Below are positions 1-64,000 of a stretch of 64,000 nt of DNA, one piece after another. Under the pieces are notes generated by a model. The model was not told the origin of the DNA, ran no database searches, and worked only from the letters and a program-made list of their open reading frames with translations. The translations under genes were made by a program, and so were the position numbers. The first letter of the stretch is position 1, and each line of letters opens with the position of its first letter. Source of the stretch: Nannocystis bainbridge (GTDB lineage: Bacteria; Myxococcota_A; Polyangia; Nannocystales; Nannocystaceae); assembly GCF_028368995.1 (NCBI RefSeq), contig NZ_JAQNDL010000001.1, positions 64,001-128,000 of the forward strand, in the 5' to 3' direction.

Positions 1-2
1 TC

Positions 3-791
3 CGCGACGTGTTCCAGGACGCCGCCTCGACCGACCGGATCGCGGGCCTGTGGGCCAACAAGACCACCAACTACGGCACCGTCGCGCCCAAGGACAGCGC
101 CGGCGTCGCCCCGCACAAGCTGCTCGTCAACTTCATCGACAACCACGACGTCGCGCGCTTCCTCTACTTCGCCCGCGAGCGCGTCGAAAAGGATCCCGCG
201 TTCGCCGGCAAGTCGCTGCGCGACAAGGAGCTGCGGCTGCGGTCCATGCTGCAGAACGCCCTGCTCATGCTCATGACCGCCGAGGGCATCCCCTGCCTCT
301 ACTACGGCACCGAGCTCGAGTACCGCGGCGGCAACGACCCGAGCAACCGCGAGGACATGTGGCGTCCTTATCCGTACCTGGGCGAGACCACCCCACCGCC
401 GGCGTTCGACACCACCGGCGCGACCTTCGCCTTCACCAAGAAGCTGATCGCGTACCGCAAGAAGCTGGCCGCCCTGCGCCGCGGTGACACCAAGGTCGTG
501 TGGTCGACCACGCGCACCGGCGACGAGTCCGACGCCGGCATCTTCGCCTTCGAGCGCGCCGGCGGCGAGGCCGGCAGCAACTACGTCCTGGTCGTGTTCA
601 ACACCCACCAGAGCCACGACAGCCGGACCCAGTTCGAGGGCGCCGCCATGACCGTCTCGGCCCCCGCTGGCGCCGTGCTGGTCGACGTCCTCGGCGGCAA
701 CAAGAAGTACACCGTCGGCGCCGGCGGCACCCTCGACCTCACCCTCCCGCCGGTGTCCGGCATGCTCCTCGTCCCGCAGCAGGACGTCTGA
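3..791 (+). CDS. GH13 alpha-amylase family glycosyl hydrolase, C-terminal part (5'-truncated by window edge)
   Basis: GH13 region IV motif NFIDNHDVARF, GIPCLYYGTE, DPSNREDMW, C-terminal beta domain; frame is open upstream of GTG at 9. Confidence 0.9.
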   Translation, partial: RDVFQDAASTDRIAGLWANKTTNYGTVAPKDSAGVAPHKLLVNFIDNHDVARFLYFARERVEKDPAFAGKSLRDKELRLRSMLQNALLMLMTAEGIPCLYYGTELEYRGGNDPSNREDMWRPYPYLGETTPPPAFDTTGATFAFTKKLIAYRKKLAALRRGDTKVVWSTTRTGDESDAGIFAFERAGGEAGSNYVLVVFNTHQSHDSRTQFEGAAMTVSAPAGAVLVDVLGGNKKYTVGAGGTLDLTLPPVSGMLLVPQQDV

Positions 792-797
792 CGCTCC

Positions 798-1870
<1,073 letters not shown>

Positions 1871-1871
<1 letters not shown>

Positions 1872-1993
1872 GCATGTCCGTGCAGACATGTCCGCTCGCG
1901 CATGTCCCCTGCGACATGTCCCTGAGGTCCGGTTGCTGAGGCACGCCGCCCTCGCTCGCATGTCCTCCCGGACATGCTCGCCCGGTCATGTCC
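1871..1993. repeat. Array of 14-bp-phased TGTCC-N4-GGACA-type sites
   Basis: CATG cores at 1873,1887,1901,1915 and at 1959,1973,1987. Confidence 0.9.
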
Positions 1994-4155
1994 TCGGCGC
2001 CCTGCTCGCCGTGCTCGCCCTGCTCGCCCCCGCCCTCGCCCGCGCCGACGAGCTGCGGCTGTGGCACGCCTACCGCGACGCCGAGGCCACCGCCCTGGTC
2101 GAGATCGTCGAAGAATTCGCCGCCCGCACCGGCCACCGCGTCGAGCTGCTGGCGGTCGCCCACGAGAGCTTCGGCAGCAAGCTCGCCGCCACCATCCCGC
2201 GCGGCCAGGGCCCGCACGTCTTCATCGACTCGCACGAGCGGATCGGCGACTACCGGCTGCGCGCGCTGCTCGGCGACGCCGGGCCCGCGCTCGGGCCCGA
2301 CGCCGACTACAGCGCGCAGTCGCTGGCCGCCGTCACCCAGGACGGCGCGCGCTGGGGCGTCCCGCTGAACGCCAAGTCGGTCGCGCTGTTCGTCAACACC
2401 CGCCTCGCCGGCGCCGTCCCGGACACCCTCGAGGGTATCGCCGCCCTGCCCATGCCCGCGGGCGTCTACCCGCTGGCCTACGAGGCCCAGAGCGCCTACG
2501 GCCACATGCCGCTGCTGGCGGCCTTTGACGGCCGCATGCTCGCCGACGACGCCAGCTTCGGCTTCGTCGGCCCGGCCGCGGCCCGCTCGCTCGCGTTCGC
2601 CAGGGAGCTCGTCGAGCGCGGCGCCGTCCCGCGCGACGCCGACGGCGCCCTCGTGTCCGACCTGTTCCGCTCCGGCCGGGCCGCCTTCGCCATCAGCGGC
2701 CCGTGGCTGGTCGGTCAGCTCGCCGGCGTCGAGTTCGCCTGGCGCGTCGTGCCCCTGCCGATCGTCGGCGAGACCGGCCTGCCGATGCGCCCGCCGCTGA
2801 CCGTCGAGGCCGCCATGCTGTCGCCGCAGGGCTCCGCCTCGCCAGCCGCCCTCGACCTGGTCCGCGCGCTCGCCAGCGCCGAGGCGGCCGCGGTGCGCCA
2901 GCGGCTCGCCGGCACCCTGTCCGTCAGGACAGACGTACCTGTCCCCGAGGACAGCCCCGTGCTCGCCGGCTTCCGCGCCCAGGCCGAGCTCGCGGCGCCG
3001 ATGTCCGCCGACCCGGCCATGCGCTCGACCTGGGAGCCGGCCTTTCGCGCCATCCGCAAGGTCCTGCGCGGCCAGGCCAGCCCCGAAGACGCGCTCGCCG
3101 AGGCCGCCCGCCGCTTCGCCGACGTCCGCCGCCCACCGCCGCCCGCCGCCTCGCCGACGCCGGCCCTGCTGCTGCTCGGCCTCGGCCTGCTGCTCGTCGC
3201 CTTTCACCTGGTCCGCCGCGCCCGCGACCCCGCCGCCCGCCAGGCCCTGCGCGCCTCGCTGCCGGCCTACCGCTACGTCGCCCACAGCGTCGTCGTCGTC
3301 GGCCTGCTGGTGTTCCTCCCGCTGATCGTCGGCGCCGCCACCTCGCTGTTCGCCGGTCGCCCGGGCGAGGGCTACTACGTCGGCCTCGCCAACTTCTTCG
3401 AGATCCTCACCGCCCGCGGCGGCCCCTTGCTGGCCACCGGCTCGTTCTGGTTCGTCCTCCTCGTCACCTTCCTGTGGACGGCCGTCAACGTGGTCCTCCA
3501 CCTCGGCATCGGCCTCGCGCTCGGCCTCGTGCTGTCGCGCCCGACCCTGCGCCTGCGCGCGCTCTACCGCGTGCTCCTCATCCTCCCGTGGGCCGTGCCC
3601 AGCTACGTCACCGCCCTGGCGTGGAAGGGCATGTTCCACCAGCAGTACGGCGCCGTCACCGGCCTCGTGCTCGCCATCAACGAGTGGTTCGGCACCAGCC
3701 TCGAGCCGATCGCCTGGTTCTCGCGCTTCGCCACCGCCTTCGCCGCCAACGTCGCCACCAACGTGTGGCTCGGCTTCCCCTTCATGATGGTCGTCACGCT
3801 CGGCGCCCTCACGGCCGTGCCCGCCGACGTGCTCGAGGCCGCCGAGGTCGACGGCGCCAGCCGCTGGCAGCGCCTCACCCGCGTCACCCTGCCGATGATC
3901 CGCCCGGCCCTCGCCCCGGCCGTCACCCTCGGCGCGATCTGGACCTTCAACATGTTCAACGTCGTCTTCCTCGTCTCGGGCGGCGACCCCGACGGCTCGA
4001 CCGACATCCTCGTCAGCGAGGCGTACCGCTGGGCCTTCACCCGCGAGGCCCAGTACGGCTACGCCGCCGCCTACGCCGTCCTGATCTTCCTGCTCCTGCT
4101 CGTCACCACCCGCCTGCCGGCCTGGCTGGCGCGGCGACCGCGAGGCGCGCGATGA
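1960..4155 (+). CDS. Fused maltodextrin-type solute-binding protein + ABC permease (MalE-MalF-like)
   Basis: Signal peptide, LWHAY, SBP_bac-like body (GPHVFI, SGPW), then TM helices with ILPWAVP, WLGFPF and EAA loop EAAEVDGA; start chosen at ATG 1960 (ORF open from 1888). Confidence 0.88.
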   Translation: MSSRTCSPGHVLGALLAVLALLAPALARADELRLWHAYRDAEATALVEIVEEFAARTGHRVELLAVAHESFGSKLAATIPRGQGPHVFIDSHERIGDYRLRALLGDAGPALGPDADYSAQSLAAVTQDGARWGVPLNAKSVALFVNTRLAGAVPDTLEGIAALPMPAGVYPLAYEAQSAYGHMPLLAAFDGRMLADDASFGFVGPAAARSLAFARELVERGAVPRDADGALVSDLFRSGRAAFAISGPWLVGQLAGVEFAWRVVPLPIVGETGLPMRPPLTVEAAMLSPQGSASPAALDLVRALASAEAAAVRQRLAGTLSVRTDVPVPEDSPVLAGFRAQAELAAPMSADPAMRSTWEPAFRAIRKVLRGQASPEDALAEAARRFADVRRPPPPAASPTPALLLLGLGLLLVAFHLVRRARDPAARQALRASLPAYRYVAHSVVVVGLLVFLPLIVGAATSLFAGRPGEGYYVGLANFFEILTARGGPLLATGSFWFVLLVTFLWTAVNVVLHLGIGLALGLVLSRPTLRLRALYRVLLILPWAVPSYVTALAWKGMFHQQYGAVTGLVLAINEWFGTSLEPIAWFSRFATAFAANVATNVWLGFPFMMVVTLGALTAVPADVLEAAEVDGASRWQRLTRVTLPMIRPALAPAVTLGAIWTFNMFNVVFLVSGGDPDGSTDILVSEAYRWAFTREAQYGYAAAYAVLIFLLLLVTTRLPAWLARRPRGAR

Positions 4156-4162
4156 GCCCGAT

Positions 4163-4322
4163 CGGACATGTCCCTTCGGCCATGCCCTATCGGCCCTGTC
4201 CCCGCGGACATGCCCCATCGGCCATACGCTCGACACCCGCGCGCGCCGGCGCCAGCGGCTGGCATGTCCCATCCACCATGTCTTCCCGGCCATGCCCCCA
4301 CGGACATGCCCTGAACGACACG
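4163..4322. repeat. Two runs of 14-bp-phased palindromic sites
   Basis: Cores at 4167,4181,4195,4209,4223 and 4263,4277,4291,4305,4319; perfect TGTCCCCGCGGACA at 4197-4210. Confidence 0.9.
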
Positions 4323-4351
4323 CCTCACGCTCCCCCCCGCGAGGTGCGCCG

Positions 4352-5230
4352 ATGAGCCCCGCCGATCAGGGCCGCAAGGTCAGCCTCGCCGAGTCGATCG
4401 GCGCCCACCTGCTGCTCGTCGTCGCCGTCGCCTTCGCCCTCTACCCGCTGCTGTGGGTCGTCTCGCTGGCCTTCTCCGGCGCCGTCGAGCCGACCCCGCG
4501 GGTCTTGCCGGTCCCGATCGAGCCGACCCTCGAGCACCTGCGCGGCGTCGCCTTCTCGACCCTCCAGGTCCCCGGTGAGCCCGACCGGTGGTTGTTCGGC
4601 CTCCAGCTCGCCAACTCCATCGTCATCAGCCTCGCCACCGCCCTCGTCGGCGTCGTCATCGCCGTGCCGACCGCCTACGCCCTCGCCCGCTTCGAGTTCG
4701 TCGGCAAGAACGGCGGCATGCGGGCCCTGCTGGCCACGCAGATGTTCCCCGCCGTCGCCAGCGCCATCCCGCTCTATATCATCCTCGACGGCCTCGGCCT
4801 GCTCGGCACCCGCTCCGGCCTGGTCCTCTGCTACGCCACCACCGCCGTCCCGTTCGCCATCTTCCAGCTGCGCGGCGCCTTCGAGACCATCCCACGCGAC
4901 CTCGAGGAGGCCGCCATGGTCGACGGCGCCACCCGCTTCGAGGCCTTCCGCAAGGTCGTCCTGCCGGCCGCTCGCCCCGCGATCGCCGTCACCGCCCTGT
5001 TCGCCTTCATGAGCGCCTACAACGAGTTCGTGCTGGCCCACACCATGCTCGGCCGCGAGGAGATGTACACGGTCCCCGTGGTCCTGCAGCGCTACATCTC
5101 CGAGTTCAGCGCCGACTGGCCCAAGTTCGCCGCCGGCTCGCTGATCGTCTCGATCCCGGTGATGATCCTCTTCTACATCGCCCAGCGCCACCTCATCGCC
5201 GGCCTCACCGCCGGCGGCGTCAAGGGCTGA
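4352..5230 (+). CDS. Sugar ABC transporter permease (MalG-like)
   Basis: NSIVIS, AYALARF, QMFP, EEAAMVDGA, C-terminal GLTAGGVKG; GAGGTG upstream of ATG 4352. Confidence 0.94.
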   Translation: MSPADQGRKVSLAESIGAHLLLVVAVAFALYPLLWVVSLAFSGAVEPTPRVLPVPIEPTLEHLRGVAFSTLQVPGEPDRWLFGLQLANSIVISLATALVGVVIAVPTAYALARFEFVGKNGGMRALLATQMFPAVASAIPLYIILDGLGLLGTRSGLVLCYATTAVPFAIFQLRGAFETIPRDLEEAAMVDGATRFEAFRKVVLPAARPAIAVTALFAFMSAYNEFVLAHTMLGREEMYTVPVVLQRYISEFSADWPKFAAGSLIVSIPVMILFYIAQRHLIAGLTAGGVKG

Positions 5231-5407
5231 GCCCGCGATGCGGCCCCGCTGCGGCCGACGAAACAGCGTGCCCGTCTCGGCCACGCCCCGCTCGGGCCGC
5301 GCGTGCGGTTGCGCCGGGCCCGGCGATCACATTTCATCCATGCCGTGAATCCAACCAGGGTTCCGCGGATTCCAAACCCTCGCCCCAAGCTCCCTGGAGG
5401 ACCCCGA

Positions 5408-7510
5408 ATGCGTCGATCTCTGCTCCTGTCCCTCGGCCTGGCCGTCGTTCCCGCCTGTTCCTCGCCGACGCCCGCCGACGCCGGCAAGGCCGCGCCGCCC
5501 GCCACCAAGGCCGCCACGCCGCCCGCCGCTGCGCCCGCCGCCGAGGCCCCCGAGCTCATCCCGCGCGAGCTCCTGTTCGGCAACCCCGAGCGCGTCAACG
5601 TCCAGATCAGCCCTGACGGCCAGCACCTCGCCTACGTCGCGCCGGTCGACGGCGTGCTCAACGTCCACGTCGCGCCGGCCGGCGATCCGACCGCGGCCAA
5701 GGCGGTCACTGCCGACAAGGCCCGCGGCATCACCCAGTACTTCTGGTCCTACCGCCCTGACACCCTGCTCTACATGCGCGACACCGGCGGCGACGAGGAT
5801 TTCCACCTCTACTCGCTCGACCTCAAGACCGGCGAGAGCCGCGACCTGACCCCGTTCCCCAAGACGCGCGCCGCCGTCAACGGCGTCAGCCACCTCCATC
5901 CGGACGTCGTGCTCGTCGGCATGAACGACCGCGACCAGCAGTGGCACGACCTCTACCGCGTCGACCTCGCGACCGGCGCACGGACCCTGGTCGAGCGCAA
6001 CGATCAGAAGCTGTCCGGCTACGTCACGGACCCCGACTTCAAGGTCCGCCTGGCCACCCGCACCCGCGACGACGGCGGCACCGAGGTCCTGAAGCCCGAC
6101 GGCCCCGGCAAGTGGAAGGTGTTCGAGCAGATCCCGTTCGACGACTCCCTCAGCACCGGCTTCGGCGGCTTCACCACCGACGGCAAGACCGCGTACCTGA
6201 GAGAGTCGCGCGACCGCAACACCGTCGCCCTGTACGCCGTCGACCTCGACACCGGCGCCAAGAAGCTGCTGCTCGAGGATCCGCGGGCCGACATCAGCAG
6301 CGCCATGGCCGACCCACGCACCGGCGTGGTGCGAGCGGTCGCCACCAACTACCTGCGCGAGGAGTGGAAGGCGCTCGACGACAGCATCAGCCGCGACCTC
6401 GAGAACCTCAAGGCCATCGGCCCCGGGGTCGTCAGCGTCACCTCGACCACGCTCGACGACAGCACCTGGATCGTCGCCTACGCGGCCGCCGAGGCCCCGG
6501 CCATCTACTACCGCTACACGCGGAGCGGCGGCTCGCTCACCAAGCTGTTCGCGGCCCGGCCCGCGCTCGAGGGCAAGCCGCTGACCAAGCAGTGGCCGCA
6601 GGAGATTCCCTCGCGCGACGGCCTCACGCTCGTCAGCTACCTGACCTTGCCGCACCAGTCCGACCCCGAGCAGGACGGCAAGCCGAACACGCCCGCGCCG
6701 CTGGTGCTGCACGTCCACGGCGGCCCGTGGGCGCGCGACAGCTACGGCTACGCCTCCACCCCGCAGTGGCTGGCCAACCGCGGCTACGCCGTGCTGCAGG
6801 TCAACTATCGCGGCTCGACCGGCTTCGGCAAGGACTTCGTCAACAAGTCCAACTTCGAGTGGTCCGGCAAGATGCACGAGGACCTGATCGACGCCGTCGA
6901 CTGGGCGATCAAGCAGGGCATCACCACCGCCGACCAGGTCGCGATCATGGGCGGCAGCTACGGCGGCTACGCCACCCTGGTCGGCCTGACCTTCACGCCC
7001 GACACCTTCAAGTGCGGCGTCGACGTCGTCGGCCCCTCCAACCTGGTGACCCTGTTCGAGACCTTCCCGGCCTACTGGGCCAGCTTCATGCAGCAGTGGT
7101 ACCACCGCGTCGGTGACTCGCGCACCGACGAGGGCAAGCAGAAGCTGCTCGCGCGCTCGCCGATCAGCCACGTCGACAAGATCAAGAAGCCGCTGCTCAT
7201 CGCCCAGGGCGCCAACGACCCGCGGGTCAAGCAGGCCGAGAGCGACCAGATCGTCGAGGCCATGAAGGCCAAGAACATCCCGGTCACCTACGTGCTGTTC
7301 CCCGACGAGGGCCATGGCTTCGCCCGCTCGGAGAACAACAAGGCCTTCACCGCCGCCGCCGAGGGCTTCCTCGGCACCTGCCTCGGCGGCCGCGTCGAGC
7401 CGGTCGGCAAGGACCTCGCCGGCTCGAGCATCACCGTCCCGGTCGGCGCCGACATCGTGCCCGGCCTCGCCGACGCCCTGCGCTCGCACACGCAGGCGAT
7501 CAAGAACTGA
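5408..7510 (+). CDS. S9 family peptidase (prolyl oligopeptidase/acylaminoacyl peptidase-like), lipoprotein
   Basis: Lipobox-like VPAC, HGGPW, GGSYGG nucleophile, GANDPRV, DEGHGF; GGAGG SD before ATG 5408. Confidence 0.95.
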   Translation: MRRSLLLSLGLAVVPACSSPTPADAGKAAPPATKAATPPAAAPAAEAPELIPRELLFGNPERVNVQISPDGQHLAYVAPVDGVLNVHVAPAGDPTAAKAVTADKARGITQYFWSYRPDTLLYMRDTGGDEDFHLYSLDLKTGESRDLTPFPKTRAAVNGVSHLHPDVVLVGMNDRDQQWHDLYRVDLATGARTLVERNDQKLSGYVTDPDFKVRLATRTRDDGGTEVLKPDGPGKWKVFEQIPFDDSLSTGFGGFTTDGKTAYLRESRDRNTVALYAVDLDTGAKKLLLEDPRADISSAMADPRTGVVRAVATNYLREEWKALDDSISRDLENLKAIGPGVVSVTSTTLDDSTWIVAYAAAEAPAIYYRYTRSGGSLTKLFAARPALEGKPLTKQWPQEIPSRDGLTLVSYLTLPHQSDPEQDGKPNTPAPLVLHVHGGPWARDSYGYASTPQWLANRGYAVLQVNYRGSTGFGKDFVNKSNFEWSGKMHEDLIDAVDWAIKQGITTADQVAIMGGSYGGYATLVGLTFTPDTFKCGVDVVGPSNLVTLFETFPAYWASFMQQWYHRVGDSRTDEGKQKLLARSPISHVDKIKKPLLIAQGANDPRVKQAESDQIVEAMKAKNIPVTYVLFPDEGHGFARSENNKAFTAAAEGFLGTCLGGRVEPVGKDLAGSSITVPVGADIVPGLADALRSHTQAIKN

Positions 7511-7530
7511 CGCACCCGCGTCGCAAGCAT

Positions 7531-7645
7531 CGCCGCGATGCCCGAGCAACGACGAGGTCGTGCTCGGGGTCGCGGCGCTTCCGTGTCCTCGCACGAGGTC
7601 GCCGCGACCCCCGAGCAACGACGCGATCGTGCTCGAGGCCCGCCT
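7531..7645. repeat. Tandemly duplicated imperfect hairpin (REP-like or terminator) after the peptidase
   Basis: CGCCGCGATGCCCGAGCA...TGCTCGGGGTCGCGGCG at 7531-7577; second degenerate copy starts at 7600. Confidence 0.65.
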
Positions 7646-7877
7646 CTCGCATCCTCGTGCATCGTCACGGTGACGGCGCCGCAATCAGGCCGGCCTCGCT
7701 CGTGGCTTCCTCCGACCTCGCCCCGATGCCGGCCTCATCCGCTCGCCCGCGATCTCCCGAGCAGACCTCGTCCTCGACCGCGAAGCGTTAAGCAGCTCCT
7801 TAGCCGCCCCTGGCGCGCGGCCCGACGACCCCAGGAGTCTCTCCATCGCCACCGCCTTCGCTCGCGCGGTCTCGACC

Positions 7878-7918
7878 TGTCCCCGGGGACATCCTCGATC
7901 CATCTGTCCCGAGGGACA
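7878..7918. promoter_or_regulatory. Two perfect TGTCC-N4-GGACA palindromes upstream of the ClC gene
   Basis: TGTCCCCGGGGACA 7878-7891; TGTCCCGAGGGACA 7905-7918. Confidence 0.75.
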
Positions 7919-7965
7919 TATCGTAACAGTCCGCGCTGGCCGCGATTTTGTTATCTTCGATCCTC

Positions 7966-10197
7966 GTGCCCGAGACGGAGCCCCCAGCGCCCGCGCGTGG
8001 TTCGCCCCCCGACCCCGCCGCGGCCTCCGGCAGTTCGCCTGCTGCGCGGCTGACCGGCGCCCACCGGCTCGTCAGCGCCGAGACCACCGGCTTCTTCGAC
8101 GCCCTGCCGCACGGCACCCTGCTGATGCGCCTGTGGGCCCGCTTCGGCCTGCTCATGGGCCAGCAGCTCGCGCGGGTGGTCCAGGACGACCACGTGTTCC
8201 TCCTCGTGATGGCCGCGGTGGTCGGCACCACCAGCGGCGTCGCGGCCGGCGCGTTGCTGGCGTGGATCGAGTACGCCTTCCGCCTGTTCCCGCGGCCCGA
8301 GGAGAGCAGCGCGCTGGTCCGCTGGGCCGCGGTCATCGGCGTCCCGGTGCTCGGCGGACTCGCGGCCGGCGGCCTCCAATTCGTGCTCCGCCGCCTGCTC
8401 CGCCAGGCGCCGGTGCTCGGCATCCCGGGCGTCATCGAGGCCATCGCGCGCAAGCAGGGCACGATCCACGGGCGCCAGGCCGTCGTCGTCGGCGTCGGCA
8501 CCGGCATCACCATCGGCAGCGGCGGCTCGTGCGGGCACGAGGGTCCGAGCGTGGCGATCGGCGCGGCCGTGGGCAGCAGCCTGGCGCGCTTCTTCGGCCT
8601 GCGGATGCGCTGGCACCTGGCGATGGTCGGGGCCGGGTGCGCCGGCGGCCTCGCGGCGGCCTTCAACGCCCCGCTGGCCGGGGTCGTGTTCACCGTCGAG
8701 ATCGTGTTCGGCGGCGCCATCGGCGGCAACATCGGCACCATGTCGGTGTTCGTGCCGCTGATCGTCGCCGCGGTCGCCGGCACCTTCACCTCGCACGTGA
8801 TCCGCGGCGAGCACCTGACCTTTGCGACAGTCGAGCACGGCGACGCCGGCCTCGCGGAGATGGGCCTCTTCATCGCCCTCGCCGCGCTCGCCGGCGTCAT
8901 CGGCACGCTCATGGGCCGCGCCGTGCTGGGCACCACCCGCTGGTTCCAGCGCCTCAAGGCCCCCGAGCTGCTCAAGCCGGCGCTCGGCGCCCTCGGCGTC
9001 GGCCTGCTCGCCGCGATCGTCTCCAACGACATCCTCGGCGCCGGTCATGCCACCGTCAGCGAGGCGCTGCAGGGCTCGCTCGGCTGGCAGATGGCGCTCG
9101 CGCTGCTCGGCCTCAAGCTCGTCGCCACCGCGATGACCGTCGGCAGCGGCGGCTTCGGCGGCGTGTTCATGCCCTCGCTGTACATCGGCGCCTGCCTCGG
9201 CACCGTCGTCGGCGCGCTGGCCCAGTTCGCGCTCGGCCCCGCCGCCGAGTCGACCGGCTCCTACGCGCTCGTCGGCATGGGGGCGATCTTCGCCGCCACC
9301 ATGCACGCCCCGCTGACGCCGATCGTGATGATCTTCGAGCTCACCCAGGACTACGAGATCATCCTCCCGCTGATGCTCGGCTGCATCCTCGCGGTGTTCG
9401 TCGCCCGCCGCATGACCCCGCGCAGCCTGTTCCAGGAGGCCCTGCACCAGCAGGGCGTGGTGCTCGGCCACGAGGCCGAGGTCGAGGTGATGAAGCGCGG
9501 CCACGTCGCCGACCTCATGCGCCCGCCGCCGCGCGCCCTGTCCGAAGGGACAGCCGCCGCCGAGGTCCGGCGCGTCGCGCTCGACGAGGGTCGCTCGCCG
9601 TTCGTCATCGACGACACCGGCGCGGTGGTCGGGTGGATCGACGCCGACCTGCTGGCCAAGCGGGTCCTGCACGGCGACGTCGCCCCCGAGGCCGCCGCGC
9701 GCGACCTCATGTCCGACGTCCAGCTCGCCCTGCTCTACCCGACCGACACCCTCGCCGGCGCCATGCTGGCCTCCGCGCGCTGCAGCGCCGAGGTCTTGCC
9801 GGTCGTCGATCCCGAGCGGCGCCTCGTCGGCGTGCTGCGCCGCGGCGACCTGATGGCCCACTACAGCGACAAGGTGCTCGGCCAGCAAGAAGAGGCCGTG
9901 CACATGCACACCACCGGCGGCGGCGCCCACGGCCACGAGGTCGGCCTCGGCAAGGGCATGATCCTCGATCACATCATCGTCGGTCGCCGCTGGGCCGGCC
10001 GCACCCTCGCCGACCTCGCGCTGCGCTCGCACACCGGCGCCACCGTCGTCGAGCTGTTGCGCGGCGAGGCCCCGCTCCCGCTCGACCCCAACGCCCCGTT
10101 GCAGCAGGGCGACGTGCTCGCGGTCGTCGGCACCCGCGAGCAGATCCTCGCCGCCCGTCGCATGAGCCCCACGCGCCCCGGCGCGCCGGTCGGCTGA
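7966..10197 (+). CDS. ClC chloride channel/H+-Cl- antiporter with CBS pair and TrkA-C domain
   Basis: GSGGSCGHEGP, AAFNAPLAG, GGVFMP, APLT-IVMIFELT motifs; CBS and RCK-C tail; start uncertain (7948/7966). Confidence 0.93.
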   Translation: MPETEPPAPARGSPPDPAAASGSSPAARLTGAHRLVSAETTGFFDALPHGTLLMRLWARFGLLMGQQLARVVQDDHVFLLVMAAVVGTTSGVAAGALLAWIEYAFRLFPRPEESSALVRWAAVIGVPVLGGLAAGGLQFVLRRLLRQAPVLGIPGVIEAIARKQGTIHGRQAVVVGVGTGITIGSGGSCGHEGPSVAIGAAVGSSLARFFGLRMRWHLAMVGAGCAGGLAAAFNAPLAGVVFTVEIVFGGAIGGNIGTMSVFVPLIVAAVAGTFTSHVIRGEHLTFATVEHGDAGLAEMGLFIALAALAGVIGTLMGRAVLGTTRWFQRLKAPELLKPALGALGVGLLAAIVSNDILGAGHATVSEALQGSLGWQMALALLGLKLVATAMTVGSGGFGGVFMPSLYIGACLGTVVGALAQFALGPAAESTGSYALVGMGAIFAATMHAPLTPIVMIFELTQDYEIILPLMLGCILAVFVARRMTPRSLFQEALHQQGVVLGHEAEVEVMKRGHVADLMRPPPRALSEGTAAAEVRRVALDEGRSPFVIDDTGAVVGWIDADLLAKRVLHGDVAPEAAARDLMSDVQLALLYPTDTLAGAMLASARCSAEVLPVVDPERRLVGVLRRGDLMAHYSDKVLGQQEEAVHMHTTGGGAHGHEVGLGKGMILDHIIVGRRWAGRTLADLALRSHTGATVVELLRGEAPLPLDPNAPLQQGDVLAVVGTREQILAARRMSPTRPGAPVG

Positions 10198-10336
10198 CGT
10201 GTCCCCGGGGACAGCTCCCCCGCCGCCGAGATGCACCGAAGGACAGGCCGCGTGCGACGAGTCGCACGGGCGCTGTTCGACCGACCACCCGCGCTTCTTC
10301 GCCCCGCCCGTCCCGCAGGCGCGCTACCCTCGGCCC

Positions 10337-10816
10337 GTGCCGCACGACCCCCAGGCCTGGATCGACGCGCTCCGACTCGTCCCGCACCCCGAGGGCGGGC
10401 ACTACCGCGAGACCTACCGCGCCGCGCTCGGCGTCGTGCGCGACGGTCAGCCGCGCACCGCCTCGACCGCGATCTATTACTTGCTCCGCCACGGCGAGCG
10501 CTCGCGCCTGCACCGGATCCGCAGCGACGAGCTCTGGCACTTCCACGCCGGCGACGGCCTGCAGGTCCACGTCTTCGCCGACGACGGTCACAGCGTCCTG
10601 CGCCTCGGCCTGGACCTCGCCGCCGCCGAGGCCCCGCAGCAGTGGGTCGCCGCCGGCGCGTGGTTCGGCGCCGAGGTCGAGCGGCCCGGCGGCTGGGCCC
10701 TCGTCAGCTGCACCGTCGCGCCCGGCTTCGAGTTCGCCGACCTCGAGTTCGCCGACCGCGCCGCGCTGGTCCGCGCCTTCCCCGAGAGCGCCGACATCAT
10801 TACCCGCCTCACCTGA
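10337..10816 (+). CDS. Cupin superfamily protein (DUF985/Cupin_5)
   Basis: L..HPEGG.YRET, TAIYYLL, SDELWHFHAG, LVSCTVAPGFEFAD. Confidence 0.93.
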   Translation: MPHDPQAWIDALRLVPHPEGGHYRETYRAALGVVRDGQPRTASTAIYYLLRHGERSRLHRIRSDELWHFHAGDGLQVHVFADDGHSVLRLGLDLAAAEAPQQWVAAGAWFGAEVERPGGWALVSCTVAPGFEFADLEFADRAALVRAFPESADIITRLT

Positions 10817-11298
10817 GCCGCGCGCGCCTCGCCCGGGCTTCCCACGGCGCGGACGATCGCAGTCACCGCTCACAGGCCTCAGGCTAGCGAACGCGCGAAC
10901 GCAACTCTCGGCGAGCGAGCTCCGCTCTTCGACGCGCGAGCCGTCACTCCCGGCCACGCCTCTCGCGCTCGACGAGCGAGCGCTGCCATCGACCGCGCCC
11001 TCGTCGTCACCTCGCGGTCCCACTCCCCTGGCGCGAACGCGGTCACGCTCACGCTCGACGAGCGAGCTCCGCTCATCGACCTGCGAGCGCAGACCCTCGC
11101 GCCCACGCATCACTCCAGTCGCGCGCCACCGACCTCGCCGATCGCTCGGCTGAAGATCGCGGTCACGCGCCACCCCCGTTGAATATTCCCCGGGAACCTC
11201 GCCCCCGGCCCGCTGTCTGCCCCTCCGAAGCGACGCGTGCGGCCGATGTGCGGCCGCGATGTCCGTCGCTACATGTCCTTTGAGACAGTTGCATCGCC

Positions 11299-11826
11299 GT
11301 GGAGGATCCCGCCGTGCCCACCCGCAAGCCGACCGAGGAAGAGACCGTCAACGCCGACCTCCTGCCCGTCATGAACGTCATGTTCTTGCTGATCCCCGCC
11401 CTGCTGTTGGCGATGGAGTTCGCGAGCATGGCCCAGATCTCGATCGCGGTGCCTCGCACCGTCAGCAGCCCGACCGCCCAGCCGCGAGACCCTAGCCAGC
11501 CCGAGCTCGGCTTCAAGGTCACCATCGGCAGCGACGGCTTCCGCACCCGCTCCGGCGGCGCCGACGCCGGGCCAGGCGCGATCCCCATGAGCGGCGGCGA
11601 CTACGACTACGCCGCCCTCGCCACCGCCGCCCGCGACCTCAAGCACCTGTTCCCCGCCGAGTCGACCGTCACGATCACCGCCGAGGGCGACGTGCCGATG
11701 GACGTCCTGGTCCGCACCATCGACGTCCTCCGCGGTGACCGCTGCAAGCTCGGCGGCGTCACCCGCGGCGAGCAGCCGGGCGACGAGTGTCTGTTCTGGT
11801 CGCCGGTGATCGAGAGCGTCGGCTGA
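11299..11826 (+). CDS. ExbD/TolR family protein (AglS-like)
   Basis: N-terminal TM DLLPVMNVMFLLIPALL; C-terminal VTITAEGDVPMDVLVRTIDVLR. Confidence 0.8.
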   Translation: MEDPAVPTRKPTEEETVNADLLPVMNVMFLLIPALLLAMEFASMAQISIAVPRTVSSPTAQPRDPSQPELGFKVTIGSDGFRTRSGGADAGPGAIPMSGGDYDYAALATAARDLKHLFPAESTVTITAEGDVPMDVLVRTIDVLRGDRCKLGGVTRGEQPGDECLFWSPVIESVG

Positions 11827-11988
11827 GCCGCCGCGGACCCTGGACCTCGCGCGCAGGACGACGCGCGAGGTCCTTCGGGCGCCGAAGTTGGACATGACCC
11901 AAGGGACAGCCCATCCGCGGGTCGTCTCGTGACCTCGATTTGTCGCGTCACTCGCTTGTCCCGAAGGACATCCGGCGAGCGCCGCGCC

Positions 11989-12324
11989 TCAGTAGTCCTC
12001 GACCCACTCCGCGATCGGTGTTTCCTCGCCGACGTGGCGCTCGAGAATGACCATCGCCTTCTCCTCGGTCACCCCGGGATAAAAGCCGGGCCCGCTCACG
12101 TCGCGCGGCTCTTCCTCGCCCTTCTCGTTGGGGGCCAGCGGCCGCACGAACACGTTGGGCCCGTCGCTGCAGCGGCCGAAGCAGTTGTAGGCCACCACAT
12201 GGCAGCGGGCCTTCAGCCCGGGATCGGCCGCGACCCCCGCCTTGAGCAGCGTCACCAGGCGATCGCTTTCGTGGGTGATGCCGCAGCTCGGGCCGTCGCA
12301 GACGAGGATCTGGAACCTACGCAT
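11989..12324 (-). CDS. Thioredoxin-like [2Fe-2S] ferredoxin
   Basis: ILVCDGPSC...CFGRCSDGPNV...FYPGVT; only the C-terminal 111 aa of the long track ORF looks real. Confidence 0.88.
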   Translation of the reverse strand: MRRFQILVCDGPSCGITHESDRLVTLLKAGVAADPGLKARCHVVAYNCFGRCSDGPNVFVRPLAPNEKGEEEPRDVSGPGFYPGVTEEKAMVILERHVGEETPIAEWVEDY

Positions 12325-12420
12325 GACGCCCGGGCCTTGTAGCGAACAACGCCCAGGCCCCGCAAGTCGCCCGTCTGCCGGTTTTTTGGCGGTCCGGCGC
12401 GCGGCGAGTAGCGTCGCTCC

Positions 12421-15072
12421 ATGATCGGACCCACGGAGCCTGGCGTGCGCAGCGGCTCGCGCCGAACCTCGCCAGCCGCGCCGCGGGCCGGCTGCTCGTG
12501 CGAGCTGCTGCTCTCGCTGTGCGCCGCCGACTCCGTCCAGGGCGTCCTCTCCGCGCACGGGCTCGACGTCGCCCGCCTGCGCGCCGTCGTCGACGAGCTC
12601 CACGCCGAGGTCGAGACCGAGCCGGCCGACTGGCGCCTGCGGATCACCCAGCGCGGCGGCCGCGCGGCCGATCCCGACCTCGATCTCCTGCTCGCCCTCG
12701 TCCGCTCCGCCGACTCCCACGCCTACCAGCTGCTCGAGCGCGCCGGCGCCGCCTGCGGCGCCCTGCGCAAGCTCCTGATCGACCGCCTGCGCGCGCTCGA
12801 GGCCGCCGCGCTCAATGGGACAGGTCCTTCGCGCCATGTCGGATCGGCCATGTCCTCCGAGACATCCGCCCCGCGGCGCCCCGTCGTCCAGCGCATGTCG
12901 ACCGCCCGGGCCGGCGAGCGCCCGGTCCGGCGCTCGCTCGCCGACGCCCGCCCTGCTGACCTGTCCCCGAGGACATCTCAGGCCGGCGACGCCCCGCGCC
13001 CGACCCGCGGCGGCGCCCGCACCTGGTCCGAAGACCAGGAGCGCGCCCGCCCCGTCCCCGCGCGCCCGACCGACGTCCGCACCTGGCCCGTCGACCACCC
13101 CGCGCGCGTCCGCCTCGACGCCAGCGACGGTTCGCCGGCGCGCGCTCGCCTCGAGCCTCGCACCTGGCCCGAAGACCAGCCCACGCGCGCCCGCCTCGAC
13201 GCCGCCGGCGACGGCCCGCGCGCCCGCACCTGGCCCGAAGACCAGCCCGAGGCCCGCCCCGCTCGCCGCACCGCACGCGAGCAGCCGCGCCTGCTGGCCC
13301 GCACCGATCCTCGCCCCGGACCCGCTACCGCCCTGTCCCCGCGGCCAGGTCCCAACGCCCAGGTCGCGACCGCCGTCGAGCCCGAGCCGCGCCTCGCTCC
13401 GGTGTCGCAGCCCGAGCCGCGCAACCACCGTCTGGCCCCGCTCGACCCGTCGGCCCTGCCGCCGCTGCACGGTCGCGAGGGCGAGCTGGCGCGCCTGGCC
13501 GACGCCGTCCTGCGCCGCTCGCCGCGCCCGCCGCTGCTCGTCGGCCCGCCCGGCAGCGGCCGCACCCTGGTCGCCAAGCACCTCGCCGGCCTGCTGCACC
13601 AGCCGGTCTTCTACCTGTCCGCGACCCGCTACGAAGACGAGGACGGCCTGCGCGCCGACCTCGCCGCCGTCGCCAAGCAGGGCGGCGTCGCCATCCTCGA
13701 CGACCTCGATCGGCTCGGCGGCGACGGCCCGCCGGCGCTGCTCGGCGCCCTCGCCAAGGCCTGGTCTTCGGGACAGCCGCCGATCGTCGCCGTCGCCTCG
13801 CCCGAGGGCCAGGCTCGCCTCGGCGCCTGGGCGCCCGGCCTGACCGCCGCGCTCGACCTCGTCACCCTCCAGCCGCTCGAGGGCGACGACCTGCGCGCCG
13901 CCGTGGCCGCCGCCGCGCCCGCGGTGCTGGCCCAGCATGGCCTGTCTCTCGGGTCAGGTGGCCGCCTGGCCGAGCTCGTGCGCCTGGCCGACCGCTTCCT
14001 CGCCGGCCTGGCTCAGCCCGGCCGCAGCCTCGACCTGCTCGACCTCGCCTGCGCCCGCACCGCCCGCGAGGGCCGCGGCAGCGTCCAGCGCGACACCTGG
14101 ATCGACATCGTCTGCGAGCGCAGCGGCGTCCCGCGCGAGCGCCTCGAGGGCCAGGGCCACCAGGACATGCTCGAGCTCGAGGCCGAGCTCGCGCGCAAGG
14201 TCGTCGGCCACGAGCACGCGCTGTCGGCCGTCGCCCAGCTGATCCGCAGGAACCGCGCCGGCTTCGGCTCGCAGCGCCCGATCGCCACCGTGCTGCTGCT
14301 CGGCCCCAGCGGCGTCGGCAAGACCGAGATCGCCAAGGCCCTGTGCGGGGCCCTGTTCGACCGCCCCGACGCGTTCGTCCGCCTCGACATGAGCGAGTAC
14401 GCCGAGGCCCACGCGGTCGCGCGCATCGTCGGCGCCCCGCCCGGCTACGTCGGCCACGAGCAGGGCGGCGCGCTGACCGACCCGCTGCTCAAGCAGCCGC
14501 ACTGCGTGGTCCTGCTCGACGAGATCGAGAAGGCCCACCGCGACGTCCACCAGCTGCTGCTGCAGGTGTTCGACGAGGGCCGCCTCACCGACGGCCGCGG
14601 CCGCACCATCGATTTCCGCCACGCCGCGATCCTCATGACCTCGAACCTCGGCGCCGGCTGCCTCGACGCCACCGGCGACGCCCGGCTCGACGAGGCCCGC
14701 GTGCTCGAGGCCGCCCGCGCCGCCTTCCCGGTCGAGCTGTGGAACCGCATCGAGGCCCCGCTGGTGCTCCACCCGCTCGGCGAGGCCCACCTCTCCCGGA
14801 TCTGCGCCCGCCTGGTCCGCGCCTCCTCCGACCGCCTGCTGCGCGAGCGCGGCATCCGCTACCGCCTCACCGACGCCGCCACCCGCCACGTCGTCGGCCT
14901 GTGCGGAACGGACATGTCCCTTGGGGCACGTCCCTTGCGACATGTCCTTACGCGCAGCGTCGAGGCCCTGCTCGCCGACGCGATCCTGCGCGGCCAGATC
15001 CGCGCCGGCATGCAGGTCGAGGTCGACCTCGATCACGCCGGCGCGCTGATGCTCCTGGCCTCGCGCGCCTAG
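12421..15072 (+). CDS. Clp/Hsp100 AAA+ ATPase (ClpA/ClpC-like) with degenerate first NBD and a low-complexity insert
   Basis: NBD2 GPSGVGKT, RLDMSEY, GAPPGYVG, LLDEIEKAH, MTSNLG, GARPLR; NBD1 GPPGSGRT; start uncertain. Confidence 0.85.
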   Translation: MIGPTEPGVRSGSRRTSPAAPRAGCSCELLLSLCAADSVQGVLSAHGLDVARLRAVVDELHAEVETEPADWRLRITQRGGRAADPDLDLLLALVRSADSHAYQLLERAGAACGALRKLLIDRLRALEAAALNGTGPSRHVGSAMSSETSAPRRPVVQRMSTARAGERPVRRSLADARPADLSPRTSQAGDAPRPTRGGARTWSEDQERARPVPARPTDVRTWPVDHPARVRLDASDGSPARARLEPRTWPEDQPTRARLDAAGDGPRARTWPEDQPEARPARRTAREQPRLLARTDPRPGPATALSPRPGPNAQVATAVEPEPRLAPVSQPEPRNHRLAPLDPSALPPLHGREGELARLADAVLRRSPRPPLLVGPPGSGRTLVAKHLAGLLHQPVFYLSATRYEDEDGLRADLAAVAKQGGVAILDDLDRLGGDGPPALLGALAKAWSSGQPPIVAVASPEGQARLGAWAPGLTAALDLVTLQPLEGDDLRAAVAAAAPAVLAQHGLSLGSGGRLAELVRLADRFLAGLAQPGRSLDLLDLACARTAREGRGSVQRDTWIDIVCERSGVPRERLEGQGHQDMLELEAELARKVVGHEHALSAVAQLIRRNRAGFGSQRPIATVLLLGPSGVGKTEIAKALCGALFDRPDAFVRLDMSEYAEAHAVARIVGAPPGYVGHEQGGALTDPLLKQPHCVVLLDEIEKAHRDVHQLLLQVFDEGRLTDGRGRTIDFRHAAILMTSNLGAGCLDATGDARLDEARVLEAARAAFPVELWNRIEAPLVLHPLGEAHLSRICARLVRASSDRLLRERGIRYRLTDAATRHVVGLCGTDMSLGARPLRHVLTRSVEALLADAILRGQIRAGMQVEVDLDHAGALMLLASRA
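13018..13250 (+). repeat. Intragenic repeat encoding RTWPEDQP-like units x4
   Basis: CGCACCTGG(T/C)CCG at 13018, 13078, 13159, 13225. Confidence 0.8.
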
Positions 15073-15510
15073 TCGAAGACCTGCGCTCGTCTGCGCCGCT
15101 CGCCGACCCGAGGGCCGGCGCGTGCACGCGGTTCGCCGGGCCCTGCGCCGCGAGCTGCCGCCCTCCGGCGTCTCGCGCTGCAATCGCCCGCGACGGCGAC
15201 ACCCGGGCGATCCCGGCCCTCGTCGACGCCGACGCCCGCGCGCCCGTGGCCTTCGCAGCTCGCAGCCAGCTTCCGCCAGCGTGCGCGCTTGCATGCGCGC
15301 GTCCTGTCTCGACCCCTTCCACGGTCCTCGCCGCGCTCGCGGCTCGCCTGCTCGCCTGCGCGTGAAGCCCCGCGAGCGCTCGCGGTGACCGCGCGAAGAC
15401 GCCGCCGAAGCCACCGCCACGGACCCCCGCGACCCCCCGTGAAACGTCGTTGTGCGGGCTGCCAGCGACCGGCCCGTGGCCCCTGGTAGAAGCGAGCAAG
15501 GCCGGATATT

Positions 15511-17280
15511 TTGGCCCACGTGCACTCAGCGCTCATCATCGACGCGGACGGCAAGACCCCGGCCACCCTCAAGAACATCCTGGCCCCCTACGGCTTCGAG
15601 TTCACGATCACGGAGAACGGGCCCGAAGCTGTCAACGTCGCGCGCCAGGCCGCGCCGGACATCATCTTTTTGCGCGCCGAGCTGCCGCTGACCTCCGGCT
15701 TCTCGGTGTGCAACCGCCTGCGGCGCCACGAGGACACCAAGCGCATCCCGCTCATCATGTACTCCTCGAACGTCAGCGAGGACGTGTTCGAGCAGCACCG
15801 CAACCTCAAGACCCACGCCGACGACTACCTGCGCCTGCCGCTCGACGAGGGCCGCCTGATCTCGGCCATCCGCCCGGTCCTCCCGATCGGCGAGGCCAAG
15901 GCCGAGGCCGCCCCCGCGCACCCCGGCCGCGACGGCGCGAACCCACCCCAGGCGGCCGCCAGGCCGGCCCGCTCGGGGCGCCCGAAAGAGCGCCTCGACA
16001 TCGAGCTGCGCGACGCCCCCGCGCGCGGCGAGGCCCGCCAGGCCTTCGAGCAGGAGTTCCAGGACGGCTTCAACGCCCTCCAGGACGAGCCCTCGTCGGC
16101 CATCCCGCGCGAGGGCTCCGGCGCCGTCCCGCCGCCCGACGGCGAGATGTCCGACGCCACCGCCGTGGGCGGCTTCAAGGCCCAGCGCGAGGTGCTCCAG
16201 CTCAAGAGCCAGCTCAACGCGCGCAGCCGCGAGATCCTCACGCTGCGCGACGAGGTCGACTCGCGCGAGCGCAACCTCGGCGACGCCAAAAAGCTCCAGC
16301 GCGAGCTGCAGGCCCAGATCGGCGAGCTCGAGAACCAGGTCCTCGCCGCCCAGGAGCAGATCCTGTCGTCGCGCGAGAACATCGAGGCCGCGGTGCGCGA
16401 CAAGCAGACCGCGCTCAAGCGCGAGGAGGGCGTCAAGACCCGGCTCGAGGTCACGCAGAAGAAGCTCAAGGAGACCGAGACCGAGTTCGCGGCCTTCCGC
16501 GCCCAGACCGCCCAGGACCGCGACAAGGCCGCCATCGCCCTCGCCGAGGCCCAGCAGCGGCTCGAGATGCAGACCGGCATGCTCACCGAGCTCGAGGCCG
16601 AGCGCGAGCGCCTGACCTCTCAGCTCCTCGAGTCCAACGGTCAGGTCTCGACCCTCGTCGACGGCTTCGAGAGCGCGCGCAAGAGCGTCGCCGGGCTCGA
16701 GACGCAGATGGAGCACCACCGCCAGGAGATGGAGCGCGCGCTCGCCGACGCCGAGACCGAGCGGGTCGCCTCGCTCGAGTCGCTGGCGCGCCAGCACCAG
16801 GGCGAGATCGACGAGCGCGACCAAGAACACCGCGGCGCCCTCGAGCAGCTCCACGCCCAGATCAACAGCCTGCGCGAGCAGGGCCAGCAGGAGCGCGAGC
16901 GCATGTCGCAGGCGCTGATGGAGACCGAGGAGAACGCCCGCCTGCAGGTCAGCCAGCTGACGCAGACGCTGTCGGCCACCGAGGAGGCGGCGCGGCGAGA
17001 GATCCAGAGCCTGCAGTACACCCTCGCGCAGGCCGAGGAGACCACCCGCGGCGAGCTCGCGTCGCTGCAGGCCGCGCTGTCCGACAGCCGCGTCCAGGCC
17101 GAGGACGCCGCCGCCGACCACGCCCGACGCGTCGCCGGCCTCGAGCACCAGGTCGACGAGCTCGGCGCCCAGCTCGACCGCGCCGAGACCCTGCTCGCCC
17201 GCCGCCGCGACGCCGCCCAGCGCGCCCAGCAGGCCCTCGCCGTCGGCCTCAAGTTGCTCGAAGACGACGATCAGACATGA
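15511..17280 (+). CDS. Pseudo-receiver domain + long coiled coil, AglZ/FrzS-like motility-associated protein
   Basis: Receiver fold with PDIIFLRAELP (Arg at the phospho-Asp position), SGFSVC, QHR...ADDYL; heptad-rich C-terminus. Confidence 0.75.
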   Translation: MAHVHSALIIDADGKTPATLKNILAPYGFEFTITENGPEAVNVARQAAPDIIFLRAELPLTSGFSVCNRLRRHEDTKRIPLIMYSSNVSEDVFEQHRNLKTHADDYLRLPLDEGRLISAIRPVLPIGEAKAEAAPAHPGRDGANPPQAAARPARSGRPKERLDIELRDAPARGEARQAFEQEFQDGFNALQDEPSSAIPREGSGAVPPPDGEMSDATAVGGFKAQREVLQLKSQLNARSREILTLRDEVDSRERNLGDAKKLQRELQAQIGELENQVLAAQEQILSSRENIEAAVRDKQTALKREEGVKTRLEVTQKKLKETETEFAAFRAQTAQDRDKAAIALAEAQQRLEMQTGMLTELEAERERLTSQLLESNGQVSTLVDGFESARKSVAGLETQMEHHRQEMERALADAETERVASLESLARQHQGEIDERDQEHRGALEQLHAQINSLREQGQQERERMSQALMETEENARLQVSQLTQTLSATEEAARREIQSLQYTLAQAEETTRGELASLQAALSDSRVQAEDAAADHARRVAGLEHQVDELGAQLDRAETLLARRRDAAQRAQQALAVGLKLLEDDDQT

Positions 17281-17314
17281 CCTGTCCTGAAGGCCATTTT
17301 CGAGGACCGACCCC

Positions 17315-19063
<1,749 letters not shown>

Positions 19064-19143
19064 TGCTCGCCGCGCACCGCGACCCCCTCGCCCCTCGCCC
19101 CCGCGACATGACCGCCCCGGCCGCAGCGACCGTCGCCTGAGTC

Positions 19144-20172
19144 ATGCCCGCGACCGAGCTCACCTACGGCCTCGCCGCCCTGCTCGGCGCCCTCCAGGGC
19201 GTCGCCGAGTTCCTGCCGATCTCGTCGTCCGGCCACCTCTCGCTGGCCCAGCGGGTCGCCGGCCTCGACGCGTCCGCCGGCGGCCACTCGTTCAACATCG
19301 TCGTCCACGCCGGCACCCTGCTGGCCGTCCTCCTCCACTACCGCGCCGACCTGCTGGCGATCGCCCGCGGCGTCCTGCGTCCTGGACATGTCCCCGAGGA
19401 CATGCCCAAAACGCCAGGTGCTTCCGGACATGCCCCGAAGGACAGGCTTCCCGGGACCGCTCCTCCGGACGGTCACGACCCACGCGTCGCGGCCCCCCAT
19501 GGCCCTCCGGAGAGCCCCACCGCGCACGGAGCTAGCGACCGCGGCGGCGCCTCTGCACCTGTCCCGGAGGACAGCCTGGGCCGCGCCAGCTCGGGCAGCG
19601 CGCCGACCGACGCCCGCGCCCTGCTGCTGGCGCTCGTGCTCGGCACCTTGCCGCTCGCGGCCGCCCTCGCCCCGCCGGTCGAGGGCCTCGTCATCGCCGC
19701 CGAGCTCCAGCCGAAGATCATCGGCGCCTGCTTCCTCGTCACCGCGGCCATGCTCGCGTTCGCCGAGTGGCGGACCCGCCGGCAGCCGTGGCCGCAGCAG
19801 GTCCCGCGCCCGCTGCAGGCGCTGCTCATCGGCCTCGCCCAGCTCGTCGCCATCCTGCCGGGCATCTCGCGCAGCGGCTCGACGATCGCCGCCGCCATGG
19901 CGCTCGGGCTCGGCCGCCTGCCCGCGGCCCGGTTCTCGTTCCTGCTGGCGATCCCCGCCATCCTCGGCGCCTCGCTCAAGGAGGCCCTCGACCTCATGCG
20001 CGACGGCCTGCCGAGCGCCGACCCGGTCGCGTTCGCCATCGGCTTCGTCGTCAGCTTCGTGGTCGGCGTCGCCACCCTGCGCGTGCTGCTGGTCCTGCTG
20101 GTCCGCGTCGGCGTGATGCCGTTCGTGCCCTACCTGGTCATCCTCGGCCTCGGCGTCCTCATCCTCGGCTGA
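19144..20172 (+). CDS. uppP: Undecaprenyl-diphosphate phosphatase with an unusual ~80-aa hydrophilic insertion
   Basis: QGVAEFLPISSSGHL, PGISRSGSTI, ARFSFLLAIPAILGA. Confidence 0.93.
   Translation: MPATELTYGLAALLGALQGVAEFLPISSSGHLSLAQRVAGLDASAGGHSFNIVVHAGTLLAVLLHYRADLLAIARGVLRPGHVPEDMPKTPGASGHAPKDRLPGTAPPDGHDPRVAAPHGPPESPTAHGASDRGGASAPVPEDSLGRASSGSAPTDARALLLALVLGTLPLAAALAPPVEGLVIAAELQPKIIGACFLVTAAMLAFAEWRTRRQPWPQQVPRPLQALLIGLAQLVAILPGISRSGSTIAAAMALGLGRLPAARFSFLLAIPAILGASLKEALDLMRDGLPSADPVAFAIGFVVSFVVGVATLRVLLVLLVRVGVMPFVPYLVILGLGVLILG
19384..19446. repeat. 14-bp-phased array inside the uppP insertion
   Basis: Cores at 19387,19401,19415,19429,19443; another perfect site at 19560-19573. Confidence 0.9.
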
Positions 20173-20305
20173 GCGCGCGCGACCGTCGACTCTCCGCGTG
20201 ACTTCCAATCGCGCGGCGACGCGAATTCTCGGGCTCGCCCGCCCGCAGCATGCGACGTCCGATCGCCGCACGGCTCCGTCTCGCCCGGTTCGTTATCCTC
20301 GATCG

Positions 20306-21010
20306 ATGCTGCGCCGACTCGTCCTCTGCTCGCCCTTCCTGTTCGCCTGCGCCCCGAAGCTGCCGTCGGAGACCGACGGCGAGCCCACCTCGACCTCGGA
20401 CGGCGACGGCGCCACGAGCACTTCGGGTCCCGCACCGACCTCCGAATCCACCACGAGCACCTCGGGTCCCGCGCCGACGACGGGCATCACCACGGAGCCA
20501 GCGAGCACCACCGACGCCAGCTCCGGGACCACCGGAGCGCCGGAGGCGGAGCTGCGGATCTTCCCGGTCGAGCTGCGGCCCAGCCAGGCGAGCGGGCTCG
20601 ATGGCCTCGAGTGGTGGAAACCCGACCCGTCCGCTGAATGGTGCGACCCCGAACCGTGCCGCGGCGTCCCCACTCTGGGCGAGCCGCGGTGGCTCGTCGA
20701 CGGCGCCTTCGCCGAACCCGAAGCCATCGTGATCGGCAGCCGCGTCGCCGTCCTCGTCCCCTACCAGCACCCCGGCTGCGCGCTCGCGTGCGGGATGCAG
20801 ACGACCGAGGTGACCGACGAGATCGAGGGCGGCGGAGGCATCGGCAACCTGCCCGCCGACCTGCCCTGCGGCACCGCGGCGAGCGGCGTGTGGCTGGCGC
20901 TCGACTTCGGCCTCATCGTTCGCGGCGGCATGCACCGCGCCGCGCTCCGGATCGAGGACCGCTGCGCCGTCGGCACCGAGTTCTGGTCGGCGACCTTCGA
21001 GCCCGGATGA
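20306..21010 (+). CDS. Hypothetical lipoprotein with Thr/Ser-rich linker and Cys-containing domain
   Basis: LFAC lipobox, T/S/P-rich linker typical of myxobacterial lipoproteins. Confidence 0.65.
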   Translation: MLRRLVLCSPFLFACAPKLPSETDGEPTSTSDGDGATSTSGPAPTSESTTSTSGPAPTTGITTEPASTTDASSGTTGAPEAELRIFPVELRPSQASGLDGLEWWKPDPSAEWCDPEPCRGVPTLGEPRWLVDGAFAEPEAIVIGSRVAVLVPYQHPGCALACGMQTTEVTDEIEGGGGIGNLPADLPCGTAASGVWLALDFGLIVRGGMHRAALRIEDRCAVGTEFWSATFEPG

Positions 21011-21098
21011 ACATGCCCGAATGACATGCCCGCATGGACATGTCCTATCACACATGCGCTTCAGAGCATGCCCAGAGGGACATGCCCGATCGGGCATC
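21010..21098. repeat. 14-bp-phased array at a convergent gene junction
   Basis: Cores at 21012,21025,21039,21053,21067,21081,21095. Confidence 0.92.
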
Positions 21099-21119
21099 TG
21101 CCGCTCGACGGCGCAGCGA

Positions 21120-22157
21120 CTACGCGCCCGCGCGCGTCAGCAGCATGCAGTCGCCGTACGAGTAGAAGCGGTAGCCGGCGGCGACCGCCTCGGCGTAGGC
21201 CGCCAGCACCCGCTCGCGGCCGCCGAGGCAGCACACCAGCATCAACAGCGAGCTGCGCGGCAGGTGGAAGTTGGTGACGATCGCGTCGACCACCTTGAAC
21301 TCGAAGCCCGGCGCGATCACCAGATCGGTCGCCCCGGAGAACGGCGCCACCGTCCCGCCGCCGGCGCGGGCCACCGCCTCGAGCGCGCGCGTGGCCGTGG
21401 TCCCGACGGCGACGACCGGGCGGCCCTCGGCCTTGGCCGCGGCGATCCGGCTCGCCGCCGCCGCGTCGACCTCGACCCGCTCGGCGCCGACCCGGTGCTC
21501 GCGCACGTCCTCGGCCTCGAGCGGCAAGAACGTGCCCGGCCCGACGTGCAGCGTCACGCGCACGACGTCGAGCTGCTCCAGCACCTCGGGCTCCCAGTGC
21601 AGGCCGGCCGTCGGCGCCGCGACCGAGCCCGGCTGCGCGGCGTAGATCGTCTGATAGCGGCTGGCATCGTCGCTCGTCGGCCCCTCGGGCCGGCGGATGT
21701 ACGGCGGCAGCGGCACCTCGCCGCGGCTCTGCAGCGCGCCCATCCACTCGCCGGTCTCGACCGCGAACACCCGCGCCCGCGGGTCGACGACGTCGGGCTC
21801 GACGTAGCGGGCGACCCACTCGCCGCACTGCACGACGTCGCCGGGCCGTAGCCGCCGGGCCCCGCGGACCCACGCGCAGAACGTCTGGCCCGGCCCGAGC
21901 CCCGGCCGCGGGTCGCACACCAGCAGCTCCAGCTCGCGGCTGCCATGCATCACCCGCAGCCGCGCGGGCACCACCCGCGAGTCGTTGACGACCACGAGCG
22001 CCCGCGGATCGAGGAAGCGCGGCAGCTCACGCGCGTGGGCGTGGACCGGCGGCCCCGCGTCGCGCTGCACCAGCAAGCGGGCGTCGCCGCGCCGGGCCGG
22101 GGGCGTCTGGGCGATCTGCTCCGGCGGCAGCACGTAGTCGTAGGCTTCAGGACCCAT
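21120..22157 (-). CDS. queA: S-adenosylmethionine:tRNA ribosyltransferase-isomerase
   Basis: IAQTP, NDSRVVPARL, PLPPYIRR, YQT, GSVAAPTAGLH, TLHVGPGTF, TNFHLPRS, YRFYSYGD. Confidence 0.97.
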   Translation of the reverse strand: MGPEAYDYVLPPEQIAQTPPARRGDARLLVQRDAGPPVHAHARELPRFLDPRALVVVNDSRVVPARLRVMHGSRELELLVCDPRPGLGPGQTFCAWVRGARRLRPGDVVQCGEWVARYVEPDVVDPRARVFAVETGEWMGALQSRGEVPLPPYIRRPEGPTSDDASRYQTIYAAQPGSVAAPTAGLHWEPEVLEQLDVVRVTLHVGPGTFLPLEAEDVREHRVGAERVEVDAAAASRIAAAKAEGRPVVAVGTTATRALEAVARAGGGTVAPFSGATDLVIAPGFEFKVVDAIVTNFHLPRSSLLMLVCCLGGRERVLAAYAEAVAAGYRFYSYGDCMLLTRAGA

Positions 22158-22224
22158 GAAGACGCGCGGGTTTTGGCACACCCGCGCCGCCGCGCACAAG
22201 TGGCCCGGGCCGCGGCGACGGTCC

Positions 22225-23601
22225 ATGCTCGCGGCAGTGCCCCGCCACACGCTCGTCGCCGCCGCCTCCCTGGCCCTGCTCGCCCTGGCGCCCGCGCCCG
22301 CCCGCGGCGGCGAGTCGAGCGCCGAGATCCTGCACCGCCGCGGGGTGCACTGCATGGAGGAGATCGAGCGCCGCGACTGCGCGATCGAGCACTTCGAGGC
22401 GCTGCTCGAGGAGCGCACCGATCGCCGCGAGCTCGTCACCGACGGCCTGCTGCGCCTGGTCAAGCTGTACGAGAAGGAGGACCGCCCCGAGGACCTCAAG
22501 GCCGCGCTGCGCCGCTTCTGGGACGCCGGCAAGACCGACAGCCGCCGCGGCCACCTGCCCTACACCGCCCGCTTCCTGCCCAAGGACTTCGACGTCCTGT
22601 TCCACGCCCACATCGGGCGCCTCGTGGCCTCGCCGCTGGCCAAGCAGCTCGACGAGATCGCCGAGTTCGTCATGACCTGCGACCCGCACGTGCGCGGCCA
22701 GCTCGACGACCTGCGGATCCTCCGCAAGGCCCAGCGCAAGTCCAGAGAGACAGGTGTGCCTGTCCAAAAGGCCATGTCGGACGTCGTCGCCGAGGAGAAG
22801 AAGCGCAGCGAGGCTTACAAGAAGCGGCGCGCCCAGGCCGAGGCGGAGGGCCGACCGCGCCGCCACGAGCCGGTGTTCGCCGACGCCACTTGCCAGGTCG
22901 CGCGGGCCCTCGGCGACGACACCGTGGCGGCCTGGACCCGCGGCGCGTTCGCCCTCGCGCACGGCGATTTCCGCCGCTCCGCCGCGATCCTCGAGATCCC
23001 CGACCTCGCCGCCAAGCTGGCCGCCGCGACCGCCGCCGGGCGACTGGTCGTCCGTGGCGACGGCATCTGGGCGCTCACCCCGCTGCGCTACCAGGGCGGC
23101 GAGGTGCTGCTGCGCGTGCTCGACACCGGCGAGCTGGTGGTCGCGCCGCCGGCGGTGATGACGGAGATCGCCGCCAACTTCGCCCGCGGCAAGCGCACGC
23201 TGCCCCGCGAGGTCGACCGCCTCGTCGTCGGCACGCCGGTCGACGCCGGCTTCTTCGCCGTCGCCACCGAGGCCGCGGTCCAGGAGCTCGGCTTCGGCAA
23301 CATGTCGAAGGGCCGCCGCGGCCTGCTCCAGCTGCTCCTCCCGCGCCCCGAGGGCCTGCAGATGGCCGGCGTCGCCCACGAGTACTTCGGCTTCTTCCTC
23401 CGCATGCCGACCGACACGCCGCTCAAGGCCGGCGCGCTGGTCGACGTGGTCCAGCGGATGATCGCCAACCAGGCCGAGGCCGACTCCGACAGCGCCGAAT
23501 TCCTGCGCCTGCTCGACGTGACTCAAGCCACGGACAAGCGCGCGCTGCTCCTGTCCTACGTCCTCTCGCGCCGGCAGATCGAGACGATCGTGCTGCGCTG
23601 A
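22225..23601 (+). CDS. Hypothetical secreted protein with TPR-like N-terminal helices
   Basis: Signal peptide, strong GC3 bias, head of a three-gene operon; no family recognised. Confidence 0.7.
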   Translation: MLAAVPRHTLVAAASLALLALAPAPARGGESSAEILHRRGVHCMEEIERRDCAIEHFEALLEERTDRRELVTDGLLRLVKLYEKEDRPEDLKAALRRFWDAGKTDSRRGHLPYTARFLPKDFDVLFHAHIGRLVASPLAKQLDEIAEFVMTCDPHVRGQLDDLRILRKAQRKSRETGVPVQKAMSDVVAEEKKRSEAYKKRRAQAEAEGRPRRHEPVFADATCQVARALGDDTVAAWTRGAFALAHGDFRRSAAILEIPDLAAKLAAATAAGRLVVRGDGIWALTPLRYQGGEVLLRVLDTGELVVAPPAVMTEIAANFARGKRTLPREVDRLVVGTPVDAGFFAVATEAAVQELGFGNMSKGRRGLLQLLLPRPEGLQMAGVAHEYFGFFLRMPTDTPLKAGALVDVVQRMIANQAEADSDSAEFLRLLDVTQATDKRALLLSYVLSRRQIETIVLR

Positions 23602-23611
23602 GCGCCGAGGC

Positions 23612-25321
23612 GTGGCAGTCTTGTCCCCCGTGGCGACCCCCCTGTCCGCCGTCCCGCTCCTCGCCTGGCTCGCGCTCGCCGGCGTGGCACCTGGCGGTTC
23701 GAGCATGTCCTCCAGCGCAGGTCCGATCGGCCAGGTGCGTTCGGACATGTCCGAACGGCCAGCCCTGATCGCCCTCGCGCCGGCCCGCGGCGGCAAACCG
23801 AAGACCCCGGCGCCCGCACCGGCGCCCGAGCCGACCCTGGCCCCGCCGACCTACGGCCCCGAGCAGGCCGCCGCCGACATCGAGGTGGTGCTGACCGGCC
23901 GCGGCAAGGACTACCTGCAGGCGCGCGCGCGCCTCGAGCAGCACGCCGATGTCGCCGCGCCGCGGGTCACCGCGCGCCTGGCCGCCACGCCGGCGCCGAC
24001 GATGCCGGAGCAGCGCCGCCTGCTCGCGCTGCTCGGCGGCATCGCCCGGCCCGAGGACATCCCGCTGTTCGCCGACGCGATGCGCCGCGAGGTCGCGGCC
24101 GCGGTCAAGCAGTCGCAGGAGCAAGGCGTCGAGCTGCCGGCGGCCGAGCCGTGGCGCGAGATCTTGCGCGCGCAGGGCCCCGCGGCCGCGCCGGCGCTGA
24201 CGGGGCTGGTGGCCGAGAAGACCTTCAGCGAGGAGCTGCGCGGCCTCTTGCTCGCCGACCTCGTCGCCGTCACCCCGGCCGACAAGCTGCCCGAGTTGGT
24301 CGCGCTGGTCGGCCTCGGCGCGCCGAGCCTGCGCGCCGCGCTGCGCCAGGCGATCGTCCGCCGCGCCCACTCCTCGCCGGCCGAGCGCGCGCAGCTGATC
24401 CAGGTCGTCGACGCCGCGCTCGCCGCTCGCGAGCCCGCGCGCCTGCCCGGCCTCGTGCTGCTGCGCGCCGCGCTCGGCGGCGCCGGCGACACCGCCTTCA
24501 CCACCCGCGCCGCCGCCCTCGCCGAGGACACAGCCGGCGAGTTTGCCACCCGCGTCGCCGCCATCCGCGTGCTCGTCGCTCGCCGCAGCGACCCCGCCAC
24601 CCAGACCGTGCTCGCGCGCCTCGCCGAGCAGCACCTGCCGGCCGACCAGCGGACCGCCCTGCGCAGCGAGATCCTCGGCAGCCTCGCCCTCGCCGGCCTC
24701 GATGCCACCCGCGCCGCCGCCGTCGTCGACCGCCTGCAGCTCATGAGCGCCGCGGCCCCGCGCCTCGCCACCACCGCCTTCGCCGTCGCCGCGCTGCCGC
24801 CCAGCGGCGCCTGGCTCGAAGTCGGCCAGCGCCACGCCTGGCCCGAGGTCCGCGCCGCCGCGCTCGCCCGCGTCGAGGCGCCGTGCTCGACGGCGATCCT
24901 CCGCCGCCTGCGCGACGGCACCGTCACCCGCGGCGACACCTTCGAGCCCGACGCCGCGGTCGCGCGCGAGGTCCTGGTCGCGCTCGGTCGCTGCGGCGGG
25001 CCCGACGCCTTCGCCGCGCTGCAGGCCGTGGTCGTCGACGCCGAACAGAACGTCGACCGCCGGGCCGAGGCCGCGCGTCAGCTCGTCGACCGCCACGGCT
25101 CCGCCGGCGCCGACGTCGTCGCCGCGGTGCTGCGCAGCTCCGACGACCTCGGGGTCGCGCTCCGCCTCGTGCGCGCGCTGCAGCGGCTGGAGGGCCCCGC
25201 CAGCGACGACGTGCGCCAGGCCCTGTGCGCCGCCGGCAAGCGCCAGGAGCTGGCCACCAGCGCCCAGCGGGCCGTTCGCGGCCTGTTCCCCGACCTCGAC
25301 GATCCCTGCGCGGGCGGCTGA
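23612..25321 (+). CDS. HEAT-repeat-like helical protein, probably secreted
   Basis: Ala/Leu-rich helical repeats (WPEVRAAALA, RRAEAARQL); hydrophobic N-terminus; start uncertain. Confidence 0.65.
   Translation: MAVLSPVATPLSAVPLLAWLALAGVAPGGSSMSSSAGPIGQVRSDMSERPALIALAPARGGKPKTPAPAPAPEPTLAPPTYGPEQAAADIEVVLTGRGKDYLQARARLEQHADVAAPRVTARLAATPAPTMPEQRRLLALLGGIARPEDIPLFADAMRREVAAAVKQSQEQGVELPAAEPWREILRAQGPAAAPALTGLVAEKTFSEELRGLLLADLVAVTPADKLPELVALVGLGAPSLRAALRQAIVRRAHSSPAERAQLIQVVDAALAAREPARLPGLVLLRAALGGAGDTAFTTRAAALAEDTAGEFATRVAAIRVLVARRSDPATQTVLARLAEQHLPADQRTALRSEILGSLALAGLDATRAAAVVDRLQLMSAAAPRLATTAFAVAALPPSGAWLEVGQRHAWPEVRAAALARVEAPCSTAILRRLRDGTVTRGDTFEPDAAVAREVLVALGRCGGPDAFAALQAVVVDAEQNVDRRAEAARQLVDRHGSAGADVVAAVLRSSDDLGVALRLVRALQRLEGPASDDVRQALCAAGKRQELATSAQRAVRGLFPDLDDPCAGG
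23688..23763. repeat. 14-bp-phased array within the N-terminal coding region
   Basis: Cores at 23690,23704,23718,23732,23746,23760. Confidence 0.85.
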
Positions 25322-25323
25322 CG

Positions 25324-26613
25324 ATGTCCACCGGCCGCGACAAGCCCAAGCTCCGCAAGGTCGAGCGCCTCAACCTCCAGCGCGGCGACGAGGCGCTGCT
25401 CGTCCTGCGCGATCCGACCGGCCTCAGCGATCAGGTCGCGTTCCCGCAAGAAGCGTCGGTCGTGCTCGACGCGCTCGACGGTCAGCGCACCGTGCCGCAG
25501 ATCCGCCAGTCGCTGGCGATGCGCGGGATCCTCGAGATCGAGCTCGCCGAGCTCGAGGCGCTGGTGCGCGACCTCGAGGTCGCCGGCTACCTCGACGACG
25601 CCGCCTTCCGCGCCCGCTGGGAGGCCATCCATCGCGAGTTCCTGACCAACCCGACGAGGCGCCCGCGCTGGGCCGGTCTGCTCTACCCCGACGATCCGGC
25701 CGCGCTCGCCGAGCTGCTGGCCGCGACCCTACCTGACCCTTCAGCCAGGTTCACCGACACCGACGCCGCGCTCGGGGTGCTCCTGCCGCACCAGCCGCTG
25801 CCCAGCCCCGACGCACCCGCCGACGCGGCCGTGCGCGCCGCCGCCAGCCTCGCCGACGAGGTCCTGCGCGGGCTCCCGCGCGCCCGCGACATCGACCTCG
25901 TCGTCATCCTCGGCACCGACTACCACCCCGGTCTGCAGCCGTTCGTCGTCACCGACAAGCGCTACGCCACGCCGCGCGGCGAGCTGCCGTCGGACCCGGC
26001 GCTGGTGCGGGCGCTCGACCGCCGCCTGCCGTGGATCCGCCGCGAGGAGATCCGTCACCGCGAGGCGATGAGCCTCGAGCTCGCGGCGGCTGTCCTTCAG
26101 CACCTGTACGATGGGACATGTCCTCCGGTGCTGCCGGTGCTGTGCGGCCCGGGCGCGGTCGAGCTCGACGAGGGCGGGCCGGTCGAGGCGTTCCTGGCCA
26201 CCATGGAACATGTCCTCGAGGACAGGCGCGTGCTGTGGTGGGTGACCGCCGAGCTGGGGCATGAGGGCCCGGCGTTCGGCCGCCCGGCGCTGACGAAGGA
26301 TCGCGTCGCGGCGCTGATGGCCCGCGACCGGGCCGTGCTCGCCGCGCTCGCCGACGGCCGGCCCGAGCAGCTCGGCCGCTGCTGCAAGGACGTGCCCGGC
26401 CTCGATCCGCCGAGCGGCACCGCGGCGCTGCTCACCGCGGCCCGGCTGTTCCCGGTCGGCTACGGCGCCGACCTCGTCGCCTACGCGGCGGGTCGCCCGG
26501 TCGGCGCCGACGAGGGCTGGATCGGCCTCGGCGGCGCCCGCTTCACGCGACCCGTCGACGACGGCGACGACGACGACGACGACTTCAGGCCTTCGCGCCC
26601 GCGAGTCGCATGA
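25324..26613 (+). CDS. MEMO1/AmmeMemoRadiSam protein B-like with N-terminal extension
   Basis: LRDP..L..LDGQRT N-terminal extension, RRPRWAGLLYP, LLPH, VVILGTD, ATPRG, SLE, AELGHEGPAFG. Confidence 0.78.
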   Translation: MSTGRDKPKLRKVERLNLQRGDEALLVLRDPTGLSDQVAFPQEASVVLDALDGQRTVPQIRQSLAMRGILEIELAELEALVRDLEVAGYLDDAAFRARWEAIHREFLTNPTRRPRWAGLLYPDDPAALAELLAATLPDPSARFTDTDAALGVLLPHQPLPSPDAPADAAVRAAASLADEVLRGLPRARDIDLVVILGTDYHPGLQPFVVTDKRYATPRGELPSDPALVRALDRRLPWIRREEIRHREAMSLELAAAVLQHLYDGTCPPVLPVLCGPGAVELDEGGPVEAFLATMEHVLEDRRVLWWVTAELGHEGPAFGRPALTKDRVAALMARDRAVLAALADGRPEQLGRCCKDVPGLDPPSGTAALLTAARLFPVGYGADLVAYAAGRPVGADEGWIGLGGARFTRPVDDGDDDDDDFRPSRPRVA

Positions 26614-27178
26614 CCTGCTCGACGGCCTGCTCGACCGTCAGCGGGATCCGTCCCTGCGGGTCGACCGAGGCCTGGGCCGCGAGCCCGTAGATCACGGCGA
26701 TGATGCCGCGGGCGACCACCTGCGGATCGCCGCTCAGCACGCCCTGCTCGCCGCCGCGGCGGACGATCTCGGCGTAGCAGCTCCGCATCTCGGCGAAGGT
26801 CCGCTCGAGCTTCTCGCGGTACTCCTGGATCTGGCCCGACATCGTCACCAGCAGGTTGCACAGCTTGGCCTCGTCGCCGTGGTCCACGAACAGGCGCAGA
26901 TGGTTCGCGGCCACCTGCGCGAGCGCCCGGTCCGCCGGCAGATCCGGCGGCACGTCCGCCGCCCAGCGCTCTTGCAAGGCCAGCAGCTGCGCGTCGAGGA
27001 TGTCGTGGAACAGCGACTCCTTGGCCTTGTAATGAAAGTACACGCCGCCTTTGCTGAGGCCGGCGTCGCGGGCGATGTCCAGGAGCCGCGTCGAGGAGTA
27101 GCCGCGGCGCACGAAGCACCGCGTCGCCGCAGCCCGGATCTGCTGCTTGCGCTGGTCGTCGATCTTCTGGCGTGTCAT
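26585..27178 (-). CDS. TetR/AcrR family transcriptional regulator
   Basis: RKQQIRAAATRCFVRRGY, DIARDAGLSKGGVYFHYKAKESLF HTH. Confidence 0.95.
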   Translation of the reverse strand: MTRQKIDDQRKQQIRAAATRCFVRRGYSSTRLLDIARDAGLSKGGVYFHYKAKESLFHDILDAQLLALQERWAADVPPDLPADRALAQVAANHLRLFVDHGDEAKLCNLLVTMSGQIQEYREKLERTFAEMRSCYAEIVRRGGEQGVLSGDPQVVARGIIAVIYGLAAQASVDPQGRIPLTVEQAVEQVMRLAGAKA

Positions 27179-27503
27179 CGCTGCTTCCCACCCTCCCGGC
27201 GCCGCGGCGGCGCCCCCTGCACTCCACGCTAACGGAGACCCCCCTCGGTCTGTAAAGCCGCCTCGCAGCCTCAACAACGACGGGTGATATCGGCCCTCCT
27301 GCCGTGGAAGGCCGCGTAGACCGGGCCAGGCCGGCGGATCGGGCCGTCTCGGTTTTTCGGGCGGTATCGGCCCCGAAACGCGTCGATCTCCGTCCTCGTG
27401 AGCTCGCTGCTGGAGGGCGATGCCGCCCGGCGCGACGCTACCCCTTGGCCGGACCCCCTCCTGAATAAGACACTAAGTCGCGCGTCCTGGACGCCGAGGT
27501 TTT

Positions 27504-28040
27504 ATGCGCAAGCTGCTTCCGGTCCTCATGACCCTCGCCTTCACCCTGCCCGCCTGCTCCTTCTCGTATTCGTCGTCGCGCGGCAAGCAGGGCACCCAGA
27601 ACGAGAACCCGAAGGGCAAGGGCAAGGGCAAGCCGGCGCGCCAGGCCGCGGTCGATTCGTCGAGCACACCTGCTCCGAGCCCCGCCGCCGAGCCTGCCCC
27701 CGCGGCCGACCCCACGCCCGCCGCCGAAGAGACCCCCGTCGCTGAAGAGACCCCGTCGCGCGCCGGCACGCCGACCGTCGCCACCTCGGCCCGCCTCGCC
27801 GCTCCCGGCACCACGCCGACCGAGCCGCGCTCCGCCTCGCTCGTGACCCCGCGCGACGGCGCGGCGCCCAAGCCCGGCGTCGGCACCATCAGCGCCGGCG
27901 ACAGCAAGCCCCGGACCGGCCCCGGCACCATCGCCGGCGCCAGCAAGCCCGCGCCGAAGGCCGCCCCCGTCAGCCTGACCGCCGCGCCGAAGACCACCGA
28001 GCCGCCGAAGAGCGACACCCGGCTGGCCGCGCCGCAGTGA
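27504..28040 (+). CDS. Pro/Ala/Thr-rich hypothetical lipoprotein
   Basis: MRKLLPVLMTLAFTLPAC lipoprotein signal; low-complexity body. Confidence 0.7.
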   Translation: MRKLLPVLMTLAFTLPACSFSYSSSRGKQGTQNENPKGKGKGKPARQAAVDSSSTPAPSPAAEPAPAADPTPAAEETPVAEETPSRAGTPTVATSARLAAPGTTPTEPRSASLVTPRDGAAPKPGVGTISAGDSKPRTGPGTIAGASKPAPKAAPVSLTAAPKTTEPPKSDTRLAAPQ

Positions 28041-28060
28041 GCTCCCGGCCGTGACAAGAG

Positions 28061-28166
28061 GGCCATGACCGTGAGGTCATGGCCCTTCGTTCATGTCCGT
28101 TCAGACAGGCTCAAAGGGCCATGACCGCGAGGCCATGGCCCTTTCTACATGTCCATTCGGACAGGG
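28061..28166. repeat. Longest 14-bp-phased array (8 cores), filling a convergent intergenic gap
   Basis: Cores at 28064,28078,28092,28106,28120,28134,28148,28162. Confidence 0.95.
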
Positions 28167-28171
28167 CCGAC

Positions 28172-28822
28172 TCAGGAGCGCGAGCCGGTGCGCACGTGGG
28201 CGCGGCGCCCGGGCACGTCGGCGCGCTGCATCGGCGCGGGCGGCAGCTCGAGCCGCGGGTCGACCGGCCCCTGGCGGCGCAGCACCGAGAGCGAGACCTC
28301 GTCGAACTCGTCGTCCGCGTCCTCCACCTCGAGGTCCTCGCGCGCGGTGAAGCGGCGGCGGAGGATCGGCGCCTCGTCGGTCTCCTCGACCTCGTCGGCC
28401 AGCTCGTCCTCGTCGACCTCGTCGAGCTCGGTCGGATCGACGCTCGGCGGCTGCAGCTCGAGCTGCGCCGGGCTGGCGCGCCGCTTGCGAGCCGCGGGCG
28501 CCGACTTGCCGGTCGGCGTGTTGAGGCTGGCGCGCAGCTCGACGCCGGGGCGGAAGTCGATCGTGAACGCCGCGTCGATCGTCATCGGCTCGAGCGTCCG
28601 CGGGTTGACGCCCTTGCGAGCCGAGCGCTTCTTCTTGGTGAAGGTGCCGAAGCCCGGGAACGTGAAGCGCGGGCTCTGAGCCCGCGTGACCCTCGCCTTG
28701 ACGAAGTAGGCGGACAGCTCCCCGAACGCGATCTCGAGGATCTGTTGCACGCACTTCTTCGTGATATCGGGCGGCAGCTCCCGATTGCGTGCGATTTTTT
28801 CGATGAGTTCAGCCTTCGTCAT
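28172..28822 (-). CDS. HU/IHF family DNA-binding protein with acidic C-terminal extension
   Basis: MTKAELIEKIA, FPGFGTF, ARKGVNPRT, FRPGVELR. Confidence 0.93.
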   Translation of the reverse strand: MTKAELIEKIARNRELPPDITKKCVQQILEIAFGELSAYFVKARVTRAQSPRFTFPGFGTFTKKKRSARKGVNPRTLEPMTIDAAFTIDFRPGVELRASLNTPTGKSAPAARKRRASPAQLELQPPSVDPTELDEVDEDELADEVEETDEAPILRRRFTAREDLEVEDADDEFDEVSLSVLRRQGPVDPRLELPPAPMQRADVPGRRAHVRTGSRS

Positions 28823-29024
28823 CGCGTCGCCACAGAACGGTGACTGTAGAAGTGGCGACGCGACACGTCAACTGTACTGCCGAACAGCATCAGCTGCTGA
28901 CAGGGAGGCGCGCGCCGAAAATTGGACGCTGGAAATTTCCGCCGCGCCGCGCGACGCACTTCTTCACAGCGCTTCGCACGTAAAATTCCGTCGATCATCC
29001 GGGCATTGCATGTGCATGAGGCGA

Positions 29025-30518
29025 TCAACTTCGCAGCACGCGCAGCGCTCGCTCGAGGTCCGACATCACCGTGTCGTCGGCCGGGTTTCGTTGACCCGGC
29101 GGGAGTTCACCCTCGCGGCGGATCACGTACGATGGATGATACGTGACGTGAAGTGGGATCTGCAGGCCCGCACCGGCGTCGTCGTAGGTAAAACGACGGT
29201 TGCGCATCTGTGCCAACTTCAGATCCTGATCGGCGCCGAGCAGCAACATCCCCGCATACCTGCCGAGCGCCACGATGACGTCGGGGCGGATCGCCCGCAC
29301 CTGGGCGCGCAGGAACGGCGAACACCGCTCGATCTCCTCAGCGGCCGGCTCGCGGTTGCCAGGCGGCCGGCACTTGAGCACGTTGGCGATGTAGACCTGC
29401 TCGCGCTTCATGCCGAGGCGCTCGATCCACTGGGTGAGCCGCCGGCCCGCCGCGCCGACGAACGGCTCGCCGCGCCGATCCTCGTCCGCGCCGGGCGCCT
29501 CGCCGACGAACATCACGCGGGCGTTGGGGTCGCCGACCCCGAATACGATGTTCGTGCGGGTCTTGGCGAGCTTGCAGCGGGTGCAGTCACCGACGTTGCG
29601 GGTCCGCAGATACTCGAGCTTCTGCGCCGGCGTCCACGCCTGAGCCTGCGCGCGCAGCCCCGCGTCGGCCGCTCGCGGCGGACCCTCGCTCTCGGCCGCG
29701 CGCGGCGGCCCTGAGGGATCCGCCAGCGGCAGACTCGCGCTGCGCGGTCGCGCCGGCGGCTCCGAAGGCGCACGCGAAGACGGCGCGCTCGCGGGCCGCT
29801 GCGGCTCGCCTGATCGATCCGCGAACGGTGGGCTCGCGGGCCGCTGCGGTTCGCGCGAACGATCCGCGAACGGCGGGCTCGCGGGCCGCTGCGGCTCGCG
29901 CGATCGATCCGCGGGCGGAGGGCTCGCGGGCCGCTGTGGCTCGCGCGATCGATCCGCGGGCGGAGGGCTCGCGGGCCGCTGCGCCGGCGGCGGTGCCGAT
30001 CGAGGCGGTGTCACCTCGTCCTCCCAGTCGTTCGGCGGCGGCTCGTCGTCCGACGAGTGCGACTCGCGGCCTGCGACGAGGAACGTCTCGTCTCGCATCG
30101 GCGCGCGACCGGGCGATCCGGTCTCTCGCGCCGGCGATGGCGACGCGCGACCGGGCGCGGCCGCAAGCGGCGGGCTCTCTCGCGTCGGTGCGCGGCCGGG
30201 GTTTGCGAAGCCCTCTCGGCTCGGTGCGCTGGCGGCTCCTGCATCGCGCTGCGGCGGACTCGACGGCTCGTGAGATCCGCGCGGTGCGGATCCGGCCTGG
30301 CCTTCGGGCCATGTCGGTGCGCCCGCGCTCGCGGATCGATCCTCGGTCACCTGTCCGGACGGCCAGGTAGGATCCGCGCGCGGACCCGGCTCGGGCGTGC
30401 GGCGTGGAGACGCCGCGGCCGACACGTACGCCAAGCCCCGGAACTCCCGGAGGTGGCGCAGGTGCGCGGCGAACTGGACCGCCAGTCTTCGCCTCGCGTC
30501 GTGTCGATCGCCCTCCAC
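29025..30518 (-). CDS. Uracil-DNA glycosylase family 4 with long Pro-rich N-terminal linker
   Basis: [39 protein letters not shown]. Confidence 0.93.
29787..29982. repeat. 45-bp intragenic tandem repeat (~4.3 units; QRPASPP(P/F)ADRSREP)
   Basis: GCTCGCGGGCCGCTG at 29787,29832,29877,29922,29967. Confidence 0.92.
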
Positions 30519-30531
30519 GAGATCCTCCGCT

Positions 30532-31837
30532 TCACGCCGCCGCGAGCGCGTCCAGCAACCACGTAGCCAGCGCCGCCTTGGCGATCGGCGGGCCCGAGGC
30601 GTTCACGGCGATCGCGTCGACGTCGCGAGTCAGCAGCAGCCCCGCATTGGTCGCCGAAGCGAAGCCGACCCCTGGCGCACCGACACGGTTGACGAAGATC
30701 GCGTCGGCGCCCTTGGCCCGCAGCTTGGCCTCGCCGAGGCGGATCAGCTCCTGCTGCAACCTGTCCTCGGGGCCATCTTCGACAGTCTGCGCGGCGAACC
30801 CGAGGAAGCGCGAGCGCGGGGTCCCGGCTGGCGCGCCGCGGCCGAAGCGAGCCGTGAGCGCGGCGAGGATGTCGCGCGCGGCTCGCCAGCCGAACGTCGG
30901 CAACCTCGCCAGCAGCTCGGCCTTCTCGAGCTTGCGCGCGGCCCCGCCGTCGATCTCGAGGTCCTGCACCGCCGCCACCATCGCCACCCAGTCATAGGGC
31001 CCCTGGGACAGCTCGCCTTCCAGCGCCGCGAACATCTGCTCCGCGGTCTCGACATCGACGCGGCGCACGCCCGGCGGCGTCGCCAGCTCGACCGGCCCTG
31101 CCACCAGCGTCACCTCGGCGCCGGCGCTGCGGGCCGCCTCGGCCAGCGCGAACCCCATCGCCCCGGTCGAAGCGTTGGTGACGAAGCGGACCGGATCGAT
31201 GTACGTGCGCGTCGGGCCGGCCGAGACCAGCACGCGCTTCCCCGTCCACGGCCCGCGCGCGGGCGGGCGCAACCTGGCCAGCGCGGCGGCGACGATCAGC
31301 GGCGGATCGATCATGCGGCCCTCGCCGATCCACCCGCACGCCAGCTGCCCGCGATCGGGCCCGACGAACTCGGCCCCGCGGGTGCGCAGCGTCGCCAGAT
31401 TTGCCTGCGTCGCCGGGTGCCGCCACATGTTGGTGTTCATCGCCGGCGCCCACAGCACCGGCGCGCGCGTGGCCAGCAGCACCGTCGCAGCGAGATCGTC
31501 GGCCATGCCCGCGGTCGCGCGCGCCAGCAGGTCGGCGGTCGCCGGCGCGACGACCACGAGGTCGGGCCAGTCGGCGAGCTCGATGTGACCGACGTGGCCC
31601 TCTTCTTCCGGGTCGAGCAGCCGCTTGCGCACCGGCCGGGTCGACACCGTCGCCAGCGACAGCTCGCTGACGAACGCCGCGGCCGCCGGCGTCATCACCA
31701 CCTGGACCTCGCAGCCGGCCGCCACGAACGCCCGCACCAGCTCCGGCGTCTTGTAGGCCGCGATCCCGCCGCTGACGATCAGCAGCACGCGACGGCCGCG
31801 CGGACGTGTCCCTGAGGACATGTCCGTCGAGCCAGCC

Positions 31838-31845
<8 letters not shown>
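30532..31845 (-). CDS. coaBC: Bifunctional phosphopantothenoylcysteine decarboxylase/synthetase
   Basis: GGIAAYK, HIELADW, APATA, PAMNTNMW, LACG..G.GRM, SAGPT...IDPVRF, GFAA. Confidence 0.96.
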
Positions 31846-32998
<1,153 letters not shown>

Positions 32999-33005
32999 GA
33001 TGGTG

Positions 33006-33740
33006 CTACTGGTTGTCTTTGGAGACAGGTACGTCGGGACATGTCGCATCGGACCTGTCCCCAGAGTCAGTGTAGTCGTCGGCGCCGAGGTAGCCGGCGC
33101 GGGCCAGCGCCTCGCGCGTGACCGCCGGCGCGGCCGCGCGGGCCGGCTCGCCGCCGGCGCCGAGCAGGCGGGCGACGTAGCGGGCCAGCAGGTCGACCTC
33201 GAGGTTGACCGCGTCGCCGACCTGCCGCTCGCCGAGGGTGGTCTCTTTGAGCGTGTGCGGGATCAGCCCGACGGCGAACCCGCGGGCGTCGACCGCGTTG
33301 ACGGTGAGGCTGACGCCGTCGACGCACGCGCTGCCCTTGACGGCGACGTAGCGCGCCAGTTCGTCCGGGACGTCGAACCAAACCTCGAGAGCGTCGCCGC
33401 GGACGGTCCGGCTGCGCACGCGCGCGAGGCCATCGACGTGGCCCGACACGAGGTGCCCGCCGAGCGCGTCGCCGAGGCGCAGCGCCGGCTCGATGTGCAC
33501 CCGGGTGCCCGGCCGCAGGTCGCCGAGGGTCGTCACCGCGAGGGTCTCGAACGCCGCCTCGACCGTGAAGTCGCGCGCGGTGGCGGCGGTGACGGTGAGG
33601 CAAACGCCGGAGATCGCGACGCTGGCGCCGAGGCTGCGATCGCTCTCGGACAGCGGATAGGCGATCACGAAGGTGCGTCGCTGCGCGCCGGGGATCACGC
33701 GCTCGACCGTGCCGACGCCGCGCACGAGGCCGGTGAACAT
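33006..33740 (-). CDS. ribE: Riboflavin synthase alpha chain
   Basis: MFTGLV start, GVCLTV, GGHLVSGHVDG, GVSLTVN, IPHT, NLEVDL. Confidence 0.96.
   Translation of the reverse strand: MFTGLVRGVGTVERVIPGAQRRTFVIAYPLSESDRSLGASVAISGVCLTVTAATARDFTVEAAFETLAVTTLGDLRPGTRVHIEPALRLGDALGGHLVSGHVDGLARVRSRTVRGDALEVWFDVPDELARYVAVKGSACVDGVSLTVNAVDARGFAVGLIPHTLKETTLGERQVGDAVNLEVDLLARYVARLLGAGGEPARAAAPAVTREALARAGYLGADDYTDSGDRSDATCPDVPVSKDNQ
33012..33071. repeat. 14-bp-phased array forming the ribE C-terminal tail
   Basis: TGTCTTTGGAGACA 33014-33027; cores 33026,33040,33054,33068. Confidence 0.85.
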
Positions 33741-33835
33741 GCGGGGGTTATGGCACAGATCACCGGCCGGTGCGACGGCCCGCGGCGCCCGCCGCAGGCA
33801 TCAGCACGCGCGTCTCGTGAGGTCCGCCGCGGGCG

Positions 33836-35071
33836 TCAACTCTCGCGTGTCGCGGGCTCCGTGGCGGGCTCCACGGGCGGGCCGAGAATGGTGAGGCCAT
33901 CGACCCCGACCTCGGTGCGCAGCAGCGGCCGGAGCCGCGTGGCGTCGGCGACCGCGGCGACCTTGAGCCCGGCCGCCGCGGGCTTGCCGTCGCCGAGGAT
34001 CACCGGCGCATGGAACCAGTAGAACCGCTGCCACGCGCCCGCGGCGACGAAGCTGGCGATCATCCGCCCGCCGCCCTCGACGAGCAGCGAGCGCAGCGGC
34101 AGCTGGCCCAGCGCCTGCAACGCCCCCGCGACATCGACGCGACCCTCGGCGTCTCCCGTCAGCTCGATGCGCCGCAGGCCCAGGTCGTCGATCGATCGCT
34201 GCGCCGCCGTCGGCGCGCGGCTGGTGTGCAGCACCACCGTGCCCGGCCGCAGCAGCGTCGGTCGCTGCGCGGCCCCGGCCACCCGCAGGCCGCTGTCGAA
34301 GATCACCGGCAGCGGATCGACGCCGGTGACCATGCGCACCGACAGCGCGGGATCGTCGCGGAGCACCGTGTCGGCGCCGACGGCGATCGCGTGGTGACGG
34401 GCGCGCAACCAGTGCCCGAGCCGCCGCGCCGCCTCGCCGGTGATCCACTTGCTGTCCCCCGAGCCAGCCGCGATCTGGCCGTCGAGCGACGACGCGATCT
34501 TCAGGGTCACGAACGGCAGCCGCGTCGCTTCGTGGTGCAGGTAGTGCTCGTGCGCCGACGCGCACGCATGGGCGAGCACGCCGGCGCGCACGCGGACGCC
34601 GGCGGCGCGCAGCAGGTCGATGCCGCGGCCGCTGGCGTGGGCCGCCGGATCGAGCGCGCCCACCACGACCTCGCCGACGCCAGCGGCGATCAGCGCCCCG
34701 GTGCACGGCGGGGTGCGACCGAAGTGCGAGCAGGGCTCGAGCGTGACGTAGACGGTGGCGCCGCGCGCGGCCGCTCCGGCCTGCGCGAGCGCGGAGACCT
34801 CGGCGTGCGGGCCTCCGGTGGGCGCGCTGCGACCGGCGCCGACCACCCGATCGCCCTGCACGACGATCGCGCCGACGCACGGGTTGGGATAGGTCGCGCC
34901 GGTGCCCGAGCGGGCCAACGCCACGGCCACGCCCATCCACCGCACGTCACGCGCCTCGGCTGATTCGCCCGCGACCGGCGTGCTGGTCAGCGCCGCCGCG
35001 ATCGCGGCCGGCCCGGCGTCGGCGACCCCGTCGGCGCCGCCGAGCAGGTCGGCCGGCTCCGGCGAGATCAC
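33836..35071 (-). CDS. ribD: Riboflavin biosynthesis deaminase/reductase
   Basis: PNPCVGA, HAEV, TLEPCSHFGRTPPC, SLDG, SKWITG, LVEGG. Confidence 0.96.
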   Translation of the reverse strand: MISPEPADLLGGADGVADAGPAAIAAALTSTPVAGESAEARDVRWMGVAVALARSGTGATYPNPCVGAIVVQGDRVVGAGRSAPTGGPHAEVSALAQAGAAARGATVYVTLEPCSHFGRTPPCTGALIAAGVGEVVVGALDPAAHASGRGIDLLRAAGVRVRAGVLAHACASAHEHYLHHEATRLPFVTLKIASSLDGQIAAGSGDSKWITGEAARRLGHWLRARHHAIAVGADTVLRDDPALSVRMVTGVDPLPVIFDSGLRVAGAAQRPTLLRPGTVVLHTSRAPTAAQRSIDDLGLRRIELTGDAEGRVDVAGALQALGQLPLRSLLVEGGGRMIASFVAAGAWQRFYWFHAPVILGDGKPAAAGLKVAAVADATRLRPLLRTEVGVDGLTILGPPVEPATEPATRES

Positions 35072-35670
35072 GGGACCTCGCTGTCCGGCGCAGGCGACCT
35101 GTCCCCAGAGTCAGGTTCGTCCTCGGCCTCGCCGAACAGCCGGCTCGGCGCGCTGAGCTGGATCTGCCCGCGCGCGTCGATCTCGAACAGCGTGCGCTGC
35201 CCCTCCGGGCTGGTGTGCGCGGCCTTCTCCATCTGGTTCAGCAGGTGCACGAACTCGTCGACGTTGTGATAGACGCCGTGGCTGGAGAGGTAGCGGACAT
35301 ACGCGACGAGGTCGAGCGGGCGCAGCAACCGCGTCACGCGATCGGCGATCTCTTCGGCACGGATCTCTCGCTCCCCGCGTGTCGCGGCCCACAGCTCGAC
35401 CGCCACGATCAGCCCCTCGATCTGCTCGTCGTCGACCGGCCGCTTGTGACAGACCCGCTGGAGGCCGGCGGCGATCTTGTTGCGATCGAAGGCCTGCTTG
35501 CCGCCGCCGCGCTTGAGCACGATCGGCGGGGTCGTCTCGATCCGCTCGTACGTGGTGAAGCGGTGGTTGCAGTCGAGGCAGGCTCGCCGCCGCCGGATCG
35601 CGCCGCCGTCCCGACTCTCCCTCGAGTCGAGGACCTTGATGCTCCCGCTGCGGCAGACCGGGCAGAGCAA
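35068..35670 (-). CDS. nrdR: Transcriptional repressor NrdR
   Basis: CPVC...VLDSR...IRRRRAC..C..RFTTYE, ATP cone, VAYVRY. Confidence 0.95.
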   Translation of the reverse strand: MLCPVCRSGSIKVLDSRESRDGGAIRRRRACLDCNHRFTTYERIETTPPIVLKRGGGKQAFDRNKIAAGLQRVCHKRPVDDEQIEGLIVAVELWAATRGEREIRAEEIADRVTRLLRPLDLVAYVRYLSSHGVYHNVDEFVHLLNQMEKAAHTSPEGQRTLFEIDARGQIQLSAPSRLFGEAEDEPDSGDRSPAPDSEVP

Positions 35671-35674
35671 ATCT

Positions 35675-36115
35675 CTACCCCCCGGGCTCCAGCTTCTCGA
35701 CCCGCCGGGCGTGACGCCCCCCGGCGAAGCGCGCGTCGAGGAAGGTCCGTAGCAGGACCTTCGCCAGCTCGACGCCGACCACCCGCGCGCCCAGACAGAG
35801 CACGTTGGCGTCGTTGTGTTCGCGGGCCATCGCCGCGCTGAACGGATCCATCACGACCGCGGCGCGGATGCCGATCTGCTTGTTGGCGGCCATGGCCATG
35901 CCCTGACCTGTCCCACAGACCAGGAGGCCGACCGAGCCCGGGTCGGCCTTGACGCAGGTGCTGACGGTCGCCGCGACGTCGGGGTAGTCGACCGACTCGC
36001 TCGCCGTCGCCGGCCCCGACTCGCTCCCGACCTCATGGCCGAACGCGACCACCGCGGCCGCGAGCTCGCGCCGGAGCTCGATCGCCGCGTGGTCGCTGCC
36101 GAGGTGTACGCGCAT
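35675..36115 (-). CDS. rpiB: Ribose-5-phosphate isomerase B
   Basis: GSDHA, DYP, CGTGQG, ANK..GIRAA, REHNDANVL, GGRHARR. Confidence 0.96.
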   Translation of the reverse strand: MRVHLGSDHAAIELRRELAAAVVAFGHEVGSESGPATASESVDYPDVAATVSTCVKADPGSVGLLVCGTGQGMAMAANKQIGIRAAVVMDPFSAAMAREHNDANVLCLGARVVGVELAKVLLRTFLDARFAGGRHARRVEKLEPGG

Positions 36116-36122
36116 GGCTCGT

Positions 36123-37361
36123 CTACCCGACGCGCTTCAACGCGAGGCACGCGTTGGTGCCGCCGAAGCCGAAGCTGTTGGAGAGGACCACGTCGACCGC
36201 GACCTTGCGCGCCTCGTGCGGCACGTAGTCGAGGTCGCACTCGGGGTCGGGATCGTCGAGGTTGATGGTCGGCGGCAGCACCTCGTGGTGCAGCGCCAGG
36301 GCGCAGATCGCCGCCTCGAGCCCGCCGGTGGCCCCGAGCAGGTGGCCGTGCATCGACTTCGTCGACGACACCGCCAGCTTGCGCGCGTGCGCGCCGAACA
36401 CCGCCTTGATCGCGCTGGTCTCGGTCGCGTCGGCGCTGGTCGAGGTGCCGTGCGCGTTGATGTAGCCGACCGACTCGGGGGGCAGCCCCGCGTCGCGCAG
36501 CGCCAGCCGCATGCACCGCTGCGCGCCCTCGCCGTCGGGCGACGGCGCGGTGATGTGATGCGCGTCGGAGGTCGCCGCGTAGCCGACGATCTCGGCGTAG
36601 ATGCGGGCCCCGCGGGCCTTGGCGCGCTCCCATGCTTCGAGCACCACGAGCCCGCAGCCCTCGCTGAGGACGAAGCCGTCGCGGCTCTTGGTGAACGGGC
36701 GCGACGCCTTCGTCGGCTCGTCGTTGCGGGTCGACAGCGCCCGCATCGAAGCGAACCCGCCGATGCACAGCGGCGAGACCGTCGCCTCGGTGCCGCCCGC
36801 GATCATCACGTCGGCGCCGCCGCGGGCGATCAGGTGGAACGCCTCGCCGATGCTGTGCGCGCCGGTCGAGCAGGCCGACACATGGCTCATGTTCGGCCCG
36901 CGATAATTGTGGCGGATCGAGATCTGCCCCGGCGCCAGGTTGACGATGATCGCCGGCACGAAGTACGGGCTGATGCCGTGGCGCGGGCCCTTCTCGCGCA
37001 GCGAGTCGTGGGTGGCCTCGAGGACAGGCAGGCCGCCGAGGCCGGCGCCGACGTAGACGCCGAAGCGCTCGGGGTCGTCGGGCGGCCCCAGCTTCGCGTC
37101 CTCGACCGCCATCGCCGCCGCCGCGACCGCATACTGGATGAAGAGGTCCATCTGTCGGACCTCCTTCTTCGGGACCCAGCGCGTCGCGTCGAAGTCACGC
37201 ACTTCGCCGGCGATGCGCGTCGTCATCGCGCTCGCGTCGAACCGCGTGATCGGCCCGATCCCCGACTTCCCTGCGCACAAGCTCCGCCAGTTGTCGTCGT
37301 TGCCGACGCCCAGCGGGCTGATGAGCCCCACTCCCGTGACCGCGACCCTGCGCCCCGTCAC
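36123..37361 (-). CDS. fabF: Beta-ketoacyl-ACP synthase II
   Basis: [33 protein letters not shown]. Confidence 0.97.
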
Positions 37362-37370
37362 AGCGACCTC

Positions 37371-37616
37371 TCAGGCCTTGCGACGCGCGCGGATGTAGTT
37401 CACGGCGTCACCGACGGTCTTGATGTTCTCGACCTCTTCGTCGGGGATCTTGATCTCGAAGTGCTCCTCGAAGGCGAGCACGAGCTCGACGATCGCCAGC
37501 GAGTCGGCGCCGAGGTCGTCGGTGAAGATCTTGTCCAGCGTGCAGTCCTCGGGCTTCACGTCGAGCTGCTCACGGACGATTTCGATGACCTGCTTCTCGA
37601 TGTCGGATGTCGTCAT
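37371..37616 (-). CDS. acpP: Acyl carrier protein
   Basis: [14 protein letters not shown]; GGAGAGGG SD before ATG 37616. Confidence 0.97.
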
Positions 37617-37668
37617 GGTGGTTCCCTCTCCAGTCGGGGTCACAAACAAGCGAACGAACTCGTCGGGC

Positions 37669-38466
37669 TCACATACGCAGGCCGCCGTTGATCGCGAGGA
37701 CTTGCCCCGTGACGTAGGCGGCGGCCGGCGCGGCCAGGTAAGCCACGGCCTCGGCGACCTCTTCGGGGCGGCCGATCCGGGCGAGCGGGATCTGCTTGAG
37801 CAGCGCCTCGCGGGCGTCGCCGTGGACGCTCGCGGCGGTCATGTCGGTCTCGAAGAAGCCCGGCGTGACGGCGTTGACGGTCACGCCGCGGCCGGCGAAC
37901 TCGCGGGCGAGCGAGCGGGTCAGCCCGAGCAGGCCGGCCTTGGCGGCGGCGTACATCGCCTGCCCGGCGTTGCCCTGCTCGCCGATGACGCTGCTGATGT
38001 TGATGATGCGCCCGTCGGCCTTGGCCTTGAGCAGGTGGCGGGCGGCCGCCTTGGCGCAGTGGAACGCGCCCTTGAGGTTCACGTCGAGGACGCGCTGGAA
38101 GTCGGCCGGGGCGGCGCGCATCAGCAGGGCGTCGATCGAGATCCCGGCGTTGTTGACGAGGATGTGCAGGCCGCCGAGCTCCGCGACGATGCGCTGCACG
38201 CCCGCGTCGACCGCGGCGGCGTCGGCGACGTCGAAGCCGAACGGCCTGGCCGCGCCGCCCTCGGCGACGATCTCGTCGCACAGCTCGCGGGCCGCGTCCT
38301 CGCGGGCCGCGTAGTTGACCGCCACCGTCGCGCCACGCTGCGCCAGCACCCGGGCGATCGCCCGACCGATGCCACGCGAGGCGCCGGTGACCAGCGCGAC
38401 GCGCCCGGTGAGCGCGAGCGACGGCGGCAGCGCCCTGGCTTGAGGATTGGCTTCGAGGCCCGACAC
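37669..38466 (-). CDS. fabG: 3-oxoacyl-ACP reductase
   Basis: [27 protein letters not shown]; fab operon context. Confidence 0.95.
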
Positions 38467-39443
38467 TAGGTGCCGAGCTTTAGCACATCGAGGTCCGCCG
38501 GGGAACCGAGGCCGATGACCGAGAAGCCCTTGTCGATGCGTTTAATCAAGTTGCTCAGCACCTTGCCGTGGCCGAGCTCGAGCCCGCGAGAGATATCCAT
38601 GCGCATCATCGTTCGCACGCTCGCCTCCCACCGGACGCGGCCGGTGATCTGACGAACGAGTCGATCGCGGACGGCCTGCGGATCGCCCGTCGAAGGATAG
38701 GGCTCGGCGTCGACGTTCGCGATCACGGGCGCACGCGGCGCGGCGATGTCGATGTCGACCAGCGCCGCGGCCACGCGCTCGGCCGCGGGCCGCATCAGCG
38801 CGCAGTGGAAGGGCGCCGACACGTTGAGCTTCATCGCTCGCGCGCGGTTCTCCTTGGCGCGCGCGACCACCCGCTCGACGGCCGCCGCGTGACCGGCGAC
38901 GACGATCTGCCCGCCGCCGTTCTCGTTGGCGGGGCTGACGATCTCGCCGCCCTCGCTCGCTTCTTCGCACCACTGCTCGAGCGCGGCCGGGTCGGCGCCG
39001 ATCACCGCCGCCATCGCGCCGACGCCCGCGGGCACGGCCTCTTGCATCGCCAGGCCGCGCAGCCGCACCAGCTTGACCGCGTCGACGAACGCCAGCGCGC
39101 CCGCGGCGACCAGCGCCGAGAACTCGCCGAGGCTGTGCCCGAGCAGCGCCGCCGGCTGCAGCCCGAGCTCGCTCGTGACCACCGTCCAGGCGGCGATGCT
39201 GCAGGTGAGGATCGCCGGCTGGGTGTTGGCGGTCTGCGCCAGCGCCTCGGCCGGGCCCTCGAAGCACAGCCGCGACAGCGGCTCCCCGAGCGCGTCATCG
39301 GCCTCGGCGAACACGCGCCGCGCGGCCGGGAACGCCTCGGCCAGCGCCTTGCCCATGCCGGGCTCCTGGCTGCCCTGGCCGGGGAACATAAACGCCAGCG
39401 GCCGGGCGACCCCAGCGCTGTCCGAAGAGACATGTTCGTTCAT
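38466..39443 (-). CDS. fabD: Malonyl-CoA:ACP transacylase
   Basis: FPGQGSQ, TQPAI, GHSLGE, VSAPFHC. Confidence 0.97.
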
Positions 39444-40501
39444 GCAGGTGACTCCTCGCGCTTGGCCGCGGCGAACAGCTCGCGGTGATCGCCGATCGCG
39501 GTCCGCAGCGCCGGCGTGAGGTCGCGCGCCGCGTAGTCGCCGGCGATCCGGATGCCGGTCGCCAGCGCCTTCGGGCCGGCGCCGCCGTGACAGATGATCG
39601 CCACCCCGTCGACGCCGAGCAGGGGCGCGCCGCCGTAGGAGTCGGGGTCGAGCTGCTCGCCGAGGGCGCGGAAGGCCGGGCGCAGGATCAGCCCGCCGAG
39701 CTTCGTGCGCGCGGTCTGCATCACCGCCGCGCGCAGGAACCCGACGATCCCGCCCGCGGTGCCCTCCATGACCTTGAGCGCGACGTTGCCCGTGAACCCG
39801 TCGGTGACGATCACGTCGACGGTGTCCTTAAAGAAGTCCTTGCCCTCGACGTAGCCGTGGAACGAAAACGCCGGGCTCGGGTGGGCCGCCAGCAGGCGAT
39901 GGGCCGCGCGCGTGAGGTCGGTGCCCTTGCCCTCCTCGCTGCCGTTCGACAGCACGCCGACGCGCGGCCGCTTGCCGTGCGCGGTGCTGGAGAAGATCGC
40001 CCCCATCACCGCGAACTGCACGAGGTTGATCGGCTTGCAGTCGACGTTCGCGCCCATGTCGATGAGCACGCACGGGCCGCCCTTCGGCCGCGGGAAGCTC
40101 GAGACGATCGCCGGGCGGTCGATGCCCTTGAGCCGGCCGAACCGGAACAGCCCGGAGGCGAGCATCGCCCCCGAGTTGCCGGCCGAGACGACCGCGGCCG
40201 CCTGACCGCGCCGGACCAGGTCGAAGCACACGACCATCGACGCGTCGGGCTTCGAGCGCACCGCCTTGGAGGGGGTGTCCTCCATGGTGATCGTCTCCGA
40301 CGCGTGGTGGACGGTGATCCCGTCCTCCCCGTCGTAGCGAGAGATCCCCAGGAGGGCGAGCTGCGGCACGAGGCGCGCCCGGTCGCCGACGAGGATCACC
40401 TCTTGCCCGGCGCGCGCGGCGAGGACTGCGGCCTCGACCTCGACGAAGGGACAGTGATCACCGCCGAAGGCGTCGAGCGCGATCTTCCTCGTCGCCGCCA
40501 C
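39440..40501 (-). CDS. plsX: Phosphate acyltransferase
   Basis: IALDAFGGD, SAGNSGA, IDRPAI, DMGAN, EEGKG, DGFTGN, GGAPLLGV. Confidence 0.96.
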   Translation of the reverse strand: MAATRKIALDAFGGDHCPFVEVEAAVLAARAGQEVILVGDRARLVPQLALLGISRYDGEDGITVHHASETITMEDTPSKAVRSKPDASMVVCFDLVRRGQAAAVVSAGNSGAMLASGLFRFGRLKGIDRPAIVSSFPRPKGGPCVLIDMGANVDCKPINLVQFAVMGAIFSSTAHGKRPRVGVLSNGSEEGKGTDLTRAAHRLLAAHPSPAFSFHGYVEGKDFFKDTVDVIVTDGFTGNVALKVMEGTAGGIVGFLRAAVMQTARTKLGGLILRPAFRALGEQLDPDSYGGAPLLGVDGVAIICHGGAGPKALATGIRIAGDYAARDLTPALRTAIGDHRELFAAAKREESPA

Positions 40502-40508
40502 CTCTTAC

Positions 40509-40694
40509 TTACTCTTGCGCGATCGTGATCACCTCACGGCCCTTGTAGTGGCCGCAGGCCGGGCACACGTGGTGGCTTCGAACGCGCTCTTGGCAGTTCG
40601 GGCAGGCGACGAGAGTCGGCGCCGAGCGCTTGTCGTGGTGGGCGCGCCGCATGTCGCGGCGGGACTGGGACTTCTTCTTCTTGGGGACAGCCAT
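40509..40694 (-). CDS. rpmF: 50S ribosomal protein L32
   Basis: [17 protein letters not shown], CxxC...HHVCxxCG. Confidence 0.97.
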
Positions 40695-40816
40695 GGCACG
40701 AACCGCCTTGGAAGCGGGGGCGGGAGTCTATCGCTTTTCCCGGCGCCACAATCGGCGCAGGGGGCGGTAGAGCGCCCGGAGGACCTGAGATAACTCAAAC
40801 CTCCGGGCCGGGATCA

Positions 40817-41815
40817 CTACTTCTTCTTGCTCGGGGGTTTACCCGAGGACTTCGGCGCCGGGCGGGCAGACGCCTTGCTGGCCGGTTTGGCCGGCTTGGC
40901 CGCCTTGCCCGGCGACTTGGACGTCTTGCTCGGCGCACCGGCCGACTTGCTCGCGGGGCCCGACTTGCCCGCCGGAGCCGCGGACGATCTGCTCGCGGGC
41001 TTGGCGACCGGCGGACCGGATCGCTTGCCGGCCGAGGGGGACTTGTCGCCCGGCCGCGGCTCGGGCTCGCCGAACCCGGGATCGAAATCGTCGACCCCGG
41101 GAATAGGGCCGGCGAAGCCCAGGTTGTCGGCGTCCGTGTCGTCGTCCCCGTCCACGCCCGCGTCGGCGAGCTGCCGCAAGGCCGCCTGCCACGAGGTCGT
41201 GGGCTTGGCCGGCGCCTCGTCGTCATCCTCTTCCGCGAGGGTGACGATCGGCACCTGGGCGTCGGTCGCTCCGCACGCCGCGCACGGGCCCAGCGGCTGA
41301 CCGTTCAACTCGGCCCCGCAGCGCATGCACAGACCGCGGCACGCCTCGCCGTAGGCGCACAGCGCCCGGATCGGATACGACAGCAGCACCTGCTCGACGA
41401 GCAGCGGCCGCAGATCGATGTGCGTGCCGGAGAAGCTGCGCTCGTCCGGCGACTCGGTCTCGCTCTCCTCGTCGTCGGCGTCACTGACGCGATCGCGGAC
41501 GAAGTGCACGCAAATCTCCCCGCCGGCCGAGACCGGCGCTGGCGCCAAACAGCGGGCGCAGGGGACGCTGTAGCCGCCCTGGATGCGGCCGCGGACCAGA
41601 TAGCTGGTGCCCTCGCCGATGGCCGTGACTTCGAGCGACGTGGCGCCGCCGCTGGTGACCTCGGCGTCGGTGTGCGCCAGCACCGTCGCCATCCACGGCG
41701 CCGGGAGCTCCGCCTGGACCTCGTAGGGGCCCAGCCCGGAGCGAGCCAGGGCCACGAGATCGAGGTCAAGCTCCGGCGGGAGCTGCGTGCCGTCGTCGCG
41801 GGGCGTGGCCTTCAT
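40817..41815 (-). CDS. DUF177/YceD family protein with acidic then Lys-rich tail
   Basis: PCARCL, IDLRPLLVEQVLLSYP, C..ACRGLCMRCG; canonical position upstream of rpmF. Confidence 0.88.
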   Translation of the reverse strand: MKATPRDDGTQLPPELDLDLVALARSGLGPYEVQAELPAPWMATVLAHTDAEVTSGGATSLEVTAIGEGTSYLVRGRIQGGYSVPCARCLAPAPVSAGGEICVHFVRDRVSDADDEESETESPDERSFSGTHIDLRPLLVEQVLLSYPIRALCAYGEACRGLCMRCGAELNGQPLGPCAACGATDAQVPIVTLAEEDDDEAPAKPTTSWQAALRQLADAGVDGDDDTDADNLGFAGPIPGVDDFDPGFGEPEPRPGDKSPSAGKRSGPPVAKPASRSSAAPAGKSGPASKSAGAPSKTSKSPGKAAKPAKPASKASARPAPKSSGKPPSKKK

Positions 41816-41917
41816 CCGGCCGCATGTAGCGCGTGGCGCCAGGGCTGTCAAACCGCCGCCAGCCCGGATCCTTTCGCCGCCAGCCCCAGATCCTTTGGTT
41901 GACACGGCAAACGCGGA

Positions 41918-44900
41918 TTGGCTATTGCCTCCCGGCCCTTGGTCGCCTCTGAGCCCACTGCGCGCCTCGGAGGCGCCGACGCGAGCCCCCGCCTCGACGC
42001 GCCCGGCGACGTCTCGCCGCTCGCCGAGCCGCGGCTCGAGTTCTCCGCCGGTCGCTCGCGCGTGCTCGCGGTGTCGTGCCTGGTCGGCGCCTGTCTGATC
42101 GCACTTGTCCCTCGGGACAGCCAGGCCCGCACCCGCAGCGCCGCGCTCGGCGTCGTCGCCCCGCCCGCGCCGCCGCTGCTGCCGAGCCTGCGCGCCGCCC
42201 CGGGCCTGCGCGCCAGCGACCTGGTCGCCGGCCTCGGCGCGCCGCTGCTGCTCGCACCGCCGCCGCGGACCACCCCGCGCCGCCTGCCGAGCGAGTCGAC
42301 CTCCGAAGCGCCGACGAGCGAGCCGCCGACTGAACCTGCTCCGGAGGACATGTCCGGAACGACAGGGTCTTCGGGACCTGCCCCGACGGGCAGCCCGCTG
42401 ACGCGGCCGGCGCCCAACCTGGCGCCGCCACCCGAGAGCGAAGAGGGCGACGAGACCGAGGCCGCCGCGCCGGCCCCTGCCCCGGCCGCCGTCGCCGAGG
42501 GTCAGCTGTTCGCGCCGATCGCCACCACCGAGCCGCAGGCCGAGCCCGAGCCGCAGGAGGAGACGCCGCGCCTCCTCAAGGGCAAGAGCGTCCCGCCGTT
42601 CTGGATCGATCGCACCTTCACGACCCACCGGACGCGCGCGCTGACGCTGCCGCCGCTGTTCTTCCACCGCAACGGCACCGCCAACCACCCGGAGAAGCTG
42701 TTCCACTTCAACCTGTCCCTCACGACAGGTTGGTACAGCGAGCGCACGGCGAAGCGCAGGTGGTTGTCGCCGGCGATCCTGTTCTTCGGCTCGTTCAGCG
42801 AGCGCACCACCGGCTGGGGCTCGGTCGCGCTGCTGATGGGCTACAAGCGGGTCGGCGAGCAGTACAGCTTCGGCCAGTTCCCGTTCGTCTGGCGGTGGGG
42901 CAACAAGTCGGTCAAGAACCTGGTCGTCGTCCCGTTCCACTACCACCAGAAGACGCCCGACAGCTTGCGCGGCTTCTCGGCGGTGCTGTTCTGGTACGGT
43001 CACAAGAACACCACCGACAAGGACCCGCTCAACGACCTGCGCTACTTCGTCGGCTTCCCGCTGTTCTACCGCGTGACCCGCGGGCCGAGCACCGTCAACG
43101 TCGGCGTGCCGCTGTACCTCGGCGGTCAGAACAAGGCCCGCGGGGTCCAGTGGCACACGGTGCTGCCGTTCGTGCACTGGCAGTCGAGCGAGTACGGCAA
43201 CCGCAAGGATCTGTGGACGCTGCTGTACGTGCAGCGCAGCGACAAGGCCCGCAGCCAGCGCTCGTGGGCCGTGCCGCCGCTGCTCACGTTCTCGCGCCAG
43301 ACCCCGACGCACAAGCTGTTCTCGGCCACCCCGCTGGTGTGGCGCGCCGAGAACCGCGACCGCGGCAGCGTCGCCTGGTCGGTGTTCCCGTGGGTCAGCT
43401 ACCGCGACCCCGAGCAGCGCAACCGGGTGCTGTTCCCGCTGTTCTGGCAGTTCGGCGACGTCAAGTCCGGCGTCACCAGCAGCGTGTTCGTGCCCCTCGT
43501 GTACGCGCGCAAGAGCCCGCAGGACACGCGGGTCTACACGCTGCTCGGCGGCGGCCGCTCGGGCAAGGACGGCCGCTGGGGCTTCGGCATCACCCCGCTC
43601 CTGACCTTCGTCCGCAACGAGCCGGGCGGCAAGAGCTTCCAGGTCGTCACGCCGCTGTTCGGCCACTCGCACGACCCGAGCGCCTACGGCGGCAAGGGCT
43701 CGCGCACGGTCTCGGCCGCGGTGCTCGGCTACTACAGCCGCCGCGGCGAGCGCTGGGACGCCGGCTTCGCCCCGCTGGCGTTCGTCGGCCGCGACGGCAC
43801 CCGCTCGTACCAGACCATCACCCCGCTGTTCTGGCACCGCCGCGACACCGACCCGCAGAACCCGAGCGACCTGTGGGTGCTCGGCCCGGCCTACGCCAAG
43901 AAGGTCAAGTCGGGCGGCCACGGCGGCCTCGCCCCGCTGGTGTTCGCCGGCCGCGACGACAAGTTCCGCTACGGCATCGTCCCGCCGCTGCTGTTCGGCC
44001 ACGTCCACGACGTCGAGGCCCAGCGCTCGCGCACGGTGTCGCTGGTGTTCGCGCGCGACAAGGGCCCCGACCACCGCACGCTCGGCGTCCTCAACCTGTT
44101 CTGGGACGTGAAGCGCCCGGGCGGCGAGCGCCACACCGCCCTGTTCCCGCTGTTCTACCGCCGCCACAGCGAGGGCAAGACGCTGACCCTCACCCCGCTG
44201 GGCGGCGCCTACAGCACGCCCGAGCAGCGCACCTGGTCCGCCGCCGCGATCCTCTACGGCTTCCGCGGGATCAAGGATCCGGACCGCCGCGGCTTCGGCC
44301 TCATCCCGCTGGTCTTCTACGACCGCCGCAAGGTCGACGGCGGGGTCGCCAGCAACGTCGTCGTCGCGCCGCTGTTCGCCCGCCACCGCGCGCCCAGCGA
44401 AGACCTCGACATGTGGTCGCCGCTGGTCTGGCGCACGGTCACCCGCGGCGAGAAGCCGCGCAAGAACCTCGCGGTCATCCCGTTCTACTTCCGTCAGCGC
44501 CAGCCCGACGGCATCGACGTCGACGCCGGCCTGATCCTCCCGTTCTTCTACAGCCGCGACAAGGTCCGGCGCACGCACACGCTGATCGCCGGCCCGGCGT
44601 TCCACCGCCTCACCCGCACCTCGCTGAACGCCGGCGTGGTGCCCGTCTACTGGTGGCACGACTCGGCGGAGAAGCGGCGCCTGATCTCGCTGCCGCTCAT
44701 TTTCCACCAGGCGGACAAGAACAAGCTCGAGCACACGACCATCGCCGTGCCGCTGTGGTTCGACCGCCGCCGCGCCAACGGTCGCCGCTCGTGGGTCGCC
44801 TTCCCGTTCGTCGTCGGCGTCAAGGGTCAGTTCAACTTCACCCGCTTCAGCCTGACGCCGCCGATCTTCTACGACATCTTCCGCCTCCACAAGAACTACC

Positions 44901-45976
44901 GCTTCACCGGCGTGGTCCCGTTCGCGTTCCGCTACCAGAAGTGTGGCTTCCGCGAGGAGGACGACGATCGTTGCCGCTACACGCTGTGGGGCTCGTGGCC
45001 GCTGTTCCTCTACGGTAAGGACGGCAAGGGCCGCACCAGCCACGGCGCGCTGATGCTCTACTACTTCGACAAGGACCCGGGCGGCCGCCGGTTCCTCACC
45101 CTGCTGGGCGGCGCCAACGTGCGCCCCGGCGAGCGCCTCACCTGGTACGCGCTCAACTTCGGCCACACCACCACGCGGAAGTTCAAGACCACCGTCTTCT
45201 TCCCGCTGTTCTTCCGCAAGGCCTACCGGACGCAGGACCGCAGCACCACCGTCGTGCTGCCGCCGCTGTTCGTCGGCGCCCACCGCGAAGACTACCGGTG
45301 GTTCCAGGCCGGCCTGATGGTGTGGAACTTCCGCCGGCCGCACAAGGTCACGACCGTGGTCGCGCCGCCGATCTTCTTCACCGCGCACAGCTACGCCGAG
45401 CGGCGCATGACGTGGCTGCTCCCGCTGTTCCTGCGCGACAACAACTGGGCCAAGGACAGCTCGTTCACCAGCGTCTTCCCGGCCCTGGTGTTCCAGCGCC
45501 GCCGCGGCCAGGACAACGACTGGGTCCAGTTCCCGCTGATCTGGCACATCGAGCGCGGCGAGAGCTCCGGCACCTTCGGCGCCTTCATGTGGTGGGACAT
45601 CCGCCGCAAGGGCCGCGTCACCCAGGTCGTCCCGGCCCTGTGGGCCCGCCAGCGCGGCCGCGGCCGCGACGTCCAGGTGCTCGGCCCCGGCCTCGGCTGG
45701 TGGTGGCGCACCGAGCAGAAGCTCAGCGACGCCGAGGGCCAGGACATCGGCGTCAAGAAGGGCCTCCACTGGCGCGCCCTGTTCGGCCTGGTCGGCGGCG
45801 GCAACGACGGCGCCCAGCGCTACTTCTCGCTGTTCGGCGGCCGGATCCCGCTGCGCCCCAAGGCCGTGTGGGAGCCCCGTCGCAAGCGCCTCAAGGCCCA
45901 GCAGCAGGTCGCCCCCAAGGCCCTGCCCGCCGCCGCGCCCGCCCCGGCCGCGACTCCGGTCGAGAAGAAGCCCTGA
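41918..45976 (+). CDS. Large aromatic-rich repeat protein (LFPLF(W/Y)-type beta repeats), probably envelope-associated
   Basis: Dozens of short hydrophobic-Pro-aromatic units separated by charged turns; strong GC3 bias; start uncertain. Confidence 0.75.
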   Translation: MAIASRPLVASEPTARLGGADASPRLDAPGDVSPLAEPRLEFSAGRSRVLAVSCLVGACLIALVPRDSQARTRSAALGVVAPPAPPLLPSLRAAPGLRASDLVAGLGAPLLLAPPPRTTPRRLPSESTSEAPTSEPPTEPAPEDMSGTTGSSGPAPTGSPLTRPAPNLAPPPESEEGDETEAAAPAPAPAAVAEGQLFAPIATTEPQAEPEPQEETPRLLKGKSVPPFWIDRTFTTHRTRALTLPPLFFHRNGTANHPEKLFHFNLSLTTGWYSERTAKRRWLSPAILFFGSFSERTTGWGSVALLMGYKRVGEQYSFGQFPFVWRWGNKSVKNLVVVPFHYHQKTPDSLRGFSAVLFWYGHKNTTDKDPLNDLRYFVGFPLFYRVTRGPSTVNVGVPLYLGGQNKARGVQWHTVLPFVHWQSSEYGNRKDLWTLLYVQRSDKARSQRSWAVPPLLTFSRQTPTHKLFSATPLVWRAENRDRGSVAWSVFPWVSYRDPEQRNRVLFPLFWQFGDVKSGVTSSVFVPLVYARKSPQDTRVYTLLGGGRSGKDGRWGFGITPLLTFVRNEPGGKSFQVVTPLFGHSHDPSAYGGKGSRTVSAAVLGYYSRRGERWDAGFAPLAFVGRDGTRSYQTITPLFWHRRDTDPQNPSDLWVLGPAYAKKVKSGGHGGLAPLVFAGRDDKFRYGIVPPLLFGHVHDVEAQRSRTVSLVFARDKGPDHRTLGVLNLFWDVKRPGGERHTALFPLFYRRHSEGKTLTLTPLGGAYSTPEQRTWSAAAILYGFRGIKDPDRRGFGLIPLVFYDRRKVDGGVASNVVVAPLFARHRAPSEDLDMWSPLVWRTVTRGEKPRKNLAVIPFYFRQRQPDGIDVDAGLILPFFYSRDKVRRTHTLIAGPAFHRLTRTSLNAGVVPVYWWHDSAEKRRLISLPLIFHQADKNKLEHTTIAVPLWFDRRRANGRRSWVAFPFVVGVKGQFNFTRFSLTPPIFYDIFRLHKNYRFTGVVPFAFRYQKCGFREEDDDRCRYTLWGSWPLFLYGKDGKGRTSHGALMLYYFDKDPGGRRFLTLLGGANVRPGERLTWYALNFGHTTTRKFKTTVFFPLFFRKAYRTQDRSTTVVLPPLFVGAHREDYRWFQAGLMVWNFRRPHKVTTVVAPPIFFTAHSYAERRMTWLLPLFLRDNNWAKDSSFTSVFPALVFQRRRGQDNDWVQFPLIWHIERGESSGTFGAFMWWDIRRKGRVTQVVPALWARQRGRGRDVQVLGPGLGWWWRTEQKLSDAEGQDIGVKKGLHWRALFGLVGGGNDGAQRYFSLFGGRIPLRPKAVWEPRRKRLKAQQQVAPKALPAAAPAPAATPVEKKP

Positions 45977-45980
45977 GCCC

Positions 45981-46057
45981 CGGCTGACCTCGCGGGCATG
46001 TCCGCTCGGACATGCCCGTTCGGGCCTGTCCTTCAGCGCATGTCCTCGGGGACATGC
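45981..46057. repeat. 14-bp-phased array at a convergent junction
   Basis: Cores at 45997,46011,46025,46039,46053; perfect sites at 45999 and 46041. Confidence 0.92.
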
Positions 46058-46315
46058 TTGTCCGCGCGAACGAGCGGATGGGGCGCGGGCCGTCCGGGCT
46101 GACTCGCCGTGGCGCGCGCCCTGCGTGGCAGCCGGCACCAGGCGCGTCCTGTGTGGCAGCCGGCACCGGGCCCGCCACGAGCGCTCGCTGCGAGCGCCAC
46201 CATCTCCCCACGTGCCGCTCCGAGCGCTCGCCGCTCCGCATCGCGCCCTGCCCTGCCCGCCTCTCCCCCGCGGAGCGCTCGCTCCCCGGCGAGGTGACCG
46301 CGAGAGCGGCCGCTT

Positions 46316-46355
46316 AAAAGCCCGAGGGCCCCGGAGCGACGCTCCGGAGCCCTCG
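46316..46355 (-). terminator. Rho-independent terminator of paralog 1
   Basis: Stem CGAGGGC-CCGGAGC/GCTCCGG-GCCCTCG followed by GGCTTTT on the minus strand. Confidence 0.7.
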
Positions 46356-46378
46356 ACGTGCGCGCCGCGAGGCGCGGC

Positions 46379-48139
<1,761 letters not shown>

Positions 48140-48196
48140 GTTCCTGGGGTTCTAAGGTCGTGGCCGTCCGCACGCGCGCCTGGCCGATCGAACGCC

Positions 48197-48225
48197 AGCG
48201 TTTCCCATCCGCTCCCGCCTTTCAA
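48197..48225 (-). promoter_or_regulatory. Putative sigma70-type promoter of paralog 1
   Basis: TTGAAA-17bp-AACGCT on the minus strand; same architecture at all four paralogs. Confidence 0.6.
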
Positions 48226-48276
48226 GGGCGTAAGCCCGCAAGCGGCGACGTCTCCCTGACGACACATCTCACGGTT

Positions 48277-48319
48277 AAACGGCGACGCGGGCCGCCCCCG
48301 ATGGTGCGGCCCGCGTCGC
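48277..48319 (-). terminator. Terminator hairpin of paralog 2
   Basis: 14-bp stem GCGACGCGGGCCGC/GCGGCCCGCGTCGC followed by a short U run. Confidence 0.7.
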
Positions 48320-48331
48320 ACGCCACATGGC

Positions 48332-50083
48332 TCACATCGGCTGGACGCCGCAGTCGTCGACCTCGCTCGGGATGCAGCCTTCGCAGTCCCAGCGGAAGTT
48401 GTCGATGAGCGTCGCGGTCGACAGGTACTGATCGGACATGTCGGCCAGGAAGAAGCCGACCGTGATCTCCGCGCCCGGCTGCACGCCGCCCTTGGCCGTG
48501 AACCAGTCGGAGCACGCGTGCGACTCGAAGCCGGTGCCCGCGAGCTGCGGCTCGTTGTACGTGTAGCCCGGGCCGTCGAAGTACGGGTCGAGCGCGGTGA
48601 TGCTGATCGGCAGGCCCTTGGTCGGGTCGTTCGGATCGGGGATGAAGGTGACGTTGCCGCTGTACGGATCGACCGGCGGGACCTGGTTCGGGTTGTCCGG
48701 CGTCGGGTCGACCTGGTAGGCGATCAGCAGGTCGTTGAACGAGCTGTTGACGTAGGTCGGCCACTCGGCCGAGCAGAACGCGAACTCGAAGGTGTAGCCG
48801 AAGGTCCCCGGCGGCACGACCGTCTTGAAGCTGAAGTAGATGCGGTCGTTGCCGTCGCCGCTGGTCATCTCCCACTGCGCCTGGATGGTGTCCGAGCAGT
48901 CGTTGTCGCCGGCGCCGTTGTCACAACCCATGAAGGGCGTGCCGCCGGCGCCGTTGTTGCTGCCGTCCTTGGCCTTGAAGGGCATCGGCAGCGGGCCGCC
49001 GTCAGGGTTGCCGTTGTTGGTGGTGCCCTGGTTGTTCGGCGCCTCGATGACGATGCCGTCGGCGTTCGGCGCGACGATGTCACCGTTGGAGATGATCAGG
49101 AACGCGTCGCCCTCGCGCGGGCTGTACAGCCGCTGGTTCGGCGTGGCCGGATCGTTGTCGTGGTCGAACATGTAGGTGCCGTAGCCCTTGGCCACCTGCC
49201 AGCTCTTGTTGACCGGGCTCGAGTGCTGGAAGTCGGTGGTGACGATCGAGTTGTTGGGCATCGCGTTGCAGATGCCGATCGCCTTGAGCATGTTCGTCTT
49301 GTCGTTCTTGTCGGTGACGACCGCGGGCGCGTTGTCGCAGACGACGTAGTCCGCGGGCGCCTGGCAGTTGGCCGGGAAGAACGGGGTGCAGTTGTTGAGG
49401 CAGAAGTCGCCGGGGCCGCCGTTGACCTCGTTGCCGTCGTCGCACTGCTCGCCCCGCTCCTTGATGCCGTTGCCGCACTCCGCCAGCGAGAACGTGCAGT
49501 CGGGCTCGCAGCCGTCGCCGGGCTCCTGGTTGCCGTCGTCGCACTGCTCCGGATCCTCGACGGTCCCGTTGCCGCACTCCTGCGTCGGCGTCGCCGTGAG
49601 GCAGTCCGCGCTGCACTCGTCCCCGTCCTCGGTGTTGCCGTCGTCGCACACCTCGCCGCCCTCGACGATGTTGTTGCCGCACACCGGCGTGTTGGTGCAG
49701 GTCGGCTCGCAGCCGTCACCGGCGACGTCGTTGCCGTCGTCGCACTCCTCGTTGCCCTCCTGCACGCCGTTGCCGCACTCCGGCGCGGCCTCGGTCACGC
49801 CCTCCGTCGTGGTCGACGTCGAGGTCGTCGAGGTCGCGTCGGTGGTGCCCTGGGTGTCGCTGTCGCTCACGCCGGTGGTCGGCGTGGTCGTCGTCGGCGT
49901 GCTGTCGCTCTCCGAGTTGCCGGTGGTCCCGGGCGTCGCGTTCGTGTCGTCCGTGGTCGCGTCGGTGCCCTGGGTCTGGCCCTCCGAGGCGCCCGTGACG
50001 TTGTTGCCGTCGTCGCCGCACGCAGCGAGCGCCGAAGCGATGAAACCAGTCGTAAGGAGTCGAATGATCGGTCGAGTCGTCAT
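48332..50083 (-). CDS. Surface lipoprotein paralog 2
   Basis: Same architecture as 46379-48139. Confidence 0.85.
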   Translation of the reverse strand: MTTRPIIRLLTTGFIASALAACGDDGNNVTGASEGQTQGTDATTDDTNATPGTTGNSESDSTPTTTTPTTGVSDSDTQGTTDATSTTSTSTTTEGVTEAAPECGNGVQEGNEECDDGNDVAGDGCEPTCTNTPVCGNNIVEGGEVCDDGNTEDGDECSADCLTATPTQECGNGTVEDPEQCDDGNQEPGDGCEPDCTFSLAECGNGIKERGEQCDDGNEVNGGPGDFCLNNCTPFFPANCQAPADYVVCDNAPAVVTDKNDKTNMLKAIGICNAMPNNSIVTTDFQHSSPVNKSWQVAKGYGTYMFDHDNDPATPNQRLYSPREGDAFLIISNGDIVAPNADGIVIEAPNNQGTTNNGNPDGGPLPMPFKAKDGSNNGAGGTPFMGCDNGAGDNDCSDTIQAQWEMTSGDGNDRIYFSFKTVVPPGTFGYTFEFAFCSAEWPTYVNSSFNDLLIAYQVDPTPDNPNQVPPVDPYSGNVTFIPDPNDPTKGLPISITALDPYFDGPGYTYNEPQLAGTGFESHACSDWFTAKGGVQPGAEITVGFFLADMSDQYLSTATLIDNFRWDCEGCIPSEVDDCGVQPM

Positions 50084-50139
50084 GGTCGTGTCCTACTCGC
50101 AAAGAGTACGGCCGTCCTCGAGTGCGGGACGGCGCCGCC

Positions 50140-50168
50140 ACGATTTCCCATCTTTCGCGGCTTATCAA
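50140..50168 (-). promoter_or_regulatory. Putative promoter of paralog 2
   Basis: TTGATA-17bp-AATCGT. Confidence 0.65.
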
Positions 50169-50327
50169 GCCGTCCCCAGCGCCGACCCGCTCGAGGCCCG
50201 ATCCTGCGCCAAGCTGGCGAAGACGCGCCCTGACAGGGCGCACGCCCGCTCCAACCATGGGTGATGATTGGACGTCGCGATTGTTCGACTCGCCTCGACA
50301 TCACACGGACGAAGGTCCGCAGCGGAC

Positions 50328-50359
50328 ACAACAAAGGCGCGCACGTCGCCGTGCGCGCC
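50328..50359 (-). terminator. Rho-independent terminator of paralog 3
   Basis: Stem GGCGCGCAC/GTGCGCGCC then TTTGTTGT on the minus strand. Confidence 0.8.
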
Positions 50360-50384
50360 CTTCGAGCTCAAGCCTGCGAGGCGA

Positions 50385-52163
<1,779 letters not shown>

Positions 52164-52219
52164 GGTCGTGTCCTACTCGCAGAGAGTACGGCCGTCCTCG
52201 AATGCGTGACGGTGCCGCC

Positions 52220-52248
52220 ACGATTTCCCATCTTTCACGGCTTATCAA
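52220..52248 (-). promoter_or_regulatory. Putative promoter of paralog 3
   Basis: TTGATA-17bp-AATCGT. Confidence 0.65.
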
Positions 52249-52413
52249 GCCCGGGCACCTGCCGACTGGTCCGCATCGGCAGCGAGCGACCCGCGGCCGC
52301 AAAACCGGCATGGACCAGCGTTCCGGGGCTCAAATCCGGCGAAGACGCATCATGACGGAGACGCAAGCTCGGCGGCCGTCGGTCCGCTCCGCCCGCGAAT
52401 GTCACAGTCGCGC

Positions 52414-52448
52414 AAAACAAAGAGGCGCGCCCGTCGCCGGGCGCGCCT
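52414..52448 (-). terminator. Rho-independent terminator of paralog 4
   Basis: Stem AGGCGCGCCC/GGGCGCGCCT then CTTTGTTTT; same loop as the 50336 hairpin with a compensatory stem change. Confidence 0.82.
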
Positions 52449-52472
52449 GTCGATCTCACGCCTGGACAGCGA

Positions 52473-54248
52473 TCACATCGGCTGGACGCCGCAGTCGTCG
52501 ACCTCGCTCGGGACGCACCCCTCGCAGTCCCAGCGGAAGTTGTCGAGCAGCGCGACGGTGGCGAGGATGTTGTCCTGCATGTCGGCCAGGTAGAAGCCGA
52601 TGGTGACCTGCGCCCCCGGCTGCACGCCGCCCTTGGCGGTGAACCAGTCGGAGCAGGCGTGCTGCTCGAAGCCGGTGCCCGCGAGCTGCGGCTCGTTGTA
52701 GGTGTAACCCGGGTTGTCGAAGTACGGGTCGAGCGCCGTGATCGTCAGCGGCAGGCCCTTGGTCGGGTCGTTCGGGTTGGGGATGAAGGTGATGTTGCCG
52801 CTGTACGGATCGACCGGCGGGACCGCGTTCGGGTTGTCCGGGGTCGGATCGACCTGGTACGCGATCAACATGTCGTTGAACGAGGTGCCGACGTAGGACG
52901 GCCACTCGGACGAGCAGAACACGAAGTCGAAGGAGTAACCGAAGGTCCCCTGCGGCACCGTGGTCTTGAAGGTGAAGTAGATGCGGTCGTTCGGGTTGCT
53001 CTGACCGAGGGTCCACTGCGCCTGCAGGGTGTCGGAGCAGTCCTTGTCGCCGTTCGGGACGCCGTTGTCGCAGGTCTTGAACGGCGTGCCGCCGGCGCCG
53101 TTGTTGCTGCCGAAACCGACCTTGAAGGGCGCCGGCAGGGCGTTGTCGTCGGAGTTGAAGTTGTCGCCGTTGCCGACCTGCGAGTTGACGCCGTGGGTGA
53201 CGACGCCGCTGCCGTTGGGCGCGTTGATGGTGCCGCTCGACAGCATGAGGAAGGTGCTGCCCTCGCGCGGGCTGTAGAGCAGCTTGTTGGGCGTGGCCGG
53301 ATCGTTGTCGTGGTCGTAGGTGTACGAGCCGAAGCCCTTGGCGACCTGCCAGGTGTTGTTCTGGGCCGCCGGGTCGAACACGAAGTCGGTGGTCTGGATC
53401 GAGTTGTTCGCCTGCGCGTTGCAGATGCCGATCGACTTGAGCGCGTTGGTCTTGTCGGCCTTGTCGGTCAGGTTGATGGCGTCGTCGCAGTTGACGTAGT
53501 CGGCCGGGGCCTGGCACTGCGGCGGCGAGTACGGGGTGCAGTCGTTCTTGCAGAAGTCGTTCGGGCCGCCGTCGACCTCGTTACCGTCGTCGCACTGCTC
53601 GCCGGTCTCCTTGACGCCGTTGCCGCACTCGGCGGGCGTGAAGGTGCAGTCCGGCTCGCAGCCGTCGGCCGGCGCCTGGTTGCCGTCGTCGCACTGCTCC
53701 GGGTCCTCGACGGCCCCGTTGCCGCACACCTGCTCCATGGTCGCGGTCTGGCAGTCGGCGCTGCACTCGTCGCCGTCCTCGAGGTTGCCGTCGTCGCAGG
53801 CCTCGCCCGCCTCGACGGTCCCGTTGCCGCACTCCGCCGACAAAACGCAGCCCGGCTCACAGCCGTCGCCCGGCTCCTGGTTGCCGTCGTCGCACTCCTC
53901 GGTGCCCTCCTGCACGCCGTTGCCGCACTCCGCCTGCGGCTCGGTCACGCCCTCGGTCGCGTCGGTCGCGGCGGTCGTGGTGCCGGTCTCACCCTCGGTG
54001 GTCTCACCGTCGGTCGTGGCCTGCGTGTCGCTCATCCCCATGCCGGTGGTCGGCGTGGTGGGCGACTGCGTCTCCGACTCCGACTGGCCGCCAGGACCGG
54101 CGGTGGTCTGGCCGTCGGTCTCGGAGGCCGAAGCCTCGGAGCCGTTGCCCGTGGCGCCGGTGACGTTGTTGCCGTCGTCGCCGCACGCGGCGAGCGTGGC
54201 AGCACAGAAGCCTGCAGTGAGGAGGCGAAGGATGGGACGAGTCTTCAT
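52473..54248 (-). CDS. Surface lipoprotein paralog 4
   Basis: Same architecture; start MKTRPILR chosen by alignment with the paralogs. Confidence 0.85.
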   Translation of the reverse strand: MKTRPILRLLTAGFCAATLAACGDDGNNVTGATGNGSEASASETDGQTTAGPGGQSESETQSPTTPTTGMGMSDTQATTDGETTEGETGTTTAATDATEGVTEPQAECGNGVQEGTEECDDGNQEPGDGCEPGCVLSAECGNGTVEAGEACDDGNLEDGDECSADCQTATMEQVCGNGAVEDPEQCDDGNQAPADGCEPDCTFTPAECGNGVKETGEQCDDGNEVDGGPNDFCKNDCTPYSPPQCQAPADYVNCDDAINLTDKADKTNALKSIGICNAQANNSIQTTDFVFDPAAQNNTWQVAKGFGSYTYDHDNDPATPNKLLYSPREGSTFLMLSSGTINAPNGSGVVTHGVNSQVGNGDNFNSDDNALPAPFKVGFGSNNGAGGTPFKTCDNGVPNGDKDCSDTLQAQWTLGQSNPNDRIYFTFKTTVPQGTFGYSFDFVFCSSEWPSYVGTSFNDMLIAYQVDPTPDNPNAVPPVDPYSGNITFIPNPNDPTKGLPLTITALDPYFDNPGYTYNEPQLAGTGFEQHACSDWFTAKGGVQPGAQVTIGFYLADMQDNILATVALLDNFRWDCEGCVPSEVDDCGVQPM

Positions 54249-54336
54249 GTCAGTAAATCCTGATGGGGTGCGCCCGTGAGCGCGGACTTGCGTGTCGCAG
54301 CGGCGTCCGCGCGACACGAGCTGAATCAACCGCGCC

Positions 54337-54365
54337 ACGATTTCGGACTTCGCCGATCCGATCAA
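54337..54365 (-). promoter_or_regulatory. Putative promoter of paralog 4
   Basis: TTGATC-17bp-AATCGT followed by GGCG, as in the other copies. Confidence 0.65.
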
Positions 54366-54544
54366 GCGTCGGCCGACGAGGTGTTCGCAGACTGAGCCGT
54401 AGACGACCTGCGGCTAATTCGCGGCTTTACGGGCGCCTCCGGCGCGGCGCCGTCCGTTTGCTCGACGACGACTGTGATTTACGGATCGCGGCTTCCTCAC
54501 GCGCCGCCACCGCCTGCGTGCATGCCCACGGCTGAACTTTGCGC

Positions 54545-54588
54545 CCTGTACTTCAAGACCTGTCCTAAGGGACCTGTCCTGAAGGCTC
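54545..54588. repeat. 14-bp-phased sites over the stop codon of the ComEA-like gene
   Basis: CCTG cores at 54545,54559,54573. Confidence 0.8.
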
Positions 54589-55077
54589 GACGCGAGCTCG
54601 CGGGCGCACGGCGGTCAGCCGCGCCGGCCCGATCCCACGCACGCGCTGCAGTTCGTCGACGGTCGCGTACGGTCTTCCTTCGACGATCCGGCGCGCGAGC
54701 TCGGGGCCGATACCAGGCAAACTCTCGAGCTCGCTGGCAGCGGCGCGATTGAGATCGACGGGGATCGACAGCGCCTCGAGATCGTCGCCTCGCATGCGGC
54801 CCCAGCCGTCGCCGCCGGACTGCGGCGAGGCGACGGCGCACAGCGACGCGGTGGTCACGGCGTCACCGTGGGCCAGCGCGGCGGCAGGCGAGCCCGCGCC
54901 GCACAGCGCCGCGAGGTCGCGCGGCGCCTCGTCGTCGCAGCGCAGCGCTCCGTCGACCTCGACCGCGAAATCGCAGGCCGTGACCACGAGCAGCTCCGGC
55001 GCGGCCGGCCGCAACCACGCCGCCAGCACCACGACGAGCGCGGCGAGCAACGCGACTGTCGCCCCGACGCGGACCAC
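54565..55077 (-). CDS. ComEA-like helix-hairpin-helix DNA-binding protein
   Basis: N-terminal TM; VDLNRA...ELESLPGIGP...RIV...L..VRGIGP. Confidence 0.85.
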   Translation of the reverse strand: MVRVGATVALLAALVVVLAAWLRPAAPELLVVTACDFAVEVDGALRCDDEAPRDLAALCGAGSPAAALAHGDAVTTASLCAVASPQSGGDGWGRMRGDDLEALSIPVDLNRAAASELESLPGIGPELARRIVEGRPYATVDELQRVRGIGPARLTAVRPRARVEPSGQVP

Positions 55078-55087
55078 CCCGACGACC

Positions 55088-56392
55088 TCAGGCGGCGCTG
55101 CTGGTCGGCCCCTCGTGGAGGCCGAACCCGGCGTGCAGGGCCCGCAGGGCCAGCTCGCCGTAGCGCTCGTGGACGACCACGGACACCTTGATCTCGGACG
55201 TCGAGACCATCTGGATGTTGATGTTCTCGCGGGCGAGGATCTCGAACGCCTTGGAGGCGACGCCGGCGTGGGTCCGCATGCCGACGCCGACGATCGAGAT
55301 CTTGCAGATGTCGGGGTCGCTGAGGATCTCCATCGGCCCGGCGCCAGGGAGGAGGTCGAGGCTGCGCAGGCCGGCGACCGCCTTCTTGAGGTCGTTCTCG
55401 GGGACGGTGAAGGTGACGTCGGTCGAGCCGCCGCGGCTGGCGTTCTGGATGATCATGTCGACGACGATGTCGGCGCCGGCGAGCGCGCCGAAGATCGAGG
55501 CGATGGTGCCCGGGACGTCGGGCACGTTGGTGAGGGTGACCTTGGCCTCGTTGCGGTCGAGGGCGACGCCGGTCACGACCGCGGACTCCAGACTCTTCTG
55601 CTCAGACACGATCCACGTCCCTTCGCTGTCGTTCAGGCTCGATCGCACGTGCACCGGCACGCCGAACTTCATGGCGAACTCGACGCTGCGGATCTGCAGC
55701 ACCTTGGCGCCGAGGCTCGCCAGCTCGAGCATCTCCTCGTAGGTGATGCGGTGGATTTTGCGCGCGCGCGGCTCGACCCGCGGGTCGGTGGTGTAGACGC
55801 CGTCGACGTCGGTCAAGATCTCGCAAGCATCGGCCTTGAGCGCTGCCGCGAGCGCGACCGCCGAGGTGTCGGAGCCGCCGCGCCCGAGCGTGGTGATGTT
55901 GCCGGCGGCGTTCAGCCCCTGAAAGCCGGCGCACACCACGACCTTGCCGGCGGTGAGCTCCTGGCGGATGCGCCCGTGGGAAAACCCGAGGATCCGCGCG
56001 TTGGTGTAGGTGCCGTCGGTCTGCAGGCCGATCTGATGGCCGACCAGCGAGATGGCCCGGCCGCCCGCGTTCTGGATCGCCATCGCCAGCAGCGCGGCGC
56101 TGACGTTCTCGCCGGTGCTCACCAGCTGATCGAGCTCGCGCTCGTGGGCGCGGTCGCCGGCCCGCTCACTGGCGAGGTACGGCCCCTTGCTGGCCCGGTC
56201 GCCCTGGCCCTCGCCCTCGCTCGCCAGCGCGTTGGCGAGGCCGATCAAGCGGTTGGTCTCGCCCGCCATCGCCGAGACGACGACGACCACGTCCTGGCCG
56301 GCGCGCTGAGTGGCGAGGGCCCGCTCGGCGACGTTGCGGATCCGCTCGAGCGTGGCGACCGAAGAGCCGCCGAATTTCTGGACGATGAGCAT
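55088..56392 (-). CDS. lysC: Aspartate kinase
   Basis: VQKFGGSSV, VVVSAM, GFQG, TLGRGGSDTSA, TDVDGVY, two ACT domains. Confidence 0.97.
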   Translation of the reverse strand: MLIVQKFGGSSVATLERIRNVAERALATQRAGQDVVVVVSAMAGETNRLIGLANALASEGEGQGDRASKGPYLASERAGDRAHERELDQLVSTGENVSAALLAMAIQNAGGRAISLVGHQIGLQTDGTYTNARILGFSHGRIRQELTAGKVVVCAGFQGLNAAGNITTLGRGGSDTSAVALAAALKADACEILTDVDGVYTTDPRVEPRARKIHRITYEEMLELASLGAKVLQIRSVEFAMKFGVPVHVRSSLNDSEGTWIVSEQKSLESAVVTGVALDRNEAKVTLTNVPDVPGTIASIFGALAGADIVVDMIIQNASRGGSTDVTFTVPENDLKKAVAGLRSLDLLPGAGPMEILSDPDICKISIVGVGMRTHAGVASKAFEILARENINIQMVSTSEIKVSVVVHERYGELALRALHAGFGLHEGPTSSAA

Positions 56393-56455
56393 GGCTTTCG
56401 ATCGGGACGCGCGTCCCTCGCGGCCTTGCTGTACCGCAATTGCGGTGCGGCGGCA

Positions 56456-56695
56456 CTATTCTTTTCGCGTCTTGAACAGCGGCAGCTGGAACAGCGCCTC
56501 GGGCGCCCCGCCGTCACGACCGCCGCGCCGCCGCGCCGCCTCTTCCTCGAGGATCGTCTTGATGGCCCCGCGACAGCTGCCGCAGCCGGTGCCCGCCTCG
56601 CAGTCGTCGCCGACCTCGTCGACGCTCCGCGCCCCCCGGCGCACGCAGGCGATCACCTCGTGCTCGAAGACCGAGCTGCACTGGCACAGCAGCAC
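56456..56695 (-). CDS. BFD-like [2Fe-2S]-binding protein
   Basis: LLCQC...AGTGCGSC; GGAGGG SD before GTG 56695. Confidence 0.85.
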   Translation of the reverse strand: MLLCQCSSVFEHEVIACVRRGARSVDEVGDDCEAGTGCGSCRGAIKTILEEEAARRRGGRDGGAPEALFQLPLFKTRKE

Positions 56696-56793
56696 CCGCA
56701 CCCCTCCGGGATACCGCAGCCGCAGCCGCCCGTCGACGCCCGTCGACGCCCGTCGGCGAGCGCGGGCGCACGCGCGCAGCCCCGCGCCGGAGC

Positions 56794-56828
56794 GGCCTGT
56801 CCGTTCGGACATGTCCCTCACGACATGT

Positions 56829-56841
<13 letters not shown>
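56794..56841. repeat. 14-bp-phased array overlapping the pdxJ stop
   Basis: Cores at 56796,56810,56824,56838. Confidence 0.88.
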
Positions 56842-57563
<722 letters not shown>

Positions 57564-57684
57564 GCCGCGCGATAGCACCGGCGCGCGCGCTTGTCACCTC
57601 CCCTGTCGCCGGCGCCCGCCGACCTCGGCGCCGGCCCGACGCGGGCCCGTTGAAGCCGCGCGGCCGGGGCACTAGTCTCGCGCT

Positions 57685-59034
57685 GTGCCGTCCGCGTCCG
57701 CGCCCGCAGTCGCCGTCGTCGGCGCGGGCTTCTGCGGCGCCGCCCTCGCCTGGCACCTGGCCCGCGCCGGCGGCCCGCGGGTGACCCTGATCGACGGCCG
57801 CGGCGAGTTCGGTCCCGGCCTGGCCTATCGGACAGGCGATCCGCGCCACCTCCTCAACACCCCGGCCGGGCGGATGAGCGCGCTGGCGGACGACCCCGAG
57901 CATTTCGTCCGCTGGGCCCGGACCGGCGACCATGCAGTCGGCGGCGGCAGCTTCTTGCCGCGCGGCGTCTACGGCGACTACCTGCGCCACCTGGTGGCCG
58001 AGGCGAACGTCACCTGTCTCAAGGGCCATGTCGTGGAAGCCCGCCCGCCCGCCCCGGGCAGGTCCGCCGTGCTGGCGCTGAGCGACGGCACCGAGCTGGC
58101 CGCCGACCACGTCGTGCTCGCCGTCGGCAACCTGCCGCCGCGCCTGCCCGCCGGGCTGGGGCCGCAAGTCCGCGCCGATCCGCGCTACGTCCACGACCCG
58201 TGGACGGCGCCCGGGCCCGCGATCGCGCCGGACGCCACCGTGCTGGTCTGCGGGACAGGTCTGTCGGCGCTCGACCTCGCGCTCGGGCTGGGCGGCGCCG
58301 GCCACCGCGGCCCGATCCACCTGCTGTCGCGCCACGGCCTGTTGCCGCAGGCCCATCGCGCCCCCTCGCGGCCGCCCGAGCCGCATCCGCCCGCGTTCAC
58401 CGACTGGCCAGCCACCGCGCGCGGGAGCCTGCACGCGCTGCGAGCAGCCGCCCGCCTCGAGGCGACCCGCGACGGCGACTGGCGCGACGTGCTGGCCGAC
58501 CTGCGACCGGTGACGCAGGCGATCTGGCGCCGCTGGCCCGCGGACGAGCGCGACCGGTTCGTGCGCCACCTGCGGGTGTTCTGGGAGGCCCACCGCCACC
58601 GCGCGGCCCCGGCGACCGCGGCCGCGATCGCCGAGCTGCGCGCGGCGGGCCGCCTACAGGTCCACGCCGGGCGCGTCGTGGACATGTCCCTCGGGACAGA
58701 CGCGATCACGCTGGCGATCCGCCCGCGCGGCCGGACCGACCGCGTCCACCTGCGCGTCGCGGCGCTGCTCAACGCCACCGGCCCGTCGCCCGACCCGCGC
58801 GACGGCGCCGACCCGTTGCTGCGCGACCTGATCGCCCGCGGCCTGCTGGTGCCCGAGCCGCTCGGCGCGGCGATCACCGACGACGGCGCGGTGATCGACG
58901 CCCACGGCCGCGCCTCGAGCTGGCTGCACGCGCTCGGCGGCCTGCGCCGGCCGCAGCTGTGGGAGACGACGGCCGTGCTCGAGCTGGCGCCCCAGTGTCA
59001 GGCGCTGGCCGAGCGGCTGCGGGGCCGGCAGTGA
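57685..59034 (+). CDS. FAD/NAD(P)-binding protein
   Basis: VVGAGFCG, GPGLAY...HLLN...MSA, GTGLSALD, WEAHRHR, WETTAV. Confidence 0.88.
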   Translation: MPSASAPAVAVVGAGFCGAALAWHLARAGGPRVTLIDGRGEFGPGLAYRTGDPRHLLNTPAGRMSALADDPEHFVRWARTGDHAVGGGSFLPRGVYGDYLRHLVAEANVTCLKGHVVEARPPAPGRSAVLALSDGTELAADHVVLAVGNLPPRLPAGLGPQVRADPRYVHDPWTAPGPAIAPDATVLVCGTGLSALDLALGLGGAGHRGPIHLLSRHGLLPQAHRAPSRPPEPHPPAFTDWPATARGSLHALRAAARLEATRDGDWRDVLADLRPVTQAIWRRWPADERDRFVRHLRVFWEAHRHRAAPATAAAIAELRAAGRLQVHAGRVVDMSLGTDAITLAIRPRGRTDRVHLRVAALLNATGPSPDPRDGADPLLRDLIARGLLVPEPLGAAITDDGAVIDAHGRASSWLHALGGLRRPQLWETTAVLELAPQCQALAERLRGRQ

Positions 59035-59080
59035 CGTGTCCCTCGGGGCATGTCCTCGACGACATGCCCCTTCAGACAGC
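59033..59080. repeat. 14-bp-phased array filling a convergent gap
   Basis: Cores at 59035,59049,59063,59077. Confidence 0.88.
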
Positions 59081-59083
59081 CTC

Positions 59084-60439
59084 TCACTCGTCTGACTCGG
59101 GCTCGCCCGTGCCTCCGCGCAGCTGCTGCAAGCGGGCCCACGCGGCCGCCTCCCACCCGCGCGGGCCCGGTTGGGCGTAGCGCTGGCCGCGGAGCGCCTC
59201 GGGCAGGTAGCTCTCGCCCCCCGGCACCACCCCGCCGTCGAAGTCGTGCGGGTACTTGTAGCCGACCCCGTACTGCGCCTCGCGCATCAACGCGGTCACG
59301 GCGTTGCGGACCGCCATCGGCACCTCGAGGCTGCCCGCGCGCATCACATCCTTGCGCGCGTTGGCGTAGGCCGTCAGGGCCGTGTTGCTCTTCGGCGCCA
59401 GCGCCAGGAACAGCGCCGCCTGCGTCAGCGGCAGCACCGCCTCGGGCATGCCGATCTGGTGGGCCGCCTGGGCCGCAGCGACCGCCAGCGGCAGCGCCTG
59501 CGGCTCGGCGTTGCCGACGTCTTCGGCGGCGAAGATCACGATCCGCCGCGCCACGAAATCGACGTCTTCGCCCGCCTCGAGCATGCGCGCCAGCCAGTAC
59601 ACCGCCGCGTCGGCGTCGCTGGCCCGCATGCTCTTGATGAAGGCCGAGACCACGTTGTAGTGCTCCTCGCCGGCCTTGTCGTAGCGCAGCGAGCGGCCTC
59701 CGACCGCCAGCTGCGCCACCTCGCGGCTCAGCTGCGTCTCGCCCTCGGGCACCAGGTCGACCGCCAGCTCGAGCGTCCCGAGCGCCCGCCGGGCGTCGCC
59801 CTGCGCCGTGTGAGCCAGCGCCGCCAGCAGCCCGTCCTCGGCCTCGAGCTTGCGCGCCCCGAGCCCGCGCTCCTCGTCGGTCAGCGCCCGCCGCAGCAGC
59901 GCCACCAGGTCGCGGACCTCGATCGGCCGCAGCTGCAGCACCCGCACCCGGCTCAGCAGCGCCGCGTTGACCTCGAAGCTCGGGTTCTCGGTCGTCGCCC
60001 CGACCAGCGCGCACACCCCGGCCTCGAGGTGCGGCAGCAGGATGTCCTGCTGCGCCTTGTTGAAGCGGTGGATCTCGTCGACGAACAGCAGCGTCCCGCG
60101 GCCCTCGTGGGCCCGGCGCCGGCGCGCGACCTCGACCACCTCGCGCAGCTCCTTGGCCCCGGCCGAGGTCGCTGACAGCACGCAGAACGCGCTCTGCGTG
60201 TGCTCGGCCAGCAGCCGCGCCAGCGTCGTCTTGCCGGTCCCGGGAGGCCCCCACAGGATCAGGCTCGGCACCCTCCCGGTGTCCGCGAGCCGTCGCAAGA
60301 TCTTCCCCGGCGCGAGCAAGTGCGTCTGCCCCACGACCTCGTCGAGGCGGCGCGGCCGCATGCGCTCGGCCAGCGGCACCAGCGTGGGGTCGCGTTGCCA
60401 GGCCCGCTCGAAGAGGTCGTCGCTCGCGTGGGACTGCAC
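59084..60439 (-). CDS. rarA: Replication-associated recombination protein A (MgsA)
   Basis: PLAERMRP, WGPPGTGKTT, DEIHRFNKAQQD, GATTENPSF, SAFIKSMR, EDVGNA, YKYPH. Confidence 0.96.
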   Translation of the reverse strand: MQSHASDDLFERAWQRDPTLVPLAERMRPRRLDEVVGQTHLLAPGKILRRLADTGRVPSLILWGPPGTGKTTLARLLAEHTQSAFCVLSATSAGAKELREVVEVARRRRAHEGRGTLLFVDEIHRFNKAQQDILLPHLEAGVCALVGATTENPSFEVNAALLSRVRVLQLRPIEVRDLVALLRRALTDEERGLGARKLEAEDGLLAALAHTAQGDARRALGTLELAVDLVPEGETQLSREVAQLAVGGRSLRYDKAGEEHYNVVSAFIKSMRASDADAAVYWLARMLEAGEDVDFVARRIVIFAAEDVGNAEPQALPLAVAAAQAAHQIGMPEAVLPLTQAALFLALAPKSNTALTAYANARKDVMRAGSLEVPMAVRNAVTALMREAQYGVGYKYPHDFDGGVVPGGESYLPEALRGQRYAQPGPRGWEAAAWARLQQLRGGTGEPESDE

Positions 60440-60461
60440 GGTGCGTGGTAGCCTACCAGGC

Positions 60462-60995
60462 GTGACGCGCCGCGCCGCCCCTCCCGCGCCCGCGACCGCC
60501 CGCCGGTGGTCGACCTCGCCGCGTGCGCTGACCCTCGCGCTCGCCGTGGTCGCCGGCGTCGGGCCCGCCTGCGACGAGAAGTTCCAGTCCTTCCTCCGCA
60601 ACGCCTCCGACCGCCACGTCGAGCGCGAGAAGAAGAAGGAGACCGACGCCGATCGGGACGCCATCGAGGCGGCCGCGATCTCGCCGCCCGTGCGCGCCGC
60701 GATCGCCCTGGTCCGCACCAGCGACTACGACTTCGTCGCGGTCAAGTCCGACGGCAGCCGCAAGCGCTACAGCGGCTTCGACTTCGCCGCCATGCTCGAG
60801 ACCAAATCTCGCTGGCTCGGCCGCGGCCTCGACGAGCTGTCCGCCTGGCTCGACCAGATCGGCGGCCGCACCTTCTTCGGCGGCCGCTCCTACTTCGTCC
60901 GCTTGCCCGACGGCCGCGAGCTCAACTTCCGCAGCTGGCTCGAGGCCGAGATCGCGGCCCTGCCGACCGCCCTGCCCGCCACGGAGACCCCATGA
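60462..60995 (+). CDS. DUF5329/YfeK-like lipoprotein
   Basis: Possible lipobox GPAC; pattern V..S...F...Y...A.L..K ... G..Y.VR..DG....SWL. Confidence 0.6.
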   Translation: MTRRAAPPAPATARRWSTSPRALTLALAVVAGVGPACDEKFQSFLRNASDRHVEREKKKETDADRDAIEAAAISPPVRAAIALVRTSDYDFVAVKSDGSRKRYSGFDFAAMLETKSRWLGRGLDELSAWLDQIGGRTFFGGRSYFVRLPDGRELNFRSWLEAEIAALPTALPATETP

Positions 60996-61384
60996 CCGCA
61001 AAGATTGGCATCATCCTCGCCGGCCTCCTCGGCATGCTCGGCGTCGCCGCCGGAGCCTTCGGCGCCCACGGCCTGCGCGACCGCGTCGGCCCGCGCGAGC
61101 TCGAGATCTGGAACACCGGCGCGCACTACCAGCAGGTCCACGCCGTCGTCCTCCTGGCCGTCGCCCTGTGGGCCCTGTCCGCCTCGACCCGCGGCGAGCC
61201 GGTCGCCCTCCACGGCGTCGCCATGTCGCTGTTCGTCGCCGGCATCGCCATCTTCTCCGGCACCCTCTACGCCATCACCCTCGGCGGCCCGCGGATCCTC
61301 GGCGCCGTCACCCCGCTGGGCGGCCTGTGCCTGCTCGCCGGGTGGCTGACGATCGTCGTCCTCGGCCTGCGTCAGGTCGGGTAG
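60992..61384 (+). CDS. DUF423 (YgdD/TMEM256) membrane protein
   Basis: GAFGAHGL, YQQVHA, FSGTLY, GAVTPLGG...GW. Confidence 0.93.
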   Translation: MTAKIGIILAGLLGMLGVAAGAFGAHGLRDRVGPRELEIWNTGAHYQQVHAVVLLAVALWALSASTRGEPVALHGVAMSLFVAGIAIFSGTLYAITLGGPRILGAVTPLGGLCLLAGWLTIVVLGLRQVG

Positions 61385-61465
61385 CGGCCCGCTCGACCGG
61401 AGCCCGCCGCTTCGGCCCGCGTCTGGCAGCCGGTCGGCCTGTATCGACCTGCCGGCCGTACTTCG

Positions 61466-61543
61466 AGACATGTTCTATCGAACATGTCTCGAAGAGCATG
61501 CGCATGAAGACATGCTCTCATGCGCATGTCCCGGGGGCCATGC
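61466..61543. repeat. 14-bp-phased array at a convergent junction
   Basis: CATG at 61469,61483,61497,61511,61525,61539. Confidence 0.93.
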
Positions 61544-61589
61544 TCCTGTCACGCGCGTCGCGCCTCCGGAGCGCGCGCCGGCCCGTCGC

Positions 61590-62606
61590 TCAGTCGACCC
61601 CGCAGTAGCGCAGCGCGCAGGTCGGCGGCGCAGGCAGCTTGTACATCACGAACGGCCCGCAATTCTGCACCGCGATCGGGACCTTGAAGTGGCAGCTCTC
61701 GCCCTCCCAGTGGAAGCAGACCTCGCGCGCCACCACCCCGTCGGCGGGGCCCGGATCGGTCCCGCTGAGCCACCCGGGCGCGTGCGTCCCGCACGAGAAC
61801 TGCGGCGGCGCCGTGGTCGGCATGCGCCGCCCGGCCGAGCCGACGAAGCGCGACCACTGGCCCTCGGCCGGCAGATCCAGGTCGCACTCGACCTCCTCGA
61901 TCTGCGACGCCACGTTGCGCCCCGGCTGCGCCAGCGCGACCGCCTGCCCGCACTCGCCTGGTAGGTCCTCGGTCACGCACCCGTTGCAGCCGTCGCCGGG
62001 CGTCGCATTGCCGTCGTCGCACAGCTCGCCCTCGGCCGCCTGTAGCACGTTGTCGCCGCAGCGGGGCGCGAGCGCCGAGCAGCCGGGCGCGCAGCCCTCG
62101 TAGCTGTTGTCGTTGATCTTGTCGTCACACGCCTCGGTCCCCGCGCGGACGAAGCCGTCGCCGCAGCGCGCTTCCTTGCAGGTCGTCGGGCAGTCGTCGG
62201 TGTCCGAAGCGTTGCCGTCGTCGCACTCCTCGCCGTCCTCGATGGTCCCGTTGCCGCAGTCGGCGGGCGGCTCGGTCGTCACCGTCACCGTGAACGACGT
62301 CGGCCCGATGGTGGGGTCGGTGAACACGGTCGTGAAGGTCGGATCGATCGTCGTCGGGTCGATCGTCGTCGGGTCGATCGTCGTCGGGTCGATCGTCGTC
62401 GGGTCGATCGTCGTCTCGGTCGTCGGCGGATCGATCGTCGTCGGCAGCGTATCGGTCAGCGTATCGGTCAGCGTATCGGTGGTGATGGAGGTCGAAATGG
62501 TGTCGGTCGTATCGATCTTGATCGCGAAGCAGCCGCTCACGAGGTGCGCAAAAACAAGCCCTCGTGCCACGAGCCCCCACCGTCTACAAGCGAGTAACAT
62601 ATGCAC
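61590..62606 (-). CDS. Lipoprotein: Thr-rich stalk, Myxococcus Cys-rich repeats, C-terminal uromodulin/GP2-like D8C domain
   Basis: VSGC lipobox, TTIDP repeats, CGNG/CDDGN repeats, WSRFVG.AG.RM...CGTHAPGWL...VCFHW...C...YC. Confidence 0.82.
   Translation of the reverse strand: MHMLLACRRWGLVARGLVFAHLVSGCFAIKIDTTDTISTSITTDTLTDTLTDTLPTTIDPPTTETTIDPTTIDPTTIDPTTIDPTTIDPTFTTVFTDPTIGPTSFTVTVTTEPPADCGNGTIEDGEECDDGNASDTDDCPTTCKEARCGDGFVRAGTEACDDKINDNSYEGCAPGCSALAPRCGDNVLQAAEGELCDDGNATPGDGCNGCVTEDLPGECGQAVALAQPGRNVASQIEEVECDLDLPAEGQWSRFVGSAGRRMPTTAPPQFSCGTHAPGWLSGTDPGPADGVVAREVCFHWEGESCHFKVPIAVQNCGPFVMYKLPAPPTCALRYCGVD
62341..62442. repeat. 15-bp intragenic repeat encoding TTIDP
   Basis: GG(G/A)TCGATCGTCGTC repeated ~5-6 times. 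Confidence 0.85.
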
Positions 62607-62765
62607 TTCAAGTTACTCGTGGGCCCCGCACCCGTGCAAGGCCGAGCCCTCGATCGGGCTGGCCCGGGCCTGCGCGGCGCGATCCCGCGTGTTCGTGTGT
62701 CGCTCGCGGGTGCGGGCAATCGGCGTCAGTTGACAGCCGGCGAGCATTGCCGCATCGAGGCTCTG

Positions 62766-64000
62766 ATGACGAGGCAAACCCACCGCCCCTGGTTCGGTGC
62801 CGCGCTCGGGATTGTGTGGCTCGCGGGCTGTCCGAGCAGCCCGAACGCCAACGACACCGACGACCCGACCGCGACTGGTAACACGTCGATGACTGCGCCG
62901 TCCGGCGGGCCCACCGAGGCCACCGCGGGCGAGACCGAAGATCCGACGGCCGGCGATCCGACCGAGGACGGCGACGCCGCGGACCCTGGCCGCGTCACCG
63001 TTCACCGGCTCAACCGCACCGAGTACAACAACACCGTCCGGGACCTTCTCGGCACCGCGCAGCGGCCGGCCGACAGCTTCCCCGCCGACGACTTCGGCCT
63101 CGGCTTCGACAACATCTCCGACGTCCTCAGCCTCTCGCCGCTGCAGGCCGAGCTCTATGAGCGGGCCGCCGAGGGTCTGATCCTCGAGGCGATGGAGATC
63201 CCGATCACCGACCCGGGCACCTGGCAGATCGAGGCCGAAGACGCGCTCGCCTCGGTCGGCGGCGCCAGCGGCGAGGCCTGGAACCTCTACAGCAACGGCG
63301 AGGTGTACCAGACCATCGAGCTGCCCTACGACGGCCAGTACAAATTCAGCGCCCGCGTGTGGGGCCAGCAGGCCGGGCCCGACCTGCCGCACATGAACCT
63401 CACCGTCGACCAGGCGCCGGTGGCGATGTTCGACGTCGAGGCGGTGCAGAACGGCGCCCAGGTCTACGAGATCGAGATCGACGCCACCGCCGGCGTGCAC
63501 AAGTTCGCGGTCGAGTTCACCAACGACTTCTACGACGAGCCGAACATGGCCGACCGCAACCTGCTGGTCGACTGGTTCAAGGTCGAGGGCCCGATCAACC
63601 TGCCCGACGGCGACAACCCGCAGCGCACGCGCATCATGGTGTGCGACCCGAACGTCGACGGCGAAGAGGTCTGTCTGCGCCAGATCTTGAGCAGGTTCAC
63701 CGAGCGCGCCTGGCGACGCGCGGTCACCGGCGCCGAGCTCGACGCGCTGATGAAGTTCGTCAGCGACGCCAAGGGCGCCGGCGACACCTGGGAGTCGGGC
63801 CTGCGCATCGCCCTCCAGGCCGTCCTCGTCTCGCCGTACTTCATCTTCCGCGTCGAGCTCGACCCGGCGCCGACCGATCTCACGCCGCACCCGCTCGACG
63901 ACTTCGAGCTCGCCTCGCGCCTCTCCTACTTCCTGTGGAGCAGCATGCCCGACGACGAGCTGTTCGCCGCCGCGGCGGCCGGCAACCTCGAGGACCCGGA
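62766..64000 (+). CDS. DUF1587/DUF1595/DUF1592-type lipoprotein with inserted carbohydrate-binding-like domain (3'-truncated)
   Basis: Read manually from ATG 62766: LAGC lipobox, HRLNRTEYNNTVRDLLG, GFDN, FTNDFY...DRNL.VD, AVLVSPYFIFRVE, ELASRLSYFLWSSMPD. Confidence 0.88.
   Translation, partial: MTRQTHRPWFGAALGIVWLAGCPSSPNANDTDDPTATGNTSMTAPSGGPTEATAGETEDPTAGDPTEDGDAADPGRVTVHRLNRTEYNNTVRDLLGTAQRPADSFPADDFGLGFDNISDVLSLSPLQAELYERAAEGLILEAMEIPITDPGTWQIEAEDALASVGGASGEAWNLYSNGEVYQTIELPYDGQYKFSARVWGQQAGPDLPHMNLTVDQAPVAMFDVEAVQNGAQVYEIEIDATAGVHKFAVEFTNDFYDEPNMADRNLLVDWFKVEGPINLPDGDNPQRTRIMVCDPNVDGEEVCLRQILSRFTERAWRRAVTGAELDALMKFVSDAKGAGDTWESGLRIALQAVLVSPYFIFRVELDPAPTDLTPHPLDDFELASRLSYFLWSSMPDDELFAAAAAGNLEDP

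What the first reader, a model, noticed from the sequence alone, without database searches (positions are those of the whole stretch)
14908..14952. Array superimposed on the conserved Clp sensor-2 motif GARPLR
Cores at 14913, 14927 and 14941 are achieved with codons CTT ggg GCA CGT ccc TTG CGA CAT gtc CTT while the catalytic peptide GARPLR is kept. An insertion cannot explain this. The array must have arisen by point substitutions under dual constraint, which is the strongest argument against a mobile-element origin.
Basis: partly seen in the sequence, partly recalled or inferred. Interest (0 to 1): 0.78.

Follow-up and report, generated by a model that had tools for sequence, protein, structure and literature searches.

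The report
DNA motif array written into Clp codons
A short palindromic DNA motif that is scattered in phased arrays through Nannocystis genomes has been written, by silent codon changes and without any insertion, on top of a conserved ATPase motif of a ClpB-like gene, showing that a force acting on the DNA sequence itself can override codon preference even there.

Summary
At 14910-14951, three 14-bp units (10-bp palindrome GGACATGTCC plus a 4-nt spacer) cover the codons for DMSLGARPLRHVL in domain 2 of an 883-aa ClpB-like gene. They use codons that are rare in a 71.5% GC Nannocystis genome.

The array belongs to a family largely restricted to this genus: 2479 strictly phased arrays in this genome, against 3 in a reversed-sequence control. 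Most lie just after stop codons.

- **Origin.** Orthologues show no indel. Six close species carry the array. A sister Nannocystis subclade and other genera encode the same LGARPLRH with GC-rich codons; 10-11 of 11 codons differ, all silently. One intermediate genome has only the third unit, which suggests stepwise build-up.
- **Chance.** None of 100,000 synonymous recodings reaches the observed motif score (41.9 bits; null mean 7.1, sd 5.0).
- **Maintenance.** The A/T-ending codons in the array are kept in 33 of 35 comparisons with relatives, against 46% elsewhere in the window.

So this array was built in place by substitutions and is still maintained. The force behind it is unknown. My best guess is a sequence-specific DNA reader. 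An uptake-sequence-like drive or an RNA hairpin role remain possible. Other arrays, including one in this gene's N-terminal linker, do involve indels, so the argument against insertion holds for this copy only.

The parts
12421..15072 (+). ClpB-like AAA+ gene (883 aa, P0001). Domain 1 Walker A reads GSGRT. Domain 2 has an intact GVGKT and DEIEKA.
   Evidence: ORF. Pfam AAA_2 at residues 619-778 and ClpB_D2-small at 786-868. Domain 2 aligns to E. coli ClpB 570-850, E 2.6e-73.
14923..14940 (+). Codons GGG GCA CGT CCC TTG CGA, encoding G A R P L R (the Clp/Hsp100 domain 2 'GAR' motif).
   Evidence: Aligned to GARPLK of ClpB. Lies inside the ClpB_D2-small envelope.
14910..14923 (.). Array unit 1, GGACATGTCC + CTTG (17.4 bits). 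Read in frame as (T)DMSL(G).
14924..14937 (.). Array unit 2, GGGCACGTCC + CTTG (7.7 bits). Its core is one base from consensus, at the base that keeps Arg (CGT rather than TGT).
   Evidence: CACG is found in only 4 of 1702 intergenic middle units.
14938..14951 (.). Array unit 3, CGACATGTCC + TTAC (16.8 bits). Read as R H V L (T). This is the only unit present in the intermediate genome G004.
12818..12859 (.). Second 3-unit array in the same gene, in the N-terminal linker (residues 133-146). It aligns as an insertion of about 15 codons relative to G008 and five other genera.
   Evidence: Conserved at the same length in 5 relatives.
1870..1997 (.). Two family arrays (4 and 3 units) starting at the stop codon of gene 798-1871.
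4164..4315 (.). Two family arrays (3 and 4 units) directly after the stop of gene 1990-4155. The array-bearing segment is missing in G010 and G005.
19384..19439 (.). Family array, 3 units, downstream of the stop at 19063.
21022..21091 (.). Family array, 5 units, between the convergent genes 20543-21010 (+) and 21120-22541 (-).
23701..23756 (.). Family array, 3 units, 100 nt after the stop of gene 22225-23601.
28061..28158 (.). Family array, 7 units, at the 3' end of gene 28172-28780 (-).
31802..31829 (.). Family array, 2 units, in the 50-nt gap after the stop of gene 31838-32983 (-).
33037..33064 (.). Family array, 2 units, in the last codons of gene 33006-33758 (-).
42332..42387 (.). Family array, 3 units, in the divergent gap upstream of gene 42434-45976.
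45994..46063 (.). Family array, 5 units, directly after the stop of gene 42434-45976.
54556..54583 (.). Family array, 2 units, at the stop of gene 54565-55089 (-).
56793..56834 (.). Family array, 3 units, at the stop of gene 56829-57563 (-).
59046..59073 (.). Family array, 2 units, between the convergent genes 57709-59034 (+) and 59084-60721 (-).
61466..61549 (.). Family array, 6 units, after the stop of gene 61590-62546 (-).

Best explanation
The 42 bp at 14910-14951 are a true member of a Nannocystis family of phased arrays. Each unit is a 10-bp palindrome (GGACATGTCC) plus a 4-nt A/T-rich spacer, in an exact 14-bp register.

**Shown:**
- This copy was not inserted. It was built in place on the ancestral codons for D-x-x-LGARPLRHVLT. 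The ancestral first and second codon positions already resembled an array.
- Eleven silent third-position or Leu/Arg-family changes, plus two residue changes at variable positions (to M-S), completed the array. Unit 3 probably came first.
- The protein constraint is visible: the middle core keeps C where the family has T, preserving the Arg codon.
- The rare codons are still being held in place across six species.

**Inferred:**
- The force acts on the DNA sequence, through a sequence-specific and probably dimeric, oligomerising DNA-binding reader. Three units span 42 bp, which is four helical turns.
- The family's normal sites lie at gene ends.
- The clp copy is a coding-embedded binding platform kept by selection for that binding.

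I put about 0.9 on the built-in-place and maintained part. I put about 0.4 on the DNA-reader mechanism specifically.
For: **The family is real**
- GGACATGTCC occurs 956 times in 11.05 Mb. My estimate from base composition alone is about 9.
- Neighbouring cores lie at exactly 14 bp 946 times, against 2 at 13 bp and 1 at 15 bp.
- There are 2479 scored arrays, against 3 in the reversed genome.
- The motif pair is found in 10 of 10 same-genus genomes, in 1 of 30 other genera (5 hits) and in none of the other 29.

**Built in place**
- There is no indel in the orthologue rows.
- Six genomes (11 rows, five genomes fetched twice) score 40.7-41.9. G004 scores 12.1, with unit 3 at 15.1. The 34 other LGARPLRH rows score -31.7 to +1.4.
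- 10-11 of 11 codons differ silently from the sister subclade.
- The tree places G004 as sister to the six species (95/91) and the array-less subclade outside them.

**Not chance and not forced by the peptide**
- 0 of 100,000 synonymous recodings reach 41.9 bits. The best score possible for this peptide is 47.8.
- The five other GARP genes in this genome score -18 to -41.

**Maintained**
- A/T-ending codons are kept in 33 of 35 comparisons, against 1057 of 2292 in 31 other window genes.
- N. punicea's four silent changes leave the score at 41.9.
- Metagenome contigs that cross the array differ only at 14907, 14909 and 14934, none of them in the central CATG/CACG.

**Sequence is read, rather than structure or copying**
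- The central CATG is 93-94% conserved, while spacers are free apart from an A/T bias.
- 1649 of 1670 three-unit segments are unique.
- Watson-Crick pairing between neighbouring units is only 8% above independence, 5433 against 5038.
- The array is no more stable as RNA than the GC-rich orthologue, -21.8 against -30.8 kcal/mol.
Against: - No reader protein was identified, and there are no binding or expression data.
- Inside-gene arrays are spread evenly along genes. The family's distribution is convergent gaps 1.80/kb, then tandem 0.59/kb, then divergent 0.26/kb, with coding far lower. That is also what a neutral or selfish motif would show if it simply accumulates where it is tolerated, so no local function is required.
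- Core-encoding codon triplets are enriched in all three frames genome-wide, for example GHV as GGA CAT GTC 152 of 736 against 1.1 expected. This resembles uptake-sequence drive.
- Proximity to stop codons (median 50 nt), weak hairpin-partner covariation (Cramer's V 0.10-0.115 against 0.04-0.075 in controls) and a sense-strand G/T excess at the outer core positions point towards an RNA-level role.
- The six array-bearing species are close kin, so the conservation counts are not independent.
- My gene calls are crude, based on third-codon-position GC content (GC3).
Confidence: 0.5

Rival explanations
1. Molecular drive without a local function. A genome-wide bias, such as preferential uptake and recombination of array-bearing DNA (as with USS/DUS) or a biased repair process, pushes any tolerant sequence towards the phased consensus. 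Protein-level selection only vetoes harmful steps. On this view the clp array exists because GARPLRHV happened to be a near-match.
For: - Cores are enriched in all three reading frames, and the tripeptides GHV, DMS and TCP are largely encoded by the core.
- Coding arrays are evenly spread along genes.
- Array density follows tolerance: convergent, then tandem, then divergent gaps, then coding.
- Arrays are unique rather than copied.
- ComEC and DprA homologues are present.
- Findlay and Redfield describe the same coding-region accommodation for uptake sequences (PMC2817400, abstract read).
Against: - Known uptake sequences are single motifs, not strictly 14-bp phased arrays.
- 64% of the arrays (1586 of 2479) lie in about 18% of the genome.
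- ComEC and DprA also ring in 10-11 of 14 control genomes, so they say little.
- Competence and uptake bias in Nannocystis are untested here.
- Ectopic gene conversion between arrays should homogenise spacers, which are not shared.
Confidence: 0.27
2. RNA-level element. Neighbouring units pair as a 10-bp stem with a 4-nt loop in the transcript, acting as REP-like 3'-end protection, termination or pausing hairpins. The clp copy would then act on the clp mRNA about 120 nt before its stop.
For: - Arrays sit just after stops (median 50 nt, quartile 15 nt) and are densest between convergent genes.
- The longest arrays begin 2-25 nt after stops.
- Hairpin-partner positions covary slightly more than controls.
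- Watson-Crick pairs are 8% above expectation, and the sense strand is enriched in G/T at outer core positions while spacers are not.
- The clp array folds at -21.8 kcal/mol, z -2.9.
Against: - Pairing beyond what the consensus itself gives is weak.
- Sequence, not complementarity, is conserved.
- There is no preference for even unit numbers.
- No U-tract terminator and no Rfam family is found.
- The ancestral GC-rich sequence folds at least as stably.
- Inside-gene arrays are not concentrated near stops.
- A terminator 40 codons before a stop would yield non-stop mRNA.
Confidence: 0.15
3. Insertion or replacement by a mobile element, or gene conversion from another array, later repaired by selection.
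For: - Other arrays do involve indels.
- Other loci share 20-mers with each half of the clp array.
Against: - There is no indel at this site in any orthologue.
- 11 of 14 residues are unchanged.
- The intermediate state in G004 has only unit 3.
- No locus in G000 carries the whole 42 bp; the longest shared words are 20 nt.
- No Y1 transposase is present.
- A full conversion would pass through an Arg-to-Cys change at the conserved GAR arginine.
Confidence: 0.03
4. Chance resemblance of unusual codons to the motif.
For: The ancestral peptide is partly compatible with the array-encoded peptide (DMSxGTCPxGHV against DxxLGARPLRHV).
Against: - 0 of 100,000 synonymous recodings reach the observed score, z about 7.
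- Paralogues and 34 orthologue rows with the same peptide score at most 1.4.
- The array is retained in six species.
Confidence: 0.01

Closest known systems
DNA uptake sequences (USS of Pasteurellaceae, DUS of Neisseriaceae) in coding regions
   Same: A motif of about 10 bp over-represented roughly 100-fold and restricted to one lineage. Copies inside genes arise by point mutation, inflate the tripeptides they encode and sit mostly at poorly conserved residues (PMC2817400, abstract). Here GHV, DMS and TCP are inflated, and the clp copy arose by substitutions.
   Different: The units here form strictly 14-bp phased arrays of 2-17 units. They are concentrated after stop codons. The core is a perfect palindrome. 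No competence or uptake bias is known for Nannocystis. This copy sits on a highly conserved motif rather than a poorly conserved one.
REP / BIME / REPIN elements with RAYT transposases
   Same: High-copy, lineage-specific palindromic elements, mostly extragenic at gene 3' ends and between convergent genes, and able to form hairpins. REPIN/RAYT background comes from the search listing and abstracts of PMC3116915 and PMC3337134.
   Different: No Y1_Tnp/RAYT gene is present in this 90%-complete genome. There are no populations of identical copies: 1649 of 1670 segments are unique. The unit is 14 bp in direct phased arrays, not an imperfect hairpin of about 35 bp in inverted pairs. Some copies are built by substitution inside genes.
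Overlapping (dual) codes: regulatory protein-binding sites embedded in coding sequence
   Same: Synonymous positions are fixed by a constraint other than the protein. Rare codons are conserved across species: 33 of 35 against 46%.
   Different: Here the embedded element belongs to a family of about 2,500 members with a periodic architecture. Its reader and function are unknown. The comparison rests on recalled general knowledge, not on a call.
Clp/Hsp100 domain 2 'GAR' sensor-2 motif
   Same: The peptide GARPLR aligns with GARPLK of E. coli ClpB inside the D2-small domain and is invariant in all orthologues examined.
   Different: Nothing differs at the protein level. Only the codons differ. 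The name and catalytic role of the motif are recalled, not tested.

Membership tests
Nannocystis 14-bp phased palindrome arrays (family defined here) | At least 2 units matching the 14-position matrix in an exact 14-bp register | tested here: met
   Three units score 17.4, 7.7 and 16.8 bits, sum 41.9. The matrix was built from intergenic middle units only.
Nannocystis 14-bp phased palindrome arrays (family defined here) | A/T-rich 4-nt spacer between cores | tested here: met
   The spacers are CTTG, CTTG and TTAC. Family spacers are 55-64% A/T at their two central positions.
Nannocystis 14-bp phased palindrome arrays (family defined here) | Location in a gap just after a stop codon (typical, not obligatory) | tested here: not met
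   The array lies inside the gene, 119 nt before its stop. 529 of 2479 arrays lie inside crude gene calls.
Clp/Hsp100 class-1 AAA+ (ClpB-like) | AAA_2 ATPase domain followed by ClpB_D2-small | tested here: met
   Pfam AAA_2 E 1.4e-51 and ClpB_D2-small E 2.7e-13. ClpB structures match at E 2.6e-73.
Clp/Hsp100 class-1 AAA+ (ClpB-like) | GAR(P)(L/M) motif at the start of D2-small, aligned with the ClpB motif | tested here: met
   The alignment places GARPLRH against GARPLKR of E. coli ClpB.
Clp/Hsp100 class-1 AAA+ (ClpB-like) | Catalytic (sensor-2) role of the Arg | not testable with these tools
   Recalled from the literature on ClpB. The Arg is invariant in the rows that have an LGARP context.
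REP/REPIN-RAYT system | A RAYT (Y1 transposase, PF01797) in the genome | tested here: not met
   0 matches in G000 (90.5% complete). The control search rings in 6 of 14 known genomes.
REP/REPIN-RAYT system | Populations of identical or near-identical copies showing replication | tested here: not met
   1649 distinct sequences among 1670 three-unit segments. The 10 repeated sequences lie at contig ends.
REP/REPIN-RAYT system | Extragenic position at gene 3' ends or between convergent genes | tested here: met
   Convergent gaps 1.80/kb, tandem 0.59/kb, divergent 0.26/kb. Median distance is 50 nt from the upstream stop. This holds for the family, not for this copy.
DNA uptake sequences (USS/DUS) | Short motif hugely over-represented and lineage-restricted | tested here: met
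   956 copies, against about 9 expected from composition. Found in 10 of 10 same-genus genomes and 1 of 30 other genera.
DNA uptake sequences (USS/DUS) | Coding copies arise by point mutation and inflate the encoded tripeptides | tested here: met
DNA uptake sequences (USS/DUS) | Preferential uptake of motif-bearing DNA by competent cells | not testable with these tools
   ComEC and DprA homologues are present, but this is not discriminating.
DNA uptake sequences (USS/DUS) | Single dispersed motifs rather than phased arrays | tested here: not met
   Exact 14-bp phasing, arrays of up to 17 units.
Intrinsic (Rho-independent) terminator | GC-rich hairpin followed by a U-tract | tested here: not met
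   0 terminator-like sites in 14500-15700. Spacers and flanks show no T run.
MITE or other insertion element at this site | Length gain relative to empty orthologous sites, with a target duplication | tested here: not met
   No indel in the orthologue rows. Same length in 5 syntenic relatives.

The most novel reading that the evidence does not exclude
Nannocystis marks gene ends, and some sites within genes, with a periodic DNA code: a 10-bp palindrome every 14 bp, so three units per four helical turns. An as yet unknown oligomerising protein, or an uptake or repair machine, would read this code. The pressure to carry it is strong enough to recode eleven consecutive codons of a conserved AAA+ active-site motif into rare codons and to hold them there across species. 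That would be a new genome-organising or self-recognition system in myxobacteria, and a clean natural case of a dual code built step by step.
Probability: 0.3. Interest if true: 0.8.

Novelty: new variant of a known kind. Interest (0 to 1): 0.62.

Why it matters
- **A clean dual-coding case.** Non-protein information is here laid over a conserved catalytic motif purely through silent changes. An intermediate stage is preserved in a living relative, and a quantitative null is available.
- **An undescribed repeat family.** The finding exposes a large repeat family, found almost only in this genus, that I could not find described (about 2,500 phased arrays per genome). Its architecture, uniqueness of copies and lack of a transposase fit neither REP/REPIN elements nor classical uptake sequences.
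Identifying what reads the motif could uncover a new nucleoid, termination or DNA-recognition system in a group of bacteria mined for natural products.
- **Practical points.** The arrays may break short-read assemblies, an untested suggestion from the lower counts in fragmented same-genus genomes. They also create runs of rare codons that could mislead gene finders and codon-based expression predictions.

Tried and rejected
- **Mistyped pattern.** One search used a pattern one letter short. Its counts are meaningless. I repeated the question correctly.
- **RAYT/REP hypothesis.** There is no PF01797 match in G000.
- **CATG methylation lead.** A D12-class methyltransferase (PF02086) is present in 34 of 41 relatives, in 25 of 31 genera. 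It does not track the motif, so it is uninformative.
- **Competence genes.** ComEC and DprA are present but ring in most control genomes. This is not discriminating.
- **Rfam.** No family matched in the window at the gathering threshold.
- **Promoter and terminator scan of 14500-15700.** Nothing was found.
- **Replichore-oriented (KOPS-like) bias.** The forward/reverse imbalance of half-cores follows GC skew only.
- **Reader gene next to the longest arrays.** The flanking genes are diverse, with no candidate.
- **Donor for gene conversion.** No locus shares more than 20 nt with the clp array.
- **Expression evidence.** No RNA run of the strain was found. All 24 listed runs are kept as contigs, 20 hold a part of the stretch, and the 4 on record as RNA hold shares of 0.07-0.08. 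Transcript ends could therefore not be examined. I used the laid contigs only for letter differences across the array. Parts without cover mean nothing.
- **Two further coding arrays (AK-HSD, MiaB-like).** Both lie in indel-prone linkers and do not repeat the clp pattern. L132 (M16-like) and L133 were fetched but not searched.
- **Literature.** Searches for the motif or for such repeats in Nannocystis or myxobacteria found nothing relevant. These cover only the held open-access library.
- **Closed or unused tools.** I did not request paper supplements. I did not use structure prediction, complex prediction, the protein atlas or the big protein searches, because they do not bear on a DNA-level question.


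Full report
**1. What is at the coordinates**

Window 14905-14952 reads GGA ACG GAC ATG TCC CTT GGG GCA CGT CCC TTG CGA CAT GTC CTT ACG. It is in frame with the ORF 12421..15072 on the + strand and encodes G T D M S L G A R P L R H V L T.

Tandem Repeats Finder reports 14911-14947 with period 14.

Fourteen bp is not a multiple of three, so the three cores are read in three different frames, as DMS, ARP and RHV. In this genome's codon usage, GGA (0.027), CTT (0.013, used twice), GCA (0.020), CGT (0.037), TTG (0.060), CGA (0.037) and CAT (0.098) are all rare choices.

**2. The gene**

The ORF is an 883-residue ClpB-like AAA+ protein. It has an AAA_2 domain at residues 619-778 and ClpB_D2-small at 786-868. 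Its second ATPase domain aligns with E. coli ClpB 570-850 at E 2.6e-73, with GARPLRH opposite GARPLKR. That this is the 'sensor-2' motif is recalled, not tested. Record titles of the closest public orthologues (86-90% identity) name the genus Nannocystis.

**3. The array belongs to a genome-wide family**

- In the 11.05-Mb, 71.5% GC genome, GGACATGTCC occurs 956 times. Base composition alone predicts about 9; that figure is my own arithmetic.
- Successive cores lie at exactly 14 bp 946 times, at 28 bp 286 times and at 42 bp 139 times, but at 13 bp twice and at 15 bp once.
- CATG-N10-CATG occurs 3736 times, against 72 for N9 and 262 for N11.
- A position matrix built only from intergenic units flanked by two phased neighbours shows a 10-bp palindrome. 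The central CATG is 93-94% conserved per position, the outer positions 50-75%, and a 4-nt A/T-rich spacer follows.
- With this matrix the genome holds 2479 arrays of 2 to 17 units, against 3 in the reversed genome. The window holds 18, against 0-1 in ten shuffles.
- The pair pattern CATGTCC-N7-CATGTCC is found in 10 of 10 other same-genus genomes. The five large ones have 278-414 hits, and the five smaller or fragmented ones 3-75. It is found in 1 of 30 other genera (5 hits) and in none of the other 29.

**4. Orthologue test**

I fetched orthologues from 40 relatives and from public records, and read the same 16 codons in 95 rows.

- Eleven rows score 40.7-41.9 bits. They come from six genomes, because five were fetched twice.
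- Two rows score 12.1, carried by unit 3 alone (15.1). These are G004 and an identical public record.
- The other 82 rows score -43.3 to +1.4. They include 34 rows (30 distinct sequences) that encode the very same LGARPLRH, and these score -31.7 to +1.4.
- No row has an indel in the block.
- Against the four genomes of the sister Nannocystis subclade, the peptide LGARPLRHVLT is identical, yet 10, 11, 11 and 11 of its 11 codons differ. All differences are silent and all move towards the motif.
- The only residue changes are at the variable positions after Asp (A/T then A/T/S, to M then S) and at the residue before it.
- A maximum-likelihood tree of the C-terminal 295 residues places the array-less subclade (100/98) and the clade of G004 plus the six species (95/91) as the two halves of Nannocystis (96/95).

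Unit 3 was therefore probably acquired first, and units 1 and 2 later. Loss of two units in G004 is the less economical alternative.

**5. Chance and peptide compulsion are excluded**

Among 100,000 synonymous recodings of the observed peptide drawn from genomic codon usage, the score has mean 7.1, sd 5.0 and maximum 34.4. None reaches 41.9, and the ceiling for this peptide is 47.8. The core positions are at their optimum.

The single departure, CACG for CATG in unit 2, is the one that keeps the Arg codon. CACG occurs in only 4 of 1702 intergenic middle units. The five other genes of the same genome that encode GARP[LMI][RKA] use GC-rich codons and score -18.2 to -41.4.

**6. The array is being held in place**

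- In 31 other genes of the window, an A/T-ending codon of this genome is found unchanged in a syntenic relative (same residue) in 1057 of 2292 cases (46%). In the array the figure is 33 of 35. G/C-ending codons are kept at 88.7% and 31 of 35. The five relatives are kin, so these are not independent trials. Per genome the array counts are 7/7, 7/7, 7/7, 5/7 and 7/7.
- N. punicea has four silent changes in the block, yet its score is still 41.9.
- Contigs from four metagenome runs that cross the array differ from the window only at 14907, 14909 and 14934 within it.

**7. What kind of family this is**

I used crude gene calls based on third-codon-position GC content (GC3), which mark 81.6% of the genome as coding.

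- 1586 arrays are intergenic, 364 touch a gene end and 529 lie inside genes. Of those inside genes, 305 have a coding signal on both sides.
- Among gaps between genes, convergent ones carry 1.80 arrays per kb, tandem ones 0.59 and divergent ones 0.26. In tandem gaps the arrays sit a median 50 nt after the upstream stop and 210 nt before the next start.
- Most of the longest arrays start within about 25 nt of a stop.
- Inside genes the arrays are spread evenly, with no 3' bias.
- Copies are not replicas. 1649 of 1670 three-unit segments are unique, and the few repeats lie at contig ends.
- Neighbouring spacers are identical in 75 of 1670 cases, against 18.6 expected. This is a small trace of unit duplication.
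- There is no Y1 transposase and no Rfam match.
- Neighbouring units could pair as a 10-bp stem with a 4-nt loop. Pairing is only slightly above what the consensus gives: Watson-Crick 5433 against 5038 expected, and Cramer's V 0.10-0.115 against 0.04-0.075 in controls.
- The clp array is no more stable as RNA (-21.8 kcal/mol, z -2.9) than the GC-rich orthologue (-30.8, z -1.3).

**8. Not all arrays arise without indels**

- The other array in this gene (12818-12859) lies in a linker that does not align with the orthologues of G008 and five other genera. It aligns as an insertion of about 15 codons.
- The array in a MiaB-like gene comes with four extra codons relative to same-genus orthologues. 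The one in an aspartokinase-homoserine dehydrogenase lies in an indel-rich loop.
- The two arrays at 4164-4315 are missing in two relatives, where the flanking genes overlap by ATGA. In the genomes that have the segment it is flanked by a duplicated GCGATGAG.
- In syntenic gaps, array positions are mostly conserved, but unit numbers and lengths vary.

**9. Mechanism**

It is shown that this copy was built in place by substitutions under a protein veto, and that it is maintained. What follows is inferred.

The force reads DNA sequence rather than RNA structure or copy history. Sequence is conserved while complementarity is not, the register is exact, spacers are free and copies are unique. I therefore favour a sequence-specific, probably dimeric and oligomerising DNA-binding reader (about 0.4). 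Three units span 42 bp, which is four helical turns. On this reading the clp array is a binding platform embedded in coding sequence.

A drive like that proposed for uptake sequences fits the even spread in genes, the enrichment in all three frames (GHV as GGA CAT GTC 152 of 736 against 1.1 expected; DMS 274 of 461 against 56.9) and the tolerance-like distribution. I give it about 0.27. An RNA hairpin role fits the closeness to stops and the weak pairing signals, at about 0.15. Insertion and chance are effectively excluded for this copy.

**10. Comparison with known systems**

The closest parallels are uptake sequences accommodated in coding regions (Findlay and Redfield, PMC2817400, abstract read) and REP/REPIN elements (PMC3116915 and PMC3337134, seen as listing and abstracts only).

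The family fails defining tests of both. It has no RAYT and no replicated copies. It forms phased arrays concentrated at gene ends rather than dispersed single motifs.

I found no description of the motif or of such repeats in Nannocystis or myxobacteria. Those searches cover only the held open-access library.

**11. Limits**

- The gene calls are my own crude ones.
- The six array-bearing species are closely related.
- No expression, binding or methylation data exist here.
- The reader protein is unidentified.

Noticed in passing
window 46300-54300: Four tandem paralogous genes of about 1.7 kb on the - strand, with lower GC (67-69%) and internal Cys-rich repeats (periods 96 and 201). They cross-match one another in all five syntenic relatives.
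   Followed up: no
window 12800-13400: The N-terminal linker of the Clp-like protein (residues about 130-330) does not align with the orthologues of G008 and five other genera. It holds RTWPEDQP repeats whose copy number differs between species. Domain 1 Walker A reads GSGRT, with Arg in place of Lys, so domain 1 may be inactive.
   Followed up: partly
window 4156-4366: An array-bearing segment of about 200 bp separates two genes that overlap by ATGA in G010 and G005. Where present, it is flanked by a duplicated GCGATGAG. This looks like a target duplication, or like a repeat that allowed precise loss.
   Followed up: partly
G000:C3:588028-588069 (outside the window): A 3-unit array overlaps the HxxEH zinc motif (HLLEHMLFK) of an M16-like peptidase. 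Another, at C3:1285020, lies beside a CxxCH haem motif. Both are further candidates for arrays built on conserved motifs.
   Followed up: no
window 29787-29983: A 45-bp tandem repeat, 4.4 copies, 92% matches, unrelated to the 14-bp family.
   Followed up: no
G000 genome-wide, arrays within 150 nt downstream of stops: On the sense strand, the outer core positions are enriched in G over C (6694 against 6138) and T over A (3628 against 3040), while spacers are unskewed. This could reflect tolerance of G-U pairs in RNA.
   Followed up: partly
G000:C3:1237913-1238178 (outside the window): The longest array has 17 units and starts 25 nt after a stop. In long arrays the outer core positions decay while ACATG persists.
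   Followed up: no

Follow-up and report, generated by a model that had tools for sequence, protein, structure and literature searches.

A gene of the soil myxobacterium Nannocystis bainbridge encodes, at the C-terminus of a protein that looks like a stalked lipoprotein, a domain identified by profile, sequence and predicted fold as a true homolog of the D10C (or D8C) domain of animal uromodulin (UMOD) and GP2. On these predictions, the D10C fold is common to animals and, among prokaryotes, to almost a single phylum, the Myxococcota. With a confidence somewhat above even, we propose that a signal peptide with a lipobox leads to the lipidation of Cys26 and yields an extracytoplasmic lipoprotein, in which a flexible Thr/Pro/Asp-rich stalk of roughly 90 residues would carry three myxobacterial Cys-rich repeats with disulfide bonds and, as the outermost part, a D10C that has the uromodulin/GP2 fold and keeps four of its five canonical disulfides. 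This D10C would be the working end of the molecule, a head for binding or recognition at the protein level, independent of glycan and set at a distance from the membrane, either at the cell surface or in the matrix. The bacterial family would go back to one old transfer of a gene between Myxococcota and an early animal lineage of cnidarian type, after which the domain would have been shuffled among myxobacterial extracellular proteins.

In the window, the whole stretch of 64,000 nucleotides that was analysed, the open reading frame list and its translation give a coding sequence of 338 residues on the (-) strand, at 61590..62606 with the stop codon at 61590-61592; all features described here lie on that strand. 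The start codon is ambiguous (GTG at 62606 or ATG at 62600), and one public record begins at residue 23. Inspection of the N-terminus, where Arg residues precede a hydrophobic stretch, predicts a signal peptide at residues 1-25 (62532..62606). It is atypical in having an Arg within the hydrophobic stretch, the orthologs showing clearer lipoprotein signal peptides, and the full-length model places a low-confidence helix at residues 9-22. The lipobox L-V-S-G-C (residues 22-26, 62529..62543) was assigned by inspection and ortholog invariance: Cys26, the predicted lipidated residue, is invariant in 18/18 orthologs and is followed by the invariant K30 and D32. A scan of 61300-62900 for promoters and terminators returned no promoter-like site and a single terminator-like one, which falls within the frame at its 5' end, a yield at chance level.

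The stalk (residues 27-116, 62259..62528) was delimited by composition (35 Thr, 13 Asp, 12 Pro and 11 Ile in 90 residues), by low pLDDT (under 50 for residues 1-90) and by the variability of its length and sequence among orthologs; it is probably extended and disordered. Tandem Repeats Finder located within it a 15-nt array of 7.3 copies with 88% matches (62338..62444), which encodes the pentapeptide repeats of the stalk. Three acidic Cys-rich repeats with four Cys each come next (residues 117-218, 61953..62258), matched in three stretches both by Pfam DUF4215 (E=1.7e-13, 51.1 bits against a cut-off of 27) and by TIGR02232 myxo_disulf_rpt (E=6.2e-17, 61.1 bits against 20.8). The D10C domain itself, with 8 of the 22 Cys of the protein, spans residues 219-335 (61602..61952) and closes the chain; the segment first pointed out, 61593-61955, corresponds to residues 218-338.

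The relationship with UMOD and GP2 goes far beyond what chance would give at the sequence level. The Pfam profile D8C_UMOD (PF23283) matches residues 254-335 (61602-61847) at 64.3 bits (cut-off 27, E=1.2e-17) along nearly its whole length, positions 4-87 of 88, and a profile search of the genome recovers the same domain in the same place with 68.3 bits. Against PDB chains, phmmer retrieved GP2 and uromodulin only, as four distinct sequences (7p6r, E=2e-18 over residues 219-335; 8xc5, 2e-17; 6zs5, 8.3e-15; 6tqk, 4.1e-12), and the alignment to GP2 holds two gaps, one of 3 residues and one of 1. The domain was modelled with a pLDDT of 91.2, and the predicted model reproduces the fold solved for GP2, with two 3-10 helices and nine beta-strands. 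All 12 chains retrieved by Foldseek at E<=1e-3 were UMOD or GP2, the next match standing at E about 1; the best of them, 7p6t, is the GP2 decoy module (TMq 0.87, rmsd 1.4 A). The three best feature matches in the ESM Atlas were eukaryotic D8C clusters, to be taken as leads only with scores of 0.80-0.83, under the 0.9 level. The preliminary description had proposed a UMOD/GP2 D8C at the C-terminus of a stalked lipoprotein from a likely predatory bacterium. Profile search and superposition both uphold the domain, the invariant lipobox Cys and the Thr/Pro/Asp-rich stalk agree with the lipoprotein, and the host, a Nannocystis, is indeed a myxobacterium.

The ten Cys of D10C pair as C1-C8, C2-C9, C3-C6, C4-C10 and C5-C7 in GP2 (PMC8930769). 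From the GP2 alignment and this disulfide map, eight are present in the Nannocystis domain (C1=219, C2=241, C4=272, C5=297, C7=305, C8=316, C9=330, C10=335), A266 and S304 occupying the C3 and C6 positions. The domain thus falls short of the ten Cys that define D10C, and its Cys allow four of the five disulfides, predicted by homology to GP2 as 219-316, 241-330, 272-335 and 297-305. The suggestion that eight Cys were left by the loss of one pair proved right, the absent pair being C3-C6, a single disulfide in GP2. This pattern is general in bacteria: 47 of the 48 bacterial copies of known origin are without C3 and C6, and L067 alone has all ten. Over 273 copies tallied, both Cys were present in 146 and both absent in 115; in 12, C3 was the only one of the two, and no copy (0) had C6 without C3. 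The core is shared as well. R230, D242, W251 and R253, invariant in 17/17 bacterial copies, align with R74, D86, W92 and R94 of GP2 and thereby with R185, D196, W202 and R204 of UMOD, which are sites of kidney-disease mutations (PMC8930769).

The gene is real and maintained under purifying selection. Its order among neighbouring genes is kept in 5/5 named Nannocystis species, complete chromosomes among them, and dN/dS lies between 0.15 and 0.34 in 15/15 pairs. Orthologs are 48-88% identical over the whole protein (69-85% among the named species), with 87-94% identity for the D10C among named species. The domain is present in 10/10 other genomes of the genus and in two copies in the genome that carries the window; the cultivable N. 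exedens and N. pusilla are among the species with the ortholog. NCBI names the orthologs 'DUF4215 domain-containing protein' or 'cysteine-rich repeat protein', leaving the C-terminal D10C out of the name. That high-GC DNA yields long frames on both strands could suggest a spurious ORF; this artefact, like eukaryotic contamination of the assembly, is hardly conceivable here, being refuted by synteny and selection, and stands equally against the GC content of the coding sequence (69% in a window of 72%) and the in-frame fusion of the domain to myxobacterial repeats.

The divergent neighbour of the gene belongs to the PSD family (DUF1587/1595/1592) and carries a CBM60. It was seen at 17 of 86 loci, 16 of which are the orthologous Nannocystis locus (several genomes being counted twice), and the last, L079, is a weak match. 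We rejected a functional link between the two genes, and read the pattern as genus-level synteny rather than as a general partnership.

In prokaryotes, the domain occurs patchily and hardly at all outside Myxococcota. A match was found in 13/401 sampled genomes of the phylum (G000 counted in), in 1/201 genomes of the phylum of the outlier, namely the outlier itself, and in 0/14 control genomes. To the question of whether the domain is already widespread and described in bacteria, the answer is divided: it occurs at 57 loci across many Myxococcota lineages, but it is not spread widely through bacteria, and our literature search found no paper describing a bacterial D8C or D10C. Pfam matches were already precomputed for the orthologs. 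Proteins elsewhere in Myxococcota join the domain to SRCR, MopE motifs, Dicty_CTDC, a proprotein-convertase P-domain, or DUF7151 with collagen, all of them extracellular module types, or carry it as three tandem copies. The very large multi-module proteins have 1,000-1,700 residues. SRCR accompanies D8C in the large proteins L017, L020, L022 and P0196; matching single domains of DMBT1, MARCO and SCARA5 at E about 1e-30, this bacterial SRCR is, by sequence, of true animal type.

Cnidarian and placozoan copies are the closest relatives of the query domain by sequence, with 44-50% identity, and the bacterial copies as a whole average 43.3% identity to them against 31.5% to teleost copies; the eukaryotic sample behind these comparisons is biased, having been built from the best matches to a bacterial query and one teleost-seeded search. 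In a tree built from 48 bacterial and 21 cnidarian/placozoan copies, the two groups lie on either side of a single branch (SH-aLRT 89). A single bacterial clade was not rejected (p-AU 0.844), the constrained tree scoring 23.4 lnL units above the unconstrained quick one, and a single ancient inter-domain transfer, in either direction, is therefore likely from these sequence comparisons. In the three-group quick tree, two changes were needed for the bacterial label. The inter-kingdom transfer or ancient shared ancestry suggested in the preliminary description fits the patchy bacterial distribution together with the closeness to cnidarian copies.

These trees are quick IQ-TREE searches over about 125 columns, with many forks unresolved. 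They are also unrooted, and the direction of transfer is not fixed by them for that reason. In a FastTree of 248 copies, 61 of the 71 bacterial-like tips gather with 7 unnamed tips in one group (support 0.85); the other 10 fell outside it, and hence no single clean bacterial clade appears. The bacterial-like label comes from a composition rule, which is a heuristic, so the main statements were drawn from copies of known origin only, the unnamed P proteins being dropped with the exception of the query.

The fold invites comparison with the role of its animal counterparts, and the preliminary description had pointed to the animal module as a decoy for bacterial FimH. What acts as the decoy in animals is a high-mannose N-glycan, which the module carries and FimH binds (PMC8930769). 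This analogy does not carry over to Nannocystis: K323 stands at the position of UMOD N275, with K323-L-P replacing the sequon, Q221 stands at that of GP2 N65, residues 219-338 hold no N-x-S/T sequon, and the genome, 90.5% complete, shows no STT3/PglB oligosaccharyltransferase. Pfam found only D8C_UMOD and DUF4215 in the 338-residue protein, without ZP module or EGF domain. Neither the N-glycan in the groove between hairpin and D10C nor the ZP-module filament with EGF domains, both belonging to the decoy module, is thus present. The segment before C219, where the beta-hairpin of the decoy module would be sought, is the third Cys-rich repeat, in a full-length model (built with 18 orthologs) whose mean pLDDT of 53.5, falling below 50 at residues 199-212, is too poor for judging packing or the arrangement of stalk, repeats and D10C. 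A glycan-displaying lectin decoy of the uromodulin or GP2 kind is accordingly very improbable in spite of the common fold, and we rejected it on the joint absence of sequon and STT3.

The D10C is likely to serve as a distal binding head. It could instead be without specific ligand, a structural spacer or a part of a matrix or coat, in which disulfide-rich modules would build a rigid, protease-resistant fibril tip. This is unlikely in our judgement, although it draws on several observations: conservation between the bacterial and the animal copies falls on fold-core residues, collagen-like and repeat modules are found alongside the domain, and the available text of PMC8930769 and of bioRxiv 10.1101/2025.05.09.653020 yielded no protein ligand intrinsic to any animal D10C. 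The latter describes the uromodulin D10C, in the text available, only as a glycan-presenting scaffold, with sheet contacts made by the ZP module. Against a purely structural tip, no other part of the protein is conserved as well as the D10C, while the stalk drifts; the gene evolves under the purifying selection given above, and the domain has been recruited repeatedly beside recognised binding modules such as SRCR. Homotypic adhesion between D10C domains, in the manner of velcro, was also considered and rejected, since it is the ZP module that builds uromodulin sheets, for which the branch is not needed (bioRxiv 10.1101/2025.05.09.653020).

The location of the head bears on its role as much as its fold. 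Most bacterial lipoproteins face the periplasm, and the D10C could act inside the cell envelope from the inner leaflet of the outer membrane or from the inner membrane. We find this quite improbable in view of the long Thr/Pro-rich stalk and of an architecture shared with the multi-module Myxococcota proteins, both typical of exported surface or matrix proteins. In Myxococcus, a Lys at +2 after the Cys is reported to be an inner-membrane retention signal; no Lys occupies this position after Cys26. Extending the proposal of a surface-exposed binding head, we put forward more tentatively, as a possibility that is itself rather doubtful, that D10C possesses a glycan-independent binding surface of its own at the protein level, missed in animals since work there has centred on the glycan that it carries. 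The bacterial copies, derived from one ancient transfer between a cnidarian-like lineage and Myxococcota, possibly as an SRCR + D10C block, would reveal this function, as they cannot be N-glycosylated and yet are under purifying selection and sit repeatedly at the tips of surface proteins.

Human GP2 (PDB 7P6R/7P6S/7P6T; PMC8930769) offers the nearest structural reference, its D10C having the same fold as the predicted one (TMq 0.86-0.87, rmsd 1.4-2.5 A, 34-36% identity), with the C1, C2, C4, C5, C7, C8, C9 and C10 positions and the core Arg/Asp/Trp/Arg in common. Unlike GP2, the bacterial D10C is without the C3-C6 disulfide, the N-glycan site of the groove, the ZP module and the EGF domains, and it occupies the C-terminal end of a stalk in a predicted lipid-anchored protein. 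Human uromodulin (PDB 7PFP, 7Q3N, 6ZS5, 9NU1-3) comes close as well (sequence E=8.3e-15; fold TMq 0.83-0.86, 37-40% identity) and differs by its N275 sequon, its filament-forming ZP module and its 10 Cys instead of 8. Tandem-D8C proteins of cnidarians and placozoans (Montipora XP_068722945.1, Acropora XP_074623711.1, Nematostella XP_048579921.1, Oculina, Porites, Trichoplax XP_002109332.1) include some copies that likewise have 8 Cys and are without C3 and C6, most of the named copies having 10 Cys; these proteins are eukaryotic and secreted, and bear as many as 11 copies in tandem, next to EGF or WSC partners. Myxobacterial Cys-rich repeat proteins (TIGR02232/DUF4215) resemble the Nannocystis protein in its three repeats and lipoprotein-type N-terminus, and differ in the C-terminal D10C. 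The SRCR + D8C pairing of teleost uromodulin/GP2/DMBT1-like proteins (SRCR + D8C + ZP; Dicentrarchus, Lates and Labrus, for example) recurs in large Myxococcota proteins, whereas the protein of the window has no SRCR and the teleost copies are the most distant.

D10C was presented as a new fold in 2022, with only vertebrate proteins given in the available text, namely UMOD, GP2, OIT3/LZP and VWDE (Stsiapanava et al. 2022, PMC8930769). The domain is medically important because many of the UMOD mutations causing kidney disease lie in it (PMC8930769). Together with SRCR, it represents a clear addition to the animal-type extracellular modules common to Metazoa and Myxococcota, and bears on the movement of such modules between domains of life, no major picture being changed by the bacterial D10C alone. 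Its presence in bacteria suggests that the fold was selected for something besides glycan display. Free of glycans and of one disulfide, the bacterial D10C would provide a small and probably easy-to-express model for the fold and its core residues.

The 338-residue open reading frame at 61590..62606 on the reverse strand, identified from the ORF list and its translation, encodes a predicted lipoprotein ending in a D10C domain (also D8C) of the uromodulin (UMOD) and GP2 type. Pfam recognises two families in it, D8C_UMOD (PF23283, aa 254-335, E=1.2e-17, 64.3 bits with a cut-off of 27) and DUF4215, the latter as three stretches. Only GP2 and uromodulin, as four distinct sequences, were returned by plain phmmer over all PDB chains, the best match being 7p6r (E=2e-18, aa 219-335, two small gaps). 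The AlphaFold2 model of aa 213-338, built on a 17-sequence bacterial alignment, reached pLDDT 91.2 and pTM 0.84. Foldseek matched this predicted model to 12 PDB chains at E<=1e-3, every one uromodulin or GP2, with 7p6t on top (TMq 0.87, rmsd 1.4 A, 35% identity) and the next match at E about 1. The preliminary description had seen such a domain by eye at 61593-61955 (reverse strand, aa 218-338 by coordinate conversion) and proposed a superposition on the GP2 decoy module; the profile matches and the predicted structure both bear it out, and we regard homology with the animal D10C as practically certain.

The domain family is itself already known. It was reportedly named D8C by Yang and colleagues in 2004, and public Pfam pre-computations tag the Nannocystis orthologs (PF13948 and PF23283 on 20 of 20 ortholog hits). 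The literature searched, with subscription journals and supplementary files outside its scope, yielded no description of a bacterial D8C/D10C, and nothing was found on D8C with myxobacteria or on the D8C domain with horizontal gene transfer. By title and abstract, papers on the D8C domain dealt with vertebrate uromodulin, kidney disease or ZP proteins, those combining D10C, uromodulin and bacteria concerned animal proteins throughout, and 'prokaryot' does not occur in PMC8930769. Compared with animal UMOD and GP2, the bacterial form has the same fold with one disulfide fewer, and it lacks the glycan and the ZP or EGF context, sitting instead on a predicted bacterial lipoprotein. It offers a clean cross-domain case and could serve as a convenient model of a fold with medical relevance.

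According to PMC8930769, the GP2 disulfides are C1(63)-C8(157), C2(85)-C9(172), C3(107)-C6(145), C4(113)-C10(177) and C5(138)-C7(146), positions that the 7p6r chain numbering in our alignment, offset by 28, reproduces. The bacterial protein carries C1=219, C2=241, C4=272, C5=297, C7=305, C8=316, C9=330 and C10=335, with A266 at the C3 position and S304 at the C6 position. Since C3 and C6 are bonded in GP2, the missing cysteines are exactly one disulfide pair, as had been suspected. When 273 near-full domain copies from retrieved proteins were aligned to a single profile, 146 had both C3 and C6, 115 had neither, 12 had C3 alone and none had C6 alone, a joint pattern that fits a disulfide partnership. 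The complete set of ten is found in a single one of the 48 bacterial copies of known origin, in a Myxococcales MAG (L067, ORF aa 1069-1194), where C3 and C6 were jointly retained or jointly restored. Residues R230, D242, W251 and R253 align with GP2 R74, D86, W92 and R94, that is UMOD R185, D196, W202 and R204, which the same source gives as disease-mutation sites (PMC8930769); none of the four varies across the 17 bacterial copies compared.

The remainder of the protein, read along the reverse strand, begins with a leader ending in a lipobox found by inspection (L-V-S-G-C, aa 22-26), the start codon being uncertain as one public record starts at residue 23. A stalk of 90 residues, rich in T (35), D (13), P (12) and I (11), leads from the lipobox to three four-Cys repeats at aa 117-218 (TIGR02232 / DUF4215), which NCBIfam identifies as myxobacterial Cys-rich acidic repeats. 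The D10C follows at aa 219-335, as aligned to GP2, three residues before the C-terminus. Part of the stalk is encoded by a 15-nt tandem array (62338-62444, 7.3 copies, 88% matches) specifying pentapeptide repeats; the array probably expands and contracts, because stalk length differs among the 18 orthologs, as does stalk sequence, the D10C being the best-conserved part. Modelled at full length, the protein reaches only a poor pLDDT of 53.5, uninformative on domain packing, and the values below 50 at aa 1-90 fit a disordered stalk. Directly after the lipobox, a C-x-x-x-K-x-D motif (62511-62531, aa 26-32) has Cys26, K30 and D32 invariant in 18 of 18 orthologs while the surrounding stalk drifts. 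The motif may serve in sorting or in tethering. In Myxococcus, lipoprotein sorting is reported to follow a +2 Lys rule.

The animal module's function as a decoy for bacterial FimH depends on a high-mannose N-glycan in the groove (PMC8930769). In the sheets that uromodulin forms, the D10C acts as a flexible carrier of glycans, with lateral contacts made via the ZP module (bioRxiv 10.1101/2025.05.09.653020). The analogy with this decoy, drawn in the preliminary description, did not hold. K323 occupies the position of UMOD N275 and Q221 that of GP2 N65, aa 219-338 contain no sequon, and no STT3/PglB was found in the genome (90.5% complete), four archaeal controls being positive; the decoy mechanism is therefore not transferable and was rejected. 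In the predicted layout the stalk would be flexible and anchored by its lipid, and its far tip would carry a conserved globule locked by disulfides. Because of this arrangement, and because the family is repeatedly combined with binding modules, we tentatively suggest that the D10C is a head for binding or recognition, held distally on the cell surface or within the matrix; the rivals are a purely structural tip and a location facing the periplasm.

Nannocystis is a soil predator. The nearest ortholog is in Nannocystis punicea (94% domain identity); orthologs are named 'DUF4215 domain-containing protein' (NCBI) or 'cysteine-rich repeat protein' (JGI). By the Pfam model, the genome holds two D10C copies; the second (L002), of 456 residues, is laid out alike but has more repeats. 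In 5 of 5 named Nannocystis species the D10C gene stands between the PSD-family gene and a series of DUF423, RarA and FAD-oxidoreductase, in that order, and 3 further MAGs retain the PSD neighbour. With dN/dS of the D10C region at 0.15-0.34 in 15 of 15 pairs and a coding GC of 69% against 72% for the window, contamination was rejected; the gene is real, old and maintained. The divergent PSD-family neighbour (62601-63998, forward strand, running past the window end; domain matches to DUF1587, DUF1595, DUF1592 and a CBM60-like carbohydrate-binding module) lies next to the D10C gene in every Nannocystis locus inspected and was not found beside D10C genes elsewhere.

Running the Pfam D8C model on whole genomes gave matches in 10 of 10 other genomes of the genus, 4 of 14 in the family's other genera, 0 of 16 in other families of the class and 0 of 14 control genomes; an even sample of the phylum gave 13 of 401, the window's genome included, 12 of them above the cut-off. 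A scan seeded with a motif and covering 185,579 species, each by a single genome, confirmed 57 loci; divergent copies elsewhere would escape its single peptide pattern. Fifty are labelled Myxococcota (Nannocystis, Enhygromyxa, Paraliomyxa, Polyangium, Sandaracinaceae, other MAGs); the rest comprise 3 without label, 1 Planctomycetota, 1 'proteobacterium' and 2 Enterobacteriaceae. The last two (L051 and L078, G270:C128 and G270:C63) bear the NCBI label 'uncultured Enterobacteriaceae', which looks wrong, genome placement putting them in the window's phylum. The Planctomycetota-labelled locus (L083/L086, G436:C57:20677-20913), a 339-residue MopE and D10C protein, groups with the Myxococcota copy L027 (SH-aLRT 92), and 0 of 200 other genomes of the phylum of that MAG have a D10C; it represents a lone transfer or else a contig placed in the wrong bin.

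In other Myxococcota, D10C proteins span 339-1,676 aa, and their partner domains are extracellular module types throughout: SRCR with MopE motifs (L020:2740-6999 and L022:2580-6821, both forward), SRCR with DUF4215 (L017:2152-7179, reverse), Dicty_CTDC repeats (L018, L023), Dicty_CTDC by Pfam (L027, its D10C detected only with a purpose-built profile), a proprotein-convertase P-domain with DUF4215 (L015), DUF7151 with collagen repeats (L016), MopE (L014, L083) and DUF4215 alone (L002, L021, L048, L056, L065). A Nannocystaceae MAG encodes three tandem D10C copies (L074:2936-4672, forward, protein P0031), lipoprotein-like and without other Pfam domain, the bacterial counterpart of coral tandem arrays. 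SRCR and D10C are joined in the large Myxococcota proteins L017, L020, L022 and P0196. By its matches to single DMBT1, MARCO or SCARA5 domains (E about 1e-30), the L017 SRCR is a true animal-type SRCR. The same SRCR and D8C pairing is present in teleost uromodulin, GP2 and DMBT1-like proteins, and could reflect block transfer or convergent shuffling.

HMMER, run exhaustively over a library of 1.84 billion cluster representatives without names, matched 2,822 of them at E<=1e-3, the number falling to 1,416 at E<=1e-10 and to 82 at E<=1e-30. Those named among 30 looked up were corals (Montipora twice, Acropora, Porites), Nematostella, Trichoplax and one Nannocystaceae MAG, the rest being metagenome contigs; Oculina and a Myxococcota SRCR protein were further relatives. 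A teleost-seeded search found 215 proteins at E<=1e-3, and the 120 listed include fish uromodulin, GP2, DMBT1-like, adhesion-GPCR-like and other proteins, many combining SRCR, D8C and ZP.

In a quick maximum-likelihood tree of known-origin copies, 48 bacterial (85% de-duplication) and 21 cnidarian/placozoan (further 90% identity de-duplication), one branch separates the two groups (SH-aLRT 89). With 20 teleost copies added, these form one group (99*), and the bacterial label changes twice in the free quick tree. The AU test does not reject a single bacterial clade (p-AU 0.844), and of the trees obtained the best is the one that holds all bacteria together, 23.4 lnL units ahead of the free tree. 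When the tree is rooted on the teleosts, the bacteria group first with three Porites copies of the 8-Cys type (SH-aLRT 91); the 15 remaining cnidarian copies come next (87) and Trichoplax after them. This arrangement is weak and rests on a short alignment, with eukaryotes picked from best hits and unnamed proteins left out. Mean identity is 49.1% among bacteria, 43.3% between bacteria and cnidarians/placozoans, 35.6% between cnidarians and teleosts and 31.5% between bacteria and teleosts. Our reading of these sequence comparisons is that the domain passed once, long ago, between Myxococcota and an early lineage of animals, after which it would have spread and been shuffled within that bacterial phylum. 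Animal-to-bacterium would be the likelier direction, because the animal range is wide and the bacterial range narrow, the reverse being the less likely alternative. A protein of about 290 aa holding two D10C copies of the 8-Cys type (P0051 and its 16-member cluster) turns up in numerous metagenomes, its contigs reaching 97 kb; its composition is neither high-GC bacterial nor clearly animal, and it may represent a further lineage carrying D10C.
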